Positions 1 through 64,000 of a stretch of DNA of 64,000 bases are shown here, in pieces. The stretch comes from Actinomycetota bacterium (lineage in GTDB: Bacteria > Actinomycetota > Actinomycetes > Mycobacteriales > JACQDL01). The stretch covers positions 36,708 through 100,707 of the forward strand of contig JACQDL010000001.1 of the NCBI GenBank assembly GCA_016201065.1, read 5' to 3'. Positions within the stretch are counted from its first letter, which is position 1. Each line of letters starts with the position of its first letter. The notes under the pieces were generated by a model. It was not told where the DNA came from, ran no database searches, and saw only the letters and a program-made list of their open reading frames with translations. The position numbers and the translations under genes were made by a program.

Positions 1-301
1 TGATGAAGTCGTCGGCGAACCCGACCAGGCCGAGACCGGCCATGAGCCAGACCGCGAGCAGCCCGGACACGCTGGGCTGGCTACGCGCCACGAGGTGCGC
101 GACGAAGTAGCCGGTCACCGTCGCGATGAGGATGACCGCACCGCCCATGGTCGGGGTGCCCCGCTTGGACAGGTGGGTCCGCGGCCCGTCCTCGCGGATC
201 TCCTGGCCGAACCCGCGTCGGCGGAACCCGCGGATCGCCAGCGGCGTGCTCAGGATCGAGGCCAGCAGCGCCACCACGGCGGCGATCAGGATCTGCCTCA
301 T
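1..301 (-). CDS. mraY: Phospho-N-acetylmuramoyl-pentapeptide transferase, 5' part (runs off window start)
   Basis: Manual translation from ATG at 301: [54 protein letters not shown] (K-G-TPTMGG motif). ATGA overlap with the murF stop. Confidence 0.95.
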
Positions 302-1680
302 GCACGTCCCTCCACGGCCACGTCGGCCACCAGTTCCAGCGCGACTCGTTCCAGGCCGGCCGAGCGCGATGCCTTCACGAGCACCACGTCACCGGCCCGC
401 AGCTCGGTGGCCAGCAGCTCCACCGCGGCGTCCGCGTCCGGAAGCCACACCACCTGGGTGGCCGAACCACCCGCACCGGCCACGATGCCCGTCGCGGCAT
501 CCCCGACCACGACCAGCCGGTCGACCCCCAGCCCGGCCGCGTACCGGCCGAGCGCGTGGTGCTCGACCTCCGCGTCCGGTCCAAGCTCGGCCATCGGCCC
601 GAGCACCGCCCACCGCCGGCCGGCGGCCATCGCGCGCAGCGCCGCCAGCGCGGCGCGCATCGAGTCCGGGTTGGCGTTGTAGGCGTCGTTCACGATCAAC
701 GCCCCGTCCGCCCGCTCGGTCACCTCCATCCGCCAGCGGCTTGCCGGCGTGGCCGCGGACAGCTCGGCGGCGATCTGGGGCACTGGCAGGCCCAGCTGCC
801 CGGCGACGGCGGCGGCGGCCAGCGAGTTGGGCACCTGGTGCAGGCCGTGCAGCCGGAGCCGGACCGGCGCGCTGCCGACCGGGGTGCGCAGGGTGTAGGA
901 GGGGCGACCGCGGTCGTCCAGCACGATGTCCGTGGCGGCCACGTCGGCATCCTGCCCGAACCACACCACCCGGGCCCGGGTCCGCGACGCCATCGCGACC
1001 ACCCGCGGATCGTCGGCGTTGAGCACCACGACCCCGTCCTCGGGCACCGCCTCGACCAGTTCACCCTTCGCCGCGGCGACCACCTCCTTGGAGCCGAACT
1101 CGCCCAGGTGCGCGCTCCCCACGTTGAGCACGACGGCGATCCGCGGCGGCGCGATCCGGCACAGCTGGGCAATGTGACCAAGCCCACGGGCGGAGTTCTC
1201 CAGTACCAGGTAGCGGGTGGCGGTCGACGCCCGCAGCACGGTGTAGGGGAGGCCGAGCTCGTTGTTGAACGAGCCGGGCGGTGCCACCGTCGGGCCGAGC
1301 CGGCCGAGCAGGCCGGCCAGCAGGTCCTTGGTCGAGGTCTTGCCGGCCGAGCCGGTCACCCCCACCACGGTGATGGCCGGCAGCGCCGTGAGCACGGCAC
1401 GGGCCAGCTCCGCGAGACCGGTGAGCACGTCCGGTACGACCACCGCCGGTACGCCGACGGGTCGGGTCGCCAGCACGCCCACGGCACCCGATGCGACCGC
1501 CGCGGCCGCGAAGTCGTGCCCGTCCACCCGGTCGCCGGGCAGCGCCACGAACAGCGCACCCGGACCGACCCGCCGGGAGTCGAACTCCACCCCGCCGGTC
1601 ACCAGCGCCGGCTGGTCGGCCGAGTCGTGCTGGGTGCCGCCGACCAGGCCGGCGATCTCGGCGAGGGTCAACGGGATCAT
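298..1680 (-). CDS. murF: UDP-MurNAc-tripeptide--D-Ala-D-Ala ligase
   Basis: [10 protein letters not shown] start with GGAG upstream; motifs [36 protein letters not shown]; dcw position. Confidence 0.96.
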
Positions 1681-1693
1681 CGGCACTCCATGG

Positions 1694-3232
1694 TCATCGG
1701 TGCTCCAGCAGGGCCTGCCGGAGCACCGCCCGGTCATCGAAGGGCCGCACCACCCCGGCGACGTCCTGCCCCTGCTCGTGTCCCTTGCCGGCAACGAGCA
1801 CGGTATCGCCAGCGGCGGCCCGCCGGACCGCTTCCGCGACCGCCTCCCGCCGATCCCCGATCTCGACCCACTCGGCGGCGGGCACCCGACGCACGCCGGC
1901 CGCCATCTCGGCGCGGATGCGTGCCGGCTCCTCCGAGCGTGGGTTGTCGTCGGTGACCACCACCAGGTCCGCCCCCCGCGCCGCCGCCTCCCCCATCAGC
2001 GGCCGCTTGCCACGGTCCCGATCCCCGCCGCATCCCAGCACGATGATCAACCGGCCGGCGGTGAGCGGCCGGAGCGTGGACAGCGCCGCGGCGACGGCGT
2101 CGGGCTTGTGCGCATAGTCGACGACGGCCAGGAACGGCTGGCCGACATCCACCCGCTCCATCCGTCCCGGCACCGCCACGTCTGCCAGCGCCTTCGCCGC
2201 CACCGCTGGGTCCACCCCGATCGCGGCCAGCACGGCGACCGCGAGCAGCGCGTTGGCCACGTTGTAGCGGCCGGGCAGGCGCATCGTCGCGGGCACGGAC
2301 AGCCCGCCCGGACCGTTGATCACGAACTGTGATCCGCTGCCCGCTGCCGTCACGATGTCGGCGGCCCGCCACCGGGCATCCGCCGCGCCGGCCGCGGAGA
2401 CGGTGCTGGTGTCCGGACCGACCAGCCGGAGCCCGTACGGATCGTCGACGTTGACCACCTCGTGCGCGCACCGTCCGTCGAAGAGGGTGGCCTTCGCCGC
2501 GAAGTACTCCGCCATGCCGGCGTGGAAGTCCAGATGATCCTGGGACAGGTTGGTGAACGCTCCCACGGCGAACCGGACACCGCCGACGCGGCCGAGCTCC
2601 AGCGCGTGGCTGGAGACCTCCATGGCGACTGCGGACACACCGCGCTCGCGCATCGCCGCGAAGGTTGCGTGCAGGTCGGTCGCCTCGGGCGTGGTCAGCG
2701 AGCTCGTCACCGCATGGCCGGCCATCCGGGTCTCGACCGTGCCGATCAGGCCGGTGGTATGCCCCGCCGCGGCGAGGCCGGCCTCCAGCAGGTAGGCGGT
2801 CGTGGTCTTGCCGGAGGTCCCGGTCACGCCGAGCACCAGGAGCGCCGCGGTGGGCTCGCCGTACACCCAGTCCGCGACCCGGCCGAGCAGCAGGCGCGGC
2901 TCGTCGACCACGAGTACCGGCAGCCGGGCCAGCTCGGCGAGCTCGCGGCCGGCCCGGTCGGTCAGCACCGCGACGGCACCGGCAGCGGCCGCCGGCCCGG
3001 CGAACCTGGCACCGTGGGTGCGGCCGCCCGGCAGCGCCACGTACAGGTCACCCGGCCGGACCAGGCCGGAGGCGTGGGTGATCCCGGTGACAGTGGTTGC
3101 CGGTGCGGCGACCGGCGGCAGCCCGAGCCACCCGGCGAGGTCGGCCAACGCGTGTGGACGCGGGCGGCTGGGCCGTGGCATGGCTGGGGGCGCGGGCACG
3201 GCTGGCAAGGCTACCGCTCGGCGACGTGGCAC
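1694..3232 (-). CDS. murE: UDP-MurNAc-dipeptide--diaminopimelate ligase (alternative start 3181)
   Basis: GVTGTSGKTTT, TTPEA, MEVSSH, FTNLSQDHLDFH, VDYAHKP, DNPR, AGKGHE. Confidence 0.96.
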   Translation of the reverse strand: MPRRRAVALPAVPAPPAMPRPSRPRPHALADLAGWLGLPPVAAPATTVTGITHASGLVRPGDLYVALPGGRTHGARFAGPAAAAGAVAVLTDRAGRELAELARLPVLVVDEPRLLLGRVADWVYGEPTAALLVLGVTGTSGKTTTAYLLEAGLAAAGHTTGLIGTVETRMAGHAVTSSLTTPEATDLHATFAAMRERGVSAVAMEVSSHALELGRVGGVRFAVGAFTNLSQDHLDFHAGMAEYFAAKATLFDGRCAHEVVNVDDPYGLRLVGPDTSTVSAAGAADARWRAADIVTAAGSGSQFVINGPGGLSVPATMRLPGRYNVANALLAVAVLAAIGVDPAVAAKALADVAVPGRMERVDVGQPFLAVVDYAHKPDAVAAALSTLRPLTAGRLIIVLGCGGDRDRGKRPLMGEAAARGADLVVVTDDNPRSEEPARIRAEMAAGVRRVPAAEWVEIGDRREAVAEAVRRAAAGDTVLVAGKGHEQGQDVAGVVRPFDDRAVLRQALLEHR

Positions 3233-3235
3233 GGT

Positions 3236-5380
3236 CTAGCCGGACAGCGTGAACGACGGTACGGGCGCGCCGGTCGGTGGGATCGCCCGCTGCTTGAGCC
3301 CGTAGGCCATGATCTGCCGGAACGTCGGCGCCGCGATCGCGCCGCCGTGCAGACCGGCCCGCGGGCTGTCGATCATCACGCCGACCACCAGCCGGGGATC
3401 ATCGGCCGGTGCCATCCCAGCGAAGGTCGCCCAGTAGTTGGTCTTGCTGTAGCAGCCGCAGCCGGGGTCCGGCTGCTGTGCGGTGCCGGTCTTGCCGGCA
3501 ACCAGGTAGCTGTCGATCGTGGCGCTGGGTGCCGTGCCGCCCTTGGCCTGCACGACCGCCTCGAGCATGTACCGCAGCGTCTTCGCCGTCTGCGGGCTGA
3601 TGACCTGGACCTCGGCCGGTGGCACCGGTTCGGAGCGCCCGCCGTCCGGCCCGACGACCGCCCGCACGATCCGGGGCTGGATCCGCAGCCCGTCGTTGGC
3701 CACGGCCTGGTACATGCCGGCCATCTGGAGGATCGTCATGCTCAGGCCCTGCCCGATCGGCAGGTTGCCGAACGTGCTTCCGGACCAGCGATCCAGGGAC
3801 GGAAGCAGGCCGCCGCTCTCGTTCGGCAGTTCGATGCCGGTCTTGCTGCCCAACCCGAACTTCCGCAGGTAGCGGTCGAAGGTCTGCGGACCGAGCCGCT
3901 GCGCAACCATCAGGGTGCCCACGTTGCTGGACTTCGCCACGACGCCGGTCGCGGTGTACCTGACCAGGCCGTGCGACCACGCGTCATGCACGATGCGGTC
4001 GGCGACCTTGATGCTGCCGGGTACCTCCAGCACGGTGCTCGGCCCGATCAACCCGGCCTCCAGGGCGGCGGCGAAGGTGACCATCTTGTTCACGCTGCCC
4101 GGCTCGAAGACGTCGGACACCGCCGGGTTGCCCAGCGGTGTGGACCGGGTGACGTCGCCGTCCTGTGCCTGCTGCGCGTCGAAGGTCGGCACGACGGCCA
4201 GCGCCAGCACCTCGCCGGTCCGCCGGTCCAGCACGACCGCCTGCCCGCCCTTCGCGCCGGACCGCTGCACGGCCCCGGCCAGCGCGGTCTGCGTGACGAA
4301 CTGCATGTCCTCATCGATGGTGAGCTGCACCGTCGAGCCGGGAACCGACTCGGTCTGGCGATGGACGGTGCCTGGGATCAACTGTCCGCCGCGCCCACCT
4401 TCGGCCACCACGACCCCGGAGCGGCCGGCGAGCTGCGTGTTGAACTCGTGCTCGATCCCGGCCAGACCGGTGCCGTCCCGACCGGCGAAGCCGACGAGGT
4501 TGGCGGCGACCGAGTGCGCCGGGTACAGCCGCCTCGTGTCGGACTGGCTGAAGATCCCGGCCAGGTGCGCGTCCTTGACCCGGCTGGCCTCCGCGGGGGT
4601 CAGGCCCCGGGCGAGCAGGACGTTGCGGGTACCGGTGCGGCTCAGCTCGGCACGCAGGGTGGCCTCGGGCATTGGGAGCAGCCCGGTGAGGGCATGCGCG
4701 GTCCGCGCGGGATCCTTCACCATCGTCGGGTCGGCCACGATGTCGCGCACCTCGACGCTGTAGGCCAGCACGTTGCCGTCCCGGTCGGTGATCTCACCGC
4801 GCAGCGAGGGCAGGTCGAAGGTGCGTAACCGCTGGTCCTGAGCGCGCTTGGCGAGCTGCTGGCCATCCACCCCCTGGAGCTGCACCAGCCGGCCGCCGAG
4901 CACCGCCAGCAACGCGGCCAACGCGGCGAACCCCGCGGTCAGCCGGCGCGCCGGGTTCGCCAGGCGGAGCGTTCGGCGGAGCGGACCGGGCCGCACCGGT
5001 CGACGGAGCGGCGCGGCCCCCACCCGTGCCGCGGTGGGCCGCCGGGAGCGGGCCGGCTCGGGTGCGGCACGCCGGGAGCCACCGTGGTCGAGGGCCAGGC
5101 GCGGGGCCACCGTCTGCCGGGCCCCGGCTCGGCCGGCACCCGGCGGGGAGGCACCTGCCGGCAACCGACGGATGGCGCTGGGCGCAGCGGTCGGAGTTGA
5201 TCGGGTCGTGGCAGCACGTCGTGGTCCGCCGCGCGGGGCGGCGGACGGGGCGGCGGACGGGGGCACCGCACCGCCCGCGGCCCCGCCCGCGCGGCGGGCG
5301 GCCGGCCGGACGGGTGGGGTGGTCGGCCGCCCGCGGACCGGCGCCGGTCGAGCTGGTTCGGGGGGGTGCCGCCGGCTCAT
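3236..5380 (-). CDS. ftsI: Class B penicillin-binding protein (septal transpeptidase) with long low-complexity N-terminal tail
   Basis: RGEITDRDG, EPGSVNK (SxxK), KSSN (SxN), GKTGTAQ (KTG); dcw position. Confidence 0.95.
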   Translation of the reverse strand: MSRRHPPEPARPAPVRGRPTTPPVRPAARRAGGAAGGAVPPSAAPSAAPRGGPRRAATTRSTPTAAPSAIRRLPAGASPPGAGRAGARQTVAPRLALDHGGSRRAAPEPARSRRPTAARVGAAPLRRPVRPGPLRRTLRLANPARRLTAGFAALAALLAVLGGRLVQLQGVDGQQLAKRAQDQRLRTFDLPSLRGEITDRDGNVLAYSVEVRDIVADPTMVKDPARTAHALTGLLPMPEATLRAELSRTGTRNVLLARGLTPAEASRVKDAHLAGIFSQSDTRRLYPAHSVAANLVGFAGRDGTGLAGIEHEFNTQLAGRSGVVVAEGGRGGQLIPGTVHRQTESVPGSTVQLTIDEDMQFVTQTALAGAVQRSGAKGGQAVVLDRRTGEVLALAVVPTFDAQQAQDGDVTRSTPLGNPAVSDVFEPGSVNKMVTFAAALEAGLIGPSTVLEVPGSIKVADRIVHDAWSHGLVRYTATGVVAKSSNVGTLMVAQRLGPQTFDRYLRKFGLGSKTGIELPNESGGLLPSLDRWSGSTFGNLPIGQGLSMTILQMAGMYQAVANDGLRIQPRIVRAVVGPDGGRSEPVPPAEVQVISPQTAKTLRYMLEAVVQAKGGTAPSATIDSYLVAGKTGTAQQPDPGCGCYSKTNYWATFAGMAPADDPRLVVGVMIDSPRAGLHGGAIAAPTFRQIMAYGLKQRAIPPTGAPVPSFTLSG

Positions 5381-6030
5381 CGATGCCCTCCGGCGCCGGA
5401 GTTCTGACCGCCCTGGGCACCCGTGGCGGGGGCCGGTGAGCCGATCACCTGACGCGAGCCGTCCGGGGCGAACACGATGAAGGCGGGGTCGCCGCTGGGC
5501 ACCATGCCGAGCCGGCGTGCCGCCTCAGCCAGTGCGGCCGGCGCCTGGAGCCCGTCGACCTGACGCCGCAGGTCCTGCTCCTGGAGACTCAGCCCGGTCA
5601 GTTGCTGCTGCAGTTCGCGCTGGCGGAAGGAGTCGGCCGCGAGTGCCCCGTTGAGCATCAGCATCAGCACGAGACCGACCCCGAGCAGCGCGAGCACGAG
5701 GATCGCGAACGGCGTGCGCGGCGCGACGACCGGTCGGGACCCGGTCCGGCGCACCGCAGGACGGGCCCGCGCCGTGCCCGTGCGCGCCGCCATGCCGGTG
5801 CGCGCCGCCGAGATGCGGGTCGCCGCGGCCCGCGCCGCGGTGGTCCGGACGCCGGCAGCCGCTGCGGTACCGGTACGGGCACCGGTACGGCCGGCCGTAC
5901 CGGCACGAGCGGTTCCGGCCCGCGATCCCGGCACGGGTCGGCCGGTGCCGGACGGCGTGCGCGACGACGCCGTGCGCGACGACGGCGTGCGCGACGACGC
6001 CGTCCGGTCCTTGCGCAGCGGGGAACTCAC
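5377..6030 (-). CDS. ftsL: FtsL-like cell division protein with R/T/A-rich N-terminal extension
   Basis: GTG at 6030 overlaps the rsmH stop (GTGA). Single TM segment ([20 protein letters not shown]) then coiled coil, ending in ...ARRLGMVP; lies between rsmH and ftsI. Confidence 0.75.
5951..6003. repeat. 15-bp tandem repeat x3.5 (GACG[G/C]CGTGCGCGAC) within the ftsL-like gene
   Basis: Units start at 5951, 5966, 5981, 5996; encodes [10 protein letters not shown] repeats. Confidence 0.9.
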
Positions 6031-6995
6031 CGCACGGCTCCGCCCGCGATCCGCTCGGCCGCGCGCAGCTTGGCCGACGCCGCCCGCGGGTTGGCCGCGA
6101 CCTCCTCGGCGCTCGGGGTCTCCGCACCACGGGTCAGCAGCGCCAACGTCGGCCCATGGCCGGGCAGCTCGACCGGCAGCCCGGCCGGCGTGTGGTCCTG
6201 CGCGCGCTCGGCGAGGACGCGCTTGACGATCCGGTCTTCCAGCGAGTGGTAGCTCAACACGACGATCCGTCCCCCGAGACGCAGCGCGTCGATCGCGCTC
6301 GACACCACCCCCGGCAGCGGGTCGAGCTCGCCGTTGACCTCGATCCGCAAAGCCTGGAAGGTGCGCTTGGCCGGATTGCCCCCGGTGCGCCGCGCAGCGG
6401 CCGGGATAGCGTCGCGCACCAGGCCGGCAAGCTCGATGCTGGAGGTGATCCGGTGACCGGTCCGCCGCTGCACCACGGCCCGGGCGATCCGGTCGGCGAA
6501 CCGTTCCTCGCCGTAGACCCGCAGCACCCTCGCCAGGTCGGCGGCGGAGTAGCCGTTGACCACATCGGCCGCGGTCGCACCCGAGGTCGGGTCCATCCGC
6601 ATGTCCAGCGGAGCGTCCCGAGCGTAGGAGAAGCCTCGATCGATCCGATCGAGCTGCATCGAGGAGACCCCGAGATCGAACAACACCGCGTCGACCGCGG
6701 GCAGCCCCAACCGGTCGAGGACCGCCGGTAGCTCGGTGTGGACCGCGTGCACGAGGTGACACCGGCCCGCGTGTCCGGCCAACCTGCGCCCGGCCTCGGC
6801 CAGCGCGCCCGGATCACGATCGAGCCCGACCACGGTGATCATGGGGTGTTCGGCCAGAAGTGCCTCGGCGTGGCCGCCGAGCCCCAGCGTCGCGTCGACC
6901 ACCACCGCCCGCCCGGACAGCGCCGGCCTCAGCAGCTCACGGACCCGGTCGAGAAACACCGGGACGTGACGGGCGCCGGCCGCGGGACTCGACAT
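6027..6995 (-). CDS. rsmH: 16S rRNA m4C1402 methyltransferase
   Basis: [67 protein letters not shown]. Confidence 0.96.
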
Positions 6996-7044
6996 CGCCA
7001 CCCCCAGCCCACTCGCCGCCACCCCAACCGCCCGTGCCGCCAGG

Positions 7045-7100
7045 TCCCCGCCCGCTTGATCACCTGGCGCCGGGGAAGGTGCGTCAGGGAATCTAAAGCG
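7045..7100 (-). ncRNA. mraW RNA motif (actinobacterial cis-regulatory hairpin upstream of rsmH/mraW); boundaries approximate
   Basis: Minus strand CCUGACGC-AC-CUUCCCC-G-GCGCCAGG: stem at 7063-7088 with the CUUCCCC loop (7072-7078) recalled as diagnostic of this motif, in the mraZ-rsmH spacer. Confidence 0.7.
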
Positions 7101-7231
7101 GGGGGAGACCTCGCCACACGGACCATCTGCCATGCCTGATCGGGTACCGCCGCCGAACGCGGCGCTCCGGACCGGTAGGGTGCCGGGCGGACGAACGCGG
7201 CCCACAAGATCACCTCTCACGACACGCCGGA

Positions 7232-7663
7232 TCAGAGGACCCCGGGCAGCACCTCCTCCTCCAACTCCGCGAACGCCTGCTCCCGGTCGGCCAGGTAGGA
7301 CTCCCAGGCCTGGCTGTCCCAGATCTCGATCCGGGTGTTGGCGCCGATCACCACGCAGTCGCGGCTCAGTTTGGCGTAGGTCCGCAGGCTGGGCGGGATG
7401 GTCACCCGCCCCTGCTTGTCGAGGAGCTCGTGCGAGGCGCTGGCGAAGAACACCCGGCTGTAGTCCCGCACCGCGCGGTGGGTGACCGGGGCCTGTGCGA
7501 GCGCCTCGGTGACCCGCCGGAACTCGTCCATCGGGAACGCAAAGAGGCACCGTTCCTGCCCCTTGGTGATCACAAGACCCTCCGCCAGATCGTCCCGGAA
7601 CTTCGCCGGTAGGACCAAGCGCCCCTTGTCGTCGAGCTTCGGTTCGTGGGTGCCGAGAAACAC
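7232..7663 (-). CDS. mraZ: Division/cell wall cluster transcriptional repressor MraZ
   Basis: GTG start with GGAGG; [16 protein letters not shown]...LDKQGRV...IEIWD; 143 aa. Confidence 0.96.
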
Positions 7664-7693
7664 GGCACCACCTCCGCTCAACCATGAACGCTC

Positions 7694-7737
7694 CCCCTAC
7701 GTTCCACTGCGCGCCACCATACCCCACTTCCCTCCAC
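7694..7737 (-). promoter_or_regulatory. MraZ-binding direct repeats (GTGG-N6 x4 plus one GGGG variant)
   Basis: CCAC on + at 7704, 7714, 7724, 7734 and CCCC at 7694: exact 10-bp phase directly upstream of mraZ. Confidence 0.85.
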
Positions 7738-7927
7738 GGTCAACGACGAAACACCGCCACCTCTCGCCCCAGGAGGCACGCCAGGAAACACGCTCTCGCG
7801 AGCGTCGAGCGCCCGTCCGCGGCCCCCCGGAGCGGCAGCGCCGCGACGTTTCCCCGCGAGATCGCCGCGACCCTTGACCCGGTACGGCAGACATGCGGCA
7901 TGGTGTACCTGGCGCGAGGAGGACTGA

Positions 7928-8962
7928 GTGGCGCTCCACAGCACGACCGCGGACGGCGGCCCGACCCTGGCTCGGGCGGGCGCCGCCACCGACCTCGCCG
8001 AGCTCCGGGACGTCAGCCACCGCATCGCGACCAACATCGAGCAGGTCATCGACGGCAAGTCGCAGGTGGTACGGCTGGCGATCGCGGTGCTGCTGGCCGA
8101 GGGGCACCTGCTCATCGAGGACGTGCCCGGGGTCGGCAAGACGAAGCTGGCCAAGGCGCTCGCCCGCTCGATCGACTGCACCGTGCGGCGGGTCCAGTTC
8201 ACTCCGGACCTGCTGCCCAGCGACGTCACCGGGGTGAGCGTCTACAACCAGGAAACCCGTGACTTCGAGTTCAAGCCGGGGCCGGTGTTCGCCAACCTGG
8301 TGGTCGGGGACGAGATCAACCGCGCCTCACCGAAGACCCAGTCGGCGCTGCTGGAGTCGATGGAGGAGCACCAGGTCACCGTCGACGGGGTGACCTACCC
8401 GCTGCACTCGCCGTTCATGGTGATCGCCACCCAGAACCCGATCGAGATGGAAGGCACCTATCCGCTACCGGAGTCCCAGCGGGACCGGTTCACCGCGCGG
8501 GTGTCAATGGGCTACCCGGAGCCGGCCGCCGAGATGAAGATGCTGGCCGACCACGCCGGTGCCGACCCGCTGGACAGCCTGCGCCCGGTGTCGACCGGGG
8601 TCGAGGTGCGCCGCCTCATCGACGCGGTCCGCGCCATCCACGTCTCGGATGGGGTACGCCGCTACGCCGTTGATCTTGTCAACGCCACCCGGCGCTCCCC
8701 CGAGCTCCGGCTCGGCGGTTCGCCCCGCGCCACCCTGCAGCTGCTCCGGGTGGCGAAGGCGCAGGCCGCCCTCGCCGGCCGGGAGTACGTGCTCCCCGAC
8801 GATCTCCAGCAGCTCGCCGTGGTCACCCTCGCCCACCGGATCCTCCCCACCGCTGAGGCACAGGTCGCCCGACGGACCACCGACCTGATCGTGGCCGATC
8901 TCCTGCGTCGCGTGCCGATCCCCCGCACCGCCGACGAACACCCGCTCGGATCACGGGGTTGA
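7928..8962 (+). CDS. MoxR-family AAA+ ATPase
   Basis: Walker [45 protein letters not shown]. Confidence 0.93.
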
Positions 8963-8963
8963 C

Positions 8964-10277
8964 GTGCGGGCCGCACTGTCGGCGCTGACCACGCGGGGCC
9001 GCTCACTGCTCGCCGCGGCGGTCTCGGCGGCCGGCTGTGCGGTGCTGCTCGGCGAGAAGGACCTGCTGCGGGTCGCCTGCTTCCTGGCCTGCCTCCCGCT
9101 CCTGGCCGCCGTCGCCACGGTCCGGACCCGGCTCCTGCTTCGCTGCACCCGCCAGGTCGTGCCGGCCCGGGTGCCGGTTGGCACGAGCGCGCAGGTGGTG
9201 CTGGCGCTGGAGAACGTCTCTCCGCTCCCCAGCGGCCTGCTCCTGCTGGAGGACGGGTTGACCCACGGCCTGGGTGGCCGGCACCGGTTCGTTCTCGATC
9301 ACCTCCGGCCCGGCCGGCCGCGTGAGGTGCGCTACCACGTCCGGTCGGACCTGCGTGGACGGTTCCGGGTCGGCCCGCTCCAGCTGCGGATGACCGACCC
9401 GTTCGGGCTGGTCGCGCTCAGCCGGGCGTTCACGGTGACCGACTGGCTGGTGGTGGTGCCAGAGGTCCAGCGGCTGGACGGCGCACCGACCGGTGGCGCC
9501 TGGCACGCGGGCGAGACCAACCGCTCCACCGGCCTGGTGGCGGCGCGCGGCGAGGACGAGGCGGGCACCCGCGAGTACCGGCGTGGCGACGACCTCCGCC
9601 GGGTGCACTGGCGGTCGACCGCCCGCGCCGGCACGCTCATGGTGCGCCGCGAGGAGCCGCCGCAGCACCACACCGCGACGTTGCTCCTGGACTGCCGGCG
9701 GCGGGCCCACGAGGGGCTGGGAGCGGGCTCCAGCCTGGAATGGGCGGTCAGCGCGGTGGCGAGCATCGGGACGCACCTCGGCCGGCTCGGGTACGCGCTC
9801 CGGCTGGTCACCGACGACGGCCCGACGCGCCCCGGCCTGAACCTCGCCGAGGGTGCCGTCCTGCTCGACCACCTCGCCGAGGTCGAGCTCTCCCCGCACC
9901 ACGGCATGGAGCGAGCCAGCGGTGCACTCCGTACGGTGATGGATGCCCGCGGTCCGGTGATCGCCATCCTCGGCGCGGTCGACCTCGCGGACGCCCACGC
10001 GCTGGCTGCGATCCGCCCCGCCGCCGGCGCCGGGCTGGCCGTGCTGGTGGACACCGCCTCGTGGCTGTCCGGCGCGGAGCCGGCCGAACGGGCCCGGACC
10101 GAACGGGCCCGGACCGACCAGGCCGCGCCCCGCGACCTGCTGACCCAGGCCGGCTGGCGGGTGGTCCCGGCTGGCCGCGACGCCCGGCTGGCCGAGGTCT
10201 GGTCGCAGGCTTGTTCGGGCACCGTGGCGGCTCCGGCAGCGGCCAACCGGGACACCTCGGCAGGGGCCGGGCCGTGA
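8964..10277 (+). CDS. DUF58 domain protein
   Basis: REYRRGDDLRRVHWRSTAR..LMVRREE motif; canonical MoxR-DUF58-transglutaminase trio. Confidence 0.9.
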   Translation: MRAALSALTTRGRSLLAAAVSAAGCAVLLGEKDLLRVACFLACLPLLAAVATVRTRLLLRCTRQVVPARVPVGTSAQVVLALENVSPLPSGLLLLEDGLTHGLGGRHRFVLDHLRPGRPREVRYHVRSDLRGRFRVGPLQLRMTDPFGLVALSRAFTVTDWLVVVPEVQRLDGAPTGGAWHAGETNRSTGLVAARGEDEAGTREYRRGDDLRRVHWRSTARAGTLMVRREEPPQHHTATLLLDCRRRAHEGLGAGSSLEWAVSAVASIGTHLGRLGYALRLVTDDGPTRPGLNLAEGAVLLDHLAEVELSPHHGMERASGALRTVMDARGPVIAILGAVDLADAHALAAIRPAAGAGLAVLVDTASWLSGAEPAERARTERARTDQAAPRDLLTQAGWRVVPAGRDARLAEVWSQACSGTVAAPAAANRDTSAGAGP

Positions 10278-12628
10278 ACCCGGACACCCGGGCCACGCTG
10301 GCCGCCGGAACCGCCACGGTGCTGGCGATCTCGCCGCTGGGCGCGCTGTTCAGCACGATCGGCTGGCTGGCGCCGGCGCTCGGTGCGGTCGCCGCGGTCA
10401 CCGGCGCGCACCTGCTCGCCCGGATGGTGCGGACCCCCCCGCTGCTCGTCCCGTCCGTCGGCGCCGTCGGGCTGCTGGCCTTCCTGACCTGGACCTTCGC
10501 CGGGGCCGGCAGCGTCGGCGGCGTGCTGCCGACGGCGCAGACGCTCCGCCTGCTCACGGCCGGCTTGCGGGCCGCCGGCGCGGACCTCGGCTCCTACGCC
10601 GCGCCCGCCCCGGCGACCCCCGGGCTGGTGCTGCTGGCCACCGCCATCGTGGGCTGGGTGGCGCTGTCGATGGACGCGATCGCGGTGACGATGCGCCGGC
10701 CGGCCGCCTGCGGCCTGGTCATCCTGCTGCTCTACGCCGTGCCCACCGCGATCCTCGCCGGCGCGGTGCCCTGGCCGTACTTCGCCCTCGGTGGCACCGG
10801 CTTCCTGCTGCTGCTCGCCGTCGACGAGCACGAGCGGCTGCTGCGCTGGAGCCGACCGGTGAGTGCGACCGACCCGTCCTGCTTCGGCGATCCGACGCCG
10901 TTCCGGTTCCGTGGCAGGAGGACCGGCGCCGTCGCGCTGGCGGCGGCCGTACTGTTCCCGGTGATCGTGCCCGGCCTGTCCTACCACGGTCTGGCCAGTC
11001 TCCGCGCCGGTGGCGGGTCGTCGGGAGGCGCGGGCGCGACGCTGGAACCGTTCTCACTGCTCCGGGGCATGCTGCTGCGTGGCGGAACGCCGGTGGAGAT
11101 GATGCGGCTCAGCAGCGACGTCGGCTCGGTGTCATACCTGCGCACCTTGGTGCTGGACCAGTACACCCGCGCGGGCTGGCAGATGTCCCAGCCGGTGGCC
11201 AACCAGGCCGCGACGATGCCGCTGTTCGGAGCGGGCTCCCGCGGCGGCCCGACCCTGGACGTCCACGTCACCGTCACCGGCTTCGCCGACCACTACCTCC
11301 CTACGCTGGCGGGCACCGTCGCCATTGACGGCCTGCCGCCCCGCGACCGCTGGCAGTACGACCGTGATCGAGAAATGATCTTCAGCGCGGCTGCGACCAC
11401 GGCCGGGAAGTCCTACGACCTCATCGCGATGCCACCAAACCCAACCGCGGACCAGTTGCTGGCCAGCGCGCAGCTCCCTGCCGACGCCGCGGTCAGGCAG
11501 GAGTGGGGCGCCGTCCCGCCGGACTTCTCACCCGCCGTGGCCGCGCAGGTAAGGCTGCTGACCAGCGGCCGGACGGCGCCGTACCAGCGGGCGCGCGCCA
11601 TCTACGACTACTTCGCCCCCAGCAACGGCTTCGAGTACTCCACCGCGACCAAGGACGGCAACACCGGGGACGACCTCGCCAACTTCCTGCAGCAGAAGCA
11701 GGGCTACTGCCAGCAGTACGCCGCCGCGATGGCGATCATGCTCCGGGTTGCCGGAGTGCCGGCCCGGGTGGTGATCGGTTTCACCCACCACGGCGTGCCC
11801 GCCAACGGCTACTGGTCGATCCTGAACACCGACGCCCACGCCTGGGCCGAGGCGTACTTCACCGGCATCGGCTGGATCCCGTTCGATCCCACTCCGCCCG
11901 ATCCGACGACACCCGGCCGCAGCCTTGGCCAGCCGTGGGCGCCGGCCAGCACCCCCCGCGTCTCGGTGGCACCCACGCCGGGCAGCACCAGCTCCCGCCC
12001 CGCGGGTCAGAGCCAGCCCACCAAGCAGCGGGACAACGCGGCGGATCCCGCCGTGAGCGTCACCGCGCGGCACGGCATCACCCCGACCCAGGTCGGCACC
12101 GGTCTCGCGATCATGCTGGTGCTGTTCGCCGTGGCGACGCCAGGGCTGGTCCGCACCGCCCAGCGGCGTAGGCGGCTGGCCACCGCGACCCGGGGCGATC
12201 CCGCGGCCGCGGCCCGGGCCGCGTGGGACGAGTTCACCGCGACGGCCGCTGACCTGGGCCTGGTACTGCGGCCGGCGGAGTCACCCAGGGCCACCGCGGC
12301 GCGGCTGGTCGACGAGGTCCCGCTGCACGGACCGCAGGCGGCCGGAATGCGGCTGCTGGCCATGGCCGAGGAACGGTGCAGGTACGCGCCGGACGCCCGC
12401 GTCGACGGGGACCTGCCCACCGCCGTTCGCGCGGTCCGGCGGGGCCTCCTCGCCGCCCGCGGCCGGCGTCACCGGCTGCGGGCCCGGGCCGCGCCGTCGG
12501 TGCTGCACACCGCCCGGGACGCGGTCGACCGGCGGCTGGGTGAGCTGCCGGCGCAGCTCGCGTCGCTCAGCGGTCGGGCCGGTCGGGCCGGCCGGACCGG
12601 CCGCCGGAGCCGCCATGCTCGCGGGTGA
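10274..12628 (+). CDS. Membrane transglutaminase-like protein (DUF3488/TgpA type)
   Basis: GTG overlaps the DUF58 stop; N-terminal TM helices; GYCQQYAAAM (Cys), HAWAEAYF (His), GWIPFDPTP (Asp). Confidence 0.9.
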   Translation: MNPDTRATLAAGTATVLAISPLGALFSTIGWLAPALGAVAAVTGAHLLARMVRTPPLLVPSVGAVGLLAFLTWTFAGAGSVGGVLPTAQTLRLLTAGLRAAGADLGSYAAPAPATPGLVLLATAIVGWVALSMDAIAVTMRRPAACGLVILLLYAVPTAILAGAVPWPYFALGGTGFLLLLAVDEHERLLRWSRPVSATDPSCFGDPTPFRFRGRRTGAVALAAAVLFPVIVPGLSYHGLASLRAGGGSSGGAGATLEPFSLLRGMLLRGGTPVEMMRLSSDVGSVSYLRTLVLDQYTRAGWQMSQPVANQAATMPLFGAGSRGGPTLDVHVTVTGFADHYLPTLAGTVAIDGLPPRDRWQYDRDREMIFSAAATTAGKSYDLIAMPPNPTADQLLASAQLPADAAVRQEWGAVPPDFSPAVAAQVRLLTSGRTAPYQRARAIYDYFAPSNGFEYSTATKDGNTGDDLANFLQQKQGYCQQYAAAMAIMLRVAGVPARVVIGFTHHGVPANGYWSILNTDAHAWAEAYFTGIGWIPFDPTPPDPTTPGRSLGQPWAPASTPRVSVAPTPGSTSSRPAGQSQPTKQRDNAADPAVSVTARHGITPTQVGTGLAIMLVLFAVATPGLVRTAQRRRRLATATRGDPAAAARAAWDEFTATAADLGLVLRPAESPRATAARLVDEVPLHGPQAAGMRLLAMAEERCRYAPDARVDGDLPTAVRAVRRGLLAARGRRHRLRARAAPSVLHTARDAVDRRLGELPAQLASLSGRAGRAGRTGRRSRHARG

Positions 12629-12846
12629 GACCGCGCACCGGACGGCCGGGCGGGTCCGGCCGGGCGGGTCGGCCACCGGATGCTCGGCTCCGCAGCCGCA
12701 CCCGGTCGCATCGAGAGTGCGCGCCCGCCTTTCCCGCCCGGCCGCAGGCTCGTATCCTGGAGTGGGCGACCGGGCCGCGGCCGCTGGCTGACTCATCATC
12801 CGCCGCGAGGACTACTCGCAGCGGGCGCATTGCGGGGAGGAGCGCC

Positions 12847-13230
12847 GTGCCGCTCTCTGAGCATGAGCAGCGCCTGCTCGAGCAGATCGAGCGAGCGCTG
12901 TACGCCGAGGACCCGAAGTTCGCCTCGACGGTGAGTTCTACGAACCTGCACACGCACGCCCGCCGGCAGATCGTGCGGGCCACGATCGGTTTCACGCTCG
13001 GCGTGGGCGCGCTGCTGGTCGGTGTCATGATCCCGTCGGTGCCGCTCGCGGTGGCCGGTTTCCTCTTGATGTTCGCCACCGTGGTGTACGCCGTGTCGCA
13101 GGGAAAGCGCATGTTCGGCAAGGCGGATCTGAAGGTCGTCAGCGAGCAGGGGAAACCGCGTAAGCGACACCGGCAGACTCTCTTGCGACGGATGGAGGAG
13201 CGTTTCCGGCGTCGCTTCGACGAGGACTGA
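12847..13230 (+). CDS. DUF3040 family membrane protein (Rv2169c-like)
   Basis: GGGGAGG SD; MPLSEHEQRLLEQIERALYAEDPKFA, two TM segments, MEERFRRRFDE C-terminus. Confidence 0.9.
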   Translation: MPLSEHEQRLLEQIERALYAEDPKFASTVSSTNLHTHARRQIVRATIGFTLGVGALLVGVMIPSVPLAVAGFLLMFATVVYAVSQGKRMFGKADLKVVSEQGKPRKRHRQTLLRRMEERFRRRFDED

Positions 13231-13262
13231 CCGGCGAGCAGCGGGCGCCCACCCGGCCACGG

Positions 13263-14537
13263 TCAACTCGGCAGGTCACCCGCGGCCGCGCCGCGTACCG
13301 GTCGCGACGCCGGCCGAGGGGGCACGAGAGCGGCCGGGCGGACCACCCCCGCCCCGAATCGGGTCACCGCACGGTCGACGGCTCGGTCCGCCTCCCGCCA
13401 GCCCGATTCCCGTGACCCCAGCGCGAGCTGCTCAGGGGTGCCCTGAGCAGCGCTCAGCCCCTCCACCCGGACACCCACCAGCCTGATCGGCGTCCGGCCA
13501 AGCCGCAGCGCCCCGTACAGCTGCCGGACGATCGAGTAGATCTCCTGCCCCGCATTGGTGGGCACGGCCGCGGTGCGGGATCGGGTGATCGTGGTGAAGT
13601 CAGCGAACCGAATCCGCACCGTGACGGTCCGCCCGAGCTGGCCGGCCGCCCGCAGCCGGGCCGCGGTCCGCTCCGCCAGCCGCAGCAGCTCACGATGGAT
13701 CAGCCGCGGGTCGTCGACGTCCACCTCAAAGGTCTCATCGGCTCCGATCGACTTCTCGACGCTCTCCGGCAACACGCCGCCGGCCTCCCGACCCCAGGCA
13801 AGCTCGTGCAGGTGCGCCGCGACCGTCCGGCCGACCGCCCCCCGGAGCACGGTCAGCGGGGCGTGGGCGACATCTCGCACGGTCCGCATTCCGAGCTGGC
13901 CGAGCCGATCGGCGGTACGCTCGCCGACCCCCCACAACGCGCCGATGGGAAGCGGGTGCAGGAACTCCAACACGCCGTCGCGGGGCACCACGAGCAGGCC
14001 GTCCGGCTTGCACCGGGTCGAGGCGAGCTTGGCCAGGAACTTCGTCGACGCCACGCCGACCGAACAGGTGATGCCGTACCGCTCGGTGACCCGGGACCGC
14101 ACGAGCTGCCCGATCGTGGCCGGGTTTCCCATCAACCGGACCGCGCCGGACACGTCGAGGAACGCCTCGTCCAGCGACCGCGGCTGCACCAGCGGTGTCA
14201 CCGACCGGAAGACATCCATCACGCCTCGCGAGATCTCGACGTAGTGCGGCAGATCCGGCGGGAGGACGACGGCCTGCGGACAGAGCTGGCGGGCCCGGCT
14301 CATCGGCATGGCGCTGCGCACGCCGTGGCCGCGCGCGGCGTAGCTGGCCGAGCTCACCACGCCGCGCGGACCGATGCCTCCGACGATCACGGCCTTGCCC
14401 GAGAGCTCCGGACGCCTGCGCACCTCGACGCTGGCGAAGAAGGCGTCCATGTCCACGTGCAGGATCGGACAGCCTGAATCATCGGCCGGCGTGCCGGCCG
14501 GGCCGATCCGGGGAAGCTGTCCGCTGCGCCCCACCAC
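13263..14537 (-). CDS. dinB: DNA polymerase IV (Y family)
   Basis: ILHVDMDAFFASVE, SLDEAFLD, CSVGV...K.LAK.AS..CKPDG, LWGVG. Confidence 0.95.
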   Translation of the reverse strand: MVGRSGQLPRIGPAGTPADDSGCPILHVDMDAFFASVEVRRRPELSGKAVIVGGIGPRGVVSSASYAARGHGVRSAMPMSRARQLCPQAVVLPPDLPHYVEISRGVMDVFRSVTPLVQPRSLDEAFLDVSGAVRLMGNPATIGQLVRSRVTERYGITCSVGVASTKFLAKLASTRCKPDGLLVVPRDGVLEFLHPLPIGALWGVGERTADRLGQLGMRTVRDVAHAPLTVLRGAVGRTVAAHLHELAWGREAGGVLPESVEKSIGADETFEVDVDDPRLIHRELLRLAERTAARLRAAGQLGRTVTVRIRFADFTTITRSRTAAVPTNAGQEIYSIVRQLYGALRLGRTPIRLVGVRVEGLSAAQGTPEQLALGSRESGWREADRAVDRAVTRFGAGVVRPAALVPPRPASRPVRGAAAGDLPS

Positions 14538-14549
14538 ACCCCCCCATGG

Positions 14550-15302
14550 TCAGGGCCGTCGGGCGAACGCGTGCAGCTGGGCGGCGATGTCACGGTAGGG
14601 CGGTGTCGCGGCGGCGGCGAGCTCCAGGTCGAGCAGCGCCTCCACGCCCCCCGGTACTCCCTCCAGCATCGCTCCGGGCACCAGGTCGGCGACCACCCGC
14701 ACCCCGTGCAGCCGCTCCACGACGAGGCCGCCGGCCTCCAGCAACCCGGTGAGGACCCCGGTGTCGAACCGGCGACGCACCGCATCGGCCGCACCGGACC
14801 GGCCGGCCGGGTCAGCAAACGCTCGGGCCGCCTCGGCGACGCGGCCGCTCAGAACCCGAGCCAACACGGTGGCAACCCGATTGGCCACCAGCACGCTCGC
14901 GCGGCCACCAGGGCGCAACAGCCGGGCGATCGTGGCGATGGTCTGACCGGGGTCCTCGACGACCTCAAGAATGCTGTGGCAGAGCACGAGATCGTACGAG
15001 GCGGCCTGGACGGCCTCCGCGATCCGGTCCGCGTCTCCCTGCACCGCGACCACCCGGCCGGCGACCCCGGCCTCGGCGGCCCTCCGCTGCAGGGTTGCGA
15101 GGGCGTCGGCGCTCGCGTCGACCACCGTGACGGTCAGCCCCATCTCCGCCAGAGGCACCGCGAACACACCGCTCCCGCCCCCGACGTCGAGCACGGCGAG
15201 CTCGGTGACCCCCAAGTCCCGGCGCCGCCGGAGCTCCGCCCGCAGCACGGACCACACCACGGCGGTGCGTGGCGACTCGTGGGACCGTGGGTCATCCGCC
15301 AC
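14550..15302 (-). CDS. Class I SAM-dependent methyltransferase
   Basis: VLDVGGGSG motif I, VTVVD, YDLVLCHSILE. Confidence 0.88.
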   Translation of the reverse strand: MADDPRSHESPRTAVVWSVLRAELRRRRDLGVTELAVLDVGGGSGVFAVPLAEMGLTVTVVDASADALATLQRRAAEAGVAGRVVAVQGDADRIAEAVQAASYDLVLCHSILEVVEDPGQTIATIARLLRPGGRASVLVANRVATVLARVLSGRVAEAARAFADPAGRSGAADAVRRRFDTGVLTGLLEAGGLVVERLHGVRVVADLVPGAMLEGVPGGVEALLDLELAAAATPPYRDIAAQLHAFARRP

Positions 15303-15401
15303 GACCGCCTCCTCTGCCGCTCACCGGGCCGCCTGAGGTCCACCGCCGACGGCGTGCGTAGCCTAGCCGCTGTCCCCGCGGCTCCCCAGGACGCTGACAC
15401 C

Positions 15402-15875
15402 TCATCCCGCGCGAGCGACCCGTCCCGAGGCCAGGCAGATCCTGAGAGTCGCCTCCACCACCGCGAGGAAGGCGTCGACATCCCGCACCAGGTCGTCGGC
15501 GTCCCGGCGGGTCACCGCAGCGGTCGAGCCGGCCTCGGCGGCGGCGCGCTTGGCCGAACCGGCGGCGAAGAAGGTGGCCCACTCGCCCAGCTCCGGCGCG
15601 ATGGAGGTCAACATCACCCAGGCGCTGGTCGGCCGCCGCCGGGTGGAGGAGGTCGCCGGCCTGGCCCGCGCGGCGAGCACGGCGGCCGCACCACGCAGCG
15701 CCGCGAGGTGGGCTGCGGCGTACCGGTCGGCCGGGCAGGTGTGCTCCCATGCCTCCTGGAGCGACCGGCGGGCCTGCGCCACCAGCTCCAGCGCCGGCCG
15801 CGACAGCCGGGTCGGCAACGCCACGTTGACCGGGCGGCCGGTGCGACCCGCCACGGTACGTCCTGGCAGCGGCAT
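15402..15875 (-). CDS. SAV_6107-family HEPN-domain protein
   Basis: GGAGG SD before ATG 15875; RYAAAHLAALRGAAAVLA...W..L..IAPEL.EWA.FFA.GSAKRAAAEAG...VT.RDADDL. Confidence 0.85.
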   Translation of the reverse strand: MPLPGRTVAGRTGRPVNVALPTRLSRPALELVAQARRSLQEAWEHTCPADRYAAAHLAALRGAAAVLAARARPATSSTRRRPTSAWVMLTSIAPELGEWATFFAAGSAKRAAAEAGSTAAVTRRDADDLVRDVDAFLAVVEATLRICLASGRVARAG

Positions 15876-15955
15876 CGCTGCTCCTCCCTGTCTGGACCGC
15901 GCTGGCGTGACGCCGGCGGTCTGGTCTGCCCGGCTGGCCCCTCGGGACAGCCGGA

Positions 15956-15971
15956 TCGAACGTACGTTCGA
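15956..15971. promoter_or_regulatory. LexA (SOS) box TCGAAC-GTAC-GTTCGA
   Basis: Perfect 16-bp palindrome matching the actinobacterial consensus TCGAAC-N4-GTTCGA, 80 bp upstream of the SAV_6107-MTase-dinB unit. Confidence 0.9.
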
Positions 15972-16214
15972 ATGAAGGAAATCTAACCCCGCCCACCGAC
16001 GATCGCGCAAGGGGCATCGGCGGGAACCCGGCGGGTCCGCGGCGGCCAGCCGGCGGTGCCGTGACCCGTCCGGCCGAGTCCTTGGCGTGGCATGCCGCCC
16101 AAGAGCTACTACGCTGCCGGTCGTGACCCGAGCCGCGACGCAGACCGCCACCGCAGGTGCCTGGCTGGCTGCCGGGCGCCGTGCCCGCCACCGCGTCGCT
16201 GACGGTGGTCCACC

Positions 16215-16787
16215 ATGAGGGTCGACCAGCGCACCCGCATCGTGCACTGGTCCCCGGCGCAGATGCGGCAGCGGGTGGACGAGGCGATGTCCGTCTACGA
16301 GAGCGCCATGGCCTACCCCGTCGGCACCGGCACCCAGCGGCGTGACCACGCCGTGGCGCACACCAGCCTGCCCGGCTACCGAGCCTCGGCGGCCCTGACC
16401 AGCGGTGACGAGCTCGCCGGGTTCGGCTATGGCTACCGCAGCCTGCCCGGCCAGTGGTGGCACGACCAGGTCCGCGCCGCGCTCGGGCCGGAGCTCGCCG
16501 CGGCCTGGCTACGCGACGGGTTCGAGCTCTGCGAGCTGCATGTGCGTCCCCGCTACCAGGGATACGGCACCGGCCGTCGCCTGCTGCTCGCCCTCGCCGG
16601 TGTGGTGCCGCAGCCCCGGATCCTGTTGTCCACCCCGGAAGGGCCCACCCGGGCCTGGCGGCTCTACCTGGACATGGGGTTTGTGGCACTGGCCCGCGGG
16701 CACCACTTCCCCGGGGACAACCGCCCGTTCGGGATCCTGGGCGCCCAGCTCCCGCTGTCCGTGACGCGGCCGGCGAGACAGGCATGA
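16215..16787 (+). CDS. GNAT-family N-acetyltransferase (Rv2170-like)
   Basis: GFGYGY...GQWWHDQV, FELCELHVRPRYQGYGTG, ARGHHFPGDNRPF. Confidence 0.85.
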   Translation: MRVDQRTRIVHWSPAQMRQRVDEAMSVYESAMAYPVGTGTQRRDHAVAHTSLPGYRASAALTSGDELAGFGYGYRSLPGQWWHDQVRAALGPELAAAWLRDGFELCELHVRPRYQGYGTGRRLLLALAGVVPQPRILLSTPEGPTRAWRLYLDMGFVALARGHHFPGDNRPFGILGAQLPLSVTRPARQA

Positions 16788-16937
16788 ACGCGGGGGACGC
16801 CGCGGCATCGAGCCGGCCGCCGCACGACAGCCGCGCCCAGCTCGCGCCGTTCATCCCGCACGGAATATTGTGCGATATCCGACAAAACATCGCACGCCCT
16901 GCCGGCGTCGATGCTTGATCCACTCGGGAGGAAACCC

Positions 16938-17357
16938 GTGATCTACCGCGTCGGTCGGGTCGTGGTCCTGGTCCGCGACTACGACGAGGCTGTCGAGTTC
17001 TACGCCCAGCTCGGCTTTCAGCGGCTCTTCGATGGCCGCGGCGACAATGGCTTCCGGTTCGTCCACATCGGGCTGCCTGACCAGAGCGGCGTGGGGCTGT
17101 GGCTGCTCCAGCCCGCCGACGAGGAACAGATCGCGCTGATCGGCCGGCAAACCGGCGGTCAGCCACTCATGGTCCTCTACACCGACGACCTGCACGGCGA
17201 GTACCTGCGGCTCGCCTCGCTCGGTGTGACATTCCGCGAGGACCCACGGGAGGAGCAGGACAGCTACGTCGCGCACTTCCGGGACGTCTACGGCAACGAG
17301 ATCGTCCTCGTCCAGGTGAAGGACGGCGACGCGGCGGGAGTCCCGAGCCTGCCGTGA
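16938..17357 (+). CDS. VOC/glyoxalase family protein
   Basis: GGGAGG SD then GTG; [21 protein letters not shown]...Y..L...[12 protein letters not shown]. Confidence 0.88.
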
Positions 17358-18559
17358 CCGATGACGTCTCCCGGCTGCTCGCCGAGCATCCGATCCTCGA
17401 CGGGCACAACGACCTGCCGTGGGCGATGCGCGACCACGCCGGCTACGACTTCGACCGGCTCGACCTCGCCGAGCATCAGCCGCGGCTGCATACCGACCTC
17501 CCCCGGCTGCGCCGGGGCGGTGTCGGTGCCCAGTACTGGTCGGTCTACGTGCCGTCCCGGTTGCAGGGCGCGGGCGCGGTCACGGCGACCCTCGACCAGG
17601 TCGACCACGTGCACCGGATGGTCGAGCGGTACCCCGACCAGCTCACCCTGGCCGGTACCGCCGCCGACGTCGACCGGGCGATCGCCGGGGGCACGATCGC
17701 CAGCCTGCTCGGCGCCGAGGGCGGCCACTCGATCGACTGCTCGCTCGGCGCGCTACGAATGCTGTACGCGCTGGGCGTGCGGTACCTCACCCTCACCCAC
17801 AACGACAACGTGCCGTGGGCGGACTCGGCCACCGACGAGCCCCGGGTGGGCGGGCTGTCGGCGTTCGGAGTCGAGGTCGTCCGCGAGATGAACCGGCTGG
17901 GCATGCTGGTGGACCTCTCCCATGTCGCCCCGGACACCATGCGGGCGGCGTTGCGGGTCACCGAGGCACCGGTGATGTTCTCGCACTCCTCGGCCCGGGC
18001 ACTCTGCGACCACCCCCGCAACGTCCACGACGACGTGCTCGCCACGCTGACCGGCAACGGCGGGATCTGCATGGTCACCTTCGTGCCGGCGTTCGTGTCC
18101 CAGCGCCGGGCCGGCTGGTACACCGAAGGCAGGCAGGCCGCGCAGCAGGCCGGCGTCGACGTCCGCGACCTGGAGCCGCTGTGGGCCTTCCTGAAGACCT
18201 GGGAGCTGACCAACCCGCCACCCGTGGTCACCGTCGCGGAGGTCGCCGACCATGTGGAACACGTCCGTGAGCTGGCCGGCGTCGACCAGGTCGGCCTGGG
18301 CGGCGACTTCGACGGGATGGACTCCACCCCGGTCGGGTTGGAGGACGTCAGCCGCTATCCCGAGCTGATCGCGACCCTGCGGGACCGCGGTTGGTCCACC
18401 ACCGAGCTCGGCAAGCTCACCAGCGGCAACGCGCTGCGGGTGTTGCGGGACGCCGAGGCGACGGCACGCGCCGCCCGGGCGACCCGCGGGCCGTCACTGG
18501 CGACCATCACCGCGCTCGACGGGCCGGTCGCGGCACGGCGGAGCGCGCCGAACCGCTAG
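17354..18559 (+). CDS. Membrane dipeptidase (peptidase M19)
   Basis: [38 protein letters not shown]. Confidence 0.93.
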
Positions 18560-19440
18560 CCGCGCGAGGACAGCCCCAGGTTGACCCACACCTCGCGGGT
18601 CGCGGTGGACCGGTTGAAGGTGATGAAATGGATCCCCGGCACACCCTCGGCCAGCAGCTGGCCGCACAGCGCGCTGGCCTGCTCGATGCCGAGCTGGCGG
18701 ACCGCCTCCGGCTGGTCGGCCAGCGCGGCGAACTGCTCGGCCAGCGCCGGCGGGAACGGCGCCCCGGACAGCTGCTCCGAGCGAGCGATCGTGCCCAGCC
18801 GGGTGACCGGCATGATTCCCGCGATGATCGGAATCTCGCACCCCGCCGCCCGGACCCGGTCACGCAGCCGTAGGTAGTCCTCCACCTGGAAGAACATCTG
18901 GGTGATCGCGAAGTCCGCGCCAGCGCGGCATTTTCGGATGAAGGCCTCGACATCGGTCGCCACACTCGGCGAGCGTGGATGCTTGAACGGGAACGCGGCG
19001 ACGCCGACGCAGAAGTCGCCACTGTCCCGGACGAGCCGCACAAGATCCTCGGCGTAGCTCAGCCCGTCCGGGTGCGCCACCCACTCCCCCGTCGGGTCGC
19101 CCGGCGGGTCGCCCAGCAGCGCGAGGATGTTGCTCACCCCGGCGCCCGCAAGCCGACCGATGATGGTGCGCAGCTCCCGCACCGAGTGGCCGACGGCGGT
19201 GATGTGCGCGACCGGCAGCAGGGTGGTGTCGGTCGCGATCCGCTCGGTGACCTCGACCGTGCGGTCGCGGGTGCTCCCGCCCGCACCGTAGGTCACGGAC
19301 ACGAACGACGGGCCCAGCGACTCCAGCTCACGAATCGTGCGCCACAGCGTCGCCTGCTCGGCGTCGTTCTTCGGTGGAAAGAACTCGAAGGAGAACGTCG
19401 GCCGGCCCGCAGCCAACCGGTCACGCACGGTAGAACCCAT
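18556..19440 (-). CDS. metF: 5,10-methylenetetrahydrofolate reductase
   Basis: [40 protein letters not shown]. Confidence 0.95.
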
Positions 19441-19531
19441 CTGGCAAGGGTAACGGCACGGGATGGTTCGCCTCGCCGGCGCAACGGCGGAGGGGGCTGA
19501 TCGGCCTTCGGGGAGGCAGCGGGATACTGCC

Positions 19532-20605
19532 GTGGTGACCTCTCTGCCGGCCCATGTCGCCGACCGGGTCGACCGGGTGCTACGGGAGTTCCTGGCCGGC
19601 CAGCGGGATCGGCTCGGGGCGATCGCCGCGGACATGGCACCGGTGGTGGACGCCGCGGTCGAGTTCCTGGCGGGGGGCAAGCGGCTGCGGCCGGCGTTCG
19701 CGTACTGGGGTTGGCGGGGGGCTGGCGGCGAGGAGTCCGGGCCGGCGGCCGACGCGATGGTCGCGGCGGCGAGCAGCCTGGAGCTGCTGCACGCCAGCGC
19801 CCTGCTGCATGACGACGTGATGGACGGCTCCGACACCCGGCGCGGTCGGCCCACGGCACACCGCCGGTTCGCGGCGCTGCACCGGGACTCCGGCTGGTCC
19901 GGCTCACCCGAGTCTTTCGGCGCGGCCGCCGCGATCCTGCTCGGTGACCTGTGCCTGATGTGGTCGACCGAGCTGCTGCACGGCTGCGGTCTGGATCACG
20001 CCGCCGTGCACCGGGGGCTGGCCGTCTACGACCGGATGTGCGGCGAGCTCATCGCCGGGCAGTACCTCGACGTGCTGGAGCAGGCGCGGGGTGCCGGCAC
20101 CGTCGAGGCCGCGCTCCGGGTGGCCCGCTACAAGACGGCGGCCTACACCGTGGAGCGTCCGCTGCACCTCGGCGCCCGGCTGGCCGGCGGTTCGGCCGAG
20201 CTGCTGGCCGCGTACTCCGGGTACGGCGCCGCGATCGGCGAGGCCTACCAGCTGCGCGACGACGTGCTCGGGGTGTACGGCGACCCGGCCCGCACCGGCA
20301 AGCCGGCCGGCGACGATCTGCGTGAGGGCAAGCGGACGGTCCTGGTCGCGCTCGCGGCCCTGCGCTCGCCGCCGGCCGACGCCGCTGAGCTGCACCGCCT
20401 GCTGGGCGACCCGGCACTGTCACCCGCTGGGGTAACCACCCTGCGCGAGCTGATCTCGGCCAGCGGCGCGCTGGCCGAGATGGAGATGATGATCACCGAA
20501 CGGGTCGGGCGCGGACTGGACGCGCTGGCGACCGGACCCGTCGAGCCCGCCGCCGCGCAGGCGCTGCGCGACCTCGCGGTCGCGGCGACGGCGAGGTCCG
20601 GCTGA
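19532..20605 (+). CDS. Polyprenyl (geranylgeranyl-type) diphosphate synthase, IdsA2-like (frame open from 19463)
   Basis: [30 protein letters not shown] (FARM), [12 protein letters not shown] (SARM), DDLREGK. Confidence 0.92.
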
Positions 20606-20635
20606 TGCGCCACGTCGCCGGCCAACGATCGGGTC

Positions 20636-22276
20636 ATGGTGCTCGACCCTGACGCCCCGGTCCCGGACCGCGGCACGGCGAATGCGGGGAGATCCGGCTC
20701 GACCCGGTACCGTGAGCCGTCGGGTCCGCCCGGAAACCTCGCACCGGGGGTGGAAAACGTGGTGTTCAGCGGGTCCGGGACGCAGCCCGGGGTCGGCGTA
20801 CCGATGGCCATGATCTCCAGGCGGCTCACCCTCGGCACGGACGGGCTGACCCGGCAGCGCGCGGTCGGGCTCGCCGGCTCGCTGCTGCTGGCCACCGGCG
20901 GGCTGCTCGCCGGGGCCTACCCCCAGCACCCGAAGGACTTCTCGGTCTCCCAGGTCCTTGAGCTCACCCAGCTCGCGACGATCTGCGCCTACGGCGGCCT
21001 GGTGTTGCTGGTCGTCGCGTGGATGCACCTGGGCCGGCTGGTCCGCGGCACCAGCCCAGCGGCCGCCCGGCCGACCCGCCGCGAGCTGCTGCTCACCGCG
21101 GCCGGCTGGGCCGCCCCGCTGATGCTCGCACCGCCGCTGTTCAGCAGGGACGTGTACAGCTACGCGGCGCAGGGTGCGATGGTGCTGCACGGCCTGGACC
21201 CGTACGCCTACGGCCCGGAGGCGCTCGACAGCGGGCTGCGCGACGACGTCGACCGGCTGTGGACGGCGACACCCGCGCCCTACGGCCCGGTGTTCCTGAC
21301 CCTGGCCGCGCGCACGGTGTGGCTGACCGGCGAGCGGACCGCTCCGGCGGTGTTCGGCCTGCGGGTGCTGGCACTGATGGGTGTGCTGCTCATCGTGCAC
21401 TTCCTCCCCCGGCTCGCCAACCACCTCGGGGTCGACCCGAACGCGGCATTGTGGCTCGGCGTGCTCAACCCGCTGGTTCTGGTGCATCTGGTGGCCGGCG
21501 CGCACAACGACGCGTTGCTGATCGGGCTGATGGTCGCCGGGCTCACCCTCGTACTCGACGGCCTGCCCGCGCTCGGGGTGATCCTGTGCGCGCTCGCCCT
21601 GCTGGTGAAGGCGCCGGCCGGGCTGGCGTTGGCGTTCTGCGTGCCGCTGTGGGGTCAGCAGCTCACCGGTCGGCTCCGGCTGACCCGGGCTGCGCTTCTC
21701 ACCAGCGCCACGGCGGCCGGCACCATCGCCGTGACGAGCGCGGCCTGCGGCCTCGGCTACGGCTGGCTGGGCGCCCTGCAGACGCCGGGCCAGGTGCGCA
21801 ACTGGCTGTCGGTCACCACCACGATGGGCCAGCTCACCGGACTCGTGGGCGGCTGGTTCGGCGCTGGCGACCACCTCGACGGCGCGATCGCCGCCTGGCG
21901 CGGTGCCGGCGGCCTGGTCGCCGTCGCGGTGTGCGCGGTACTGCTGCTGCGGTCCAGACAGATCGGACCGGTCGCCGCGCTGGGCACCGCGCTCATCGCG
22001 GTGGTGGCGCTCGGCCCCGTCGTCCAGCCGTGGTACCTGCTGTGGGGCTTCGTGCTGCTGGCCGCGGCGAGCCGGGACGAGAACGTGCGCTCCCTCGTCG
22101 CCGGCGCCTCGGCGGCGATGGCCATGGTGCTGATGCCCCGCGGTGGCGCGCTGGCAGCCAGGGACATCGTCGAGGCGATCCTGGTGGGCGGCGTCGTCGC
22201 GGGCGTGGCGGTGCTGGTCGAGCGGAGCGTGGCCAAGCGGCCGCGGGCCACCGTCCCGACCGCCACCCGGGCGTGA
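20636..22276 (+). CDS. Polyprenol-phosphomannose-dependent alpha-1,6-mannosyltransferase (MptA/MptB type), copy 1
   Basis: LFSRDVYSYAAQG, TPAPYGPVFL, LNPL...H...GAHNDAL, VVQPWY; multi-TM; syntenic with Rv2174. Confidence 0.85.
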   Translation: MVLDPDAPVPDRGTANAGRSGSTRYREPSGPPGNLAPGVENVVFSGSGTQPGVGVPMAMISRRLTLGTDGLTRQRAVGLAGSLLLATGGLLAGAYPQHPKDFSVSQVLELTQLATICAYGGLVLLVVAWMHLGRLVRGTSPAAARPTRRELLLTAAGWAAPLMLAPPLFSRDVYSYAAQGAMVLHGLDPYAYGPEALDSGLRDDVDRLWTATPAPYGPVFLTLAARTVWLTGERTAPAVFGLRVLALMGVLLIVHFLPRLANHLGVDPNAALWLGVLNPLVLVHLVAGAHNDALLIGLMVAGLTLVLDGLPALGVILCALALLVKAPAGLALAFCVPLWGQQLTGRLRLTRAALLTSATAAGTIAVTSAACGLGYGWLGALQTPGQVRNWLSVTTTMGQLTGLVGGWFGAGDHLDGAIAAWRGAGGLVAVAVCAVLLLRSRQIGPVAALGTALIAVVALGPVVQPWYLLWGFVLLAAASRDENVRSLVAGASAAMAMVLMPRGGALAARDIVEAILVGGVVAGVAVLVERSVAKRPRATVPTATRA

Positions 22277-23838
22277 CCGCGACGCGGGCCGTCGTGGCAG
22301 CTCTCCGCCGAGAACCCTCACTGCGGGGGGTGCGGCTCACCGGCCTGACCGGCTCGCTGCTGCTGGTGTTCGGCTCGCTGGGGGCGGGCGCCCTCCCCGC
22401 GTACGACCCGGTGGCCCAGATCCCGCTGATCTCGGTGCTCCGCCGCGGAGCCGGACCGACGGTGGCCCTGGGGCTGACCTACCTCGGCGCGGCGACCCTC
22501 ACCCTGGCCTGGCTGTACCTCGGCCGGGTGGTGCGCTCCGGGCCTTCCGGCGCCGGTACCGCGGTCCGCGACCTGCTCCGCATCGGCTGGTGGTGGGGCG
22601 GCCCACTGCTGGTCGCCGTTCCGCTGTTCAGCCGTGACCTGTACAGCTACGCGGCCCAGGCGCAGATCACCCATGCCGGCCTCGACCCGTACTCGGTGGG
22701 CCCGCTCTCGCTGCCCGGGCCGTTCCTGGACGAGGTGGAGCAGCTCTGGGTGAACACGCCGGCGCCGTACGGGCCGCTGTGGCTGACCCTCGGACGGATG
22801 GTCGCGATCGTCACCCGGGACCACGTCGTGCTCACCGTCCTGTCCATGCGCCTGATCGCCGCCGGCGGCGTGCTGCTCACCGCACGGTTCCTGCCCAGGC
22901 TTGCCACCGCCTGCGGCGGCGACCCGCGGCTCGCGGTGTGGCTCAGCCTGCTCAACCCGCTGCTGCTGATCCACTTCATCGGTGGGGGGCACAACGACGC
23001 GCTGATGCTGGGCCTGGTGGTCGCCGGCCTCACGGTGGCCATGGAGGTCACACCCGGGTCCGACCGTGCGCGGCGTCGGCTGGCTCTGGCCGTGGTGCTG
23101 TGCACCCTGGCAGTGCTGATCAAGGTGCCGGCCGCGCTCGCGGTCGGGTTCCTGGTACCGATCTGGGCGGCCCGGATCAGGGCCGAGCGCCCATGGCTCG
23201 CCGCGACGGTCCGGGTCACCGGACTCGCCGTGCTGACCTTCGTGCTGGCCACCCTCGCCACCGGGCTCGGGATCGGCTGGATGCGGCAGCTCAACGGCGC
23301 GGGTGAGGTGGTGAACTTCCTGTCGATCCCGACCGGCCTGGCGATGGCGTTCAACGCGCTGCGTGGCGTGACCCGACTGGTCGATCCGGGCAACGCGACG
23401 ATCGCCGCGTTCCGGCTCGGGGGGCAGGCCATCACGGCGGTCATCGGGATCGTCCTGTGGACGCGGTCCTACCGGCTGCACCCGGTCCGGGCGCTCGGCG
23501 TGGCCCTGCTGGTGCTCGTCATGCTCGGCCCGGTCGTCCAGCCGTGGTACCTGATGTGGCCGCTGACCCTGCTCGCCGTGGCGCCGCTGGGGCAGCGCGC
23601 CGTGCTCGGGCTCGCCTGGATGTGCGCCTGGTTGGTGCTGCTCGTCTCGCCGCAGGGCGCGGCGCTGCTGCTCAACTGGACGCCGGTGATCGTCGCCGGG
23701 CTGGCCGCGGCGGTGGCGACCGGAACTCTGCTGAACTCACCCCCGCCGCCAGCCACGGAGCTCGATCTGCCGGAGCCGGCCGCCGCCGTACCCGCCGCCA
23801 GCGAGCCAGCGGCGGCACCGCACCCCCGGGTGGGTTGA
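22273..23838 (+). CDS. MptA/MptB-type mannosyltransferase, copy 2
   Basis: GTGA overlap with copy 1; LFSRDLYSYAAQA, TPAPYGPLWL, GGGHNDALM, VVQPWY. Confidence 0.85.
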   Translation: MTATRAVVAALRREPSLRGVRLTGLTGSLLLVFGSLGAGALPAYDPVAQIPLISVLRRGAGPTVALGLTYLGAATLTLAWLYLGRVVRSGPSGAGTAVRDLLRIGWWWGGPLLVAVPLFSRDLYSYAAQAQITHAGLDPYSVGPLSLPGPFLDEVEQLWVNTPAPYGPLWLTLGRMVAIVTRDHVVLTVLSMRLIAAGGVLLTARFLPRLATACGGDPRLAVWLSLLNPLLLIHFIGGGHNDALMLGLVVAGLTVAMEVTPGSDRARRRLALAVVLCTLAVLIKVPAALAVGFLVPIWAARIRAERPWLAATVRVTGLAVLTFVLATLATGLGIGWMRQLNGAGEVVNFLSIPTGLAMAFNALRGVTRLVDPGNATIAAFRLGGQAITAVIGIVLWTRSYRLHPVRALGVALLVLVMLGPVVQPWYLMWPLTLLAVAPLGQRAVLGLAWMCAWLVLLVSPQGAALLLNWTPVIVAGLAAAVATGTLLNSPPPPATELDLPEPAAAVPAASEPAAAPHPRVG

Positions 23839-23844
23839 CCGACG
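23830..23844 (+). repeat. 15-bp direct repeat, left copy (GTGGGTTGACCGACG); includes the stop codon of mannosyltransferase copy 2
   Basis: Identical to 37105-37119; bases differ immediately on both sides. Confidence 0.85.
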
Positions 23845-23889
23845 ATGTCTTGGCCTGGCTGGACCGCATCGTGCGGCAGGACCCGAACA
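23835..23889 (+). pseudogene. 5' fragment of RelE/ParE-superfamily (HigB/Gp49-like) toxin interrupted by the IS605 element
   Basis: LTDDVLAWLDRIVRQDPN joins in frame with 36538+ (SHRRVVYAIEALAEAGPNLGRPLVD). Confidence 0.85.
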
Positions 23890-23924
23890 TTGACTTCTTC
23901 CCGGCCGTGAACGGCCGGGATTCC
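23890..23924 (-). mobile_element. IS605 right end: GR guide GAAT, hairpin CCCGGCCG-TTCA-CGGCCGGG, cleavage tetramer TCAA
   Basis: Minus strand GGAATCCCGGCCGTTCACGGCCGGGAAGAAGTCAA; same GAAT/TCAA pair as IS608. Confidence 0.9.
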
Positions 23925-23935
23925 TCCAGTGCCGC

Positions 23936-24652
23936 TCATGCGGCACCTCGGCGGGTTCCTGCTTCGCGGGCAACCGCCGGGACGGGTCCCGGTCTCACGT
24001 CGCCTCCGCAGGCGTTGCTGTCCGCCAGCCCGGCGGCCAGTCTGCGACCCTCGACCAGGATGTTCCTGGCCGCGTTCACGTCGCGGTCGTGCTCGGTGCC
24101 GCACACGCGACAGGTCCACGCCCTGACGTCGAGGGGTTTCGGCCCGTCCCGGCGCCCGCATGCCGAGCACTGTCGGCGACGACGGGAACCAGCGGCCGAC
24201 CTTGGCGCGGTTCGCCGGGCCTCTCTCCTTGCGTGCCAGCTGGCGTTGGAGCCGGGCGAGCTTGCGGGACTTGCGGCGCAGGTGGCTCGGGTTCGCCACG
24301 ATCTCCCCGCCGGAGGTGGAAACCAACCGGTCCAGACCGAGGTCGATCCCAACGTCGTTCAGGCTGGCAGGTAGTGGTCGGTCAGCGACCTCAACAACGA
24401 ACGAGGGCGAGCCAGTTCCGGTAGGCGCGTCGGGCGTCCTGGCATGCCTGCACCAGCGCGACCGAGGCGACCTCGCCCAGCCACACCCGTTCTCCGGTGA
24501 GCTTGGCGAGGGTCACGACGCGGCGTTGCACCTGCGTGTCGGAGATCTTCCCCCCCGGCCGCGTGGGCGTCCTGGCGGGTACGGAGCGCGTCGTTGAACA
24601 CCACTCGAGCACACCCGAACGTGCGGGCCAGCATCTCCCGCTGGTCGGGTAC
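23936..24652 (-). pseudogene. tnpB: TnpB (IS200/IS605 RNA-guided nuclease) remnant with internal deletions and frameshifts
   Basis: Fragments QREMLARTFGCARVVFND; KISDTQVQRRVVTLAK...ALVQACQDARRAYRNW; SFVVEV...VGIDLGL (RuvC-I); NRAKV|GRWFPSS; CSACG...WTCRVCGTEHDRDVNAARNI (Zn ribbon, RuvC-III). RuvC-II region is missing. Confidence 0.92.
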
Positions 24653-24830
24653 CCGCCGACCGTGCGCCTCTCCCGGCTGGTGAACTCCCCCAACGGCGTC
24701 TCCGCCAGCAGTTCCGGTTGCGCACCCACCGCGAGCACCTATGGTTGCCGTCGTACTTCGCTGTGTCTTGCGGCGGCACCCCCTGTCGATCATCGGGGAG
24801 AACGTGGAGCAGCAGCGACGGCCCGCCTGA
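24650..24830 (+). pseudogene. tnpA: C-terminal fragment of TnpA (Y1 HUH transposase)
   Basis: YPPTVRLSRLVNSPNGVS, then frameshift to HLWLPSYFAVSCGGTPLSIIGENVEQQRRPA*. The usual catalytic Tyr position reads AAC (Asn) at 24801-24803; the HUH half is deleted. Confidence 0.85.
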
Positions 24831-24840
24831 ACAGCACCGG

Positions 24841-24853
24841 CTACCCCGGCCCT
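24841..24853 (-). mobile_element. Inner half of the IS605 left-end hairpin (...CCCCGGCCCT)
   Basis: Completes the hairpin CCCGGCC-CTGAAC-GGCCGGG when joined to 36503+ through the shared CCCT. Confidence 0.75.
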
Positions 24854-24901
24854 AAACCGCAGCGTCCCTGGTCACCCACGCTGTTGTGGCGCTCGTTTCG
24901 C

Positions 24902-24948
24902 CCCGTAGCGGTGGGCGTGGACGGTCCCGCCACGCCCACCGCTACGGG
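24902..24948. terminator. 19-bp perfect inverted repeat, probable terminator downstream of the small HTH gene
   Basis: CCCGTAGCGGTGGGCGTGG (24902-24920), 9-nt loop, CCACGCCCACCGCTACGGG (24930-24948). Confidence 0.7.
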
Positions 24949-25022
24949 TTCACCCGCGACCCGAAGCCCTGCGGCGTCCGGGGCCCGGGGAGCCGCCGCC
25001 CACCCGGTGGGCTGGTCGGTCA

Positions 25023-25436
25023 CTACCGGTCCTGACCGGCGTCGCGACCAAGGCCAGGCCACGCCGCGACGTAGCTCGCATCCATCCCGGCCGGTGCCGA
25101 CCGAGATGGCTCACCGTCCGATGCGTCGCAGTGGGGGTGGGTGCACCACGCCACCCCCAGCAGTCCCGGTGGTATGCCCAACCCGTTGGCGATTCGTGCC
25201 AACACCGCCCGTGAGATCACCCGGCGACCGTTGACGATCGCGGACACCTCCGGTTGTTCGTGTCCGGTCAGCTCACCGATCGCACGCTGGCTGTATCCGT
25301 ACGCACCGAGCAGCCGATACACCGCCCCGACGTCCTGGGCGGTCAACGCCGACCGCATTACCGGCTCGCACCACACCCCGGGTGGTGGCTGGCCCGACGG
25401 CGCGAGTCGACGGGGTGCTCTGCCGGCGGGTGACAT
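25023..25436 (-). CDS. Stand-alone XRE-type HTH protein, paralogous to the N-terminus of the divergent regulator
   Basis: VWCEPVMRSALTAQDVGAVYRLL...SQRAIGELTG.EQPEVS.IVNGRRV...VLARIANGLGIP aligns by eye with residues ~14-90 of 25957-27321. Confidence 0.8.
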   Translation of the reverse strand: MSPAGRAPRRLAPSGQPPPGVWCEPVMRSALTAQDVGAVYRLLGAYGYSQRAIGELTGHEQPEVSAIVNGRRVISRAVLARIANGLGIPPGLLGVAWCTHPHCDASDGEPSRSAPAGMDASYVAAWPGLGRDAGQDR

Positions 25437-25444
25437 CCCTCGGA

Positions 25445-25672
25445 TCACGACACCACGCGCCCCTGGCCGTGCCCCGAGGCGGTGCGCAGCACCAACCGAA
25501 CTTCCCGCTGGGTCATCCGCAATCCACGGGCGATCCGCTCCGCTGGGCAGCCCTCCGCAGCCAGCCATGTGATCTGAGCGACGGCCTCCGGCGCGACGAC
25601 GATATTAGGAGATGTTCGAGATTTGGCCTGGCAGGGGTCGTGGGCCTGGGAACTTGCTGAACCGTGACGCAT
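25445..25672 (-). CDS. Small hypothetical protein (75 aa), possible HTH
   Basis: GGAGG SD before ATG 25672; AEGCPAERIARGLRMTQREVRLVL resembles a helix-turn-helix. Confidence 0.5.
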   Translation of the reverse strand: MRHGSASSQAHDPCQAKSRTSPNIVVAPEAVAQITWLAAEGCPAERIARGLRMTQREVRLVLRTASGHGQGRVVS

Positions 25673-25956
25673 ACCGTTTCCTCCCTGTGATCCGGTGGTC
25701 GGCGGCATCGCGGCGGACAGGGCGATACCCGAGGACCCGGCTCCGCCGCTCGGATCACCCGGTGGCGGGTGGAACTCCGGTGATCAGATTTCGCTGACAC
25801 ACCGCAGTGGGTAAGCCTCACTGCTAGTGCGCTTGAACGGTTGGTCGCGACGCCTAGTCGCGCTAGTCGCCTTGGCCTGTCGGGGATTCCGGACATGAGG
25901 GTGCGGCAGCTAGCCTGCTGGGACAGAATCGACCACCGGACGGCAGGCGGGATCAG

Positions 25957-27321
25957 ATGAACGTTGATCAGCACTCGACCGGCCAGGTCGCGCCGACGGT
26001 CTGGGAGCACCGTGAGATGCGGATGGCGTTGGCGTTCCGCGACCTGAAGGCCGTCTACGAACGCCTCCAGCGGGTGGGGGTGTCCCAGCGCCACATCGCT
26101 CGCCTGACCGGCCAGAGCCCGTCCGAGGTCTATGAGATCCTCAAGGGCCGCCGCGTCATGGCCCACGACGTGTTGGTGCGGGTCGCCGACGGATTGGGCA
26201 TCCCGCGCGGATACATGGGCCTCGCCTACGACGAATCAACGGAAATAGCCCTCGACCTGGCGACGGCGACGTGCTCTGGGAACGCCGACGAGCGGGACGA
26301 AGTCAGGCGGCTCCTCCGGCATGCCGCGAACGTCGCGATGGGTACTTCCGTTGAGGACGTCGCCCACTGGTGGCAACCCATCGACCGGCAGGTCGCGCCC
26401 GCGCCCACCGGCATCGGAATGCGCGACGTGGAGCACGTCGAGACGCTCACCGCCGCGATGCGTGCCCTGGACTACCGGTACGGCGGAGGAGCCTGCCGTG
26501 ACGCGGTAGCCGCCCACGTGCGGTGGACACAGCAACTCCTCACCGCATCCTGCGCCGACCGGACCCGTACCCGCCTGCATCGAGCGTTGGCAGACCTGCA
26601 CAATCTCGCGGGCTGGACCTCATTCGATGTCGGCATGTACTCCATTGCGCGAAAACATTTCGCACGCGCCCTCGAACAGGCCAAACACGCCGGAGATCTG
26701 TCGCTGGCCGCGAACGTGCTGTACCGCACGGGACGGCTCCACCTCCACCGTGGCATGCCCCGTGAGGCGCTGCGCTTCTTCCAGCTGGGGCAGATCACCG
26801 TCCAGGACAGTGGTTGCGGGCTGACGGTGGCGATGCTGTGCGCCAACGAAGGATGGGCCTACGCGTTGCTCGGCGACCGACCGCAGGTCCGGCGCTCGCT
26901 CGGGCGCGCCCGGGACGAGTTCACCCGCGCCGACCGCACCTCAGCTCCGGCCTGGGTGCGTTTCTTCGGCGATGCGGACCTGCACGCCTCCATTGGAGTG
27001 ACCTACTCCTCACAAACCAACGCGACCGCCAGTGAACTGACGCAGGCGATCGACCACATCAATCAGGCCATTGGGCTGCGGGGACCGGACATGACGCGCA
27101 GCCTGGTTTTCGAGCGGACCGCCCTCGCGGTGGCGCACCTGCGGGCCGGAAACCGGGACGTGGGGCTGGCGGTGGGACGCGAGGCGACCGCCTCCGGTGT
27201 TCGTTCGCTGCGCACCCTGGATCGGCTCGAACCGTTGCAGAGCATCGCCGCCACGCGCCACGGCGATACCGCCCTCGAGGATCTGGGGCACCAGATCGCG
27301 AGCTTGCGAGCGGCGTCGTGA
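25957..27321 (+). CDS. XRE-family transcriptional regulator with C-terminal TPR-like domain
   Basis: N-terminal HTH (VSQRHIARLTGQSPSEV), D..YGGG, LADLHNLAGW..FDVG, AWVRFF..ADL. Confidence 0.88.
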   Translation: MNVDQHSTGQVAPTVWEHREMRMALAFRDLKAVYERLQRVGVSQRHIARLTGQSPSEVYEILKGRRVMAHDVLVRVADGLGIPRGYMGLAYDESTEIALDLATATCSGNADERDEVRRLLRHAANVAMGTSVEDVAHWWQPIDRQVAPAPTGIGMRDVEHVETLTAAMRALDYRYGGGACRDAVAAHVRWTQQLLTASCADRTRTRLHRALADLHNLAGWTSFDVGMYSIARKHFARALEQAKHAGDLSLAANVLYRTGRLHLHRGMPREALRFFQLGQITVQDSGCGLTVAMLCANEGWAYALLGDRPQVRRSLGRARDEFTRADRTSAPAWVRFFGDADLHASIGVTYSSQTNATASELTQAIDHINQAIGLRGPDMTRSLVFERTALAVAHLRAGNRDVGLAVGREATASGVRSLRTLDRLEPLQSIAATRHGDTALEDLGHQIASLRAAS

Positions 27322-28238
27322 CCGGCGGCGCAGGCACCGCCGGTCACGCGACTTCCACCACGGTCCCCGACACGCTTCGGATCGCGCTCCACGACGTCTG
27401 CGCAACAGCGGGTCTCGACCCGACCGGAGCACAGTTGATCAAGTTCACCAACAACGCCGTGTTCGAACTGGCTGGAGCACCAGTGGTGATCCGTATCGCC
27501 GGGTCGCAGACGGCGCGCGACCGGGTCCCCACAGTGATCACAGTGGCACGCTGGCTCGCCGCGCACGACATGCCCAGCGTGCGGCTCGACCCTCGCGTGG
27601 ACCAACCGGTCCGGTCCGGAGGCCACCTGGCAACCCTGTGGCGACAGGTACCGAACATCGGCCCCGCCCCCACCGGCACCGACCTTGGGCGGATCCTTCG
27701 CCGCTACCACGCGCTGCCCCCGCCCGAGCAGCCGCTGCCCACCTGGCGTCCACTGCGGCCAATACGGCAGCGTCTCACCGAAACCGACATGCTCAGCGAC
27801 AGCGACCGCGAGTTCCTGGACGCGACGTGCGACGAGCTTGAAGACGCACTGAGCCGTCTGGATTGCCAACTCCCACCCGGACCGATCCACGGCGACCCTT
27901 TCCTCGGCAACCTGATACCCGGACCCGGCGGGCCGGTGATCTGCGATTTCGATTCTGCGGCCAACGGCCCACGGGAGTGGGATCTCACTCCCGTGGCCGT
28001 TGGTGGACTTCGGTTCCGCTACGTGGGCGAGGCGCCCACCCAACTCGCCCACGCCTACGGAACGGACCTGACCAGGTGGCCCGGCTTCACGGTGTTGCGA
28101 AAGCTTCGTGAATTGCAGCTCGTCACCAGTGTCGTGCCGGTCCTGCGACGCAACCCGGCGCTTACCGAACAGTGGCGCCATCGATTTACGACATTCCGCG
28201 ACCAGGATCACGCCGCGGTCTGGACCCCCTACCGGTAG
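27318..28238 (+). CDS. Aminoglycoside-phosphotransferase-like (APH/choline kinase fold) protein
   Basis: GTGA overlap; TNNAVF.L, IHGDPFLGN (Brenner motif), CDFD...GPREWDL. Confidence 0.88.
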   Translation: MTGGAGTAGHATSTTVPDTLRIALHDVCATAGLDPTGAQLIKFTNNAVFELAGAPVVIRIAGSQTARDRVPTVITVARWLAAHDMPSVRLDPRVDQPVRSGGHLATLWRQVPNIGPAPTGTDLGRILRRYHALPPPEQPLPTWRPLRPIRQRLTETDMLSDSDREFLDATCDELEDALSRLDCQLPPGPIHGDPFLGNLIPGPGGPVICDFDSAANGPREWDLTPVAVGGLRFRYVGEAPTQLAHAYGTDLTRWPGFTVLRKLRELQLVTSVVPVLRRNPALTEQWRHRFTTFRDQDHAAVWTPYR

Positions 28239-28320
28239 CCGGCGCTGACCCGCTGATCCAGACCATCGGCACCAACCCTCGGGCCGGCGCGGTCCGGGAA
28301 CCTCGAGATGGAGGACACCC

Positions 28321-28479
28321 ATGTCCAGCAGCACATTGCCGCAGCACCCGACCGTATGCACGGACGGGTTCGACCTGGACGTCACCGTGTTGGAGGTGGC
28401 TGATCCGGCCGGCCTGGTCAATGTGACCGACGACGGTTGCACCAGTACATGCGGAGCCTGTGTCACCAACATGGCCTGA
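28321..28479 (+). CDS. lanA: FxLD-family class I lanthipeptide precursor, 52 aa (not in the ORF track)
   Basis: GGAGG at 28310-28314; MSSSTLPQHPTVCTDGFDLDVTVLEVADPAGLVNVTDDGCTSTCGACVTNMA*; FDLD leader motif, Thr/Ser/Cys-rich core, directly upstream of lanB. Confidence 0.93.
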   Translation: MSSSTLPQHPTVCTDGFDLDVTVLEVADPAGLVNVTDDGCTSTCGACVTNMA

Positions 28480-28509
28480 TCGATCACCCGCCCACCGGTC
28501 GACGCGGTC

Positions 28510-31500
28510 GTGTCCGGTCTCCATCCGATACGTCTACCGGGCGTGAACCGGTCTGACCCGCCACGGGAGGTCGTCTTGCCGCCGTACGCTCGTCAGCCCG
28601 GGTACCGGGTCGCTGGTGCGGCACTCCTCCGCGCCACCGCCCACCCGATGCCGGAGGTCCCGCCGTGGCCGGACCTGGCCGACTCGACACCCGGGGCAGC
28701 CGCAGCCGGCGTGACCTGGCTTCGACAGGTCTGGGCGATCGACCACCTCGCCGACGCGATCGAGCACGCCAGCCCGGCGCTGGACCGGCAGGTACGGGCG
28801 CTGTGCGCCGCCGAGGTTCCCCCGGCTCGAAAGACCCGGCGTGCGGTGCTGTCGGTGGTGCGGTACCTGCACCGCATGACGGGGCGAGCCACGCCGTTCG
28901 GTTTGCTGGCGGGTGTCGCGTCGGCGAGTTTCGCGTCGCCCGCTCAGGTGCGGTGGGGTACCGACCACCGGCCTGTAGCCCGGGCCGCGGCGGAGTGGCT
29001 TGCCGGTGTGCTGGCGCGGTTGGAGGACTGCCCCGAACTTCTCGCCCGGCTGCCGGTGGTCGCCAACACCACACTGATGGTGCGTGGGGACCGGCTGGTC
29101 GTGCCGTATCAGCCGCAGGCCCGCGCCCGGGGGATCGGCGCGGTGGAGGTCTCGCTGCGGTACACCGCCGTCGTGCACGCCGTCATCGAAGCAGCCAGCA
29201 CACCGATCCAGATGGAGGATCTGGCCGCGACAATCCAGGCCGACCATCCGACGGCGCCCGGGGCGAAGATCACCGCGATGCTCACCGAACTGGTCCAGCG
29301 TGGTGCGCTGCTCACCAGCGTTCGCGCACCCAGCACCGAGCCGGACGCCTTGGGGCATCTTGTGGACCAGTTGGACGCGGTCGGCGCCCCCACCCTTGGC
29401 GCGGTCGGTGGGCTGGCCACGGCGGTGCGGGAGGTCCACTCAATGCTTGAGCGGCACAACCAGACGCCCGCCGCTGAGGGACGCCAGATCCGGGTAGCAG
29501 CCTCCACCCGGATGCGTGAGCTGGCGCCCACCACACGGCACCCCTTGGCGTTGGACCTTCGGCTCGACGGGACCTTCGTTCTTCCCGAGCAGGTCGCGCG
29601 GGAGGTCGAACACGCCGCGTGGGTGCTGACCCGGTTGAGCGCCTATCCGGTGGGGACGCCGACGTGGCGCGGCTACCACCAGCGGTTCTACGAACGGTTC
29701 GGTATCGGTTCGCTGGTTCCGCTGCGTGAGGTGATCGGCGACAGCGGCATCGGCTGGCCTGACGGCTACCCGGGTACGGTCGTACCAGAGCCCCGTTCGC
29801 CGATGTCGAGCCGGGACGAGACCCTGCTGGGGTTGGCCCAACGCGCCGCCCTCGACGGCCTCGACGAGGTTGTCGTGGATGAGCACCTGATCTCGGCGCT
29901 GCGGCTGGGGCCGACGCAGCACCGCCCACCGGCGCATCTGGAGATCGGTGTCCGGATACGTGCCACAAGCCACGCGGCCATGGCGTGCGGTGACTTCCTG
30001 ATCGAGGTGCTCAACGTCTCGCGTGCGGCTGGCGTGCTGACCGGACGGTTCCTCAGCGTCCTGGACCCCGAGGGCCGGACCGGCCTGGCGCGTACCCTCA
30101 CGGATCTGCCCGGTACCGACGGTGACACGGTGGCGGCACAGCTGTCGTTCCCGCCACTGGACCCCGCGACCGCGCACGTCACGCGGGCGATGCCGATCCT
30201 GCCCACCGTGGTCAGTCTTGCCGAGTACCGCACCGCTGACGAGCGGGTCTTGACCATCGACGATCTCGCGGTGGGCTGCGACGGCCACCGGATGTACCTG
30301 GCGGCGCCGGCCCGTGGACTGCGGGTGGAGGCCGCGGGTGCGCATGCGCTGAACCTCAAGACCCACACCCCGCCCCTCGCCCGGTTCCTGATCGAACTCA
30401 GCCGGGCGCAGTGCGCGCAGGTCACAGTGTTCTCCTGGGGCGCTGCCGGGTGCCTGCCGTTCCTGCCACGGTTGCGCTACGGCCGTACCGTCCTGTCCCC
30501 GGCGCGGTGGCGGCTGGAGGCATCCGACCTCCCGGCCCGCGGGGCGCCGTTGGTCGCCTGGGAGCGTGCCCTGACCGTGTGGCGGGCGCAGCGGCGGGTA
30601 CCGGGCCTGGTGTATCTGGCCGAAGGGGACCGGCTGCTGCCACTGGACCTGGACCGCTGCGGGCACCGTGTCCTGTTGCGCACCCACCTCGCCTCGACGC
30701 CGCACGCGGTGCTGATCGAAGCCCCCGGCGTTCACGACACCAACGACTGGTGCGGCGGGCGCGCCCACGAACTCATCGTTCCGGTCGTCGCCACCGAACC
30801 GGCATCGTGGCCGCCGCTGCCGACACCGACCGGCGCACGCGTCGTCGGCCGCGAGCACACCCACACGCCTGCCGTCTGCGGGGTCATGCTGGCCAGCCTG
30901 TACGGGGATGTCCACCGCCAGGACACCATCTTGTCCGGATACCTTCCCGCGCTGCTGGCCGAGTTCGACGAACCCGCCTGGTGGTACATCCGCTACCGCG
31001 ATCCCGACCACCACCTGCGGCTACGGTTCGCGTTGACCGACCCGGCGAGGTTCGGTGAGATGGCCCGCGCGGTCAGCACCTGGGCGGAGGAACTCAACCG
31101 GATCGGATTGGTGCGCGACCTGCGGTACCCGACATCCCATCCGGAGATCGGGCGCTGGGGATCGGGCCCGGCCTGGGCTGCCGCGGAGGAGGTGTTTCGC
31201 GCCGACTCCCGGGCCCTGCTGGTTCAGCTGGGCCAACTGTGCCACCCACACCGGCTGGCACTCACGGCCGCCCACACAGTCGCCATCACGATCGCGTTCA
31301 CCGGCAGCGCGACCGCCGGCATGCGGTGGCTGTTGGACCATGTGCCGGCCACCGCCCCGACGCCGGTGCCGCGGCCGGTCTTCGCCGAGGCTGTTCGCCT
31401 GGCTGATCCCCGCGGCGGTTGGGCGTGTCTGCGCGCCGCACCTGGTGGGGCGGCGATCCACGACGTGTGGCCGCCGCGCGAGACGGCTCTGGCCGCCTAC

Positions 31501-31683
31501 CGCCGCCACCTCGACGGCCCACACACCCAGGGCATCGCCGTCGATGACGTTCTCCGGTCCCTCCTGCACGCCAACTTCGTGCGCGCCAGCGGCATCGACT
31601 TCGACGGCGAAGCCACCGGGTTGTACCTGGCCCGTGCCGCGGCCCTCGCCTGGACGGCCCGCACGACAGGCCGTCAGCCATGA
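28510..31683 (+). CDS. lanB: Lanthipeptide dehydratase (glutamylation and elimination domains), 1057 aa
   Basis: YLHRMTGRATPFGLLAG, LPFLPRLRYG..VL.PARW, C-terminal WWYIRYRDPDHHLRLRF, YP...E..RWG. Confidence 0.94.
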   Translation: MSGLHPIRLPGVNRSDPPREVVLPPYARQPGYRVAGAALLRATAHPMPEVPPWPDLADSTPGAAAAGVTWLRQVWAIDHLADAIEHASPALDRQVRALCAAEVPPARKTRRAVLSVVRYLHRMTGRATPFGLLAGVASASFASPAQVRWGTDHRPVARAAAEWLAGVLARLEDCPELLARLPVVANTTLMVRGDRLVVPYQPQARARGIGAVEVSLRYTAVVHAVIEAASTPIQMEDLAATIQADHPTAPGAKITAMLTELVQRGALLTSVRAPSTEPDALGHLVDQLDAVGAPTLGAVGGLATAVREVHSMLERHNQTPAAEGRQIRVAASTRMRELAPTTRHPLALDLRLDGTFVLPEQVAREVEHAAWVLTRLSAYPVGTPTWRGYHQRFYERFGIGSLVPLREVIGDSGIGWPDGYPGTVVPEPRSPMSSRDETLLGLAQRAALDGLDEVVVDEHLISALRLGPTQHRPPAHLEIGVRIRATSHAAMACGDFLIEVLNVSRAAGVLTGRFLSVLDPEGRTGLARTLTDLPGTDGDTVAAQLSFPPLDPATAHVTRAMPILPTVVSLAEYRTADERVLTIDDLAVGCDGHRMYLAAPARGLRVEAAGAHALNLKTHTPPLARFLIELSRAQCAQVTVFSWGAAGCLPFLPRLRYGRTVLSPARWRLEASDLPARGAPLVAWERALTVWRAQRRVPGLVYLAEGDRLLPLDLDRCGHRVLLRTHLASTPHAVLIEAPGVHDTNDWCGGRAHELIVPVVATEPASWPPLPTPTGARVVGREHTHTPAVCGVMLASLYGDVHRQDTILSGYLPALLAEFDEPAWWYIRYRDPDHHLRLRFALTDPARFGEMARAVSTWAEELNRIGLVRDLRYPTSHPEIGRWGSGPAWAAAEEVFRADSRALLVQLGQLCHPHRLALTAAHTVAITIAFTGSATAGMRWLLDHVPATAPTPVPRPVFAEAVRLADPRGGWACLRAAPGGAAIHDVWPPRETALAAYRRHLDGPHTQGIAVDDVLRSLLHANFVRASGIDFDGEATGLYLARAAALAWTARTTGRQP

Positions 31684-32954
31684 CCAGCGAACACCTCGCC
31701 AGCGCCATGGCCGGCGCCGTCGCCGATCGACTGGCGCGCCCCGATACCGTGCCCACGCACCTGACCGAGGCGATCTGGTGGCGGCAATCCCTGGCGCATG
31801 GCGCGCCCGGAATCGCGCTGCTACACGTCGAGCGCGCCGCCGCCGGACTCGGACCATGGGAGCGGGCACACGACTGGCTCGCCTACACGGCGCGCGCCGC
31901 GCTCACCACCGGACCCGACAGTCACCTGTTCTACGGCGCCCCAGCCCTCGCCCACGTCCTCGCCTGCGCCGCCGCGCACCGGCCCGGCGCCTACACCCGG
32001 GCGCTGGCCCGCCTTGACCACGCCATTGCCGTCGACACCCACAACCGAGTCGGTGACGCCCACGCCCGCATGGACCGGGGCGAGCTGCCCGCCCTCGCCG
32101 ACTTCGACGTGATTCGAGGTCTCAGCGGTGTCGGCTCCCTGCTGCTGCGCCGCGACCCCCACGGCCTGGCGCTGCACGCCGTCCTCGACTACCTCGTCCG
32201 GCTCACCGAGCCCGTGAGGGGCGACGGGCAGGCCCTGCCCGGCTGGTGGACCACGTCGAGTCCCTCCGGGCGCGACAGCGGCCAGTTCCCCGGAGGCCAC
32301 GGCAACACTGGTGTGGCACACGGCATCGGTGGTGTGCTCGCCCTGCAGGCGCTCGCAACTCGACACGGCATCACCGTGGACGGCCAGCGGGAGGCCATGG
32401 GACGGATCTGCGCCTGGCTGGACCGGTGGCGCACCGACACCGGCGCGGGCCCAGTCTGGCCGTACTGGGTCAACCTCGCTCACCTGCGCGCCGGACACCA
32501 CGACACCACCGACCGGCAGCCACCGAGCTGGTGCTACGGCACCGCCGGCCTGGCCCGGGCCCAACAACTGGCCGCCATGGCCACCGGTGACACCCACCGC
32601 CAAGACTTCGCCGAACGCGCACTGGTCCAGGCCCTATCGGGTGTCGTTCAACGCTCCACCACGACGAATGCCTCCCTATGTCATGGCTACGCCGGGTTCG
32701 CCCACATCGCCAGTATCGTGGCGGCCGACGCCAGCACCGATGCCGCTGCGGCACTGCGGGCACTGACCCAAGACCTGCTGAACGCGCTCCAACCCGCCGA
32801 CGTCGATCCCGCCGAGACCGCCGCCCGCCTCGTTCGCGGCGACGACGGACCGGGATTCCTGGAAGGCGCCGCCGGGATCGCGCTGGCGGTCCTGGCTCCC
32901 AGCGCCGCGACCCGGCCCCAAACCGGCTGGGACACCTGCCTGCTCATCACCTGA
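31680..32954 (+). CDS. lanC: Lanthionine synthetase C (cyclase)
   Basis: FDVIRGLSG, GVAHGIGG, SWCYGTAG and LCHGYAG (Zn ligands Cys/Cys/His intact), FLEGAAG. Confidence 0.94.
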   Translation: MTSEHLASAMAGAVADRLARPDTVPTHLTEAIWWRQSLAHGAPGIALLHVERAAAGLGPWERAHDWLAYTARAALTTGPDSHLFYGAPALAHVLACAAAHRPGAYTRALARLDHAIAVDTHNRVGDAHARMDRGELPALADFDVIRGLSGVGSLLLRRDPHGLALHAVLDYLVRLTEPVRGDGQALPGWWTTSSPSGRDSGQFPGGHGNTGVAHGIGGVLALQALATRHGITVDGQREAMGRICAWLDRWRTDTGAGPVWPYWVNLAHLRAGHHDTTDRQPPSWCYGTAGLARAQQLAAMATGDTHRQDFAERALVQALSGVVQRSTTTNASLCHGYAGFAHIASIVAADASTDAAAALRALTQDLLNALQPADVDPAETAARLVRGDDGPGFLEGAAGIALAVLAPSAATRPQTGWDTCLLIT

Positions 32955-32985
32955 GCAACACCCCACCCCACCGTCTGCGAAGGAG

Positions 32986-35088
32986 ATGCCGCACCCGATG
33001 CCACCGACCCCCTGGCGCCAGTACAACGTCGAGTTTCCCGATCGGGCGACCGCGGCGTGGACCGCCGCGCACGACCTCCACCCGGCGTTGACCGCGGCAC
33101 AGGAGACCGGTGCGCTTCACGGGTGGTGGTTCGTGCGTAAACAACCCTGGAAGCTCCGATACCTACCCGACGACCCCGACTCCCGTGTGATCACCGAACT
33201 GTTGGACACGCTCACCACGCAGGGCCGGGTCGCCGGGTGGGCGGTGGGGACCTACGAACCCGAAACGCGGGCCTTCGGCGGTGACGCCGCGATGGACGTC
33301 GCCCACGCGCTGTTCCACCGCGACAGCCACCACATCCTGGCCCGCGCCGCGCAGGCCAACGGCGCGCTCCCGTGGCGGCGGGAGACCACGGTCCTGTTGT
33401 GCAGTGCCATGCTGCGCGCCGCGGGGTTGGACTGGTACGAGCAGGGCGACGTCTGGTCGAAAGTCGCCGCGTTGCGCCCCGACACACCCACGACCACCAC
33501 CACCGGACGAGCCACGGCACTGGTGGGGTCCATGCGGCAGCTCATGGCCACCGACACCCGCACCTTGTGCGCACCCGGTCGTGGTCCCCTCGCCGGCTGC
33601 GGCAGCTGGCTGGACGCCTTCGAGAGCACCGGGTACCAGCTGGCGGAGCTGGCACGGCACGGCGAGCTGACCCGGGGACTACGCGCCGTCCTCGCCCACC
33701 ACGTCATCTTCCACGCCAACCGCGCCGCGCTACCCGCAGCTGACCAGGCCACCCTGGCCGGGTTGGCGGTCGACGCCGTCTTCACCTCCACCGACGACCC
33801 CGTGTCGCCACTCACCGCGACACCACCACCCACTAAGGTGCCCGAAATGACCACTGTCCGTGACGACATCCCCGCCGCGTCCGCCGACCAACTGCGCCAC
33901 GATCTCACCACCCGGCTACATGGAATGAACGCCATTCGGACCCCCGCCATCGAAGCGGCCTTCCGGCGGACACCGCGACACCTGTTCCTTCCGGGTCTAC
34001 CGGTGGAGCAGGCATACGCCGACACCCCCATCTACACCAAGCAGGATGCCTGTGGCGCGTCGATCAGCGCGGCCTCCCAACCATGGATGGTCGCGGGCAT
34101 GCTCGAACAGCTCGACGCCCAACCCGGCGAGCGGATCATGGAAGTCGGTGCGGGCACGGGATACAACGCGGCGCTGCTCGCCGCGGTCGTCGGCGCGCCC
34201 GGTCACGTCACCACGATCGACGTCGACGACGACCTCGTCACCGCTGCCCGACAGCACTTGAGCGCCGCCGGCGTCGGCAACGTCGACGTCGTCCTCGGCG
34301 ATGGCGCGCTGGGGCATCCCGAAGGCGCCCCCTATGACCGGATCATCGCCACGGTGGGCGCCTACGAGACACCCACCGCGTGGCTGGAGCAGCTCGCACC
34401 CGGCGGGCGTCTGGTCGTTCCGGTCCGGCTGCGCGGCACCACCTCCCGCTCCATCGCCTTCGAGCGCGACACCCACGCCTGGGTCAGCCGGGGCTCCAAG
34501 CTGGCGGTCTTCATGCCGCTGCGCGGGATCGCCGACGACGCCCGGCGGATCGTCGCGCTCACCCCCGAGCAGGATGTGACACTGCAGGTCAACAAGGACC
34601 ATCTGGTTGACGACCCGGCCCTGGTGGGAGTGTTGGACACCACCCGGCATGAGGAATGGTCCGGTGTGCACCATCCACCCAACGTTCCGTTCGAGTGGAT
34701 GGAACTGTGGTTGTGCCTGCGCCTGGACAATCCCCTCATGCGCATGAACACCCAACCCTCGGCGGCCGACCGTGGCCAGGTCACCCCCATGTTCCCGTGG
34801 GGTTCCATGGCCACCACCCGAGACCATGACCTTGCCTACCTCACCATCCGACCAGCACCACCGGCCAGTGACGGCGGGAAGCTGTACGAGGTCGGCGTCA
34901 TCGGCCACGGACCCGACGGCAGCAGCCTCGCGCAGCGCGTCGCCGAGGAGATCCGGACCTGGGACGGCCAATTCCGTGGCCGTGGCGCCCGATTCGAAAT
35001 CCCCGACACGCCCACCACCAACGACCCGGCAGCCGGTCGATTCGTCCTGGACCGACCCCACCACCCCATCACCGTCATCTGGGAATGA
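32986..35088 (+). CDS. Fusion of a Lant_dehydr_C-like glutamyl-lyase domain and a PIMT-like O-methyltransferase (FxLD system)
   Basis: N-terminal WWFVRKQPWKLRY, YEPE...FGG..AMDVAHALFH.DS, HHVIFHANR. C-terminal AFRRTPRHLFLP, SAASQP, MEVGAGTGYNAA (SAM), YDRIIATVG, PGGRLVVP. Confidence 0.92.
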   Translation: MPHPMPPTPWRQYNVEFPDRATAAWTAAHDLHPALTAAQETGALHGWWFVRKQPWKLRYLPDDPDSRVITELLDTLTTQGRVAGWAVGTYEPETRAFGGDAAMDVAHALFHRDSHHILARAAQANGALPWRRETTVLLCSAMLRAAGLDWYEQGDVWSKVAALRPDTPTTTTTGRATALVGSMRQLMATDTRTLCAPGRGPLAGCGSWLDAFESTGYQLAELARHGELTRGLRAVLAHHVIFHANRAALPAADQATLAGLAVDAVFTSTDDPVSPLTATPPPTKVPEMTTVRDDIPAASADQLRHDLTTRLHGMNAIRTPAIEAAFRRTPRHLFLPGLPVEQAYADTPIYTKQDACGASISAASQPWMVAGMLEQLDAQPGERIMEVGAGTGYNAALLAAVVGAPGHVTTIDVDDDLVTAARQHLSAAGVGNVDVVLGDGALGHPEGAPYDRIIATVGAYETPTAWLEQLAPGGRLVVPVRLRGTTSRSIAFERDTHAWVSRGSKLAVFMPLRGIADDARRIVALTPEQDVTLQVNKDHLVDDPALVGVLDTTRHEEWSGVHHPPNVPFEWMELWLCLRLDNPLMRMNTQPSAADRGQVTPMFPWGSMATTRDHDLAYLTIRPAPPASDGGKLYEVGVIGHGPDGSSLAQRVAEEIRTWDGQFRGRGARFEIPDTPTTNDPAAGRFVLDRPHHPITVIWE

Positions 35089-35089
35089 C

Positions 35090-36217
35090 ATGCACCGCAC
35101 CGGGCCGATCGCCCGCCGCTTCCCCCTCGTGGCCCGCGCCCGCCCACCGTGCCCGCCGCTGGCAGACCGGGTCGACCGACTGCGCGCACTCGCCGACACA
35201 GCCGACCAGAACGACGACCTCGCCACCGCCTCCGCCGTCTTCAACCAGGCGGCGCTGCTCGCCTCGGACTGCGGTCTACCCGACCTGGCCAGGCAGTGGT
35301 GCCACCGGCACACCGGTGTCCACCTGCGGGCGCTGCCTGTGGACGCGCGGGCGGCCCGCCACGCCCTGGAACCCATCGTCAACCTCGCCCGCCTGCACAT
35401 CCGGGCAGGCCACGGCGACACCGCATTCCACCTCTTGGACTCCCTCTTCGAGGCGGTCGATGCCCGCACTGATGTCGTCATCGACGGTGTGTCGCTGCCC
35501 ATCACCCAGCTGACCCGGACAGCCACCGACCACCGAGAACTCCGCCAGTGGCTGTGGACCGTTCACCTCGCCGACGGCAGCCGCGCCCTCACCAGCATCG
35601 GCCGCTGGCAGGACGCCCACGAGCACCTGCACCGCCGACACGGCATCGGCACACGGATGCTCGACGGCCGCCAGGTTGCGGTCATCACCCACCTCACCGC
35701 GGACAACCACGCGCACGCCAAAGCACTGATCGACGGCACCGCAGCCGGCGAGCCCTGGGAGTCCGCCGTGACCAGATGCCTGGCCGCACTGTGCCACGCA
35801 GACGGTGACCACGCGACCCTCAACGACATCACCGCCATGCTGGAGGGCTACCGACCACTCCCCCCCACCCCCAGCCTGGCCGTGTTCCACGGCCGGTTGT
35901 GCCTGTCCGTCATCGACGCGGCCGGTGGCATCAGGCATCCCGGTGCACGCGACCTCGCCAACACGCTGATCCAGCAGACGCGGGCCTCCCGCGACGGGTA
36001 CCTCACACGCGACGTACTCGCCCACGACGGCTGCGTCACAATGCTCACCAACGACCAACGGCGCGACCTCGGTGAGATGCTCAAGGCCACCGCGCTGGGA
36101 CTCCGGGACATCCCCACGCAGCTGTACGCACGCCTCACGGCGGCATTGGACACCAGCGAAGCCGTGCTGGCGCGCACGTTGGCCGCGCGACCGCAGCGCA
36201 CCCGGTCTGTCAGGTAG
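35090..36217 (+). CDS. Conserved hypothetical protein coupled to the FxLD cluster (helical/TPR-like)
   Basis: ATG 1 nt after the methyltransferase stop; RFPLVARARPPC.PL..RV, AVFNQAALLASDCG.PDLA, LEP.VNLARL; 375 aa intact. Confidence 0.75.
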   Translation: MHRTGPIARRFPLVARARPPCPPLADRVDRLRALADTADQNDDLATASAVFNQAALLASDCGLPDLARQWCHRHTGVHLRALPVDARAARHALEPIVNLARLHIRAGHGDTAFHLLDSLFEAVDARTDVVIDGVSLPITQLTRTATDHRELRQWLWTVHLADGSRALTSIGRWQDAHEHLHRRHGIGTRMLDGRQVAVITHLTADNHAHAKALIDGTAAGEPWESAVTRCLAALCHADGDHATLNDITAMLEGYRPLPPTPSLAVFHGRLCLSVIDAAGGIRHPGARDLANTLIQQTRASRDGYLTRDVLAHDGCVTMLTNDQRRDLGEMLKATALGLRDIPTQLYARLTAALDTSEAVLARTLAARPQRTRSVR

Positions 36218-36273
36218 CGGCCGGCTGACGGTGGAGGGTCGTTCGCGTAGGTGGGCTCGGCCGCTGGGCTCAG

Positions 36274-36502
36274 CGGCAGCTGCCAGCGACCAGGAGCGGC
36301 CGTTGACGACGACATCCGCCCCACCAGCAGACCATCATCATCCGTCGGTTGCACGACGGCGACGAACAGGGACGGCAGCGCCGTGGCCTCCGGAACCCAC
36401 CGCAGGGCGAAGTGCCGGTAGGTCACCCGTGCCCAGGACAGGACCATGCTGTGGGGTCCCTCCCACTCCAGCCCCGCGCACGCCACCACGGGCCCGTCGA
36501 AA
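36274..36502 (-). pseudogene. NUDIX-type hydrolase internal fragment, cut at the cargo boundary
   Basis: FDGPVVACAGLEW...TYRHFALR...LLVGRMSSSTAAPGRWQLP stops just before where the Nudix box (GG..E) would be expected; no start. Confidence 0.65.
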
Positions 36503-36541
36503 CCCTGAACGGCCGGGCTTGCGCCAGCAAAGAAGGGGTCA
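36503..36541 (-). mobile_element. IS605 left end, outer half, plus target tetramer TGAC (36541-36538)
   Basis: Minus strand TGAC|CCCTTCTTTGCTGGCG-CAAG-CCCGGCCGTTCAGGG. CAAG predicts TGAC under the IS608 guide/target pairing rule. Confidence 0.85.
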
Positions 36542-36842
36542 CCGACGAGTCGTCTACGCCATCGAGGCCCTCGCCGAAGCAGGGCCCAACCTGGGCCGGC
36601 CGCTCGTAGACCGGGTCAAGGGCTCCACAGTGCACAGCTTCAAGGAACATCGACCTGGCTCGGCAGGCACCAGCGAGATCAGGGCCCTGTTCGTGTTCGA
36701 CCCCTGGCGTTCGGCGATCGTGCTGGTCGCCGGAGACAAGGCCGGCAACTGGAACGGCTGGTACCGCCAAGCCATCCCGCGCGCCGAGGAGCTGTAGGCG
36801 ATCTACCTGGAGGAACGAGCCCACGAGGAGAGTGCACCGTAG
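36538..36842 (+). pseudogene. 3' part of RelE/ParE-superfamily (HigB/Gp49-like) toxin, with a premature TAG at 36795
   Basis: HRRVVYAIEALAEAGPNLGRPLVDRVKGS...E.RPGSAGTSEIRALFVFDPWRSAIVLVAGDKAGNWNGWYRQAIPRAEEL*AIYLEERAHEESAP*. Confidence 0.88.
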
Positions 36843-37113
36843 GCGACACCCGCTGGTCGCAGATCCGCAACAAGCACATCGCCGCGGCCTGACTCAACGC
36901 GACATCGCGGCCGTCATGGGCGTCACCGTCGGCCGGGTCTCCCAGATCGAATCGGGCGACGTCTCCGGCATTGACGTCCTCGACCGCTACGTCACCGCCA
37001 TCGGCGGCCTGCTGGAGATCGTCGCCAACTTTGGCGACGAACAATTCAAGGGAGGACGTCGAGGGTGTCCAGGCCCCGTTGGGTGGCGGATCTGGTTCCT
37101 CACTGTGGGTTGA
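36839..37113 (+). pseudogene. HigA-like HTH antitoxin remnant (internal deletion, no clear start)
   Basis: DTRWSQIRNKHIAAA, then a frame change to RGLTQRDIAAVMGVTVGRVSQIESG...LDRYVTAIGGLLEIVANFGDE. Confidence 0.8.
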
Positions 37114-37119
37114 CCGACG
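37105..37119 (+). repeat. 15-bp direct repeat, right copy (GTGGGTTGACCGACG)
   Basis: Identical to 23830-23844. Confidence 0.85.
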
Positions 37120-37135
37120 GACGCGCACCCTCTAC

Positions 37136-37161
37136 CTTTGTTGAACGTTCGCTAAACAAAG
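37136..37161. promoter_or_regulatory. Imperfect palindrome, probable TetR autoregulatory operator
   Basis: CTTTGTT-GAACGTTCGCTA-AACAAAG, AT-rich, ends 7 bp before the TetR start. Confidence 0.6.
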
Positions 37162-37168
37162 GGGTACC

Positions 37169-37798
37169 GTGGGGCGCCGACCGACCTGGACCGAACCGGA
37201 TCTGCTCCGAGCGGTGATGGCGGTGTTTCGCCGCAGGGGCTTCGCCCGGACATCCATCCGCGACCTGGCGGAGGCGACGGGCCTGCATCCGGGCAGCCTG
37301 TACCAGGCGTACGGCAGCAAGGAAGGCTTGTTCGCGGCGGCGGTCACCACCTACAACGAGCTGGTGGTCGAGCACCGGGTGCGCACCCATCTCGACGAGG
37401 CCGAGCCGCCGCTGCGCGGAATCGACACGTTCTTCGCCTCGACCTTCGACGACGACGGCGACGACGACTCCGCTGCCGACGGACCCAACCCGGGGTGCCT
37501 GCTGACGAACACCGCTGTCGAGGCGCACCTGCTACCCGGCACCAGTCGCGACGGGGTCGCCGCGGGCCTGAACCTGATCGAGCAAGGGTTCCAGCGAGTG
37601 CTGGAGCGCGCCCGCCAGGCCGGGCAGATCAACCCCACCGCCGCGACCGACCAACTCGCCGCCCAGCTGCTTGCCCTCTACCAGGGCGTGCTGGTGTTGG
37701 TGCGGTTCGGCGCGCCCACGACGAAGCTCGCCGCCATCGTCGCCCACGCCGTTCCCGCGATCATCGCATCCGGCCACCACGCGGAAGGATCGACCTGA
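37169..37798 (+). CDS. TetR/AcrR-family regulator
   Basis: F.RRGFARTSIRDLAEATGLHPGSLYQAYGSKEGLF; GCLLTNTAVE. Confidence 0.92.
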   Translation: MGRRPTWTEPDLLRAVMAVFRRRGFARTSIRDLAEATGLHPGSLYQAYGSKEGLFAAAVTTYNELVVEHRVRTHLDEAEPPLRGIDTFFASTFDDDGDDDSAADGPNPGCLLTNTAVEAHLLPGTSRDGVAAGLNLIEQGFQRVLERARQAGQINPTAATDQLAAQLLALYQGVLVLVRFGAPTTKLAAIVAHAVPAIIASGHHAEGST

Positions 37799-37800
37799 CC

Positions 37801-38172
37801 ATGTACACCGAGATCTGGAGTGCCTACGCCAGCGCATGGTCGGCTCCCGAGCCACAGCGCCATGACCTGCTCGACCGGCACGTCTGCCCGGACGTCGCCT
37901 ACCGGGACCCGGCGACGGAGGTACGTGGCCGCGACGCGCTGTCGACCTACATGCACTCCTTCCAGCAGGGCTTTCCGGGGCACGAGTTCGCCATCGTGTC
38001 CGTCGAGTCCCACCACGGCCGGTCGCTGGCCCGCTGGGAGCTCCGGGACCACGCCGGTAGGCCGGTTCAGGCCGGCATCAGCCACGCCGTCCACGACGAG
38101 CAGCAGCGGCTCGCCGACGTCACCGGATTCTTCGCGGTCCCACCGCAGGCTGCCCCACCGGCGGACCGTTGA
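37801..38172 (+). CDS. SnoaL-like / NTF2 fold protein
   Basis: Y..AWS...[16 protein letters not shown]...FQQGFPG.EF; coupled to TetR. Confidence 0.8.
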
Positions 38173-38827
38173 CGGCCCCGACCAGCCGCTCCCGCAACGC
38201 GCGAGCGGCCGCCTCCGGATCGGTGGCCTCGGTGATCGCCCGGACCACCACGATCCGTCGGGCGCCGGCGGCCAGCACCGAGTCCAACCGTTGTTCGTCG
38301 ATGCCGCCGATGGCGAACCACGGCCGGCTGCCGGGCTCGGCCGGCGGAGCGATCCCGGCGACGTAGCGGACCAGATCCAGACCGGGCGCCGGCCGGCCGG
38401 GCTTGGTGGGCGTCGGCCAGCAGGGGCCGACCGAGAAGTAGTCCGTGCCCGCTTCGGTGGCGGCAGCCAGAGCCTGGTCCAGGTCGTGGCTGGAACGGCC
38501 GATCACCGGATCCGATCCGACGATCCGGCGCGCGCCGGACACTGGCAGGTCATCCTGGCCGAGGTGGAGCACCGGCGAACCGGACACCGCGGCGACGTCG
38601 GCGCGGTCGTTGACCGCCCACAGCGCGCCGTATCGTGCGGTGACCGCCGCGAACAGGTCGGCGTAGGCCAGCTCCGCGCGGGCCTCCAGCCCCTTCTGCC
38701 GCAGCTGCACGATGTCGACGCCGCCGCGTAGCGCGGCGTCCAGGAACTGCGCGAGATCCCCCTGCCGCTCCCGCGCGTCGGTGCACAGGTACAGCCGGGC
38801 CGAGGCCAGCCGGTCGCGCGCGTTCAT
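38120..38827 (-). CDS. thiE: Thiamine-phosphate synthase
   Basis: [47 protein letters not shown]. Confidence 0.95.
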
Positions 38828-38837
38828 CCCGGCGCCC

Positions 38838-39233
38838 TCAGAAGCCGAGGGCCTGGGCCCGCCGCTTGACCTCGGTGCTGCGTCCGGCCCGGATGGCCCG
38901 CATCGGCGTGCCCTCCAGCGAGGGGTCCTCGGTGAACAGCCAGCCGATCGCCTCGTCGTCGGAGTAGCCGGCGTCGGCGAGCACCGTCAGCAGCCCCGGC
39001 AGCCCCCGGACGATCTGCGGCTCCTCGACCATGAGGAAGTCGGCCGGCAGGCGGAGCACACCGTCCGGCCCGCGCACCGCCGCAAGGGAATGCTCGTGGA
39101 CCAGTTGGAGCACCCGCCGGTAGGTCAGCCCGAGCCGTTCGGCCGCGGTGGCGACCGGTATCCATTCCACCCTGTCGATCACCGGGACAGAGTGCCACGG
39201 AACCCGCGGCAGCCCAGATTCGGGGGTCACCAC
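38838..39233 (-). CDS. Rv2175c-family DNA-binding protein
   Basis: N-terminal [39 protein letters not shown]. Confidence 0.88.
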
Positions 39234-39278
39234 GCCGTGCCGTCGCGGGCATCCGCGGAGCGTGCGCAGCGGTCCCGC

Positions 39279-39875
39279 TCAACCGCCCGCGTTCTGGTGC
39301 TCGGCGAAGGAGAAGCTGCCGGCAAGGTCGTTGATCGTGACATCGAGCAGGAGCTGCTGGCGGCCGGTGGGGTGCGCCACGCACTGCACCGACTCCGGCG
39401 GGTCGACGACCAGCACCGCATGGTCCCCACAGTCGACCCGGACCGGCACGCCGGCCTTCTGCGACGCCTGCGCGACCAGCGCCTCCTCCAGCTTCTGCAC
39501 CGGCACGATGGCCTGGTCGTTGGCTGCGGTGTAGAGGCCGTTGTCGGCGCGCAGCACCCGAATCCGGACCGGCTCGCCCTCCACGGTGATCACGCAGAAC
39601 TCGGCCTTGTCCCTGATCAGCGCGAGCCGTTCCGGGCACGCGGCCGGGCCGACCACCAGCGGGGCAAGCGTGGCGGCGAGCTTCCGGTCGATGAACGCCG
39701 CCACATCGCCGCCGGCAACCGGAGGTGGCGGGGGCGGGGGGCCGGTGGTCTTGCGGGCGCAGCCACCCCCCGCGACGAGGACCGGCACGATGAGCAGCGT
39801 CGCGGCGACCCGCCACCGGGGGTGGGTCGGACCCGGCCACCCGGTGGCGAGCGGCATTCTGCGCAACACGGACAT
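39279..39875 (-). CDS. Secreted/membrane protein with two Cys-containing DUF4333-like repeats
   Basis: Hydrophobic segment, poly-Pro linker, CP...FC and VDCG...VQC motifs. Confidence 0.6.
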   Translation of the reverse strand: MSVLRRMPLATGWPGPTHPRWRVAATLLIVPVLVAGGGCARKTTGPPPPPPPVAGGDVAAFIDRKLAATLAPLVVGPAACPERLALIRDKAEFCVITVEGEPVRIRVLRADNGLYTAANDQAIVPVQKLEEALVAQASQKAGVPVRVDCGDHAVLVVDPPESVQCVAHPTGRQQLLLDVTINDLAGSFSFAEHQNAGG

Positions 39876-39902
39876 AACCTAGACCGGTCGGCGGCCCGGC
39901 CG

Positions 39903-40913
<1,011 letters not shown>

Positions 40914-40917
<4 letters not shown>

Positions 40918-42074
40918 GTTTCGGCCCGCGCATCGACCAGCCGGTCGAGGGTGAACGGCGCGGCGACGTCGGGCAGCACGCCCTCGACGAGATACCCGGC
41001 GACCGCGTCGGCGGTCACCGGTGCCAGCAGGATCCCGTTCCGGTGGTGCCCGGTGGCGTACACGAGCCCGGCCAGCGGGCCGGGGCCGAGGATCGGCGCG
41101 TTGTCCGGCGTTCCCGGCCGGAGCCCGGCGTCACACTCCGCGAGGGTCAGCTCGGTGACACCGGGCACGAGGTCGTGCGCGTCGCGCAGGAGCTGGTAGA
41201 CGCCGCCGGCGGTGACACCGGTGTCGAACCCCTGCTCCTCGGCGGTCGCGCCAACGACGACCTCCCCGTTCGCCCTTGGCACGAGGTAGACATGGCTGCC
41301 CCGGGTCGTGCCGCGCACGGTGCGGGCCAGCAGTCCCGGGTGTCCCGCCGGCAGCCGCAACCGCAGGATCTGCCCCTTGACCGGGCGGACCGGGGGCACC
41401 GCCCGATCGGGTAACCCAGCCACCTCCCCGGACCACGAGCCGGCGGCGAGCACGACCTGACCGGCAGCGAGCACCTCGTCGTCGTCGAGGCGGACACCGA
41501 CGACCCGGTCACCCAGCACCCGAAACTCGGTGACCCGGGCGCGCCACAGGGTGCCACCCGCCGCCTCCACCGCGGTGATCAAGGCCGCGGTCAGGGCCCT
41601 GTTGTCGACCTGATGGTCGCCGGCCACGAGCAGTCCCCCGGTGACCCCTGGCGCCAGCATCGGCTCCAGCGACCGGCACTCACGACCGGACAGCCACTGC
41701 GCGGCCAGCCCCAACGACGTCTGGAACGTGTGCAGCTCCCGCAGCGCCGCCCGGTCGTCGGCGTCCAGCGCGACGGCGAGCGTGCCGGTGGCGCGGTACT
41801 CCGTCGGGCGGCCGGTCACGGCCTCCAGCTCGTCGATGAAGGATGGGTAGCGGGCGGCCGAGGCAAGGCTGAGGGCGAGCAGCGGCTGCTCGCCGTACTG
41901 CACCTCGTTGACGGCTGCGAGCATCCCGCCGGCCACCCGGGACGCGCCAGCCCCCGGCCGGGGGTCGATGACCGCGACCCGCAGCCCGGCGGCGGCCGCA
42001 CGCCACCCCACCGACAGGCCGATCACCCCGCCCCCGACAATCACCACGTCATGGGCAACCCGCCGCGAACTCAT
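40914..42074 (-). CDS. thiO: Glycine oxidase
   Basis: GGGVIG, ASRVAGGML, PVKGQIL, GLRPGTPDNAP, ATGHHRNGILLAP. Confidence 0.95.
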
Positions 42075-42080
42075 CGCGCG

Positions 42081-42172
42081 GCCCTCCCTTCGCCGGCATG
42101 ACCCGGATCAGGTTCGACGGTCGGGGGCGGTCAGCCCCCCTCTCAGCCCGGTACCGCCGGGCTCCCGTGTCC
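42081..42172 (-). ncRNA. TPP riboswitch
   Basis: Minus strand GGGAGCCCGG...GGGCTGAGAGG...GACCGTCGAACCTGATCCGGGTCATGCCGGCGAAGGGA directly upstream of thiO. Confidence 0.95.
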
Positions 42173-42191
42173 GCGGCCCAGCGTAGACCAG

Positions 42192-42247
42192 CACCCCGGG
42201 GCCGGCCAGCACCCCCGAAGCCGGCTGGCACCCCCGAAGCCGGCTGG
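42192..42247. repeat. 19-bp tandem repeat (CACCCCCGAAGCCGGCTGG x2 plus a degenerate third copy) in the thiO/kinase divergent spacer
   Basis: Exact copies at 42210-42228 and 42229-42247; related copy at 42192-42209. Confidence 0.85.
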
Positions 42248-42263
42248 CGACCGTAAACTCGCC

Positions 42264-44258
42264 ATGGTGGACTCCACGCTGACCGATCCCCTGCTGGGTG
42301 CCGTGCTCGACGGTCGGTACCGGGTGGATGCCGTGCTGGCCCGCGGTGGGATGTCGATCGTGTACACCGGCACCGATCTGCGGCTGGAGCGTCCCGTCGC
42401 GGTGAAGGTGATGTCTCCGGCGCTGGCCGGCACCGGGGACTTCGCCGAGAAGTTCACCCGCGAGGCGCGCTCGGCGGCACGGTTGTCCCATCCGAACGTG
42501 GTCTCGGTCTACGACCAGGGCTCGGACCACGGCCACACGTTCCTGATCATGGAGCTGGTCCGCGGCCGGACCCTGCGCGACCTGCTGCGGCACGGTCCGG
42601 TCTCGCCCGCGCTGGCGGTCACCATCATGGAGTCGGTGCTCTCGGCGCTCGCGGCCGCCCACCGCGCTGGGCTCGTGCACCGCGACATCAAGCCCGAGAA
42701 CGTGCTGCTGTCGGTCGACGGGGCGGTCAAGGTCGCCGACTTCGGGCTGGCCAGGGCGGTGGCGCAGGCCAGCGCGAGCCAGACCGCGGTCGTGATGGGC
42801 ACCGTCGCCTACGTGGCGCCGGAGCAGGTCAGCCATGGCCTGGCGGACGCCCGCAGCGACGTGTACTCGGCCGGCATCCTCCTCTACGAGCTGCTGACCG
42901 GCGCACCGCCGTACCACGGCGACCACGCCGTGTCGGTCGCCTACCGGCACGTGCACGATGACGTGCCGCCGCCGTCGGCGACCGATCCCCGGATCCAGGC
43001 TCCGCTGGACCAGCTCACCGTGCGGGTGACCCGCCGCGACCCCTCGGCCAGGCCGGCCGACGCTGCGGCGTTCCTCGCCGAGCTCCGCGCGGCCAGGTCC
43101 GCGCTCGGCCTGCCCACCGTCGCGATCCCGACCAGCGGCGAGGTGGGCGCCGAGCCCGGCGCCACGATCCCGGCCACGCTCAGCCATCCGGCCGGCAGCC
43201 AGCCCACGAGCAGCCAGCCCACGAGCAGCCACCTCGGTGGCTTCCCGCTGCGGGGCTCACCCGACCGGCCGCACCCGACCGCCATGCTCCCGGCGGCCAT
43301 GCTCCCGGAGGCCCAGGCCGTTCCGCTGCTGCGACCCCTGACGGGTCCACCGCCGTACACCGAGCAGCAGCGGTACCGGCGCCGGCACCGGATCGGGCTG
43401 GCCGTGGTGCTCGCCGTCGGCCTGGTCGTCGGCAGCATCGGCTGGTGGTACGGCACCGGACGGTGGGCCACCGTGCCGGCCGTGGACGGGATGGCCCGGC
43501 AGAGCGCGGTCAACACGCTGGCCAAGGCGGGGCTGAAGGCGGCCATCGGCACCGCCGTCTACGACGACGGTCACCGGTCGGGAACGGTGGCCCGCACCGA
43601 CCCGCCGGCCGGGCACCAGGTGATCCTCGGCCACACGGTCACCCTGCACCTGTCGAAGGGACCCGCCCCGAGCACGGTGCCCGACGTCCGCGGCGATCGG
43701 CGCGCCGACGCGGTGGACGCCCTCGCCAGCCTCGGCCTCACGGTGCGGGTCACCCAGGTACCGGACAACTCGGTGTCGCCCGGGCGGGTCACGCGGACCT
43801 TCCCCGGGGCCGGCAGCCCGATCACCCCGAACATGTCGATCACCCTGTACCTGAGCACCGGACCGGGCCGGGTCCGCATCCCCGACGTCACCGGCCAGGA
43901 CCCGGACGCGGCCACGGCGACGCTCCGTGACGTCGGTCTCGTCGTCTCCGGGCAACAACAGCAGCAGAGCGACTCGGTGCCGGCCGGAAAGGTGGCCGGC
44001 ACCGACCCGGCAGCCGGCAAGAACGTCGACGCCGGCAGTTCGGTGCAGTTGCTGGTCAGCGCTGGCGCGACGTCGGTCACCGTCCCGCTGGTGATCGGCA
44101 TGTCGCGGACCGCGGCGGTCGAGCGGCTGAAGAAGGCGGGGTTCGCCGTCAACGTGACCGGCCTGCTCGGGCAGAAGCGCGGCACGGTCTTCTCCCAGGA
44201 TCCGCCTCCGTTCACCTCGGCACCGGCCGGATCGACGGTCACCATCGGGCTGATCTAG
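42264..44258 (+). CDS. Stk1/PknL-type Ser/Thr kinase with TM segment and PASTA domains
   Basis: ARGGMS.VY, VAVK, HRDIKPEN, DFG, APE; TM about aa 380-400; repeated VPDV.G PASTA units. Confidence 0.93.
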   Translation: MVDSTLTDPLLGAVLDGRYRVDAVLARGGMSIVYTGTDLRLERPVAVKVMSPALAGTGDFAEKFTREARSAARLSHPNVVSVYDQGSDHGHTFLIMELVRGRTLRDLLRHGPVSPALAVTIMESVLSALAAAHRAGLVHRDIKPENVLLSVDGAVKVADFGLARAVAQASASQTAVVMGTVAYVAPEQVSHGLADARSDVYSAGILLYELLTGAPPYHGDHAVSVAYRHVHDDVPPPSATDPRIQAPLDQLTVRVTRRDPSARPADAAAFLAELRAARSALGLPTVAIPTSGEVGAEPGATIPATLSHPAGSQPTSSQPTSSHLGGFPLRGSPDRPHPTAMLPAAMLPEAQAVPLLRPLTGPPPYTEQQRYRRRHRIGLAVVLAVGLVVGSIGWWYGTGRWATVPAVDGMARQSAVNTLAKAGLKAAIGTAVYDDGHRSGTVARTDPPAGHQVILGHTVTLHLSKGPAPSTVPDVRGDRRADAVDALASLGLTVRVTQVPDNSVSPGRVTRTFPGAGSPITPNMSITLYLSTGPGRVRIPDVTGQDPDAATATLRDVGLVVSGQQQQQSDSVPAGKVAGTDPAAGKNVDAGSSVQLLVSAGATSVTVPLVIGMSRTAAVERLKKAGFAVNVTGLLGQKRGTVFSQDPPPFTSAPAGSTVTIGLI

Positions 44259-45139
44259 TGCCGCTGCGCCCACTGATCGGTGCCCACGTGCCGGTCGCCG
44301 GCGGCCTGCTCCGCGGCGTGGAGTACGCCGATCGGGTCGGTGCCGAGGTCATCCAGATCTTCGCCGCGAACGCACGCCGGTGGGGCTGGCAGGACCCCGA
44401 CCCGGTGCAGGACGTGGCGTTCCAGGCTGGCACCGCGGACCGCGGCGTGCCGGTGTTCGTGCACGCGTCGTACCTGATCAATGTCGGCTCGGCGGACCCC
44501 GCGATCCGGCGGCGATCCCTCGCGGCGCTGACCCACGCGGTGGACCGCGCAGCCGACCTCGGCGCCCGGGGAGTGGTCGTGCACACCGGCTCCGCGGTCG
44601 GAGCCGCCCGCAACGGCCGGCGTGGTTGCCTGGTCAGCGGTCCGATCTCGACCCGGCTACGCGATCTCCTGCTGCCGGTGCTGGACCGTGGTGGCGCGCT
44701 CGGGCTGCGGCTGCTCGTGGAGCCCACCGCGGGAGGCGGCACGTCGCTGGCGTCCCGGGTCGAGCATCTCGGCCCGTACTTCGACGCGCTGGACCGGCAC
44801 CCGGCGCTCGGCGTCTGCCTGGACACCTGCCACCTCTGGGCCGCCGGGCACGATCTCGCGGCCGACGGCGGCCTCGCCGCCACGCTGGACGCGCTGGTCG
44901 AGGCGGTCGGCCCGGACCGGGTCGGGCTGGTGCACGCCAACGGGTCCCGGGATGGGCTCGGTTCGGGCCGGGACCGGCACGAGTCCCTGGCGGCCGGGAT
45001 GCTGGACACCAGCGCGTTCCGCCAGCTCCTCGCGAACGACGCGTTGCGGGAGGTACCCGTCGTAGTCGAGACCGCGACCGAGGGGCACCGGGCCGACATC
45101 GCGCTGTTGAAGGGCCTCCGGGACGGGCTGGCCGGCTAG
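44258..45139 (+). CDS. nfo: Deoxyribonuclease IV (AP endonuclease)
   Basis: IGAHV, VHASYLIN, VVHTGS, EPTAG, CLDTCH, H.N.S......RDRH, ET. Confidence 0.88.
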   Translation: MPLRPLIGAHVPVAGGLLRGVEYADRVGAEVIQIFAANARRWGWQDPDPVQDVAFQAGTADRGVPVFVHASYLINVGSADPAIRRRSLAALTHAVDRAADLGARGVVVHTGSAVGAARNGRRGCLVSGPISTRLRDLLLPVLDRGGALGLRLLVEPTAGGGTSLASRVEHLGPYFDALDRHPALGVCLDTCHLWAAGHDLAADGGLAATLDALVEAVGPDRVGLVHANGSRDGLGSGRDRHESLAAGMLDTSAFRQLLANDALREVPVVVETATEGHRADIALLKGLRDGLAG

Positions 45140-45149
45140 TCTGCGCTGC

Positions 45150-45356
45150 GTGACCAGGCAGGCGGCCAGCGAGCTCGCGGTGTGGGCGTCGGCCAGCGGG
45201 CTGCACGTGGCCGGGGCGCTGGTGGCCTTCGTCGCCTCCTTCGTGTCGGCCGGGCTGGCCCGCCGCAGCCGGGCCGAACCGGCGGCGCTGGCCTTGCTGC
45301 TCACCGCGGTCGCCCTGTTCGCCGCCGCGACCTACCTCACCCTCGGGGCAGGATGA
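45150..45356 (+). CDS. Small hypothetical membrane protein
   Basis: 68 aa with two hydrophobic segments; fills the nfo-aroF gap. Confidence 0.45.
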   Translation: MTRQAASELAVWASASGLHVAGALVAFVASFVSAGLARRSRAEPAALALLLTAVALFAAATYLTLGAG

Positions 45357-45445
45357 ACCCGTGGGAGGTGCGCCACCGGGTCGGCCCGGGGCGCCCGCCG
45401 GTGGTCGGTTACGCTTCGGCCGCCAGAACCCACCGCATCACGCCT

Positions 45446-45469
45446 GCCCCGGGCCATCAGGTCCGGGGC
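45446..45469 (+). promoter_or_regulatory. GC-rich hairpin 23 nt upstream of the type I DAHP synthase
   Basis: GCCCCGGGCC-ATCA-GGTCCGGGGC: 10-bp stem with one G-U pair. Confidence 0.4.
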
Positions 45470-45492
45470 TCCGTCGTCGTCTGGAGAGACTG

Positions 45493-46524
45493 ATGGTCAT
45501 CGTGATGGCTGCCGGCGCCACCGACGCGGAGCTGGCCGAGATGATCGGCCAGGTGGAGGCCGCCGGCGGCGCCGCGTTCGTCTCCCGCGGGGTCTCCCGC
45601 ACGATCGTCGGCGTGATCGGGCACGAGGACGTGCTGGAATCGCTCGACCTGGGCACCCTGCCGTCGGTCAGCGAGGTGGTCCGGATCACCGCGCCGTACA
45701 AGCTGGTCAGCCAGGAGCACCACGCCGGCACGTCGACGGTCACCGTCGGTGGCGTCCCGATCGGGCCGGACACCTTCACCCTGATCGCCGGGCCGTGCGC
45801 GGTGGAGACCCCCGAGCAGACCCTCGCGGCCGCGCTGATGGCCAAGAAGGCGGGCGCCACGCTCCTGCGTGGGGGTGCCTACAAGCCGAGGACCTCCCCC
45901 TACGCGTTCCAGGGGCTCGGGCTGGCGGGGCTGCGGATCCTCGCCGACGTACGCGCGGAGTCCGGCCTGCCGGTCGTCACCGAGATCGTCGACCCGGCCG
46001 ACATCGACGTCGTGTGCGAGTACGCCGACATGCTCCAGGTCGGCACCCGCAACATGCAGAACTTCCCGCTGCTCCAGGCGGTCGGGTCGGCCGGCAAGCC
46101 GGTCCTGCTCAAGCGCGGCCTCGCCGCGACGTACGAGGAGTGGCTGATGGCCGCCGAGTACGTGGCGCAGCGCGGCAACCTCGACATCGTGCTGTGCGAG
46201 CGGGGCATCCGGACCTTCGAACCGGACACCCGAAACACGTTGGATGTGTCAGCAGTGCCGATGGTCCACCGGATGTCGCACCTGCCGATCATCGTCGACC
46301 CGTCGCACGCGGCCGGCCGGCGTGACCTCGTGGTCCCGCTGGCCCGGGCCGGGATCGCGGCCGGCGCGGACGGGATCATGGTCGACGTGCACCCGCAGCC
46401 GGAGGCGGCGCTGTGCGACGGCGGCCAGGCGCTGCACGACGCCACCCTCGCCGAGCTCGCTGAGGCGGTGGCCACACTCCCCGCGTTGCTGGGCCGGCGC
46501 TCCGCGGTCCGGATGCTGCCCTGA
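45493..46524 (+). CDS. aroF: DAHP synthase type I-beta with N-terminal regulatory domain
   Basis: MVIVM...GVSRTIVGVIG; IAGPCAVE, RGGAYKPRTSPYAFQG, LLKRG, LCERGIRTFE, DPSH. Confidence 0.92.
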   Translation: MVIVMAAGATDAELAEMIGQVEAAGGAAFVSRGVSRTIVGVIGHEDVLESLDLGTLPSVSEVVRITAPYKLVSQEHHAGTSTVTVGGVPIGPDTFTLIAGPCAVETPEQTLAAALMAKKAGATLLRGGAYKPRTSPYAFQGLGLAGLRILADVRAESGLPVVTEIVDPADIDVVCEYADMLQVGTRNMQNFPLLQAVGSAGKPVLLKRGLAATYEEWLMAAEYVAQRGNLDIVLCERGIRTFEPDTRNTLDVSAVPMVHRMSHLPIIVDPSHAAGRRDLVVPLARAGIAAGADGIMVDVHPQPEAALCDGGQALHDATLAELAEAVATLPALLGRRSAVRMLP

Positions 46525-46528
46525 CCGG

Positions 46529-47486
46529 TCAGGCTGCCCGCGATCCGGCCATCCGGTCGAGCCGGGCAGGACCATCGAGCCGGGCAGCACCATCGAGCCC
46601 GACGAGGTCGGAGAAACGGACCAACCGGAATCCGCGGGTCCGCAGCCCCGCCACGATCCTCGGCAACGCCACCGCCGTCATCGGTGCGGTACCCGCCGAG
46701 ATGTGCATGACCACGATCGAGCCGTCGCGCACCGCCGCGAGCGTATGCGCGACGATGGCGTCCGGGTCCCGCCCGAACGCGTCCCCGCTGGCCACGTCGA
46801 AGCCGGCGACCGTCAACCGCAGCGGCGCCAGGGCCGCCCGCGCCCGGTCGTCGTAGCAGCCGCCGGGAAACCGGAAGTACGGCGTCAGCCGTGGCACCAG
46901 CTGCTGCAGCACGGCAGCGGCCCGGACCACGTCGGCCCGCATCCCGGACCACGGCAGCGGGCTGAGCGTGTAGCAGCGCGGGGTGAACGCCCCGTGCGCG
47001 AAGGAGTGGTTGCCCACCTCGAACATCGGGTCGGCGGCGATCCGCCGGACCTCCGTGGGGTACCGCTGCGCCCACATGCCGGTGAGGAAGAACGAGGCGG
47101 GCACCCGCAGCCGGACCAGCTCGTCGATCACGGCCGGGTTGGCGTAGGACGCCACCGCGCCGGTGTCGAGCCGGTGCCACATGACGGGTGTCATGTCGCC
47201 ATCAAAGGTCAACGCGACGAGCGGGCGATCCCGCGGCCCGTGCGCGACCACCGCCGGCAGGCCGCGGGAGTCCGGTGGCAGCCTCGGAGCACCGGCCGGC
47301 GCCGCCCCCGCGGGCACGCTGGTGCCCGTCGGGCTGGGCCCGGCTGGCGTGCCGGCCGGCGTGCCGGCTGCGGTCGCCGCGCCCGGCCGGTCCGCGGCGG
47401 CATGGCGCCAGTCCGGCGCCCGGGCCAGCGTGACCAGGCTCGCAGCGGCCGCCACCGCGACCGCCACCACCAGCCCGCGGCGATGC

Positions 47487-47497
<11 letters not shown>
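46529..47497 (-). CDS. Secreted polysaccharide deacetylase (NodB domain)
   Basis: Signal-like N-terminus; [31 protein letters not shown]. Confidence 0.88.
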
Positions 47498-50923
<3,426 letters not shown>

Positions 50924-51037
50924 GGCCACGTCTCCCTTGTGGTTTCGTCAGCTAGGTCGCTACAGGTGTCACCAGCCACGCTAGCGGCCTTTCGGCGCCC
51001 CCCCGCCAGCGACCCGCGACGGCGTACCGGTGTCGGA

Positions 51038-51541
51038 TCAGCCGCTGGCGAGGTCGGCGTGGGCCGCCTCGATGGCTCGCCACCGCGCCAGGTTGTGCCG
51101 GGCATCGGCCAGCGCGTCGTGCTGATCGGCTGGAGCCGGTGGCAGCGCCATCCGGCCCGCGTCCTCCCAGCGCTGGCGCAGCTCGTGGGTGAACCGGGGG
51201 ATCACCCGTGGCAGCGCCGGCATGGCGCCCCAGAGCTGGCACAGCGCGACGTGGTCGTAGGCGGAGTACCAGGCCCACAGCTCGATCCCCTCGCCGGGCT
51301 CGGTGAGGAACGCAAGCAGGTCGGCGCGGATCTGCCTGCGGCTCCGCCATGCCGGGTCGCCGGGGCTGGGCAGCTTGTCCAGCACATGGCGGCGCACCCA
51401 GGGGATCGCCCTGGTGGGATCGAAGTCGGTCGACACGGCGTAGAACTCCCGACCCGCCTCGTCCACCACACCGATGGAGACGAGGTCCACGGTCACCCCG
51501 TCCTCGATGAACTCGCAGTCGTAGAAATATCTGCGTGGCAC
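51038..51541 (-). CDS. DEDDh 3'-5' exoribonuclease (Rv2179c / RNase AS family)
   Basis: RYFYDCEFIEDG, WAWYSAYDHV, HDALADARH. Confidence 0.92.
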   Translation of the reverse strand: MPRRYFYDCEFIEDGVTVDLVSIGVVDEAGREFYAVSTDFDPTRAIPWVRRHVLDKLPSPGDPAWRSRRQIRADLLAFLTEPGEGIELWAWYSAYDHVALCQLWGAMPALPRVIPRFTHELRQRWEDAGRMALPPAPADQHDALADARHNLARWRAIEAAHADLASG

Positions 51542-51591
51542 CCGGCTACCCTACGGGTACGGCCGAGCGCGTGGAGGTGACGACGGGGCAG

Positions 51592-52359
51592 TCAGCCAAC
51601 CTGGCTCGCCGGCGAACGCTCGGCGGTCGCCGCGGCGTGCACCCCGGCCCGCTCGGTGGCCTCCTCCAGCGAGCGGCCCCGCGCCAGCGCGGTCTTCACC
51701 TTCGCGGCGTAGACGTCGACGTACTCCTGGCCCGACAGCGACATCAGCTCATACATGATCTCGTCGGTGACCGAACGCTCGACGAACCGGTCGCCCGCCA
51801 TTCCCTCGTACCGCGAGAAGTCCAGCGGCCGGCCGAACCGGATCGTGATGCGGCCACCGAACTTCGGCAGGAGCTTCCCGGGCGGCTGCACCGTGTCGCT
51901 CCCGATCATGGCCACCGGGATCACCGGGGCACCCGACTCCAGCGCCATCCGCGCCACGCCGGTCTTCCCCCGGTAGAGCCGGCCGTCCGGTGACCGGGTG
52001 CCTTCCGGGTAGATGCCGAGCAGCTTGCCCTGCTGGAGCACCCGCTTTCCGGTCTCCAGCGCGTCCCTGGCCGCCGACCCGCTGGTCCGGTCGATCGCGA
52101 CCTGGCCGGCCGAGCTGAAGAACCACCGGCTGAGGACACCCTTCGGGCCGGTCCCGGTGAAGTACTCGGCCTTGGCGAGGAAGGTCATCCGGCGGTGGAC
52201 CCGCAATGGGGTGAAGAAGCTGTCCGAGAACGAGAGGTGATTTCCGGCCAGGATGGCCGCCCCGGATCTCGGGATGTGCTCCTCGCCCTCGACCGTGATC
52301 CGGAACAGGAGTCGCAGCCACGGCCCGATCAGGAGGTGCTTGAAGATCCAGTACCACAT
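51592..52359 (-). CDS. plsC: 1-acyl-sn-glycerol-3-phosphate acyltransferase
   Basis: NHLSFSD (HX4D), FLAKAEYF, YPEGTRS. Confidence 0.92.
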   Translation of the reverse strand: MWYWIFKHLLIGPWLRLLFRITVEGEEHIPRSGAAILAGNHLSFSDSFFTPLRVHRRMTFLAKAEYFTGTGPKGVLSRWFFSSAGQVAIDRTSGSAARDALETGKRVLQQGKLLGIYPEGTRSPDGRLYRGKTGVARMALESGAPVIPVAMIGSDTVQPPGKLLPKFGGRITIRFGRPLDFSRYEGMAGDRFVERSVTDEIMYELMSLSGQEYVDVYAAKVKTALARGRSLEEATERAGVHAAATAERSPASQVG

Positions 52360-52558
52360 GCCGTCCTGCCTCCCTCACCACCTGATCACGAAGACTACGG
52401 ACCGACACCTCCGCGACACAACGACCCCACGACGCGACCACCTCGACGTGGACCGACGGTCCGCCCATCCGGAAGGCGCGGGCCACCCGACGAAGAAGCA
52501 GATAACGCCTCGGCGGTGGGGCTCGTCGGGTGGGCCTCTGGCGTGCAACGATGCAGCG

Positions 52559-53377
52559 GTGTCGATTCTGGCCGGGGCTGAACCATTCCACACCGATGGT
52601 GGCGAAGTCGGTGCCGTGCTGTGCCATGGGTTCACCGGTAGCCCGAACAGTATGCGCCCGTGGGCGCGCTACCTGGCGGATCGGGGGTACTCCGTACGGC
52701 TCCCCCGGCTGCCCGGTCACGGCACCCGCTGGCAGGACGCGAACCTGACCCGGTGGCCGGACTGGTACGGGGAGGTCGAACGGGCCTTCGACGAACTCGC
52801 CGGACGGTGCCGGACGGTGTTCGTCTGCGGGTTGTCCATGGGCGGCACCCTGGCCCTGCGGCTCGCCGAGACGCGCGGCGACGCGGTCGCCGGTATGGTA
52901 CTGGTCAATCCGTCGGTAACGTCCGAGCGGTTCGCCGCGAAGTACCTGCTGCCTCTGCTGGGGCGGGTGCTCCCAGCGTGGACCTCGATCGGCAATGACA
53001 TCAAGCAGCCGGGGGTCGATGAGGTGGCCTACGGGAAGGTCCCGCTCAAGGCGGCGCTGTCGCTGCGTGAGCTGTGGACGGTCACCCGGGCCGACCTGCC
53101 CAGGATCGGCCAACCGCTGCTGCTGTTCCGCAGCCGCGTCGACCACGTGGTGGAACCGGTCAACGCGAGCATCGTGCGGGCCGAGGTGGCCAGCACCGAT
53201 GTCACCGAGCGCGTGCTGGAGAACAGCTACCACGTCGCGACCCTGGACAACGACGCGCCGGAGATCTTCCTCGGCAGCGTGGAGTGGATGCGCGGGCACA
53301 GTCCCGCGCGGTCCGACCCGGACAATGCCTCCGGGCCAGCGAACCTGACCCCATCCGACCCGGCGACGAAGGGGTGA
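52559..53377 (+). CDS. Alpha/beta hydrolase (carboxylesterase/monoacylglycerol lipase type)
   Basis: CHGFTGSP, PRLPGHGT, GLSMGG nucleophile elbow, DHVV, SYHVATLD. Confidence 0.92.
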   Translation: MSILAGAEPFHTDGGEVGAVLCHGFTGSPNSMRPWARYLADRGYSVRLPRLPGHGTRWQDANLTRWPDWYGEVERAFDELAGRCRTVFVCGLSMGGTLALRLAETRGDAVAGMVLVNPSVTSERFAAKYLLPLLGRVLPAWTSIGNDIKQPGVDEVAYGKVPLKAALSLRELWTVTRADLPRIGQPLLLFRSRVDHVVEPVNASIVRAEVASTDVTERVLENSYHVATLDNDAPEIFLGSVEWMRGHSPARSDPDNASGPANLTPSDPATKG

Positions 53378-54495
53378 CGATGCAGAGCGAACCGTACGGC
53401 GAGCAGTCCGGATCCCCGCGTCGAGGACGGCGTGACAACGGGCTTGACGCCGAACGGTTCATCCCGCTGCTGGACGTCGATCCCCGGATCGGCGAGCACC
53501 TGCTCGACGTGCTCAGACTTGCCGGCATCCCGGCCTACCTCGAGCCGGCGATGGACATCGAGCCGTACACCCGGGCCGTGTCGCTGCCGAGCCCACCCAC
53601 GGATCGGCTCTGGGTCGACCGGGAACGCCGGCACACCGCGCACGAGATCGTGTCCGCGGAGGCGACGGCCGGGCTACGGCCGACCCCGCATGAGGACACC
53701 GCGTCGCGTGGCCTCGCCGACCCTGCGGAGGAATGGGCCTGGCGAGAGATCGTCGCGCGGTACGACCGCGACTCGACGGCGATGGCGGTGCCGCCCTGGC
53801 CGGTGGCCGAGGACATCGACGGGCCATCCGGGCGCCGGCCGGGCACCCGTCCCGCGGACCCCGATCCGGCTGCCGGTCCGGCCGCCGGTCCGGCCGAGGC
53901 GACCCCCGTCGACCCTGGCGCCGACCGCGCCGCCGACACCGTCCACCCTCCGGGGACCGGAGGCACGGCCGGGGGCGAGGACGCCCTCAGCGCCGATCCG
54001 CCGTCCGGGACCGGCCAGCATCCCGGGACCGGCCAGCATCCCGGGACCGGCCGGGACAGCGCGCAAACCGACGCCGGTCCCACCGAACACCAACGGACAG
54101 CACCCGCCGGCGACCGGCCAGCCATCGACTGGCGCCCGGCGACCGACCGACCCGACCGACCCTCCCGGCGCGGCGGAACGCGGCGGGCCAGCAACCGGCC
54201 GGCCCGGAGCCGCGGCCGGCATGCGGCCGGGCCGGGCCGGCCGAGCAGCTCCGACGAGGAGCACTTCGTACCACCCGTCCCGCCGCCGGTGCCGCGGCCG
54301 TCCAGACCGGCCGCGATGGCGATCTTCCTCATCGCGCTGGGAACGCTGCTCGTGCTGTGGCCCAACCTGCTCGGGTTCGGGTTGGAGAGTGGCCTCGCCC
54401 TCGGCGTGCTGGCCCTGCTCAGTGCCGGCGGCCTGCTGGTGCTCCGGCTGCGCGAGGACCGGTTCGACGATCCCGACGACGGCGCCGTCCTCTAG
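53374..54495 (+). CDS. Membrane-anchored protein, SCO2124-like (DUF308-type C-terminus), long low-complexity linker
   Basis: GRRDNGLDA..F.PL.DVDPRIGEHLLDVL; C-terminal EEHFVPP.PPP, two TM segments, DDPDDGAVL. Confidence 0.7.
   Translation: MTMQSEPYGEQSGSPRRGRRDNGLDAERFIPLLDVDPRIGEHLLDVLRLAGIPAYLEPAMDIEPYTRAVSLPSPPTDRLWVDRERRHTAHEIVSAEATAGLRPTPHEDTASRGLADPAEEWAWREIVARYDRDSTAMAVPPWPVAEDIDGPSGRRPGTRPADPDPAAGPAAGPAEATPVDPGADRAADTVHPPGTGGTAGGEDALSADPPSGTGQHPGTGQHPGTGRDSAQTDAGPTEHQRTAPAGDRPAIDWRPATDRPDRPSRRGGTRRASNRPARSRGRHAAGPGRPSSSDEEHFVPPVPPPVPRPSRPAAMAIFLIALGTLLVLWPNLLGFGLESGLALGVLALLSAGGLLVLRLREDRFDDPDDGAVL
54478..54495 (+). repeat. Direct repeat, left copy GACGGCGCCGTCCTCTAG (3' end of the host gene incl. 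TAG)
   Basis: Matches 55204-55220 with a 1-nt indel; 11-bp exact core CCGTCCTCTAG. Confidence 0.8.
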
Positions 54496-54564
54496 CGAGG
54501 ATCACCGCCTGCACCGTCAGGGTATGGTCAGCGAACTCACACTCCTCCCCCCACAGGTCGGTCG

Positions 54565-55104
54565 TCAACCGCAGGTACCCCTCCAGGATGCGGTCGATGC
54601 CTGATCTTGCCATCCGTCCAGGGAGACGCGAGCGCCGTGCGACAGGTAGCCGGTCAGGGCGCTTCGGGTGGTGGGGACAAAATTCTCCGGGATGGCGGTG
54701 GTGTCGATCCAGCTGACCTGGGCGTGCTTGGTGGGTTCGGCGTTGAGGAGTTCCCCGGTCCAGGTGTGGGCGGCGAAGACGACGGTGAGAAATCCGTTGG
54801 GTGCTTCGACGCCACGGGCTCCGTGGATGACGTGGGCGAGCTCAAGGGTGTGGGCGTCGACCGTGAGGCCGGTTTCCTCACGCAGTTCCCGCACGGCTGT
54901 GTCCGTGACCGGTTCTGCGGGCTGGTTCTTGCCTACCGGCAGGTCCCACATGCCCTGGGCGAACTTGGCGTTGGGGCCGCGTTGCAGCAGCACGACGCGG
55001 TTGGTGTCGAGGTCATGGACGATCACGGCGGCGACGAGCAGGGTCATGGCGTCCAGTGCCGGCGGCAAAGGGCGGGGCTCGTCGGCGGTGAGCGGCTGGG
55101 CCAC
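54565..55104 (-). CDS. NUDIX hydrolase inside a repeat-flanked insert
   Basis: WDLPVGK...EPVTDTAVRELREETGL (Nudix box). Confidence 0.88.
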   Translation of the reverse strand: MAQPLTADEPRPLPPALDAMTLLVAAVIVHDLDTNRVVLLQRGPNAKFAQGMWDLPVGKNQPAEPVTDTAVRELREETGLTVDAHTLELAHVIHGARGVEAPNGFLTVVFAAHTWTGELLNAEPTKHAQVSWIDTTAIPENFVPTTRSALTGYLSHGARVSLDGWQDQASTASWRGTCG

Positions 55105-55137
55105 CGTGATGCCCTCCTGGACTCGATTGCGGGTGGG

Positions 55138-55209
55138 TCATGCGAGTGCGTCCTGGGCGCGCCGGTCGAGATCGGCGGCACCGGGGACACCTCGCCTACG
55201 GTAGACGGC
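55138..55209 (-). pseudogene. C-terminal fragment, probably of an XRE/TPR regulator
   Basis: YRRRGVPGAADLDRRAQDALA*, truncated at the direct repeat; family assignment by resemblance only. Confidence 0.45.
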
Positions 55210-55220
55210 CCGTCCTCTAG
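55204..55220 (+). repeat. Direct repeat, right copy GACGGCCCGTCCTCTAG
   Basis: Partner of 54478-54495. Confidence 0.8.
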
Positions 55221-55290
55221 GCTCGGAGCAACACCAGCGGCGGCCGTCCGCTTCGCCTGGGCACACCGCTGTGACCGGCCGGAGGTTCCT

Positions 55291-56520
55291 GTGCAGCACA
55301 CCGAGATCGTCGAGATCCGCGGACACATCATGGACACCGGGGTGCTCGCCCGGGTGCTCGACGACGTCCTCGAGTACGACGGCAACTACACGATCGTCCA
55401 GCTCGATCTCGGCCGGCACCACCACGATGAGTCCTACGCCCGGATCGAGATCGGTGCGGAGGACTCCACGGTGCTGCAACGCATCGTGATGCGGTTACAG
55501 ATCCACGGGGTCAACCTGGTGGACCCTGGCATCGCGACGGTGCGGCCGGCCGAGCGGGACGGCGTCTTCCCCGACGACTTCTACTCCACCACCAACCTGG
55601 ACACCCGGGTGCGCGTCGACGGGCGGTGGCTCACCGTCCAGCAGCCGGAGATGGACTGCGGGCTGCTGGTCCGGGATGGCACGGTCCGCACCATCCCGGT
55701 GTCGGATGTCCGGGCCGGCGACCCGATCGTGTGCGGCGCGTCCGGGGTCCGGGTGGTGCTGTCGGAGCCCACCGAAGAGGCCGGCGGCTTCGGCTTCATG
55801 TCCTCGGAGGTGTCCAGCGAGAAGCCGCAGGCCCTCCAGGTCCACCTGATCGCCGAGCAGATGCGCCAGGTCCGCCAGGCGGGGCGGCGGATACTGTGGG
55901 TCGGCGGTCCGGCGATCGTGCACACCGGTGCCGCGCCGGCGATGACCGCGCTGGTCCGGGCTGGGTACGTCGATGTGCTCTTCGCCGGCAACGCGCTGGC
56001 CACCCACGACATCGAGTCGGCGCTGTTCGGGACCTCGCTGGGGATGGACCTGGCGGGCGGGCGTGGGGTGCCGCACGGCCACGAGCACCACATCCGGGCG
56101 ATCAACACGATCCGGCGGTGCGGCTCGATCGCGGTCGCGGTCAAGGACGGCGTGCTCACCGGCGGGATCATGCACGCCCTGGTCGAGACCGGCAAGGACT
56201 TCGTGCTCGTCGGGTCGGTCCGCGACGACGGACCGCTACCCGACGTGTACACCGACGTCATCGAGGGGCAGCGGGCCATGCGGGCCCAGCTCGGCGGCGT
56301 GGGCTTCTGCATCGTCGTGGCCACCATGCTGCACGGGATCGCCACCGGGAACATCCTGCCGGCCGCGATCCCGCTGGTCTGCGTGGACATCAACCCGGCG
56401 ACGGTCACCAAGCTGGCGGACCGTGGCTCGGCGCACGCGACCGGGATCGTCACCGACATCGGCCTGTTCTTCGAACAGCTCGCCCGCGAGCTGGTGCCGT
56501 CCTACGGGCACGCCGGATAG
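55291..56520 (+). CDS. TIGR00300-family protein (LOR/SDH N-domain; putative ornithine cyclodeaminase)
   Basis: GGAGG SD; GHIMDTG, DGVFPDDFYSTTN, EMDC, FGFMSSEVSSEK, GNALATHDIE, GSVRDDGPLPD, VDINP.TVTKLADRGS. Confidence 0.85.
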   Translation: MQHTEIVEIRGHIMDTGVLARVLDDVLEYDGNYTIVQLDLGRHHHDESYARIEIGAEDSTVLQRIVMRLQIHGVNLVDPGIATVRPAERDGVFPDDFYSTTNLDTRVRVDGRWLTVQQPEMDCGLLVRDGTVRTIPVSDVRAGDPIVCGASGVRVVLSEPTEEAGGFGFMSSEVSSEKPQALQVHLIAEQMRQVRQAGRRILWVGGPAIVHTGAAPAMTALVRAGYVDVLFAGNALATHDIESALFGTSLGMDLAGGRGVPHGHEHHIRAINTIRRCGSIAVAVKDGVLTGGIMHALVETGKDFVLVGSVRDDGPLPDVYTDVIEGQRAMRAQLGGVGFCIVVATMLHGIATGNILPAAIPLVCVDINPATVTKLADRGSAHATGIVTDIGLFFEQLARELVPSYGHAG

Positions 56521-56557
56521 CCCACGGACCACCAACCCCCGTCGGCGGCCGGACACC

Positions 56558-57514
56558 TCACGGCGGTAGCGGCTGCCGGCGGCGGGCCAGGTCGGCCGCA
56601 CCCACCAGCCCGGCGTTCGGGCCGAGCTGGGCCAGCACGATCCGCGCCGCCGGCCGGAACCCGCGGCCGGTGAGGTTCTGGGTGAACTCCTCCGTCGCCG
56701 GACCGAGCAGCAGATCACCAGCGGTGACCACACCGCCACCGATCACCACGACGTTCGGGTCGAGCACGGCCGCCAGGTTGGCGATGCCGCGCCCCAGCCA
56801 TCGCCCCATCTCGGTGAAGATCTCCACCGCGGCCGGGTCACCCTCCCGGGCGGCGGCGGTCACGTGCTCCCCGCTGATCTGCACCGGAAGTCCCCCGGCC
56901 AGCTCAAGGATCCGGTACGCCGCCAGCGGGGACACCTCGGCGAGCTCGCGGGCGTCCCGGGCGAGCGCCCGACCGGAGGCGTACATCTCCCAGCAGCCGC
57001 GGTTGCCGCAGGCGCACCGTCGGCCGGCCGGCACGACACACATGTGCCCGTACTCCGCGGCCACCCCGTGCGCCCCGCGGAACAGGACACCCGACACGAC
57101 CAGGCCACCGCCGATCCCGGTGCCGAGGGTGACGCAGCAGACCACCCGCTCGTCGCGGGCCGCGCCGTACCGGTACTCCGCCCACGCCGCGGCGTTGGCG
57201 TCGTTCTCCACCACGACGGGCAACCCGATCCGGCCGGCGAGCGCGTCCCGCAGCGGCTCGTTGCGCCACGCCAGATGCGGCGAGAACAGCACGGTTGCGT
57301 GGTCCGTGCCGATCCATCCCGCCGCACCGACACCGACCGCGACCGTGTCGTACCGGCCGGCCAACTCCGTCACCACCTCGCAGATGGTGTCCTCGGTGCG
57401 CGCCACGTCATGCCCCGGCGTCAGCCGGCGGATCTCCTCCAGCACCGCACCGGACTCGTCGACCACCCCGGCAAGAACCTTGGTGCCGCCGATGTCCACG
57501 CCGATGGCGAGCAC
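56558..57514 (-). CDS. glk: ROK-family glucokinase
   Basis: IGVDIGGTK, ENDANAAAWAE, TLGTGIGGG, EYGH, C.CGNRGCWE.YASG. Confidence 0.93.
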   Translation of the reverse strand: MLAIGVDIGGTKVLAGVVDESGAVLEEIRRLTPGHDVARTEDTICEVVTELAGRYDTVAVGVGAAGWIGTDHATVLFSPHLAWRNEPLRDALAGRIGLPVVVENDANAAAWAEYRYGAARDERVVCCVTLGTGIGGGLVVSGVLFRGAHGVAAEYGHMCVVPAGRRCACGNRGCWEMYASGRALARDARELAEVSPLAAYRILELAGGLPVQISGEHVTAAAREGDPAAVEIFTEMGRWLGRGIANLAAVLDPNVVVIGGGVVTAGDLLLGPATEEFTQNLTGRGFRPAARIVLAQLGPNAGLVGAADLARRRQPLPP

Positions 57515-57566
57515 GGCGCGCCTCCTTCCGCTACCGCCGCCGACCCGCCGCCGGCGCGCCACCCGG

Positions 57567-57908
57567 CTACTCCAGATCGATGCGCTGCACGCCGGGTCGG
57601 CCCGGCTCGGGAGTAGCCGCCGGCGCCGGTGCCGGCTCCAGGACCGCCCGCAACGCCTCCCACAGCGCCGTGCCCACCTCGGCGATCCTGCCGGCGATCT
57701 CAGGACGGTCGCCCCGCACCACCGCGATCGCCTGGCACAACGGGCAGTACCGGCATTCGTCCGACGCCCCGAACCCGCTGAGCGCATCGGCGGGACCGGG
57801 TCCGCCGGACCGCTGGGCAGCCAGCCACTCCCGGGCCGCCCGGAGCAGGCTGAGCGCCTCGGCGGCAAGATCTGCCGGGCCGGAGCCGTCCCGTGCCGGC
57901 CCCGTCAT
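57567..57908 (-). CDS. SCO2127/Rv2183c-like hypothetical protein
   Basis: ATGA overlap with the ArsA stop; ECRYCPLCQ, VQRIDLE C-terminus; sits between ArsA and glk as in Streptomyces. Confidence 0.75.
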   Translation of the reverse strand: MTGPARDGSGPADLAAEALSLLRAAREWLAAQRSGGPGPADALSGFGASDECRYCPLCQAIAVVRGDRPEIAGRIAEVGTALWEALRAVLEPAPAPAATPEPGRPGVQRIDLE

Positions 57909-59086
57909 CGGGCCGGCCACCGCACCGGGTCGGGGCGGAACCGGACCGCCAGCCACCCGTCCGAGAGCCGCGCGCCGGTCGCCTCGCAGCGGCGCAGCAC
58001 GCTCGGCAGGGTCACCATGCGGCGCCGCCCGGCCACGGTGACGACCAGGTCGTCGCCGTGCCGCCCCACCTCGACGTCAGCCCGGTCGGCCAGCGGCAGC
58101 CCCAGCTCCAGCACGAACTCCGCGCCGTCCCGCACCACCCGGATGAGGTCGGTGGGCAGCGACACCGCCAGCGGGTCTTCGGTGCCGTAGAGCTCCTCGG
58201 CAAACGCCCCCAGCGCGGCGAACCCGATCGGCTCGGCGGGCCGGTAGCTGGCCCGCCGGAGCGGCAACCCGGCAAAGGACTCGGTGGCCTCGGCGAGCTG
58301 GTCGGCCTGGGCCCGCGCCCACCCGGACCGCCAGGGGTCGGCGCCGTCCGCCGGAATGATCCGGTTGGCCAGCACCGCGTCAACCTGGTAGCCGTAGAGC
58401 GCCAGGGCGGTGAGCGCACGGCGGGACTCGGCGAGTACCACCGACTCCGGGGTGAGCACCAGCCGCACGCTGGTCAGGGTCGGGTCGACGAGCAACCCCT
58501 GGACGTCCGCCAGCTCCCGGTGCAGCGCGCCGATGGCGTCCAGCACGCCGTCGTCGGGCACCGCGGCGGCGCCGACCCGGGACCACCGCAAGCCGCGCAG
58601 CACCCGCCGGTGGGTCGGGAAGATCCGCTCCATGTACCACGACAACGCGTCGGGAAGGGCAAGAAGCCGCAGCGTCTCGGCGGTCGGGGCACAGTCCACG
58701 ATCAGCGCGTCCCACCGGTCGCTGGCGGCCTGGTCGCGCAGCTCCAGCAGGGCGAGGACCTCCTCGGCCCCGGGCAGCACGGACAGCTCCTCGGCGTGTG
58801 GCGGGTCGACCCGGCCCTTGGCGAACAGCTCCGCGAGGTAACGCTGGATCTGCCCCCACTGCTGCTCCAGCCGGCGCTGGGTGTCGACCTGCATCGCATA
58901 CAGACCGGGATCGATCTCGGCCGGCTCGGGACCGAGCGGAACTGCGAGAGCGTCGCCGAGGGAGTGCGCGGGGTCGCTGGAGAGCACCAGCGTCTTGTGC
59001 CCGCGGGCGGCGGCGAGCACGGCGGTCGCCGCGGCGGCGGTGGTCTTGCCGACGCCTCCCTTGCCGGTGAACAGCAACACGCGCAC
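57905..59086 (-). CDS. ArsA/Get3-family ATPase (Rv2184c-like)
   Basis: FTGKGGVGKTT, SSDPAHSL, VDCAPT.ETLRLL, C-terminal HSP20-like domain. Confidence 0.92.
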   Translation of the reverse strand: MRVLLFTGKGGVGKTTAAAATAVLAAARGHKTLVLSSDPAHSLGDALAVPLGPEPAEIDPGLYAMQVDTQRRLEQQWGQIQRYLAELFAKGRVDPPHAEELSVLPGAEEVLALLELRDQAASDRWDALIVDCAPTAETLRLLALPDALSWYMERIFPTHRRVLRGLRWSRVGAAAVPDDGVLDAIGALHRELADVQGLLVDPTLTSVRLVLTPESVVLAESRRALTALALYGYQVDAVLANRIIPADGADPWRSGWARAQADQLAEATESFAGLPLRRASYRPAEPIGFAALGAFAEELYGTEDPLAVSLPTDLIRVVRDGAEFVLELGLPLADRADVEVGRHGDDLVVTVAGRRRMVTLPSVLRRCEATGARLSDGWLAVRFRPDPVRWPAR

Positions 59087-59153
59087 GCCGGCAGCCTAGG
59101 CCATCGACCGGCGGTCGGCGGCCATCGACCAGCGGCAGTGGAGCGGGCCAGGG

Positions 59154-59585
59154 TTACCGCTCGACCCGGCGCTTGAGCTCCTTCAGCGCCGCATCCATGA
59201 TCACCTTCTCGGCCTTCCGCTTGAACAGCCCGAGCATCGGGATCGTCAGCTCGACCGACAACGTGTAGGTCACGGTCGTGGTGTCCCCGTCCGGATCCAG
59301 CCGGTACTCCCCGACCTGCGACCTCTGCATCTGGCCCCGCACCAGCGCCCAGGTGACCCGGTCGGCACCGTGCCACTGGTACTCCAGGACGTAGTCGTCC
59401 TTGACGACCCCGGCGTCGAGAACGAAGCGGACCTGCTGCGGTCGGCCGTCCGGATATCGCTGGATGACCTCGCACTGCTTGACCGCGCCAACCCACTCCG
59501 GGTACTTGGGAAAGTCAGCGATCACCGCCATGATTGCGGCCGGCGGGGCGTGAACGACGATGGACTGCGTCGAGCGGTCGGCCAT
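59154..59585 (-). CDS. SRPBCC/START-domain protein (Rv2185c-like)
   Basis: IADF..YPEW, VRF.LDAGVVKD.Y.L.Y.W, AEKVI.D.ALKELKRRVE. Confidence 0.9.
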   Translation of the reverse strand: MADRSTQSIVVHAPPAAIMAVIADFPKYPEWVGAVKQCEVIQRYPDGRPQQVRFVLDAGVVKDDYVLEYQWHGADRVTWALVRGQMQRSQVGEYRLDPDGDTTTVTYTLSVELTIPMLGLFKRKAEKVIMDAALKELKRRVER

Positions 59586-59627
59586 GGCGGGAAGGCTACC
59601 CGGTGGCCGGGACGATCCGGGAGCCAC

Positions 59628-60392
59628 TCACCACTCCAGCGGGTAGGGGCGGCCGTCGGCCGCGAAATGCCCGACGTTGACGCACTCGGTGCGGCCGATC
59701 CGCATCCTGGCCTGCAACGGCTGGTGCACGTGCCCGTAGAGGACATACCTCGGCCGGTGCGTGGCGATGGTCGCCAGGATCGCCTCGCTGCCCCGCTCGA
59801 AGCGGCGGGCCACCACGTCATAGGTGAGCTCCGGTACGGCCGGTGGGATGTGGGTGCACAGCACGTCGACCGGTCCGAGCTCGGCCAGCTTCGCGGCGTA
59901 CTCCTCCTCCGGGATCTCGTACGGCGTTCGCATCGGGGTGGGCAGCCCGCCCCCGACGAACCCGAACCGCCAGCCGCCAAGATCGACGGCCTGCCCGTCC
60001 AGCACGTGAATCCCGTCCCGGCTGAACTCCGGCCACAGCGCTGGCAGGTCGACGTTGCCGTAGGTGAGGTACGTCGGCGTGGGCAGGGCACCGAACAGGG
60101 CGGCGTACTGGGTACGGACGACCCGCTGGATGTGCGCGCGGGGGTCGGGCAGCGTCGCCCACAGCGACCGGGTGAGCGCCCGCGCCTCGTCGAACCGGCG
60201 CTCGGTCCGCAGCGCGATGTAGCGCCCCACCTGCTCGGGGCCGAACAGCTCGCCGAGGATCCCCCGCCCGTGGTCGGCATAGTCGATGAAGAGCAGCAGG
60301 TCCCCCAGACAGATCAGGGCGTCCGCTCCCGCACCGGCCCGCGCCAGGTCCGCGACGTTGCCATGGACGTCGGAGACGACATGCGCCCGCAC
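59628..60392 (-). CDS. Metallophosphoesterase
   Basis: SDVHGN, LGD, YGNVD, THIPP, GHVH. Confidence 0.9.
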   Translation of the reverse strand: MRAHVVSDVHGNVADLARAGAGADALICLGDLLLFIDYADHGRGILGELFGPEQVGRYIALRTERRFDEARALTRSLWATLPDPRAHIQRVVRTQYAALFGALPTPTYLTYGNVDLPALWPEFSRDGIHVLDGQAVDLGGWRFGFVGGGLPTPMRTPYEIPEEEYAAKLAELGPVDVLCTHIPPAVPELTYDVVARRFERGSEAILATIATHRPRYVLYGHVHQPLQARMRIGRTECVNVGHFAADGRPYPLEW

Positions 60393-60398
60393 CCGCGA

Positions 60399-60842
60399 TC
60401 AGACCCCGTCCGTGTCCGGCGACCGGGGCTCGCCGGCCGGCCGGCCCTCCTCGACCTCGTCCTTCAAAGACCAGAAGATCCGCTTCGTCCGGCGCTGCCA
60501 ACCGTGGATCTCACGGACCGCCCGCCGACTCGGGAACGCCGGGCGGGTGGACTGGCTGGCCCTGAGGAAGTCGGCCCTGAGGAAGTAGTGCACTATCACC
60601 CCGTCCCCGAACGGCTCCAGCCAGACCTCCATACTCCCCGACAGGCTGCTCCCAGACAGGGCCCCGGCCACGTTCCACCGGATGCCTCGCTCCGCCCGGT
60701 CCTCGAAGACCGACAGCCGCAGATCCGGCCACCACCGCCGCCAGCGGTCGACCTCGTGGATGATCGAGGCGAGGGTGCCCGGATCGGCCACGACGAACGT
60801 CTCGTCGACGAGGTCGAGTTGCGGGATGTCGAGTTGCGGCAC
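60399..60842 (-). CDS. Polyketide cyclase/dehydrase-like protein (Rv2186c-like)
   Basis: DETFVVA, WRRWWPDL.L.V.EDR.E.GIRW.V.G.L.GSMEVWLE. Confidence 0.85.
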   Translation of the reverse strand: MPQLDIPQLDLVDETFVVADPGTLASIIHEVDRWRRWWPDLRLSVFEDRAERGIRWNVAGALSGSSLSGSMEVWLEPFGDGVIVHYFLRADFLRASQSTRPAFPSRRAVREIHGWQRRTKRIFWSLKDEVEEGRPAGEPRSPDTDGV

Positions 60843-60969
60843 GCGCCCAACGTAGGGCAACACGGCGAGAGACGGCGCGGCGGAACCGCGTTCGGGATTC
60901 CCCAGGGCGGCCGGGCACGCTACGTTTCTGGCCACCCCCGTTACCGGCGAGGCACGAGGAGATGTCGCG

Positions 60970-62781
60970 GTGCGCGAGTTCACGGTCCCCCCCACCGAGA
61001 CCATCGCCGACGAGGCGAACCTGACCGACATGGTCGTCGACCACGCCACGCAGCGACCGGACCATGTGCTCTTCAGCCGGCCGACCGGTGACACCTGGTC
61101 GGCGGTAACCGCACGGCAGTTCGCCGCCGAGGTCACCGCGGTGGCCAAGGGGCTGGTCGCGGCCGGTGTGCATGCCGGGGACCGGGTCGCTCTGGCCTCG
61201 CGTACCCGGTACGAGTGGACCCTGGTCGACTACGCCATCTGGACGGCGGGGGCGGTCACCGTCCCGATCTATCCGACCTCCAGCGCCGAGCAGGTGCGGT
61301 GGATCCTGTCCGACTCGGGAGCGGTCTGCTGTGTCCTGGAGACCACCGAACATGCCGCGACCGTCGAGACGATGCGGGACGATCTGCCCGCGCTGACCCG
61401 GGTCTGGCAGATCGAGGATGGCGCGATCGCGGCGCTGACCGCCGAGGGTGCCGCGGTGAGCGACGAGGAGATCGCCGGCCGGCGGTCCGCGGTCCGGGCC
61501 GACGACCCGGCGACGATCATCTACACCAGCGGCACGACCGGCCGCCCCAAGGGGTGCCTGCTCACCCACCGCAACCTGCTCTTCGGCACCGTGACGGCGA
61601 CCGGCACCCTCGATGAGATCTTCCGCGACGACGCGTCGACCCTGCTGTTCCTGCCGCTGGCGCACGTGCTCGCCCGGCAGCTGCAGTGCGGCACGATCTA
61701 CCGTGGCGTCCGTCTCGGCCACGCGCCCGACGTGAAGAACCTCCTCGCCGACCTCGCCGCGTTCCGGCCGACGTTCATCCTCGCCGTGCCCCGGGTGTTC
61801 GAGCGGGTCTACAACGGCGCGAAACAGAAGGCGCACGCCGACGGCAAGGGCGCGATCTTCGATCTGGCCGAGCGGGTCGCCATCGGCTACAGCCGGAGCC
61901 TGGACCGTGGCGGCCCAGGTCTGCTGCTCCGCGCCGAGCACGCCCTCTTCGATCGGCTGGTGTACCGCAAGCTGCGAGCAGTGCTGGGCGGCTCCTGCAC
62001 GGCCGCGATCTCCGGTGGCGCACCGCTGGGTGAGCGGCTGGCGCACTTCTTCCGCGGCATCGGCGTGCTGGTCTTCGAGGGGTACGGGTTGACGGAGACC
62101 ACTTCCGCGACGACGGGGAACCCGCAGCGTGCGCAGCGGCTCGGCACGGTCGGCAGGCCGATCCCGGGGACCACGATCCGGATCGGCGAGGACGGTGAGG
62201 TGCTCGCGCGCGGTGACAACGTCTTCACCCGGTACTGGAACAACGCCGAAGCCACCCGGGAGGCTCTCGACGCCGACGGTTGGTTGCACACCGGCGACAT
62301 CGGGGAGCTCGACTCCGACGGGTTCCTCCGGATCACCGGGCGGAAGAAGGAGCTGATCGTCACCGCGAGCGGCAAGAACGTCGCGCCGGCGGTCCTGGAG
62401 GACCGGCTGCGGGCACACTGGCTGGTCAGCCAGGTGATGGTGGTCGGTGACCGCCGCCCGTTCGTCGGCGCGCTGGTGACGATCGACCCGGAGGCGTGGC
62501 CGGCGTGGAAGGCACAGCACGGCAAGCCGGCCGAGGCGACCCTCGCCGAGCTGCGGCAGGACCCTGCCCTGCTCGCCGAGGTGCAGGCAGCCGTCAACAG
62601 CGCGAACGAGGCGGTCTCGCAGGCCGAGTCGATCCGGAAGTTCCGGATCCTGGACCGCGACTTCACCGAGGCCACCGGGGAGCTCACGCCGAGCCTGAAG
62701 CTCAAGCGACACGTGGTGCTCAAGGAGTTCGCCGACGATGTCGAGGCGATCTACCAGAAGGACCCGGCAGCGGCCGGCTGA
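60970..62781 (+). CDS. Long-chain fatty-acid--CoA ligase (FadD15-like)
   Basis: YTSGTTGRPKG, FLPLAH, EGYGLTET, TGD, GRKKELIV, TPSLKLKR. Confidence 0.94.
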   Translation: MREFTVPPTETIADEANLTDMVVDHATQRPDHVLFSRPTGDTWSAVTARQFAAEVTAVAKGLVAAGVHAGDRVALASRTRYEWTLVDYAIWTAGAVTVPIYPTSSAEQVRWILSDSGAVCCVLETTEHAATVETMRDDLPALTRVWQIEDGAIAALTAEGAAVSDEEIAGRRSAVRADDPATIIYTSGTTGRPKGCLLTHRNLLFGTVTATGTLDEIFRDDASTLLFLPLAHVLARQLQCGTIYRGVRLGHAPDVKNLLADLAAFRPTFILAVPRVFERVYNGAKQKAHADGKGAIFDLAERVAIGYSRSLDRGGPGLLLRAEHALFDRLVYRKLRAVLGGSCTAAISGGAPLGERLAHFFRGIGVLVFEGYGLTETTSATTGNPQRAQRLGTVGRPIPGTTIRIGEDGEVLARGDNVFTRYWNNAEATREALDADGWLHTGDIGELDSDGFLRITGRKKELIVTASGKNVAPAVLEDRLRAHWLVSQVMVVGDRRPFVGALVTIDPEAWPAWKAQHGKPAEATLAELRQDPALLAEVQAAVNSANEAVSQAESIRKFRILDRDFTEATGELTPSLKLKRHVVLKEFADDVEAIYQKDPAAAG

Positions 62782-62866
62782 GCAGGATTCGGGGGCTGAC
62801 CCCATCGCCGCCGGCCCCGGCCCAGGCTATGGTCGAACGACCGGGCCGAACGGGAGGGGTGGGTCG

Positions 62867-63040
62867 ATGCGCTGGATCCTCGCGCTGCTGGCGATCGTTG
62901 TCACACTGAGCGTGCTGTCGCTCGTCGTCACGGTGCTGAAGTGGTTGATCATCATCGCCGTCGTGGTCGCCGCGGTGGGCGCCATCGGCGCGGTTGTCGG
63001 TGTGATCACCGGCAAGGGCCGGCCCCGGCTGCCCCGCTGA
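62867..63040 (+). CDS. Small hydrophobic membrane protein (57 aa)
   Basis: GGGAGG upstream; two hydrophobic stretches and a basic tail. Confidence 0.55.
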   Translation: MRWILALLAIVVTLSVLSLVVTVLKWLIIIAVVVAAVGAIGAVVGVITGKGRPRLPR

Positions 63041-63136
63041 CCGCGACGGTCCGCTACCGGCTCGGGCTGCTGGTTGCGGCCGTCGGCGGGAGGTTGGTGC
63101 GACGCGGGTCAAGCGACAGCTCGCGGTCGTCGTAGT

Positions 63137-63448
63137 TCATGGCTCGACCGTCAACACGAGGGCGTTGGCATGGGCCTCAAGTCGACGCAACATGTGGCTC
63201 CTAAGCAGCGGATGCCGCGAGACATGATCTAGTGAGAGTACGACAACGTAATGTGCATCGGCGCGTTGAAGTTCTTCGGTCAGTTCCTCGAAAGCGGCGT
63301 GCGAGCCCGACTGGTGCTCGTAGAAGGTGGTGGCGTAGCAGTAGCCCTCGGTGTCGGCGAAGCTCCGCAGGGCGCCTTCGGTTTGGTTGATTTCGTCATC
63401 TTGGGCTTCGTCTGCTACTCGCACGTAGCCGTACATCAGGGGCTTCAC
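63137..63448 (-). CDS. Small resolvase-N-terminal-like protein lacking the catalytic Ser (alternative start 63493)
   Basis: MYGYVRVA (cf. YxRVS), F.E..SGS...F.EL, VVVLSLDH (cf. V..LDRL); GGAGG SD; visibly lower GC. Confidence 0.65.
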   Translation of the reverse strand: MKPLMYGYVRVADEAQDDEINQTEGALRSFADTEGYCYATTFYEHQSGSHAAFEELTEELQRADAHYVVVLSLDHVSRHPLLRSHMLRRLEAHANALVLTVEP

Positions 63449-63578
63449 GGTCCACCTCCGTACACTGGAAGACCAGACCGGCGACGGGTTCATACCTCCC
63501 AGGCGTCCAGGCGTCGCCGGTCCGGTCCGTCTGAGGGCGCGTCAGGGCGCGAGTTGAGCTCAGGCGAGGACCGGCTCG

Positions 63579-64000
63579 CTACTCGTTGCCGTGGGCGAAG
63601 AAGCTGGTCAGCCGGTCGCGGATGAAAGCCGCGGACTGCTCTGGGGGCTGCCTGTTGCAGTCCACGCGCAGCACGTCGAAGCCTGCCTGTATCAGTCGCT
63701 CGGTGGCCTGCCGGTAGAAGCGAACCTCGGCGTGACTGCTGCCCGGCGAATGCTGGAAGCGGTTGTGCGGGCCACGTTCGGTCAGTCGCTGGGCGATGAC
63801 CTCTGGATCGGCTTCGAGGATCACGGCCAGGTCGGGTCGGTCGGCCTCTGCGTTGATCTGCCAGAGGAACGCTGGGTCGATACCGTCAAAGCGCTGCACG
63901 ACCAGGCCAGACGGGACGTACCGGTCGGATATGACAGTCCGGCCGGCCTCGGTGTGCGGTCGGACTTCCGCCTCGACGTGGTGATAGCGGTCAGCCGCAT
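63579..64000 (-). CDS. Thymidylate-kinase-like protein, 3' part (runs off window end)
   Basis: AADRYHH, VISDRYVPS..V.Q, PDLAVIL.ADPE...RL..RG. Confidence 0.85.
   Translation of the reverse strand, partial: AADRYHHVEAEVRPHTEAGRTVISDRYVPSGLVVQRFDGIDPAFLWQINAEADRPDLAVILEADPEVIAQRLTERGPHNRFQHSPGSSHAEVRFYRQATERLIQAGFDVLRVDCNRQPPEQSAAFIRDRLTSFFAHGNE

Follow-up and report, generated by a model that had tools for sequence, protein, structure and literature searches.

Does a single transposon account for an IS605-type element that appears to span 12.6 kb and to enclose a biosynthetic gene cluster? Members of the IS200/IS605 family are small; one of 12.6 kb with such a cluster on board would have been remarkable. 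The question is raised by a locus in the 64,000-nucleotide stretch of actinomycetotal DNA analysed here (the window), for which a preliminary description had recognised two IS605-type ends and read everything between them, positions 23890 to 36537, as one insertion into a toxin gene. Our analysis retains the two ends and the insertion site, but shows the interval to consist, in all likelihood, of two nested ordinary insertions and not of one giant transposon. The nesting corrects a tempting over-reading, and leaves a locus that would keep a history in three layers: a toxin-antitoxin module, an IS and a cluster.

An insertion that divides a toxin gene

At its outer limits the interval separates a toxin gene into a 5' fragment at 23835-23889 (plus strand; LTDDVLAWLDRIVRQDPN and the first base of a Ser codon) and a 3' fragment at 36538-36797 (plus strand). 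Joining 23889 to 36538 gives, as had been claimed, a continuous toxin frame with no target duplication (...RQDPN|SHRRVVYAIEALAEAGPNLGRP...; the junction sequence of an uninterrupted toxin gene would read ...GACCCGAACAGTCACCGACGAG...), and the rejoined product can be aligned over the junction, gap-free, to ten homologues of full length (123-128 aa, 65-75% identity). The comparison of the rejoined flank with toxin families that had been proposed as a check likewise finds one toxin: residues 12-103 match Pfam Gp49 (PF05973) in one stretch (E 8e-16; 58.3 bits against a cut-off of 23.9), and several of the 464 homologues are labelled RelE/ParE family toxin by their sources. The rejoined gene is predicted from these matches to encode a Gp49/HigB-type toxin of the RelE/ParE superfamily.

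The further claim that the empty site rebuilds a toxin gene holds in one respect and fails in another. The frame is restored exactly at the junction, but the gene lacks its first six codons (the M-x-W-E-I-Y start of the homologues), and a premature TAG (36795-36797), followed by the remnant codons AIYLEERAHEE, replaces a Tyr conserved among homologues and cuts off about 17 residues. A gene for an HTH_3 antitoxin of 93 aa follows at 36832-37113 (plus strand), and the locus has both a Gp49/HigB-like toxin and an HTH antitoxin, the toxin frame being no longer intact. An exact 15-bp direct repeat flanks the module; its left copy (GTGGGTTGACCGACG, 23830-23844, plus strand) holds the stop of the upstream host gene together with the first codons of the toxin remnant, its right copy lies at 37105-37119 (plus strand), and the repeat has only these two copies, at 23830 and 37105, in the genome.

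Both ends of the interval are read on the minus strand. The right end (23890-23923) consists of the guide GAAT (23923-23920), a hairpin CCCGGCCG-TTCA-CGGCCGGG (23919-23900) and a 10-nt tail AAGAAGTCAA (23899-23890) that finishes with the cleavage tetranucleotide TCAA (23893-23890). This hairpin is intact, and its 20 nt occur once in the 3.65-Mb genome. At the opposite boundary, the outer part of the left end (36506-36537, minus strand) opens with a 20-nt linker, CCCTTCTTTGCTGGCGCAAG (36537-36518), whose last four bases are the guide CAAG (36521-36518); just outside it stands the target tetranucleotide TGAC (36538-36541, minus strand), which is host sequence within Ser-His codons of the toxin. 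For both ends, GAAT-hairpin-TCAA at 23923-23890 on the right and, on the left, position 36537 with CAAG at the hairpin foot and TGAC just outside, the preliminary description had letters and coordinates right. The insertion lies 3' of TGAC (TGAC|IS...TCAA|), with no target duplication and no loss.

Could the left-end resemblance at 36503-36537 be a matter of chance, a ~12-kb island having entered in some other way with an IS remnant at one of its edges? Matches to the outer left end do arise by chance. Across 185,579 species genomes the 20-mer GGCGCAAGCCCGGCCGTTCA has 14 exact matches; nine of them belong to true IS left ends, which have a complete hairpin and a TGACC 17-23 nt upstream, and five are chance matches that have neither TGAC nor a hairpin. 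In the window, however, the spacing to TGAC is exactly 20 nt, this limit of the interval falls on the very base at which the toxin sequence rejoins without a gap, the opposite limit is a TCAA end belonging to the same IS type, and removal of the insert restores a full sister-like element. An origin by chance is, on these grounds, barely credible.

The genes of the element lie close to its right end. A tnpB pseudogene (23975-24664, minus strand) retains pieces of HTH_OrfB_IS605 (E 5e-12), OrfB_IS605 (E 1.5e-10) and the zinc-ribbon TNB (Cas12f1-like, E 1.4e-11), and has suffered two internal deletions of ~230 nt each as well as frameshifts. Divergent from it is a remnant of tnpA, the Y1 HUH transposase gene (24617-24830, plus strand; stop TGA at 24828-24830), which has kept nothing but its C-terminal half (residues ~77-152) and is frameshifted and not functional. 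No single frame of this remnant has a Pfam match; it was identified by tblastn with the only intact Y1 TnpA of the genome (E 3e-6), and it aligns as DNA with the 3' ends of tnpA in sister elements. Relative to an intact sister, ~780 bp have been lost in three large and two small deletions, as a result of which both genes are dead. The features found together here (a tnpA remnant, tnpB, subterminal hairpins without terminal inverted repeats, a tetranucleotide target and guides) are those of the IS200/IS605 family, and the view that a single element of this family gave rise to both ends, each of them genuine, is supported.

A left-end hairpin in two pieces

Beyond the linker, the minus strand continues with CCCGGCCGTTCA: the 5' hairpin arm CCCGGCC (36517-36511), which belongs to the outer part of the left end, is followed by the loop GTTCAG, which starts at 36510, and then by a duplicated GGG (36505-36503). 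Past CCCGGCCGTTCAGGG (TTCAGGG) the window sequence is unrelated to any sister element (from the outer part into the insert it reads ...GTTCAGGGTTTCGACGGG...). The hairpin at 36503-36537 has a 5' arm and a loop only; its 3' arm is found 11.6 kb away, in the inner part of the left end (24831-24852, minus strand), where GGGCCGGGG (24852-24844) is followed by TAGCCGG. The inner arm stands 13 nt from the stop of the tnpA remnant, and at this spot sister elements have ...GTTCAGGGCCGGGTTAGCC... The arm is short, and CCCGGCC by itself is expected by chance in G+C-rich DNA; it is assigned to the left end because of its position, the TAGCC motif and the alignment with sisters. When rejoined, the hairpin CCCGGCC-GTTCAG-GGCCGGG is identical to natural sister left ends.

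Removing 24853-36505 (11,653 bp) yields a 995-bp element that can be aligned over its entire length, terminal bases included, with an intact sister of 1,774 bp, L040 (CAWHHY010000022.1, 4031-2258, from an uncultured Actinomycetota MAG), the two being three large deletions apart. It is here that the reading of 23890-36537 as a single insertion gives way to one of two nested insertions: the 3' arm of the hairpin is at 24844-24852, and the rejoined 995-bp element matches L040. A metagenome search with the predicted rejoined junction CGGCCGTTCAGGGCCGGGKTAGCC (K = G or T) matched 10 contigs, each of which has a T at the position of the G in the window; the six contigs that were read all contain intact left ends, four of them continuing into tnpA. 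Together with the nine genome loci, 15 sister left ends were read, and every one has the guide CAAG, a TGACC 17-23 nt 5' of the hairpin and a complete hairpin.

A single 12.6-kb IS605-type transposon, with the lanthipeptide cluster as its cargo and one TnpA-mediated event as its origin, would account for two genuine ends of one IS type, for flanks that rejoin exactly and for an outer left end that retains cleavage site, linker, guide, 5' arm and loop. It would not account for the missing 3' arm beside the left hairpin and the lack of any sister match beyond TTCAGGG, nor for a matching arm and post-hairpin motif 11.6 kb away, beside the tnpA stop, and it is at odds with the complete hairpin of all 15 sister left ends. 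Folding of the outer left end alone gives only a weak, irregular structure. A cargo transposon is expected to have two foldable ends and further copies elsewhere; the cargo here interrupts the left hairpin, and the genome holds no second copy of the unit. With its hairpin split, the 12.6-kb unit could not be recognised by Y1 TnpA, and we consider its movement as one piece very unlikely.

A composite origin deserves mention as well, in which two IS copies flanked the cluster and TnpA used the far left and near right ends, later deletions having taken away the bulk of the first copy and, from the second, its outer left end. Hairpins are deletion-prone in this genome: the only close sister copy in it, at C6:168660-169560, has lost exactly its right-end hairpin, and the element in the window has itself suffered deletions, three large and two small, when set against the intact sister. 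Such an origin nevertheless needs two independent deletions at the same position of two hairpins, the halves fitting with a 3-bp overlap, and there is no second tnpA, tnpB or right end within 24853-36505; we regard it as highly improbable. The C6 copy is also cut off at its 5' end and, with its right hairpin lost, is uninformative on the left end and the target. Two other candidates were set aside as references, an intact IS605-type element on C51, which has different hairpins, and the closest tnpB relative (L031, G109:C194, 78% identity), which has the same right end and no recognisable left end.

The structure of the locus is confirmed by assemblies made independently from four groundwater samples. 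In two of the run-level assemblies one contig extends across 24519-37200 without a difference, in the remaining two runs overlapping contigs make up the region, and depth is even. A junction of 23889 with 36538, or of 24852 with 36506, is present in no contig of the four runs (the junction expected for an IS without the cluster being ...GCCGTTCAGGGCCGGGGTAGCC...), which is weak evidence since contigs drop rare variants. A syntenic empty site is absent from two genomes of the same family, neither of which shares the locus, and the species is alone in its genus. The intermediate states, a toxin gene interrupted by the IS alone or one with no interruption at this locus, occur in none of the genomes or run contigs searched.

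Guides and targets among sister elements

L040 has TGAC | linker-CAAG-hairpin at its left end and GAAT-hairpin-AGGAAGTCAA at its right. It and its relatives in Rhodococcus, Nocardia, Ilumatobacter, Bifidobacterium magnum and Streptosporangiaceae have in common with the window a left block GGCGCAAG-CCCGGCCG-TTCA..., a TGAC(C) target and a right end GGAGGAAT-hairpin-A(G/A)GAAGTCAA. Compared with L040, the copy in the window lacks the ~780 bp and carries in addition the 11,653-bp insert in its left hairpin, and its loop variant, GTTCAG, is of the Streptosporangiaceae and metagenome type.

In IS608, the first base of the guide pairs with the second of the target, the second with the first, and the fourth with the fourth. 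The preliminary description had applied this rule to the locus, and the application stands: GAAT/TCAA is identical to the IS608 pair, and CAAG/TGAC fits the rule, the pair being kept in all 15 sister left ends, which come from several phyla. Predicted pairing of CAAG with TGAC and of GAAT with TCAA fits the pattern of IS608, and the locus appears to be a clean natural case of the IS608 guide-target code with a different pair.

The likeness extends to the layout of the ends. IS608 of Helicobacter pylori has 4-nt guides, with 19 nt to the left cleavage site and 10 nt to the right (PMC3201880), and it shares with the element in the window subterminal hairpins, no inverted repeats and no target duplication, a left cleavage site formed by a host tetranucleotide ~19-20 nt 5' of the hairpin foot, and T at -4 and A at -2 in both cleavage sites (PMC3201880). 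The right-end architecture, with guide GAAT and end TCAA 10 nt past the hairpin foot, is common to the element in the window, the sister elements and IS608 (PMC3201880). The two differ in the left-end pair, TGAC with CAAG in the window and TTAC with AAAG in IS608, and in gene orientation, tnpA and tnpB being divergent in the window, as in IS605, and co-directional in IS608. Unlike IS608, the copy in the window has a G+C-rich hairpin, is dead and has its left hairpin split.

The 11.65-kb insert and its entry

The secondary insertion (24853-36505, plus strand) lies within the left-end hairpin. Since CCC is duplicated at 24850-24852 and 36503-36505, its limits may equally be placed at 24850-36502, and these 3 bp may represent a duplicated target or, equally well, microhomology. 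The insert ends read TAAACCGCAGCG... and ...CCCGTCGAAACCC, and have no common word of at least 10 nt in either orientation; searched against 40 related genomes they match only XRE-gene paralogues, with no donor locus. The insert is present in a single copy in the genome, its G+C content is 70.2% against 73% in the flanks, and 24853-36505 contains no recombinase gene.

We infer an order of events in which a toxin-antitoxin module, an IS and a cluster arrived as three successive insertions, with decay, and put the probability of this reading at roughly 85%. The first to arrive would have been a Gp49/HigB-HTH module, which lies between the exact 15-bp direct repeats at the 3' end of a host gene for a membrane protein. 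An IS200/IS605 element of ~1.8 kb with divergent tnpA and tnpB would then have entered the toxin gene 3' of TGAC by single-strand 'peel and paste'; this movement would precede the splitting of the hairpin, because Y1 TnpA needs a folded hairpin. Later, 11,653 bp would have entered the tip of the left-end hairpin and driven its arms to their present distance of 11.6 kb. Decay would have reduced the IS to 995 bp, and the toxin gene would have lost its six start codons and gained a nonsense codon. As to the entry of the cluster, our best guess is a break at the tip of the hairpin or cruciform, followed by illegitimate end-joining or by microhomology recombination, with donor DNA that may have been linear or circular. 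Classical NHEJ is unsupported, as no Ku domain was found in this genome, which is 98% complete.

That an 11.65-kb cluster without a mobility gene sits exactly at a hairpin tip invites another explanation, namely that the FxLD block is a mobile cassette without a recombinase of its own, inserted in trans at single-stranded tips of hairpins or cruciforms with a 3-bp duplication. Elements of the IS1397/ISKpn1 type insert into the loops of REP palindromes, and have in common with the insert described here a position at a palindrome tip and a 3-bp duplication. The insert, unlike these elements, has neither an IS3-type transposase nor terminal inverted repeats, and the likeness is therefore one of outcome only. 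If true, such a cassette would represent a previously undescribed form of cluster mobility, with IS ends as landing pads; we think it distinctly unlikely.

The insert itself is predicted from its gene content to carry a complete FxLD class I lanthipeptide cluster, with precursor, LanB, LanC and FxLD-system methyltransferase all present; it contains no transporter or protease gene. All genes but the first are on the plus strand. A 181-aa XRE-type HTH protein (25023-25568, minus strand) belongs to a family with multiple copies in the genome, and is followed by a 454-aa NsdA-family HTH-TPR regulator (25957-27321) and a 306-aa APH-family phosphotransferase (27318-28238). The cluster proper comprises the 52-aa FxLD-family precursor (28321-28479; TIGR04363, 40.2 bits against a cut-off of 30), the 1057-aa dehydratase LanB (28510-31683; Lant_dehydr_N, E 4e-209), the 424-aa cyclase LanC (31680-32954; LANC_like, E 1.5e-43), a 700-aa fusion of a Lant_dehydr_C-like part with an FxLD-system O-methyltransferase (32986-35088; TIGR04364, 446 bits against a cut-off of 320) and a conserved 375-aa protein with no assigned function (35090-36217), which is the last gene of this cluster type in other actinomycetes and whose best homologue is only 61% identical. 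A NUDIX-gene remnant considered at 36220-36504 (minus strand) was rejected, being unsupported by Pfam, and an Rfam search of 23500-37300 gave no family, only spurious hairpin matches.

With other FxLD clusters (TIGR04363/TIGR04364; surveyed in PMC7268733) the window has in common a precursor with an FDLD leader motif. In Sphaerimonospora and in one metagenome contig the genes for LanB, LanC, the Lant_dehydr_C-plus-PCMT methyltransferase and the ~375-aa protein at the tail follow one another as they do in the window; the position inside an IS end sets the cluster described here apart from other FxLD clusters. Near its tnpA-proximal edge the insert also carries a REP-like element of ~100 nt (24895-24995, plus strand), which contains a perfect 19-bp palindrome (24902-24948) and has three other copies in the genome.

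Ends of the element and its host toxin gene

On the minus strand, the right end of the element (23923..23890) reads GAAT-CCCGGCCG-TTCA-CGGCCGGG-AAGAAGTCAA, with a 20-nt hairpin that occurs once in the 3.65-Mb genome, and the left end reads TGAC (36541..36538), followed from 36537 by a 20-nt linker, CCCTTCTTTGCTGGCGCAAG, and then CCCGGCCGTTCA. In IS608, the TCAA of the right cleavage site ends 10 nt past the hairpin foot, with the guide GAAT 5' of the foot; on the left, cleavage takes place at a host tetranucleotide approximately 19-20 nt 5' of the foot, and a 4-nt guide adjoins the foot. Both cleavage sites carry T at -4 and A at -2 (PMC3201880). The element studied here shares this end architecture, cleavage-site spacing and guide placement, as well as T at -4 and A at -2. 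Three tnpB pieces (HTH_OrfB_IS605, OrfB_IS605 and zinc-ribbon TNB) lie between the right end and 24830, and tblastn with the only intact Y1 TnpA of the genome (contig C51, 93920-94381) as query identifies the C-terminal half of a Y1 transposase gene on the strand opposite tnpB. From left end to right end, the element thus has tnpA (reversed) before tnpB, the same arrangement as in IS605. The tnpB pieces, the tnpA remnant and the IS608-like architecture bear out the preliminary description in assigning both ends to a genuine IS200/IS605-family element, and its coordinates and sequences for the two ends and their junction are correct to the base.

A search of one genome per species with the left-end 20-mer GGCGCAAGCCCGGCCGTTCA gave 14 exact matches. 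Nine of these are clearly left ends of an IS and come from Rhodococcus artemisiae, Rhodococcus sp. HNM0563, Nocardia puris, Bifidobacterium magnum, Ilumatobacter, and MAGs of Actinomycetota, Streptosporangiaceae (two contigs) and Acetobacteraceae. All nine have TGACC 17-23 nt 5' of the hairpin foot together with the guide CAAG, so the proposed pairing of CAAG with TGAC is kept across the family, and sister copies in other genomes do follow TGAC. The other five matches, with neither TGAC nor a hairpin, are due to chance.

Joining 23889 to 36538 gives ...GACCCGAAC-AGT-CACCGACGA..., translated as ...RQDPN-S-HRRVVYAIEALAEAGPNLGRP.... The product, 104 residues long, gives a single-stretch match to Pfam Gp49 (PF05973; E 8e-16) and has 464 homologues, mostly of 123-128 aa, several of them named at source as RelE/ParE-family toxins. 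Aligned with ten homologues, the junction shows no gap and no extra residue (DPN followed by SHRR, against DPD followed by SHRQ). The empty site is thus precise and its flanks align as one toxin of the Gp49, RelE/ParE type. The frame is continuous, as had been claimed, but the gene is not rebuilt in full: the fragment begins at 23835 and lacks the first six codons (M-x-W-E-I-Y) common to the ten homologues, and a premature TAG stands at 36795-36797 where these carry Tyr, with remnant codons AIYLEERAHEE downstream. Judged by these codons, the toxin gene would count as a pseudogene even if the IS were absent. An HTH_3 antitoxin gene lies downstream (36832-37113).

An exact 15-bp direct repeat, GTGGGTTGACCGACG, with only two copies in the genome (23830-23844 and 37105-37119), brackets the toxin-antitoxin module together with its nested inserts. 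Within it lies the TGA stop of a 939-aa membrane-protein frame upstream, and the antitoxin frame takes its stop codon from the repeat as well. Such a bracketing repeat, carrying the host stop, suggests that the 3' end of the host membrane-protein gene was in turn the site at which the module entered.

A left-end hairpin split in two

In true sisters, a complete hairpin, CCCGGCCG-TTCA-CGGCCGGG or CCCGGCC-GTTCAG-GGCCGGG, stands directly after the 20-mer. The left end in the window reads, on the minus strand, CCCGGCCGTTCAGGG and then TTTCGACGGGCCCGTGG..., the latter a sequence that matches no sister and folds poorly. In an ordinary element, for example that on C51, the left end is expected some 100 nt past the tnpA stop. 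After the tnpA stop TGA of the window (24828-24830), the plus strand reads ACAGCACCGGCTA-CCCCGGCCC, followed by TAAACC...; on the minus strand, this stretch reads GGGCCGGGG-TAGCCGG, which is the missing 3' hairpin arm plus the post-hairpin motif (ACAGCCG or TTAGCC in sisters). Excision of 24853-36505, a stretch that takes in one of the two CCC copies, gives ...GCAAG-CCCGGCC-GTTCAG-GGCCGGG-GTAGCC....

A metagenome collection was searched for the predicted rejoined junction, CGGCCGTTCAGGGCCGGGKTAGCC (K = G or T), yielding ten contigs, all with T at the position where the window has G. Each of the six that we read is an intact left end preceded by TGACC: four (L060, L062, L065 and L068) reach the 3' end of tnpA beyond the left end, L063, a duplicate of the Streptosporangiaceae locus L046, is without tnpA, and no tnpA was recognised in L067. 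An alignment of the rejoined left end with four intact left-end-plus-tnpA sequences is ungapped at the junction. The whole rejoined element, 995 bp (23890-24852 plus 36506-36537), aligns end to end with an intact 1,774-bp sister on CAWHHY010000022.1, from an uncultured Actinomycetota MAG (L040:4031-2258), whose left end is TGAC followed by C-linker-CAAG-hairpin and whose right end is GGAGGAAT-hairpin-AGGAAGTCAA. Relative to this sister, the window element has three large deletions (~271, 227 and 234 nt) as well as two small ones, which together take out the 5' half of tnpA, the start of tnpB and parts of the RuvC region. The earlier reading of 23890-36537 as a single insertion is therefore wrong; a decayed IS of a known family sits within a toxin gene, and the left-end hairpin of this IS in turn houses a lanthipeptide cluster. 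As Y1 transposase recognises the folded hairpin (PMC3201880), we infer that the IS entered the toxin gene before the hairpin was split.

The genome is a groundwater metagenome bin, and run-level assemblies from four samples were compared. In two runs, a single contig (26,039 and 17,596 bp) spans 24519-37200 with zero differences, covering both insert joints and the IS-toxin joint, and in the remaining two, overlapping contigs cover the region. In three runs, left-flank contigs extend past the right-end junction as far as 23963; that of the fourth, X3, ends at 23772. The region has even depth, and no contig in the four assemblies joins an empty site. The nested structure is real. The IS body falls into short unitigs because of a remnant on contig C6.

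The inserted lanthipeptide cluster

The insert (24853-36505) is 11,653 bp long and single-copy in the genome, with a G+C content of 70.2% against 73% in the flanks. An XRE-type HTH gene lies on the minus strand; the plus strand carries, in this order, an NsdA-family HTH-TPR regulator, an APH-family phosphotransferase, a 52-aa FxLD precursor (TIGR04363), LanB, LanC, a Lant_dehydr_C-plus-FxLD-methyltransferase fusion (TIGR04364) and a conserved 375-aa protein. Two genes for HTH regulators and one for an APH-family kinase precede the precursor; the insert (cluster 25023-36217) contains no transporter or leader-protease gene. Sphaerimonospora cavernae and one metagenome contig have the same order of precursor, LanB, LanC, methyltransferase and 375-aa protein in unrelated surroundings.

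The insert contains no recombinase or transposase gene, its two ends share no word of at least 10 nt, and its end sequences match only XRE-gene paralogues in 40 related genomes. The two joints are on the 3' side of the loop of the hairpin, and CCC stands at either side; either a 3-bp target duplication or microhomology may account for it. Our best guess is that the hairpin tip broke and that illegitimate joining may then have brought the cluster in; no Ku gene was found in the genome, so Ku-dependent end-joining is not supported. AAACC occurs at both insert ends (24853-24858 and 36498-36505; T-AAACC-GCAG... and ...GTCG-AAACC-C), which joined head to tail via the common CCC would read AAACCCTAAACC; this sharing may be chance. 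A REP-like element of ~100 nt (24895-24995), with a perfect 19-bp palindrome at 24902-24948, has no Rfam family match and three further copies in the genome at 79-82% identity (C44:14030-14137, C52:77184-77275 and C26:3924-4016).

Related elements

The remnant on C6 (168660-169560) is a second, 5'-truncated copy of the window IS at 80-96% identity. From its right end precisely the hairpin is missing, so that ...GGAGG runs directly into AAGTCAA, and its zinc-ribbon region is replaced. Hairpins of this IS appear to be deletion-prone in this genome.

Miniature derivatives of the IS are found in Nocardia puris (NZ_QNRE01000025.1, L047:1323-1373) and at loci L042, L038, L046 and L063. That of N. 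puris, ~48 nt without genes, combines the linker and guide of the left end with a single hairpin and the tail of the right end, AGGAAGTCAA; in those of Streptosporangiaceae the left end is joined straight to a region resembling the tnpB 3' and right end (GAAGCAGGAACCC...).

The only intact Y1 tnpA of the genome is accompanied by a divergent tnpB (C51:92650-94480). The right end of this element, ...GAAT-C(T)CCGTCC-CTTA-GGACGG(C)G-AGAACGTCAA, is also TCAA-terminated, with a hairpin that differs from that in the window. Elsewhere, tnpB stands beside a frame that by eye resembles a putative IS607-type serine recombinase (C41:13227-15043), and a further tnpB is present at C52:24255-25922.

What the first reader, a model, noticed from the sequence alone, without database searches (positions are those of the whole stretch)
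24841..36517. An 11.6-kb lanthipeptide cargo inserted inside the IS left-end hairpin
Seen: left junction CCCCGG-CCCT|AAACCGC (24850-24853) and right junction GTCGAAA|CCCT-GAACGGCCGGG (36503-36506). Removing the cargo restores CCCGGCC-CTGAAC-GGCCGGG, nearly identical to the right-end hairpin, with CCCT duplicated. The cargo has no terminal inverted repeats, no integrase or transposase, and its right end cuts a NUDIX gene mid-frame. Inference: capture at a break in the hairpin (for example hairpin cleavage plus end-joining) or integration by a trans-acting recombinase with a CCCT core; the insertion would also immobilise the IS. IS200/605 subterminal hairpins acting as landing pads for whole gene clusters would be a little-described route of BGC or defence-gene acquisition.
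Basis: partly seen in the sequence, partly recalled or inferred. Interest (0 to 1): 0.85.

Follow-up and report, generated by a model that had tools for sequence, protein, structure and literature searches.

The report
Anti-phage lanthipeptide cluster splitting an IS605 hairpin
An 11.6-kb gene cluster for an anti-phage-type lanthipeptide really does sit in the loop of a dead insertion sequence's end hairpin, but it looks like a single accidental recombination, not a new general route of gene capture.

Summary
Removing 24854-36506 rebuilds CCCGGCC-CTGAAC-GGCCGGG. The exact 24-mer across that rebuilt joint occurs in 20 metagenome contigs, several directly after a tnpA stop, so it is the canonical left end (LE) of an IS605-type element. 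Removing the whole composite (23890-36537) restores a Gp49/RelE-family toxin ORF in frame, so both half-hairpins belong to one IS copy. Single contigs from four separate groundwater metagenome runs span both junctions with no differences.

The cargo (24854-36502) is a complete lanthiphage/coi-type class I lanthipeptide cluster (precursor, LanB, LanC, a fused PF14028+PF01135 enzyme, a CoiH-like protein) plus HTH, HTH-TPR and kinase genes. It has no recombinase, no terminal inverted repeats and no terminal hairpin pair. Its right end cuts a NUDIX ORF.

The mechanism is inferred. I favour recombinase-independent illegitimate recombination at a break- or stall-prone palindrome. CCCT flanks the cargo, and the similarity extends imperfectly to 9/11 bases. 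Ku was not detected in this genome.

Generality is not supported. All five LE copies found by a right-half scan of viral contigs are intact, and none of 21 related clusters has IS605 genes within 10 kb. This is a neat three-layer nested fossil of moderate interest.

The parts
23830..23844 (+). Left copy of the exact 15-bp direct repeat GTGGGTTGACCGACG. It forms the outer layer around the toxin-antitoxin remnant and overlaps the stop codon of the upstream glycosyltransferase gene.
Evidence: 2 matches in the window, 0 expected.
23839..23889 (+). 5' fragment of a Gp49/RelE-family toxin pseudogene (codons ...LTDDVLAWLDRIVRQDPN).
   Evidence: it joins in frame to 36538-36797 and aligns gap-free to intact toxins.
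23890..23950 (-). IS right end. Hairpin at 23900-23919, followed on the top (minus) strand by GAAGAAGTCAA. This is the conserved 3' tail after tnpB, where the omega-RNA scaffold is expected.
   Evidence: same motif after the intact tnpB in L002; -12.4 kcal/mol, z -5.2.
23936..24720 (-). tnpB pseudogene. HTH_OrfB_IS605 and Cas12f1-like TNB domain pieces remain. It has internal deletions relative to the C6 copy.
24680..24830 (+). C-terminal ~50 codons of tnpA (Y1 HUH transposase), frameshifted, with the stop at 24828-24830. It is oriented divergently to tnpB, as in the IS605 layout.
   Evidence: Y1_Tnp profile positions 78-121 of 121, E 1e-4; layout as in the intact element at C51.
24831..24853 (-). 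Proximal half of the IS left end: left arm CCCGGCC (24845-24851) plus the first two loop bases, CT.
24854..36502 (+). The cargo, 11,649 bp. GC is 67-73%, against 72-76% in the core flanks.
24866..24990 (-). A ~90-nt repeat with a perfect 19-bp stem (24902-24920 / 24930-24948). Strong copies occur only in this genome (C44, C52, C26, and a partial one in C29).
25023..25568 (-). XRE-type HTH protein. It belongs to a family with 15 or more paralogues in this genome.
25957..27321 (+). HTH-TPR regulator.
   Evidence: A homologue sits next to the related cluster in G105:C20.
27318..28238 (+). APH-family phosphotransferase or kinase.
28321..28479 (+). 52-aa precursor peptide with an FDLD leader motif and the core ...TDDGCTSTCGACVTNMA.
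   Evidence: Motif compared with TXDXCXXXCXXXC from bioRxiv 10.1101/2024.06.26.600839.
28510..31683 (+). LanB-type dehydratase (LphB/CoiB-like).
   Evidence: PF04738 at E 3.6e-209, plus PF14028.
31680..32954 (+). LanC-type cyclase (LphC/CoiC-like).
32986..35088 (+). Fused glutamyl-lyase-like (PF14028) and protein isoaspartyl O-methyltransferase (PF01135) enzyme (LphDE/CoiS_A-like).
35090..36217 (+). Conserved fourth gene of the cluster (LphF/CoiH-like). It has no Pfam domain.
36218..36502 (-). NUDIX hydrolase fragment. It lacks about 47 N-terminal codons, cut at the cargo boundary, and is decayed towards its 3' side.
36503..36537 (-). Distal half of the IS left end: duplicated CCCT, loop remainder GAAC, right arm GGCCGGG (36511-36517) and the tail CTTGCGCCAGCAAAGAAGGG up to the IS tip.
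36538..36797 (+). 3' part of the toxin pseudogene. It starts with GTCA, which is the IS target TGAC on the top strand. The TAG at 36795-36797 stands where homologues have Tyr.
36832..37113 (+). HTH antitoxin-like ORF. Its integrity was not examined.
37105..37119 (+). Right copy of the 15-bp direct repeat.

Best explanation
Shown:
1. An IS605-type IS200/IS605 element (divergent tnpA and tnpB, subterminal hairpins) inserted 3' of TGAC into a Gp49/RelE-family toxin gene.
2. Later, an 11,649-bp DNA segment landed between the 2nd and 3rd loop bases of its left-end hairpin, leaving CCCT on both sides.
3. The segment is a complete lanthiphage/coi-type class I lanthipeptide cluster with its regulators. 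It carries no recombinase or transposase, no terminal inverted repeats and no pair of terminal hairpins, and one end lies inside a NUDIX ORF.

Inferred: the segment was joined by recombinase-independent (illegitimate) recombination. Two forms seem most likely. One is a single crossover between circularised or looped-out donor DNA and the LE at a short patch of imperfect identity (CCCT-RAAC-SGC, 9 of 11). The other is a replication template switch at the same place. In either case the GC-rich palindrome would have made the site prone to breakage or fork stalling.

This was a one-off accident. It was probably kept because the cluster is useful: all its ORFs are open, while the IS and the toxin are decayed. 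It is not the product of a dedicated capture system.
For: - Nesting and order of events.
- No mobility genes or end structures in the cargo.
- The cargo end falls at an arbitrary point inside a NUDIX ORF.
- A 4-bp repeat is unlikely by chance (p about 0.008), and the next 7 bases match 5/7 (p about 0.03).
- The cargo ends occur nowhere else in the genome, so they are not the ends of a repeated mobile element.
- Ku is not detected, which argues against classical NHEJ.
- An independent outer layer with a 15-bp direct repeat and no recombinase shows that short-repeat-flanked insertions recur at this locus.
- The locus is an insertion hot spot. In same-family genomes only ~0.7 kb separates the flanking genes, against 14.3 kb here.
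- The cluster is patchy (21 of 401 genomes of the order, absent from both same-family genomes), as expected for accessory DNA.
Against: - Only 4 bp are perfectly repeated, and the 9/11 extension was noticed post hoc.
- No donor site, circle junction or empty-site variant was found, so a crossover, a template switch and a staggered break with fill-in cannot be told apart.
- The position in the hairpin loop could be coincidence.
- The event may have happened in another host or on a plasmid, in which case the missing Ku says nothing.
- In a NUDIX homologue the codons just outside the cut read CCCGGCCCT, identical to the LE arm. The orientation does not fit a simple microhomology join, and this remains unexplained.
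Confidence: 0.5

Rival explanations
1. The extruded or single-stranded hairpin was cut (for example by an SbcCD-like nuclease or a type II topoisomerase, giving a 4-nt stagger). The ends were filled in and a linear foreign fragment was ligated in, producing a true 4-bp target duplication.
For: The break lies in the loop of a stable 7-bp GC stem. There is an exact 4-bp duplication. The cargo ends look arbitrary, with the NUDIX ORF cut mid-gene.
Against: No Ku homologue is found in the 97.8%-complete genome. Blunt capture would not predict the extra 5/7 similarity next to CCCT. Nothing identifies the nuclease.
Confidence: 0.2
2. Site-specific integration by a tyrosine or other recombinase. It was either supplied in trans or was once encoded in the cargo and later deleted. 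It used the 7-6-7 palindrome as a pseudo-attB with a CCCT(R)AAC overlap.
For: The LE has the geometry of a core-type site, two 7-bp inverted arms with a 6-bp spacer. The flanking repeat is 7/8 identical over CCCTRAAC.
Against: There is no recombinase gene and no room for one in the cargo. The inferred attP (GTCGAAA-CCCT-AAACCGC) has no inverted arms. The cargo ends are not repeated in this genome. One end lies inside an ORF. No related cluster shows such ends.
Confidence: 0.13
3. The cargo is a non-autonomous single-strand (HUH) transposon of the IS200/IS605 or IS91 kind. It was mobilised in trans and inserted 3' of CCCT into single-stranded loop DNA, and its own right tip also reads CCCT.
For: IS200/IS605 elements have no TIRs and no TSD, and they insert 3' of a tetranucleotide into single-stranded DNA (PMC3201880). 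A perfect 19-bp hairpin lies 48 nt from the cargo's left end. An intact IS605-type element exists in the genome.
Against: There is no hairpin near the right end. The left hairpin belongs to an unrelated genome-specific repeat family. The cargo is about ten times larger than known members. The right tip lies inside a NUDIX ORF.
Confidence: 0.05
4. The cargo travelled inside the IS as a passenger, so the 12.6-kb composite transposed into the toxin gene as one unit.
For: Both IS tips flank the composite, and the toxin gene is restored by removing all of it.
Against: The cargo splits the LE hairpin that TnpA must bind, and the split sequences no longer fold. All other LE copies seen are uninterrupted.
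Confidence: 0.04
5. Artefact: a chimeric MAG assembly or a chance resemblance.
For: The genome is a metagenome-assembled draft in 65 contigs.
Against: Four per-run assemblies carry both junctions on single contigs with 0 differences. The rebuilt LE matches 20 natural copies exactly. The toxin ORF is restored in frame.
Confidence: 0.02

Closest known systems
IS200/IS605 family insertion sequences with the IS605/IS608 layout (the host element)
   Same: It has a Y1 HUH tnpA remnant and a tnpB remnant in divergent orientation. It has similar subterminal hairpins at both ends and no terminal inverted repeats. It inserted 3' of a tetranucleotide (TGAC) without a duplication. The right tip ends in ...GTCAA after a GGAAT foot, as I recall for IS608 (PMC3201880, PMC8612924).
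   Different: It is a fossil. tnpA is reduced to ~50 codons and tnpB carries deletions. Uniquely among the copies seen, its LE hairpin loop is interrupted by 11.6 kb.
Lanthiphage / coi-type (lanthivirin) class I lanthipeptide clusters of Actinobacteria (the cargo)
   Same: The gene set and order match: precursor, LanB, LanC, fused PF14028+PF01135 enzyme, then a conserved protein with no known domain (LphF/CoiH). There is no exporter or protease, and the core peptide carries a T-x-D-x-C-x-x-x-C motif. The family is reported to be enriched in defence islands, prophages and plasmids.
   Different: It is only 50-61% identical to the nearest Streptomyces and Kitasatospora clusters. The last Cys spacing is one residue shorter than the published consensus. 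Anti-phage activity was not tested here.
Palindromic repeats as insertion hot spots (REP/BIME targeted by IS elements; integron attC hairpins)
   Same: A structured palindrome is the point of entry for foreign DNA (PMC1525189; PMC4792948).
   Different: In those systems a dedicated transposase or integrase recognises the palindrome and the events recur. Here no enzyme is encoded and only one event is known.
Short-homology / microhomology-mediated illegitimate recombination and template switching (for example the MMBIR model)
   Same: The junctions carry a few bases of identity, the end points in the donor are arbitrary, and no specialised enzyme is needed (PMC2621351 for the model).
   Different: The model was developed mainly for duplications and deletions. 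A clean 11.6-kb insertion with the same 4 bases at both junctions is an unusual outcome, and it is not demonstrated here.

Membership tests
IS200/IS605 family (host element) | Y1 HUH transposase TnpA | tested here: met
   The C-terminal fragment matches Y1_Tnp profile positions 78-121 of 121 (E 1e-4, 22.7 bits against a cut-off of 23). It is 67% identical to the end of an intact 135-aa TnpA. It is only a remnant.
IS200/IS605 family (host element) | Accessory TnpB (OrfB) | tested here: met
   HTH_OrfB_IS605 and Cas12f1-like TNB pieces are present on the minus strand. It is a pseudogene.
IS200/IS605 family (host element) | Similar subterminal hairpins at both ends on the same strand, with no TIRs | tested here: met
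   RE and rebuilt LE hairpins are 19/20 identical and both fold. The LE is identical to 20 natural copies.
IS200/IS605 family (host element) | Insertion 3' of a fixed tetranucleotide without a target duplication | tested here: met
   The toxin ORF is restored exactly with no duplicated bases. TGAC flanks the LE here and in the metagenome copies.
Lanthiphage / coi-type lanthipeptide cluster (cargo) | [quoted passage not shown] | tested here: met
   PF04738+PF14028 and PF05147.
Lanthiphage / coi-type lanthipeptide cluster (cargo) | [quoted passage not shown] | tested here: met
   The protein at 32986-35088 carries both domains. Definition.
Lanthiphage / coi-type lanthipeptide cluster (cargo) | Conserved hypothetical LphF/CoiH gene after LphDE | tested here: met
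   The protein at 35090-36217 has 44-53% identical homologues in the same position in the 20 related loci that extend past LanB. A direct comparison with S. coelicolor CoiH was not made.
Lanthiphage / coi-type lanthipeptide cluster (cargo) | Core peptide motif TXDXCXXXCXXXC | tested here: inconclusive
   The core reads TDDGCTSTCGAC, which is T-x-D-x-C-x-x-x-C-x-x-C. The last spacing is one residue shorter.
Lanthiphage / coi-type lanthipeptide cluster (cargo) | Anti-phage activity | not testable with these tools
   This needs expression and phage challenge.
Integrase-borne genomic island | Recombinase gene inside or next to the island | tested here: not met
   All cargo ORFs are assigned, none is a recombinase, and there is no free space larger than 390 bp.
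DDE transposon | Terminal inverted repeats plus a transposase | tested here: not met
   The ends AAACCGCAGCG and ...CCCGTCGAAA are not inverted repeats, and there is no transposase.
Non-autonomous IS200/IS605-like element (cargo as transposon) | Matching subterminal hairpins at both ends | tested here: not met
   There is a hairpin only near the left end and none within 200 nt of the right end.
Recurrent 'hairpin landing pad' system | Several independent insertions at the same hairpin position | tested here: not met
   All 5 LE copies found through their right half in viral contigs are intact. Only one LE exists in the own genome. None of 21 related clusters has tnpA or tnpB within 10 kb. The sampling is small.

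The most novel reading that the evidence does not exclude
Extruded or single-stranded subterminal hairpins of IS200/IS605 elements are recurrent entry points. Recombinase-less defence or biosynthetic cassettes would integrate there through a few bases of identity in the loop. This would give dead IS copies a second life as capture sites and explain how some integrase-free defence islands are built.
Probability: 0.06. Interest if true: 0.8.

Novelty: new variant of a known kind. Interest (0 to 1): 0.42.

Why it matters
How integrase-free defence islands and biosynthetic clusters enter genomes is rarely visible at base-pair resolution. Here three nested events can be read exactly:
- a toxin-antitoxin module flanked by a 15-bp repeat;
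- an IS605-type element inside the toxin gene;
- an anti-phage-type lanthipeptide cluster inside the IS hairpin loop.

The last event shows a whole functional cluster acquired without any dedicated mobility gene, at a palindrome, with only 4 to 11 bases of similarity. If more such cases were found, IS hairpins would count as fragile capture sites. As a single case it is a clean worked example of illegitimate recombination building a defence locus, and a new, divergent member of the lanthiphage family from an uncultured groundwater actinobacterium.

Tried and rejected
- Donor site or second copy of the cargo ends in the own genome: none found.
- Known RNA families in 23000-38500: only sub-threshold noise.
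- A right-end hairpin or TIRs that would make the cargo a transposon: none.
- Pfam on the presumed NUDIX fragment: no hit at E<=1. The homologue search and alignment then settled it.
- A microhomology explanation through the NUDIX homologue's CCCGGCCCT codons next to the cut. The 9-nt identity with the LE arm is in the wrong orientation for a simple crossover or priming event, and inversion scenarios do not reproduce the observed junctions. I left it as unexplained.
- Classical NHEJ: Ku was not detected.
- Other split LE copies: none in viral contigs. The 20 metagenome hits were intact by construction.
- Linkage of related clusters to IS605 genes: none of 21.
- An empty-site variant in the four metagenome runs: no contig with a loose end at either junction. 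Contigs hide rare variants, so this is weak.
- Close synteny partners: there are no same-genus genomes, only two same-family ones.
Full report
**What is at the coordinates.** The left one is ...GGCTACCCCGGCCCT|AAACCGCAG, with CCCT at 24850-24853. The right one is ...GGGCCCGTCGAAA|CCCT|GAACGGCCGGGCTTGC, with CCCT at 36503-36506. Taking out 24854-36506 gives CCCGGCC-CTGAAC-GGCCGGG. That differs at one loop base from the hairpin at 23900-23919, CCCGGCC-GTGAAC-GGCCGGG. As single-stranded DNA the rebuilt hairpin folds at -11 kcal/mol (z -3.1) and the 23900 hairpin at -12.4 kcal/mol (z -5.2). The two present-day junction sequences fold no better than shuffles.

**The host element.** The top strand of the element is the window's minus strand.
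- Its right end carries the hairpin followed by GAAGAAGTCAA. The same tail follows an intact 381-aa tnpB in a related genome.
- The tnpB here is a pseudogene that keeps HTH_OrfB_IS605 and Cas12f1-like TNB pieces. It has deletions relative to a second fragment of the same IS on contig C6.
- On the plus strand, about 50 frameshifted codons of the C-terminus of a Y1 transposase end at 24828-24830. That is 13 bases before the half hairpin.
- The layout of divergent tnpA and tnpB, with the LE after tnpA and the RE after tnpB, matches an intact, more distant IS605-type element on contig C51 of the same genome.

**One IS copy, not two.** Removing 23890-36537 joins ...LTDDVLAWLDRIVRQDPN to SHRRVVYAIEALAEAGPNLGRP... 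in frame. The rejoined protein matches Pfam Gp49 from profile position 3. It aligns without a gap across the joint to 123-126-aa RelE/ParE-family toxins at 71-79% identity. This fixes the IS tips at 23890 and 36537 and the target at TGAC on the top strand.

**The rebuilt left end exists in nature.**
- Intact relatives found through the tnpA fragment show the same sequence running across the break point. One reads ...ctcaCCCCGGCCCGGAGGCCGGAGCTTGCACC.... Another reads ...ctaaCCCCGCCCTGAACGACGAGGCTTGCGCG....
- The exact 24-mer CCGGCCCT|GAACGGCCGGGCTTGC is not contiguous in the window, but it occurs in 20 metagenome contigs. The contexts read gggcta(a/t)cCCGGCCCTGAACGGCCGGGCTTGCgcc...ggtca. At least six of them lie right after a tnpA C-terminus.
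- The right-half 16-mer occurs in only 1 of 401 genomes of the order, the window's own.
- Each half occurs once in the own genome.

**Assembly.** The genome is a groundwater MAG. In four runs from four samples of one study, independently built Logan contigs carry the region. A 17.6-kb contig in X1 and a 26-kb contig in X2 run from 24519 past 37600 with 0 differences, so they cover both junctions. No loose ends fall at 24853 or 36503-36507, and no alternative joints appear. Contigs cannot show rare variants.

**The cargo (24854-36502, 11,649 bp).** Its contents, in order:
- a ~90-nt repeat with a perfect 19-bp stem;
- an XRE HTH gene on the minus strand;
- an HTH-TPR regulator;
- an APH-family kinase;
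- a 52-aa precursor (core ...TDDGCTSTCGACVTNMA);
- LanB and LanC;
- a fused PF14028+PF01135 enzyme;
- a conserved 375-aa protein with no Pfam domain.

The last four genes occur in the same order in 17 Kitasatospora, Streptomyces and MAG loci at 44-61% identity and in three genomes of the window's order. The fourth gene is present in 21 of 401 genomes of the order and in neither same-family genome.

This architecture is the one described for 'lanthiphages' (LphB, LphC, LphDE, LphF). That family is reported to defend Streptomyces against phages and to be enriched in defence islands, prophages and plasmids (bioRxiv 10.1101/2024.06.26.600839). It also matches the coi cluster, whose CoiH forms a methyllanthionine sulfoxide (bioRxiv 10.64898/2026.08.26.747419).

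There is no recombinase or transposase and no room for one. There are no terminal inverted repeats and no hairpin near the right end.

The last 285 bp are a NUDIX fragment on the minus strand. Pfam missed it. Homologues at up to 76% identity align from exactly the cargo's last codons (FDGPVVAC...), and their first ~47 residues have no counterpart. So the boundary does cut an ORF.

**Locus history.**
- In both same-family genomes the glycosyltransferase gene (window 22318-23838) is followed after ~0.7 kb by thiE (window 38120-38827, minus strand). That gap holds two small lycopene-cyclase-domain genes, which this genome lacks. Here the gap is 14.3 kb.
- The order of layers is therefore: TetR/SnoaL replacement, toxin-antitoxin module, IS605 in the toxin gene, cluster in the IS hairpin.
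- GC is 67-73% across the island against 72-76% outside.
- The cargo's left-end repeat has strong copies only in this genome among 61 relatives, and its HTH gene has many paralogues here. So the cargo either came from the same lineage or has resided here long enough to be colonised by the repeat.

**How it got there (inference).**
- The 4-bp repeat is unlikely to be chance (p about 0.008).
- The similarity continues imperfectly: CCCT-AAACCGC at the left junction against CCCT-GAACGGC at the right. That is 9/11, and the extra 5/7 has p about 0.03, noticed post hoc.
- The arbitrary end points, the lack of any mobility gene and the uniqueness of the ends in the genome point to recombinase-independent illegitimate recombination.
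- A single crossover of a circular or looped donor at this short patch, or a template switch at a stalled fork, fits slightly better than blunt capture at a staggered break. Classical NHEJ is disfavoured because Ku is not detected. That argument fails if the event took place in another host.
- The break lies two bases into the loop of a stable GC hairpin. This is where breakage or stalling is expected, but with one case this cannot be separated from coincidence.
- One oddity remains. In the Streptomyces chryseus NUDIX homologue the codons just outside the cut read AACCCGGCCCTC. They contain the LE arm sequence CCCGGCCCT, but in the orientation opposite to what a simple microhomology join would need.

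**Generality.**
- Scanning viral contigs for the LE right half gave five true LE copies, all intact.
- The own genome has no other LE.
- None of 21 related lanthipeptide loci has tnpA or tnpB within 10 kb.
- The idea of IS hairpins as landing pads is therefore unsupported on present, limited sampling.

**Verdict.** The mechanism is unproven and is most likely an accident of illegitimate recombination. The cargo belongs to a recently described anti-phage lanthipeptide family. The case is a new variant of known phenomena (palindromes as insertion hot spots, integrase-free island growth) and not a new kind of system. I score interest at about 0.4.

Noticed in passing
window 23830-23844 and 37105-37119: An exact 15-bp direct repeat, GTGGGTTGACCGACG, brackets the toxin-antitoxin remnant with the IS and the cluster inside. 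The left copy overlaps the stop codon of the upstream gene, and its last 10 bases encode the toxin's conserved L-T-D. How it arose is unclear.
   Followed up: partly
window 24866-24990; G000 C44:14045-14137, C52:77194-77275, C26:3924-4005, C29:14028-14083: A ~90-nt repeat family with a 16-19-bp stem and a conserved 5' part (GGGCTTCGGGTYGCGGGTGAACCCG). Strong copies occur only in this genome among 61 relatives. It has no Rfam match and often lies near HTH/TPR regulator genes. It could be a small RNA or a REP-like element.
   Followed up: partly
window 23839-38119 versus G002:C89:31626-32303 and G001:C537:6682-7368: Same-family genomes have two small lycopene-cyclase-domain genes between the glycosyltransferase gene and thiE. 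This genome lacks them entirely and has a 14.3-kb island there instead, including TetR (37169-37798) and a SnoaL-like gene.
   Followed up: partly
G000 C51:92700-94470 (outside the window): An apparently intact IS605-type element of a different subgroup, with a 154-aa open tnpA frame that carries a full Y1_Tnp match. Its tnpB reading frame is open, and its LE hairpin reads CCCGCCCTGAAGGGCGG. It is a possible source of TnpA in trans.
   Followed up: no
G000 C6:168660-169560 (outside the window): A second fragment of the same IS (80-96% identical). It lacks both ends, but it retains tnpB segments that are deleted in the window copy.
   Followed up: no
L106:9965-10030 (Streptomyces chryseus NUDIX gene) versus window 24845-24853: The homologue's codons N-P-A-L just 5' of the point where the cargo cuts the NUDIX ORF read AACCCGGCCCTC. 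They contain the 9-mer CCCGGCCCT, which abuts the other end of the cargo in the window. The orientation does not fit a simple join.
   Followed up: partly
window 36795-36797: The toxin pseudogene also carries a TAG where homologues have Tyr, and the following codons (AIYLEERAHEE) are still recognisable. It therefore carries three independent lesions: 5' truncation, IS insertion and a nonsense codon.
   Followed up: yes
L119:960-1060 (IMG/VR contig): Here an RE-type hairpin (ttgacttcctcCCGGCCGTGAACGGCCGGG) is followed directly by the LE-type tail CTTGCgcc...ggtca. It may be a minimal or recombinant derivative of this IS group.
   Followed up: no

What the first reader, a model, noticed from the sequence alone, without database searches (positions are those of the whole stretch)
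28321..28479. Unannotated 52-aa FxLD lanthipeptide precursor with a TDDGC ring motif
Seen: strong SD, FDLD leader motif, core ...T36-D-D-G-C40-T-S-T-C44-G-A-C47-V-T-N-M-A52 with three Cys and five Ser/Thr; an extra Cys13 sits in the leader. It is below the ORF-track cutoff. Known: in olv-type clusters a PIMT-like enzyme converts a ring Asp to isoAsp via aspartimide. Inference: up to three (methyl)lanthionine rings, with D38 (Asp-Gly) the likely isomerised residue.
Basis: partly seen in the sequence, partly recalled or inferred. Interest (0 to 1): 0.7.

Follow-up and report, generated by a model that had tools for sequence, protein, structure and literature searches.

The report
Precursor peptide of a coi-type lanthipeptide
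The small gene is real and encodes the precursor of a very common, already named actinobacterial lanthipeptide family (the coi / "lanthivirin" type reported to protect against phages), so it is a correct but largely ordinary find.

Summary
The 52-codon ORF at 28321-28479 (+) is exactly as described: GGAGG six bases upstream, an FDLD leader motif and the core TDDGCTSTCGACVTNMA. It passes NCBI's curated model for FxLD lanthipeptides (40.2 bits, cut-off 30). It has homologues in at least 200 species genomes, which NCBI already names "FxLD family lanthipeptide". T36, D37, D38, C40, T43, C44 and C47 are invariant across 68 distinct DNA versions that differ at synonymous sites.

It heads a five-gene operon: lanA, LanB, LanC, a glutamyl-lyase/PIMT-methyltransferase fusion (LanSA) and a LanH/CoiH homologue.

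By homology the product should carry three methyllanthionine rings: T36-C40, T43-C47 and C44-T49. The last is probably D-allo-L, made through the extra syn-lyase. The A ring should be oxidised to a sulfoxide by LanH, and D38 (Asp-Gly) methylated to aspartimide/isoAsp.

Differences from CoiA1 are a one-residue-shorter C-terminal bicycle (C-x3-C-x2-C) and a sporadic co-transcribed regulator plus APH-kinase pair. The cluster sits on a ~13-kb island that is absent at this site in same-family genomes. Verdict: new member of a known kind, low-to-moderate interest.

The parts
28310..28314 (+). Shine-Dalgarno GGAGG, 6 nt before the lanA start codon
   Evidence: sequence read directly
28321..28479 (+). 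lanA: 52-aa FxLD-family class I lanthipeptide precursor
   Evidence: (TIGR04363 40.2 bits > 30)
28369..28380 (+). leader recognition motif F17-D-L-D20
   Evidence: F17, L19, D20 invariant
28426..28440 (+). predicted A ring T36-D37-D38-G39-C40 (MeLan T36-C40). D38 (28432-28434) is the predicted methylation/aspartimide/isoAsp site. The ring sulfur is the predicted LanH sulfoxidation site.
   Evidence: invariant T, D, D, C; analogy to CoiA1 in PMC9486935 and bioRxiv 10.64898/2026.08.26.747419
28447..28467 (+). predicted overlapping B/C rings T43-C47 and C44-T49. This part is one residue shorter than in CoiA1 (C-x2-C instead of C-x3-C).
   Evidence: ring pattern inferred from PMC9486935
28576..31683 (+). 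LanB, full-length class I dehydratase (glutamylation plus anti-elimination domains), TTG start behind GGGAGG
   Evidence: PF04738 697 bits, PF14028 109 bits; LLHAN His retained
31680..32954 (+). LanC cyclase; WCYG, LCHG and GVAHG motifs present
   Evidence: (PF05147 149 bits)
32998..35088 (+). LanSA (LphDE/CoiSA type): N-terminal syn-type glutamyl-lyase domain fused to a PIMT-like O-methyltransferase
   Evidence: TIGR04364 446 bits > 320; TIGR03891 165 bits; K48, K52, R54, E89 correspond to CoiSA K46, R51, R53, E89; MEVGAGTGYNA SAM motif
35090..36217 (+). LanH/CoiH (LvnF) homologue, 375 aa; the family is reported to oxidise the A-ring methyllanthionine to a sulfoxide
   Evidence: syntenic in all complete related loci, 42-60% identity; D60, N98, R101, L336 correspond to the essential D59, N97, R100, L332; no Pfam, NCBIfam or PADLOC hit
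25957..27321 (+). NsdA-family HTH-TPR regulator, co-directional with lanA; probably the pathway regulator
   Evidence: NF053720 269 bits > 75; a relative lies next to lanA in 67 of 80 loci
27318..28238 (+). APH-family phosphotransferase overlapping the regulator's stop (GTGA); a sporadic neighbour, not a conserved cluster gene
   Evidence: PF01636 68 bits; absent from 78 of 80 loci; recurs at L098 and L101
23830..37119 (.). about 13.3-kb accessory island carrying the cluster, bounded by exact 15-bp direct repeats
   Evidence: 2 copies, 0.02 expected; IS605 OrfB HTH remnant 24359-24793; flanking genes about 0.7 kb apart in same-family genomes G002 and G003

Best explanation
The ORF is the precursor gene (lanA) of a coi-type class I lanthipeptide cluster, the family also called lanthiphage or lanthivirin. 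Shown here by sequence: the FxLD-family precursor, LanB, LanC, the GL-PIMT fusion LanSA and a LanH/CoiH homologue are all intact, tightly packed and syntenic with more than 70 related loci. Inferred from the characterised coi and olv systems: LanB glutamylates T36, T43 and T49 using Glu-tRNA. Its own lyase domain eliminates at T36 and T43 to give Z-Dhb. The syn-lyase domain of LanSA eliminates at T49 to give E-Dhb. LanC then closes three methyllanthionines: T36-C40 (A ring), T43-C47, and C44-T49 (overlapping, probably D-allo-L). LanH oxidises the A-ring thioether to a sulfoxide. The PIMT domain of LanSA methylates D38, the second Asp, which is followed by Gly; the ester collapses to an aspartimide that may persist or open to isoAsp. 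No transporter or protease is encoded nearby. With the published phage-challenge data for relatives, this fits an intracellular anti-phage role.
For: Precursor. Enzymes: (PF04738/PF14028, PF05147, TIGR04364 at 446 bits). LanC Zn/acid motifs and the SAM motif; the syn-GL hallmark Lys (K48), where LanB has Tyr, and LanH residues D60, N98, R101 and L336 matching the four residues reported essential in CoiH. Synteny A-B-C-SA-H holds in every complete locus of the 80. A coi-like locus in S. coelicoflavus has a leader 90% identical to the published CoiA1 leader and residue numbers that fit the papers; it served as the bridge for residue mapping. No ABC transporter or LanP-type protease lies within about 10 kb. 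Literature: PMC9486935 (ring pattern and stereochemistry of mCoiA1); bioRxiv 10.64898/2026.08.26.747419 (CoiH sulfoxide; second Asp as methylation site); PMC13001092 and PMC7268733 (OlvSA chemistry; conserved Asp); bioRxiv 10.1101/2024.06.26.600839 (anti-phage activity, LphB/C/DE/F architecture).
Against: Nothing here tests chemistry or expression: only DNA metagenome runs hold the sequence. The core differs from CoiA1 by one residue in the bicyclic part (C-x3-C-x2-C against C-x3-C-x3-C), so ring sizes and even ring partners could differ. S/T42 is also conserved and might be dehydrated. R51 of CoiSA is Lys here. Methyltransferase activity of the fused CoiSA type is itself inferred from OlvSA in the literature. 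The mature coi product, and whether the leader is removed, are still unresolved. Anti-phage activity was shown for five relatives, none with a core I could confirm as this type.
Confidence: 0.88

Rival explanations
1. Olv-type product: a lanthipeptide whose only extra modification is Asp to isoAsp by a stand-alone-type PIMT enzyme, with all rings made through ordinary anti-elimination.
For: The PIMT domain and the T-D-D-G-C ring are shared with OlvA/OlvSA (PMC13001092).
Against: The methyltransferase carries an N-terminal PF14028 domain with the syn-lyase Lys, and a LanH homologue with all four essential residues follows it. Olv-type clusters lack both (PMC9486935; bioRxiv 10.64898/2026.08.26.747419).
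Confidence: 0.04
2. Same enzymes but a different scaffold: because the C-terminal part is one residue shorter, the ring partners or the number of dehydrations differ from CoiA1. For example, S42 could be dehydrated, or non-overlapping rings could form.
For: C-x2-C spacing is invariant in all 80 related loci and S/T42 is conserved 68/68. CoiC is reported to be finely tuned to its substrate geometry (PMC9486935).
Against: The hydroxy residues at 36, 43 and 49 and the Cys at 40, 44 and 47 line up one-to-one with the modified residues of CoiA1. T41 is Gly in most relatives.
Confidence: 0.2
3. The product is a secreted antibiotic or morphogen rather than an intracellular anti-phage agent.
For: Most characterised class I lanthipeptides are secreted antimicrobials. 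The mode of action of lanthivirins is unresolved.
Against: No transporter, immunity gene or protease lies in or near the cluster. Related clusters gave phage protection and no activity in spent medium (bioRxiv 10.1101/2024.06.26.600839). The cluster sits in an island with toxin-antitoxin and IS remnants.
Confidence: 0.1
4. The cluster is silent or decaying cargo and the ORF is no longer functional.
For: Neighbouring IS and toxin-antitoxin genes are degraded (earlier notes). No RNA data exist.
Against: All five genes are full length with catalytic motifs intact. The sequence is identical in four independent metagenome runs. The core matches the family consensus at every invariant position.
Confidence: 0.04

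Closest known systems
coi cluster of Streptomyces coelicolor A3(2) (CoiA1-3, CoiB, CoiC, CoiSA, CoiH), also called lanthiphage_Sco or lanthivirin (LphA/B/C/DE/F, LvnF)
   Same: Same gene set and order. FxLD leader. T-D-D-G-C A ring with the double Asp. Thr-Cys pair followed by Cys and a C-terminal Thr. GL-PIMT fusion with the syn-lyase Lys. LanH with the four essential residues. No transporter or protease. About 45-52% protein identity to the S. coelicoflavus coi-like enzymes.
   Different: One precursor gene instead of three. The spacer between leader and core differs (VADPAGLVNV against SGDGSATVINL). The last Cys spacing is C-x2-C, not C-x3-C, so the two overlapping rings would each be one residue smaller. 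CoiSA R51 is Lys here. The regulator is an NsdA-type protein (with an APH kinase), not conservon Cvn8. The host is an uncultured groundwater Mycobacteriales lineage.
The widespread paralogous cluster type with core TDD[GN]C[GT][ST]TCGAC (e.g. Streptomyces coelicoflavus L021, Sphaerimonospora cavernae L042, Actinomadura spp.)
   Same: Identical Cys/Thr pattern; the core is 86-92% identical in the Streptosporangiales members. Same five genes. An NsdA-family regulator lies next door in 67 of 80 loci.
   Different: The window has G39 (Asp-Gly) where most Streptomyces members have Asn. It has T41 and V48 where they have G and T. Its regulator is co-directional and coupled to an APH kinase. I found no paper that characterises a member of this exact core type.
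olv cluster of Streptomyces olivaceus NRRL B-3009 (OlvA, OlvB, OlvC, OlvSA; PDB 6PQF)
   Same: Class I FxLD precursor with a conserved ring Asp that a PIMT homologue methylates, giving aspartimide and then isoAsp. Similar ring positions.
   Different: OlvSA has no lyase domain, there is no LanH, OlvA has an extra N-terminal Lan ring, and the MeLan stereochemistry differs (PMC9486935).

Membership tests
FxLD family lanthipeptide (NCBIfam TIGR04363) | Score above the curated cut-off of the family model | tested here: met
   40.2 bits against a cut-off of 30, residues 15-49
FxLD family lanthipeptide (NCBIfam TIGR04363) | F-x-L-D motif in the leader and a Cys/Ser/Thr-rich C-terminal core | tested here: met
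   F17-D-L-D20; three Cys and five Ser/Thr in residues 36-49
FxLD family lanthipeptide (NCBIfam TIGR04363) | Encoded beside LanB, LanC and the FxLD-system methyltransferase | tested here: met
   PF04738/PF14028, PF05147, and TIGR04364 at 446 bits > 320
coi-type lanthivirin / lanthiphage cluster | Methyltransferase fused to a second (syn-type) glutamyl-lyase domain with the conserved Lys (CoiSA K46) | tested here: met
   PF14028 covers residues 10-261 and PF01135 covers 306-511 of one 696-aa protein. K48 aligns with K46, where LanB has Tyr. Whether the catalytic His is absent could not be settled from the alignment.
coi-type lanthivirin / lanthiphage cluster | LanH/CoiH homologue directly after the methyltransferase, with D59, N97, R100 and L332 | tested here: met
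   375-aa protein starting 1 nt after the LanSA stop codon; D60, N98, R101 and L336 align with those residues; syntenic in the related loci
coi-type lanthivirin / lanthiphage cluster | [quoted passage not shown] | tested here: met
   T36-D-D-G-C40; T, D, D and C invariant in 68 DNA versions
coi-type lanthivirin / lanthiphage cluster | Core motif T-x-D-x-C-x3-C-x3-C (57% of lanthiphage cores; CoiA1) | tested here: not met
   The window and all 80 related loci have T-x-D-x-C-x3-C-x2-C. The coi-like peptides of S. coelicoflavus have x3. This motif defines the commonest core variant, not the family as a whole, which has nine variants.
coi-type lanthivirin / lanthiphage cluster | No dedicated transporter or protease in the cluster | tested here: met
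   Pfam scans of the genes from about 16 to 50 kb show none apart from a housekeeping M19 dipeptidase 10 kb upstream
coi-type lanthivirin / lanthiphage cluster | Three dehydrations, three MeLan rings (one D-allo-L), A-ring sulfoxide, Asp methylation | not testable with these tools
   Needs expression and MS/NMR; expected masses are given under next steps
coi-type lanthivirin / lanthiphage cluster | Protection against phages | not testable with these tools
   The context only fits: accessory island with toxin-antitoxin and IS remnants. PADLOC 2023 has no model for the system.
olv-type cluster | Stand-alone methyltransferase (about 400 aa) without a lyase domain, and no LanH | tested here: not met
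   Fusion protein and LanH are present. Stand-alone forms of 406-468 aa occur in other genomes of the same order.

The most novel reading that the evidence does not exclude
The NsdA-type HTH-TPR regulator that is translationally coupled to an APH-family kinase and reads straight into lanA may be a dedicated signal-sensing or tailoring module of this lanthivirin subtype. Regulator-kinase or regulator-phosphatase pairs with 4-nt overlaps recur at three other loci. The one-residue-contracted bicyclic core may also define a structurally distinct lanthivirin with its own phage specificity.
Probability: 0.12. Interest if true: 0.5.

Novelty: new member of a known kind. Interest (0 to 1): 0.25.

Why it matters
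It adds one more member to what has been called the most abundant class I lanthipeptide family of Actinobacteria. The family's precursor, enzymes and likely anti-phage role are already described, and genome annotation pipelines already name it. There is some modest value. It shows the family in a small-genome, uncultured groundwater Mycobacteriales lineage, on a 13-kb island that is missing at the same site in relatives. It also belongs to a large core subtype (C-x3-C-x2-C, in at least 200 species genomes) for which I found no structural study. The mature structure, the leader processing and the mode of action of lanthivirins are still open, so a compact single-precursor cluster with an Asp-Gly site could be a convenient experimental subject.

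Tried and rejected
- A PDB sequence search with the peptide found nothing, even at E 10, so OlvA (6PQF) could not be aligned directly.
- The Acedo 2019 paper (PMC6812601) is not held. The supplements of PMC9486935 did not give the CoiA1 sequence. I used the leader printed in the 2026 preprint to find a coi-like locus in S. coelicoflavus instead.
- The lanA-lanB spacer has no significant RNA structure (z -0.76).
- No promoter-like or credible terminator-like sites rose above shuffles.
- PADLOC gave only a generic methyltransferase hit (mad2) and a weak NsdC-type hit, with nothing for the system itself.
- The APH kinase was rejected as a conserved cluster gene: it is absent from 78 of 80 loci.
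- Whether the syn-lyase domain lacks the catalytic His could not be decided from the LanB/LanSA alignment, because the His columns are offset by one.
- The last protein search went to RpoB to place the host, so LanH and APH homologues were not surveyed in the big database.
- I could not assign the cluster to one of the published ten clades or nine core variants, because those tables are not held.

Full report
**Observation.** The ORF is present exactly as described. It starts at ATG 28321 and ends with TGA at 28479. The product is MSSSTLPQHPTVCTDGFDLDVTVLEVADPAGLVNVTDDGCTSTCGACVTNMA. GGAGG lies at 28310-28314, six bases before the ATG. This ATG is the first start codon after the upstream stop. 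The leader has F17-D-L-D20. The C-terminal part has Cys40, 44 and 47 and Ser/Thr at 36, 41, 42, 43 and 49. Cys13 lies in the leader.

**More than chance.**
- The peptide passes NCBI's curated model TIGR04363, 'FxLD family lanthipeptide', with 40.2 bits against a cut-off of 30.
- A search of 5.8 billion proteins returned 45 relatives with E from 5e-16 to 2e-7. Many are named 'FxLD family lanthipeptide' by NCBI or JGI.
- A scan of species-representative genomes found 200 encoding stretches, of which 80 were fetched.
- In 68 distinct DNA versions of the F17-T49 segment, T36, D37, D38, C40, T43, C44, G45, A46 and C47 never change while their codons do. This is the signature of selection on the peptide.
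- Cys13 is not conserved.
- The exact 52-aa protein is already a called gene on four public contigs from groundwater metagenomes.

**Surroundings.** lanA heads a tight plus-strand operon:
- LanB, 28576-31683, 1035 aa (PF04738 plus PF14028).
- LanC, 31680-32954 (PF05147). The WCYG, LCHG and GVAHG motifs are present.
- A 696-aa fusion, 32998-35088. Its N-terminal half is a second Lant_dehydr_C domain. Its C-terminal half is the 'methyltransferase, FxLD system' (TIGR04364, 446 bits, cut-off 320), with the SAM motif MEVGAGTGYNA.
- A 375-aa protein with no family hit, 35090-36217, starting one base after the preceding stop codon.

This five-gene order is kept in every complete locus among the 80 relatives, with 42-72% protein identity.

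**What it is.** The literature identifies this architecture.
- Walker et al. [quoted passage not shown]
- Sarksian and van der Donk (PMC9486935) separate the olv type from the coi type. The olv type has a stand-alone methyltransferase. In the coi type the methyltransferase CoiSA carries an extra glutamyl-lyase domain and a protein CoiH follows it.
- Shomar et al. (bioRxiv 10.1101/2024.06.26.600839) showed that such clusters (LphB, LphC, LphDE, LphF) protect Streptomyces against phages.
- Chen et al. (bioRxiv 10.64898/2026.08.26.747419) showed that CoiH oxidises the A-ring methyllanthionine to a sulfoxide. They state that the methyltransferase domain acts on the second Asp of the A ring.

**Residue mapping through a bridge locus.** I located a coi-like locus in Streptomyces coelicoflavus using the published CoiA1 leader (90% identity). 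Its peptide MNANTIKAQAQSPAATAEGDAFDLDISVLESGDGSATVINLTDDGCKPSCKGSCATNVA reproduces the published numbering: A36, T42, D43, D44, C46, C50, C54 and T56. Its CoiSA-like protein has K46, R51, R53 and E89 at the published positions.
- In the window's LanSA the corresponding residues are K48, K52, R54 and E89. At the Lys position both LanB proteins have Tyr. The extra domain is therefore of the syn-lyase kind.
- The window's 375-aa protein aligns over its full length with the CoiH-like protein. It has D60, N98, R101 and L336 where CoiH has the four residues reported as essential.
- The cluster is thus coi-type, not olv-type.

**Predicted product.** In mCoiA1 the rings are Thr-Cys (i, i+4; LL), Thr-Cys (i, i+5; DL) and Cys-Thr (D-allo-L, made through the syn-lyase), with the last two overlapping (PMC9486935). 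The window's conserved residues map one-to-one:
- T36-C40 is the A ring.
- T43-C47 and C44-T49 are the overlapping rings.
- Position 49 is Thr or Ser in all relatives. T41 is usually Gly and V48 is usually Thr, so neither is likely to be a ring residue.
- D38 is the second Asp and is followed by Gly, the most succinimide-prone context. Most Streptomyces relatives have Asn there.

It omits the predicted D-allo-L ring and the sulfoxide.

One real difference from CoiA1 is the spacing C44-G-A-C47 (x2) instead of x3. It is invariant in all 80 relatives, so this is a distinct and very common core subtype. S. coelicoflavus carries both types in one genome (L021 and L094). I found no paper on the structure of this subtype. 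S/T42 is also conserved and could be a fourth dehydration site. These points keep the ring assignment at moderate confidence.

**Context.**
- No ABC transporter or lanthipeptide protease lies within about 10 kb. The flanks are housekeeping genes: M19 dipeptidase, MTHFR and polyprenyl synthetase upstream, and TetR, thiE, Rv2175c-like, thiG, thiO and a PASTA kinase downstream.
- The cluster lies between exact 15-bp direct repeats at 23830 and 37105 (0.02 expected by chance). It sits with an IS605 OrfB remnant and a Gp49/HigB-like gene.
- In two genomes of the same family, the homologue of window gene 20636-22276 and thiE lie about 0.7 kb apart, against 15.8 kb here. The cluster is therefore on an accessory island.
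- Of 40 relatives, neither same-family genome has the FxLD methyltransferase. The four same-order genomes that have it carry open frames of only 406-468 aa, the size of the stand-alone form rather than the ~700-aa fusion.
- RpoB places the host among uncultured 'Mycobacteriales bacterium' MAGs (87-92% identity). The genome is 3.65 Mb, and all four runs that hold the sequence are labelled groundwater metagenome.

**Regulator and kinase.** Upstream and co-directional are an NsdA-family HTH-TPR regulator (NF053720, 269 bits) and an APH-family phosphotransferase. Their coding regions overlap by GTGA.
- A related regulator lies next to lanA in 67 of 80 loci, usually divergently oriented. It is probably the pathway regulator.
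- The kinase is absent from 78 of 80 loci, so it is not a core component.
- Similar regulator-enzyme pairs with 4-nt overlaps do recur: regulator plus PfkB kinase, and regulator plus APH (a 180-nt gap, no overlap), in the closest metagenomic relative; regulator plus APH in Sphaerimonospora; and regulator plus HAD in S. millisiae. This is the only feature with some potential for novelty. I rate that potential as low.

**Verdict.** It is a new member of a known kind. Earlier notes of this scan on the same genome and on other genomes reached the same family assignment. I read those only after forming my own view. They are not independent evidence.

Noticed in passing
window 23830-23844 and 37105-37119; 24359-24793 (-); 36519-36797 (+): Exact 15-bp direct repeats bracket a 13.3-kb island that holds the lanthipeptide cluster, an IS605 OrfB HTH remnant and a Gp49/HigB-like toxin gene. 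In same-family genomes G002 and G003 the flanking genes lie about 0.7 kb apart.
   Followed up: partly
window 25957-27321 and 27318-28238; L098 4456-6695 and 554-2762; L101 5236-7475; L102 7553-9783: NsdA-type HTH-TPR regulators coupled by 4-nt overlaps to small phosphotransfer enzymes (APH, PfkB, HAD) recur next to lanthivirin clusters of this subtype in distant hosts. They are absent from most Streptomyces loci.
   Followed up: partly
own genome G000:C32 (L088 988-3209, minus strand); also G000:C6 (L087) and G000:C52 (L086): The same 3.65-Mb genome has a graspetide-type pair: ATP-grasp maturase TIGR04187 (421 bits) next to methyltransferase TIGR04188 (398 bits), both over their cut-offs. It also has two further long PIMT-like genes. 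It therefore probably makes at least two kinds of aspartimide-bearing peptides.
   Followed up: partly
L094 9724-10897 (S. coelicoflavus coi-like locus): A second PIMT-like methyltransferase lies just after the CoiH-like gene. The tblastn match is split over two frames, so there may be a frameshift.
   Followed up: no
L065 9698 and 10001 (Streptosporangium sp. DT93): Two adjacent precursor genes with different cores sit in one cluster: TDGGCGSTCGSSC (x3 spacing) and TDDGCTSTCGAC (x2 spacing).
   Followed up: no
window 22300-24400: About 2 kb between the last clear housekeeping gene and the island has long ORFs on both strands but no family hit and no clear codon-position GC signal. It may be a decayed paralogue of the 546-aa upstream gene, because G003 has two tandem copies.
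   Followed up: no

What the first reader, a model, noticed from the sequence alone, without database searches (positions are those of the whole stretch)
28321..36217. Export-less class I lanthipeptide cluster in mobile context: candidate intracellular anti-phage system
Seen: lanA-lanB-lanC-methyltransferase-hypothetical, all intact and tightly coupled, amid otherwise decayed genes. No transporter, protease or immunity gene lies in the cargo or nearby. Neighbours are TA, IS and NUDIX remnants. Known (recalled, please verify): FxLD/PIMT-type clusters of Actinobacteria, including S. coelicolor coi, have been reported as anti-phage 'lanthivirin' systems enriched in defence islands. Inference: this is a new member under purifying selection, acting inside the cell on phage infection.
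Basis: partly seen in the sequence, partly recalled or inferred. Interest (0 to 1): 0.85.

Follow-up and report, generated by a model that had tools for sequence, protein, structure and literature searches.

The report
Lanthivirin-type anti-phage lanthipeptide gene cluster
This is an intact five-gene cluster for a modified peptide of the recently published "lanthivirin" (lanthiphage) family, which protects actinomycetes against phages from inside the cell; it is an ordinary new member, found here on a horizontally acquired island in an uncultured groundwater actinomycete, not in a Streptomyces.

Summary
Window 28321-36217 encodes lanA (52-aa FxLD precursor), lanB, lanC, a glutamyl-lyase/PIMT-methyltransferase fusion (LanSA = LphDE) and a 375-aa CoiH/LanH/LvnF homologue. 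All are full length and separated by -4 to 31 nt. No ABC-transporter ATPase lies in the 64-kb window.

Shomar et al. (bioRxiv 2024; Cell Host Microbe 2026) describe more than 2000 such clusters as intracellular anti-phage systems. Chen et al. 2026 show that CoiH oxidises the first methyllanthionine ring to a sulfoxide.

The core here, GLVNVTDDGCTSTCGACVTNMA, is almost identical to catalogued "variant 6 / clade 10" cores. The gene architecture equals that of clade 10.

It is therefore a new member of a known kind, and its anti-phage function is inferred by homology only.

- The host is a 3.65-Mb groundwater MAG of a Mycobacteriales-like order, not Streptomyces.
- The locus is not a defence island. 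It is a 13.3-kb insertion in the conserved murE-mraZ ... thiE-thiG-pknB core region.
- The insertion is flanked by an exact 15-bp repeat and carries a decayed IS605 tnpB and higBA remnants.
- The NUDIX remnant was not confirmed.
- The upstream NsdA-family regulator and APH-like kinase are intact.

Interest is low to moderate.

The parts
28321..28479 (+). lanA: 52-aa FxLD-type precursor. Leader motif FDLDVTVLE; core GLVNVTDDGCTSTCGACVTNMA with 3 Cys and 5 Ser/Thr.
   Evidence: TIGR04363 40.2 bits, cut-off 30. Shine-Dalgarno GGAGGA at 28310-28315. Near-identical cores are listed in Shomar Suppl. Table 2. Aligned by eye with the tested Sma/Sr2/Scl/Sc3 precursors.
28510..31683 (+). lanB: full-length class I dehydratase with a glutamylation domain and its own glutamyl-lyase domain.
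   Evidence: PF04738 E=3.6e-209, PF14028 E=6e-31. 63-65% identity to LanB of L092 and L093.
31680..32954 (+). lanC: lanthionine cyclase. Its start overlaps the lanB stop (ATGA).
   Evidence: PF05147 E=1.5e-43. Aligns to MadC 8byk (E=7.7e-24) and NisC. The WCYG and CHG motifs, the Zn-ligand motifs by recall from NisC, align with those of MadC.
32986..35088 (+). lanSA (= LphDE / CoiSA-like): N-terminal second glutamyl-lyase domain fused to a C-terminal PIMT-type O-methyltransferase.
   Evidence: PF14028 at residues 10-261 and PF01135 at 306-511. TIGR04364 446 bits, cut-off 320. PIMT structures match at E down to 8.6e-30.
35090..36217 (+). lanH (= CoiH / LvnF / LphF homologue): 375 aa, putative methyllanthionine sulfoxide-forming enzyme.
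   Evidence: No Pfam, NCBIfam or PDB match. 681 homologues at E<=0.001; the two whose contigs were read and 14 of 18 same-order loci have the homologue next to lan genes. Keeps 99 of 105 positions that are at least 90% conserved, including D60, N98 and R101. The function comes from Chen et al. 2026.
25957..27321 (+). NsdA-family XRE-HTH/TPR regulator, intact and same strand as the lan genes. Candidate pathway regulator (inferred).
   Evidence: NF053720 269 bits, cut-off 75. HTH_31 plus TPR. 68-74% identical to regulators in Nocardia and a Logan contig.
27318..28238 (+). APH-family phosphotransferase. Its start overlaps the regulator's stop, and it ends 82 nt before lanA.
   Evidence: PF01636 E=1.3e-18. 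The regulator-kinase pair recurs elsewhere without lan genes.
25023..25568 (-). Small XRE-type HTH gene, divergent from the regulator and a paralogue of its N-terminus.
   Evidence: HTH_31 and HTH_3. tblastn with the L112 and L113 regulators hits 25146-25394 at 44-51% identity.
23996..24793 (-). Decayed IS200/IS605-family tnpB, with frameshifts and an internal deletion of about 225 bp.
   Evidence: HTH_OrfB_IS605 E=1.4e-11. Comparison with a sibling remnant on contig C6.
23830..23844 (.). Left copy of the exact 15-bp direct repeat GTGGGTTGACCGACG. It contains the stop codon of the mptB-like gene.
   Evidence: Two exact copies in the window; 0.02 expected by chance.
37105..37119 (.). Right copy of the 15-bp direct repeat; right edge of the 13.3-kb island.
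36540..36797 (+). 3' part of a HigB/Gp49-like toxin gene, lacking its N-terminus. A possible 5' piece lies at 23835-23888.
   Evidence: PF05973 E about 1e-14, profile positions 11-87 of 90. Joining the two pieces raised the score only from 54.9 to 55.6 bits, so the split-gene reading is plausible but not proven.
36832..37113 (+). HigA-like HTH antitoxin remnant; appears frameshifted with an internal deletion.
   Evidence: Weak TIGR03070 hit, E=8e-5. Reading of the sequence.

Best explanation
The stretch is a coi-like class I lanthipeptide biosynthetic operon of the lanthivirin (lanthiphage) family.

Biosynthesis, inferred from characterised homologues:
1. The 52-aa LanA is bound through its FDLD leader.
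2. LanB glutamylates Ser/Thr of the core using Glu-tRNA.
3. Glutamate is eliminated by two different lyase domains, one in LanB giving Z-Dhb and one in LanSA giving E-Dhb. This sets up mixed ring stereochemistry.
4. LanC closes three thioether rings: an A ring Thr36-Cys40 over TDDGC, and two overlapping C-terminal rings onto Cys44 and Cys47.
5. The PIMT domain of LanSA methylates the second Asp of the A ring (Asp38), leading to aspartimide or isoaspartate.
6. LanH oxidises the A-ring methyllanthionine to a sulfoxide.

Function, inferred: no exporter, protease or immunity gene accompanies the operon. As shown for five other family members, the product most likely stays in the cell and blocks phage gene expression, especially late genes, after DNA entry. 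It does this without harming the host.

Context: the operon reached this uncultured groundwater actinomycete by horizontal transfer as part of a 13.3-kb island. The island inserted at the stop codon of an mptB-like gene in the conserved core region. Its mobility genes have since decayed.
For: Domains and trusted-cut-off family hits:
- TIGR04363 and TIGR04364 are above cut-off; PF04738, PF14028, PF05147 and PF01135 are present.
- Genes are tightly coupled, with Shine-Dalgarno sites.

Core peptide:
- Its first 18 residues are identical to catalogued lanthiphage cores (variant 6, clade 10).
- Clade-10 rows have the same architecture: full LanB plus the Thiopep_Methyl fusion.
- The layout matches the experimentally active Sma and Sr2 precursors.

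Synteny: lanA-B-C-SA-H order is the same in the four close fused-lanSA loci (L093, L114-L116), and L092 differs only in a split lanSA. The L093 core is identical through ...CGACVT.

LanH keeps 99 of 105 conserved positions.

Enzyme functions, anti-phage activity and intracellular action come from the literature.

No ABC ATPase lies in the window.

Horizontal origin:
- Island GC is 0.68-0.72 against 0.73-0.77 in the flanks, and GC3 is 0.82-0.85 against 0.89-0.94.
- lanH is absent from both same-family genomes and present in only 20 of 401 genomes of the order.
- The syntenic site in G002 lacks the island.
- A 15-bp direct repeat flanks it.

Assembly: the island is contiguous and at flank depth in four metagenome runs.
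Against: - No functional data exist for this cluster. The organism is uncultured, and no RNA runs exist.
- No clade-10 member was among the five clusters tested in the preprint.
- No known defence system is adjacent.
- The direct alignment to CoiH, and so the equivalence of D60/N98/R101 to CoiH D59/N97/R100, could not be made. No CoiH sequence was obtainable.
- LanC was not placed on the published tree.
- Leader removal and the final structure are unknown for the whole family.
- dS is probably underestimated at GC3 about 0.85, so dN/dS values are rough.
Confidence: 0.82

Rival explanations
1. The peptide is an exported lanthipeptide, either an antibiotic or a SapT-like morphogen. Transporter, protease and immunity genes would be encoded elsewhere in the genome.
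For: Most characterised class I lanthipeptides are extracellular. The genome lists 60 ABC-ATPase hits at E<=1e-5. Shomar et al. say secretion cannot be fully ruled out. 18% of family members have ABC genes nearby.
Against: No transporter lies within 60 kb. The LphDE/LphF accessory genes and the TDDGC core are hallmarks of the non-secreted defensive clade. Spent media and extracts of expressing strains had no activity, and expression did not affect growth or adsorption.
Confidence: 0.07
2. The operon is an unexpressed passenger. It would be intact only because it arrived recently on a now-dead mobile element, with no present role in this host.
For: The surrounding mobility and TA genes are decayed. 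S. coelicolor keeps its cluster strongly repressed. No sigma-70-like promoter was found. No transcript data exist.
Against: All five ORFs plus the regulator and kinase are intact while tnpB, higB and higA decayed in the same island. This argues for selection on the cargo. The island is fixed at flank depth in four samples. The promoter scan is not suited to actinomycetes.
Confidence: 0.1
3. Assembly artefact: the island does not belong to this genome and was joined through the repeated IS remnant.
For: Unitigs break inside the IS remnant (23934-24548), which has a second copy on contig C6.
Against: Single contigs run 24519-39000 through the cargo, the right repeat and thiE in three of the four runs. 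The left contig runs through the left repeat into the IS end. Depth is equal across the region. mptB-thiE synteny in G002 ties the two flanks together.
Confidence: 0.01

Closest known systems
coi cluster of Streptomyces coelicolor A3(2) (lanthiphage_Sco; CoiA1-3, CoiB, CoiC, CoiSA, CoiH)
   Same: Same gene set and order: a full LanB with its own lyase domain, LanC, a lyase-PIMT fusion and a LanH. The leader has FDLD(I/V)xVLE and the A ring is Thr-Asp-Asp-Gly-Cys. Neither cluster has a transporter or protease. The coi cluster has demonstrated anti-phage activity.
   Different: One precursor gene here against three in coi. The neighbouring regulator is an NsdA-family/APH pair rather than the Cvn8 conservon. 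The host is a small-genome uncultured actinomycete. Protein identity to the Coi proteins could not be measured.
lanthiphage_Sma and lanthiphage_Sr2 (Shomar et al.; clade 9, core variant 6), active in S. albus
   Same: Same core-variant class: L(I/V)N(L/V)TDDGC-x3-C-...-C-x4-5-A with a C-terminal ...N(V/M)A-type tail.
   Different: The third Cys spacing is C-x2-C here (CGAC) against C-x3-C in Sma and Sr2. The architecture type differs: clade 9 is Type 5, whereas here it is clade-10-like with the LphDE fusion.
Catalogued clade-10 lanthiphage clusters, e.g. GCF_008923205.2 (core GLVNVTDDGCTSTCGACVSGAV), and the Sphaerimonospora cavernae cluster (L093)
   Same: The core is identical over the first 18-19 residues. 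The five-gene order is the same. Enzymes are 59-66% identical.
   Different: The last 3-4 core residues differ (TNMA). The leader N-terminus is different and shorter, and contains a Cys13. The genomic neighbourhood is different.
olv cluster of Streptomyces olivaceus (OlvA/B/C/SA; Acedo et al. 2019)
   Same: Both are FxLD-type class I lanthipeptide clusters. In both, a PIMT-like methyltransferase converts a ring Asp to isoAsp via aspartimide.
   Different: OlvSA has no lyase domain, and the olv clade lacks a LanH and the syn-elimination chemistry. The cluster here has both.

Membership tests
Lanthivirin / lanthiphage BGC family (Shomar et al.) | Class I core enzymes LphB (LanB-like) and LphC (LanC-like) | tested here: met
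   PF04738 plus PF14028 in lanB; PF05147 in lanC, with WCYG and CHG motifs aligned to MadC.
Lanthivirin / lanthiphage BGC family (Shomar et al.) | Accessory LphD (PF14028) and LphE (PF01135), separate or fused as LphDE | tested here: met
   A 700-aa fusion with PF14028 at 10-261 and PF01135 at 306-511. TIGR04364 446 bits against a cut-off of 320.
Lanthivirin / lanthiphage BGC family (Shomar et al.) | LphF / LvnF / LanH (CoiH homologue) following the methyltransferase (present in about half of the clades) | tested here: met
   The 375-aa ORF has 681 homologues. In the two encoding contigs read and in 14 of 18 same-order loci the homologue lies in or beside a lan cluster. It keeps 99 of 105 conserved positions. 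Direct alignment to CoiH itself was not possible.
Lanthivirin / lanthiphage BGC family (Shomar et al.) | Core peptide motif TxDxC followed by further Cys rings (TXDXCXXXC...), preceded by an FxLD-type leader | tested here: met
   The precursor reads FDLDVTVLE...VTDDGCTSTCGAC. TIGR04363 is above cut-off. Near-identical cores are listed as variant 6 / clade 10.
Lanthivirin / lanthiphage BGC family (Shomar et al.) | LanC falls inside the 'defensive clade' of the class I cyclase phylogeny | not tested
   No reference cyclase sequences or tree were available. As a proxy only, the architecture equals clade-10 rows of Suppl. Table 1 and LanC is 57-60% identical to cyclases of the closest fused-lanSA (coi-like) loci.
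Lanthivirin / lanthiphage BGC family (Shomar et al.) | Host in Actinobacteria | tested here: met
   ThiE is 64-73% identical to Actinomycetospora, Pseudonocardia, Kutzneria, Mycolicibacterium and Streptomyces. The flanks show dcw, thi and pknB synteny as in Mycobacteriales.
Lanthivirin / lanthiphage BGC family (Shomar et al.) | Statistical association with defence systems or mobile elements (26.6% near known systems; not obligatory) | tested here: inconclusive
   No known defence system in the island by PADLOC on the cluster and ten neighbouring or nearby ORFs. A mobile-element context is present: 15-bp repeat, IS605 remnant and higBA remnants.
Lanthivirin / lanthiphage BGC family (Shomar et al.) | Confers protection against phages when expressed | not testable with these tools
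   Needs expression and plaque assays. No RNA data exist for this organism.
FxLD lanthipeptide system (NCBIfam TIGR04363 / TIGR04364) | Precursor and methyltransferase both score above the curated cut-offs | tested here: met
   40.2 bits against 30, and 446.2 bits against 320.
olv-type clusters (OlvSA without lyase domain, no LanH) | Stand-alone methyltransferase and no second lyase domain | tested here: not met
   The methyltransferase is fused to a PF14028 domain and a LanH gene follows. The cluster is therefore coi-like, not olv-like.

The most novel reading that the evidence does not exclude
The lanthivirin operon has been captured directly downstream of a widespread, self-contained NsdA-family regulator / APH-like kinase module, together with a small HTH paralogue. 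It travels with that module as a transposase-less 11.6-kb cargo that split one end hairpin of an IS605-family element. The regulator-kinase pair would then be a new, portable on-switch for lanthivirin production, in place of the conservon control known from S. coelicolor. It could possibly respond to infection. This would show how such clusters spread into small-genome, non-filamentous actinomycetes.
Probability: 0.12. Interest if true: 0.5.

Novelty: new member of a known kind. Interest (0 to 1): 0.25.

Why it matters
The find adds little in principle. The family, its intracellular anti-phage role and the enzymology of all five gene products have been described in 2019-2026 papers.

Its modest value is as a data point:
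- A lanthivirin cluster sits in an uncultured groundwater actinomycete with a 3.65-Mb genome.
- The cluster was clearly acquired horizontally into a housekeeping region.
- The cargo has stayed intact while the mobility and toxin-antitoxin genes around it decayed. This is circumstantial support that the cargo is useful to the host.
- The core differs from catalogued ones only in its last residues, and an unusual regulator/kinase pair sits directly upstream. Both could be included in comparative or heterologous-expression studies of phage specificity and regulation.

Tried and rejected
- The search for related loci with LanH in genome contigs found nothing.
- CoiH/CoiC sequences could not be obtained. 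Residue equivalence to CoiH is therefore by numbering only.
- I tested whether LanH is a paralogue of the neighbouring XRE-TPR regulator. BLASTP gave no significant match, best E=1.1, so this was rejected.
- NUDIX remnant: no Pfam hit at E<=5 and no tblastn hit with three NUDIX proteins from related modules. Not confirmed.
- Known defence genes next to the cluster: PADLOC gave only generic methyltransferase (mad2) similarity and a marginal NsnC hit at E=6e-4. Rejected.
- I tested whether the NsdA/APH pair is a regular lanthivirin component. It occurs without lan genes in three loci. It lies near only 1 of 20 other lanH loci examined (18 fetched from the order plus L092 and L093), with one further weak regulator-only hit. 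Rejected as a family feature and kept as a local peculiarity.
- An intact copy of the IS to define its ends: the C6 copy is also a remnant, and the C51 tnpB is too distant with unrelated ends.
- Joining the two putative higB pieces raised the Pfam score only from 54.9 to 55.6 bits. Paralogues in the genome lack informative N-termini. The split-toxin reading stays unproven.
- No contig with an empty site appeared in four metagenome runs, and no RNA runs exist.
- G002 does not give a clean empty site. Two crtY-like genes occupy the spot.


Full report
**Observation**

The plus strand of 28321-36217 carries five co-oriented genes.

- lanA (28321-28479) encodes MSSSTLPQHPTVCTDGFDLDVTVLEVADPAGLVNVTDDGCTSTCGACVTNMA. 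A GGAGGA Shine-Dalgarno site precedes it. It scores 40.2 bits on TIGR04363, 'FxLD family lanthipeptide', against a cut-off of 30.
- lanB (28510-31683) has Lant_dehydr_N (E=3.6e-209) and Lant_dehydr_C.
- lanC (31680-32954) overlaps the lanB stop and has LANC_like (E=1.5e-43).
- The 700-aa product of 32986-35088 has Lant_dehydr_C at residues 10-261 and PCMT at 306-511. It scores 446 bits on TIGR04364, 'methyltransferase, FxLD system', against a cut-off of 320.
- The fifth gene starts at ATG 35090, one base after the previous stop, and ends at 36217 (375 aa). It matches nothing in Pfam, NCBIfam, PADLOC or PDB.

LanC aligns with MadC and NisC, and its WCYG and CHG motifs line up with theirs. All five products align over 97-100% of their length with homologues.

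**What the family is**

- Shomar et al. (bioRxiv 10.1101/2024.06.26.600839; cited as Cell Host Microbe 2026) describe more than 2000 actinobacterial class I lanthipeptide clusters. They first named them lanthiphages and later lanthivirins.
- The family is defined by a LanC clade enriched near defence systems. It carries the accessory genes LphD/LphE/LphDE (PF14028, PF01135) and LphF, and has a conserved core motif (TXDXCXXXC...).
- Native expression in S. coelicolor and heterologous expression of four further clusters protected against phages.
- Extracts and spent media were inactive, and adsorption and host growth were unaffected.
- Only 18% of clusters have ABC transporters nearby. Escaper phages carry mutations in a phage GNAT, and phage late transcription is reduced.
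- Chen, Zhu and van der Donk (10.64898/2026.08.26.747419) summarise the enzymology of the S. coelicolor coi cluster. The two lyase domains of CoiB and CoiSA give Z- and E-dehydrobutyrine. The methyltransferase acts on the second Asp of the A ring. CoiH (LanH/LvnF) and three homologues oxidise the A-ring methyllanthionine to a sulfoxide.

**Membership tests**

1. The architecture is that of coi: full LanB, LanC, the lyase-methyltransferase fusion and LanH.
2. In the preprint's Supplementary Table 2, cores such as GLVNVTDDGCTSTCGACVSGAV...CISNAY and ...CVSNAD (variant 'Type 6', Clade 10) share the first 18 residues with the core here. The exact core was not found in the stored, truncated part of the table.
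3. Clade-10 rows of Supplementary Table 1 show LanC=1, full LanB=1 and Thiopep_Methyl fusion=1, which is the architecture seen here.
4. Translating the published synthetic operons gives the active Sma and Sr2 precursors (...FELDITVLE...LINLTDDGCGSTCSSPCASSVA and ...FDLDVDVLE...LITLTDDGCKPSCPASCATNVA). They have the same layout as the precursor here. The only difference is C-x2-C instead of C-x3-C before the last Cys, a spacing that many clade-10 cores also have.
5. LanH has 681 homologues. The nearest are 57-62% identical, from Sphaerimonospora, Streptosporangium, Micromonospora and Pseudonocardiaceae.
6. In the two encoding contigs read and in 18 loci fetched from the same order, the homologue nearly always follows lanSA in a lan cluster.
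7. LanH keeps 99 of 105 positions that are at least 90% conserved among 45 homologues. These include D60, N98 and R101. By numbering they probably correspond to the essential D59, N97 and R100 of CoiH, but this could not be checked by alignment.

Placement of LanC on the published tree was not possible.

**Export, protease, immunity, defence neighbours**

- The nearest of the 60 ABC-ATPase hits listed for the genome is on contig C21 at 3699-4109. That is outside the window and more than 60 kb from the cluster.
- The island contains no peptidase gene.
- PADLOC finds no known defence protein in the cluster or among the neighbouring ORFs tested. It returned only generic methyltransferase similarity.
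- The wider window is housekeeping. To the left are two Mur ligases, a penicillin-binding-protein transpeptidase, mraZ, MoxR/DUF58, a HEPN-methyltransferase-DinB unit, an M19 dipeptidase, a polyprenyl synthase and two mptB-like mannosyltransferases.
- To the right are a TetR, thiE, an Rv2175c-like gene, thiG, thiO, a PASTA kinase, DAHP synthases, PFK and others.

This is therefore not a defence island.

**Host**

- The window is C21:36708-100707 of a 3.65-Mb assembly in 65 contigs, estimated 97.8% complete.
- The cluster's sequence is held by four runs of one groundwater metagenome study, and no RNA run was found.
- ThiE is at most 73% identical to any species representative. The best matches are Actinomycetospora, Pseudonocardia, Kutzneria and Mycolicibacterium.
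- The host is an uncultured actinomycete of a Mycobacteriales-like order, not a Streptomyces.
- The genome has only this one FxLD methyltransferase, plus one further LanC-like domain in a 1194-aa frame elsewhere.

**Horizontal origin and mobile context**

- GC falls from 0.73-0.77 in the flanks to 0.68-0.72 across 24-38 kb. GC3 of the lan genes is 0.82-0.85 against 0.89-0.94 for flanking genes.
- lanH is absent from the two genomes of the same family. It is present in 20 of 401 genomes of the order, at 34-53% identity.
- In the same-family genome G002 the two mptB-like genes are followed after about 0.7 kb by thiE and the Rv2175c-like gene. Two small crtY-like genes occupy that gap. Here the same two anchors are 14.3 kb apart.
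- An exact 15-bp repeat, GTGGGTTGACCGACG, lies at 23830 and 37105. The left copy includes the mptB-like stop codon. Chance expectation is 0.02 copies.

Inside the repeats, from left to right:

- A possible 5' piece of a higB-like gene (23835-23888).
- A strong 9-bp-stem hairpin (23899-23920, z = -3.45).
- A decayed IS605-family tnpB on the minus strand (HTH_OrfB_IS605; frameshifted, with a deletion of about 225 bp relative to a sibling remnant on contig C6).
- A small HTH gene.
- An intact NsdA-family XRE-TPR regulator (NF053720, 269 bits) whose stop overlaps the start of an intact APH-family kinase.
- The lan operon, 82 nt further on.
- About 320 bp without a recognisable gene.
- The 3' two-thirds of a Gp49/HigB-like toxin gene (36540-36797).
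- A decayed HigA-like HTH gene.

At 36505-36517 only the 3' arm of a second hairpin like the first is present. A complementary CCCGGCC lies at 24845-24851. This fits the idea that the 11.6-kb cargo split an IS end.

The nested model raised in other first-stage notes is thus plausible. However, neither an intact IS copy nor the Pfam score of the joined toxin (55.6 against 54.9 bits) proves it.

The assembly is sound. Single contigs run from 24519 through the cargo into thiE in three of the four runs. Depth is the same as in the flanks, and no empty-site contig exists.

**The upstream regulator-kinase pair**

The same two-gene unit, with the same 4-nt overlap, occurs in Micromonospora polyrhachis, a Nocardia and a Logan contig at 62-76% identity. 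None of these has lan genes nearby, and a NUDIX gene sometimes lies downstream. Among 20 other lanH loci, one (L115) has a divergent 39-40% identical pair 3.3 kb upstream, and one has a weak regulator hit.

The pair is therefore not a family component but an independent module next to which the operon sits here. It may or may not control the operon. No terminator-like site separates it from lanA, but the simple scans are uninformative in this GC range.

**Selection**

Against the Sphaerimonospora cluster (L093) and a Logan contig (L092), the enzymes are 59-66% identical with dN/dS of 0.28-0.50. lanA is 0.45-0.54. The stretch from the end of the leader through the core up to ...CGACVT is identical to that of L093.

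dS is probably underestimated at this codon bias. The values show long-term constraint in the family, not recent constraint in this lineage. The contrast between an intact cargo and the decayed tnpB, higB and higA around it is the better local argument.

**Verdict**

The finding is a new member of a well-described family. An earlier follow-up in this scan reached the same conclusion for a similar cluster in another genome.

The anti-phage, intracellular mode of action is inferred from five tested relatives and cannot be tested here.
- the non-Streptomyces, uncultured host;
- the housekeeping rather than defence-island neighbourhood;
- the intact regulator and kinase upstream;
- the unconfirmed NUDIX remnant.

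Noticed in passing
window 23830-23844 and 37105-37119: An exact 15-bp direct repeat, GTGGGTTGACCGACG, bounds the 13.3-kb low-GC island. The left copy contains the stop codon of the mptB-like gene. The syntenic site in a same-family genome lacks the island.
   Followed up: partly
window 23899-23920, 24845-24858 and 36500-36517: An intact 9-bp-stem hairpin (CCCGGCCG-TGAA-CGGCCGGG) lies next to the tnpB remnant. At the far end of the cargo only the 3' arm survives, and a complementary CCCGGCC sits 11.6 kb away. AAACC occurs at both junctions. This is compatible with cargo inserted into an IS605-type end hairpin.
   Followed up: partly
window 25957-28238; loci L111, L112, L113, L115: An NsdA-family XRE-TPR regulator and an APH-family kinase with overlapping stop and start form a conserved two-gene module in Micromonospora, Nocardia and metagenome contigs. 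The module is usually unrelated to lanthipeptide genes. Its function is unknown.
   Followed up: partly
window 25146-25394 (-): A small divergent HTH protein is a paralogue (44-51% identity) of the N-terminal HTH of the NsdA-family regulator it faces.
   Followed up: partly
own genome G000:C6:167776-170400: A sibling IS605 tnpB remnant (80-96% identical in DNA) lies directly beside an ATP-grasp ORF and a PIMT-like methyltransferase hit. This looks like a graspetide-type RiPP locus, so a second peptide cluster may be associated with the same IS.
   Followed up: no
window 13263-16463 (-): A SAV_6107-like HEPN protein (E=7.9e-35), a SAM-methyltransferase-like ORF and a DinB/IMS polymerase lie in one orientation. 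This confirms the gene content of another first-stage note. The SOS-box claim was not checked.
   Followed up: partly
own genome G000:C7:23193-24137: A second LanC-like domain lies in a 1194-aa open frame. It is probably a class II-IV lanthipeptide synthetase and is unrelated to this cluster.
   Followed up: no
locus L092 (Logan contig SRR27067773_26104): In the closest relative of the cluster, LphD and LphE are separate genes. It is followed by an SCP1201-like deaminase toxin with Imm1, a subtilisin-like S8 peptidase and ISL3 / HTH_Tnp_1 transposase genes. This is another mobile, conflict-gene context.
   Followed up: no
window 28357-28359 (Cys13 of LanA): The leader contains a Cys not seen in the L092 or L093 leaders or in the four tested precursors. 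Its significance is unknown.
   Followed up: no
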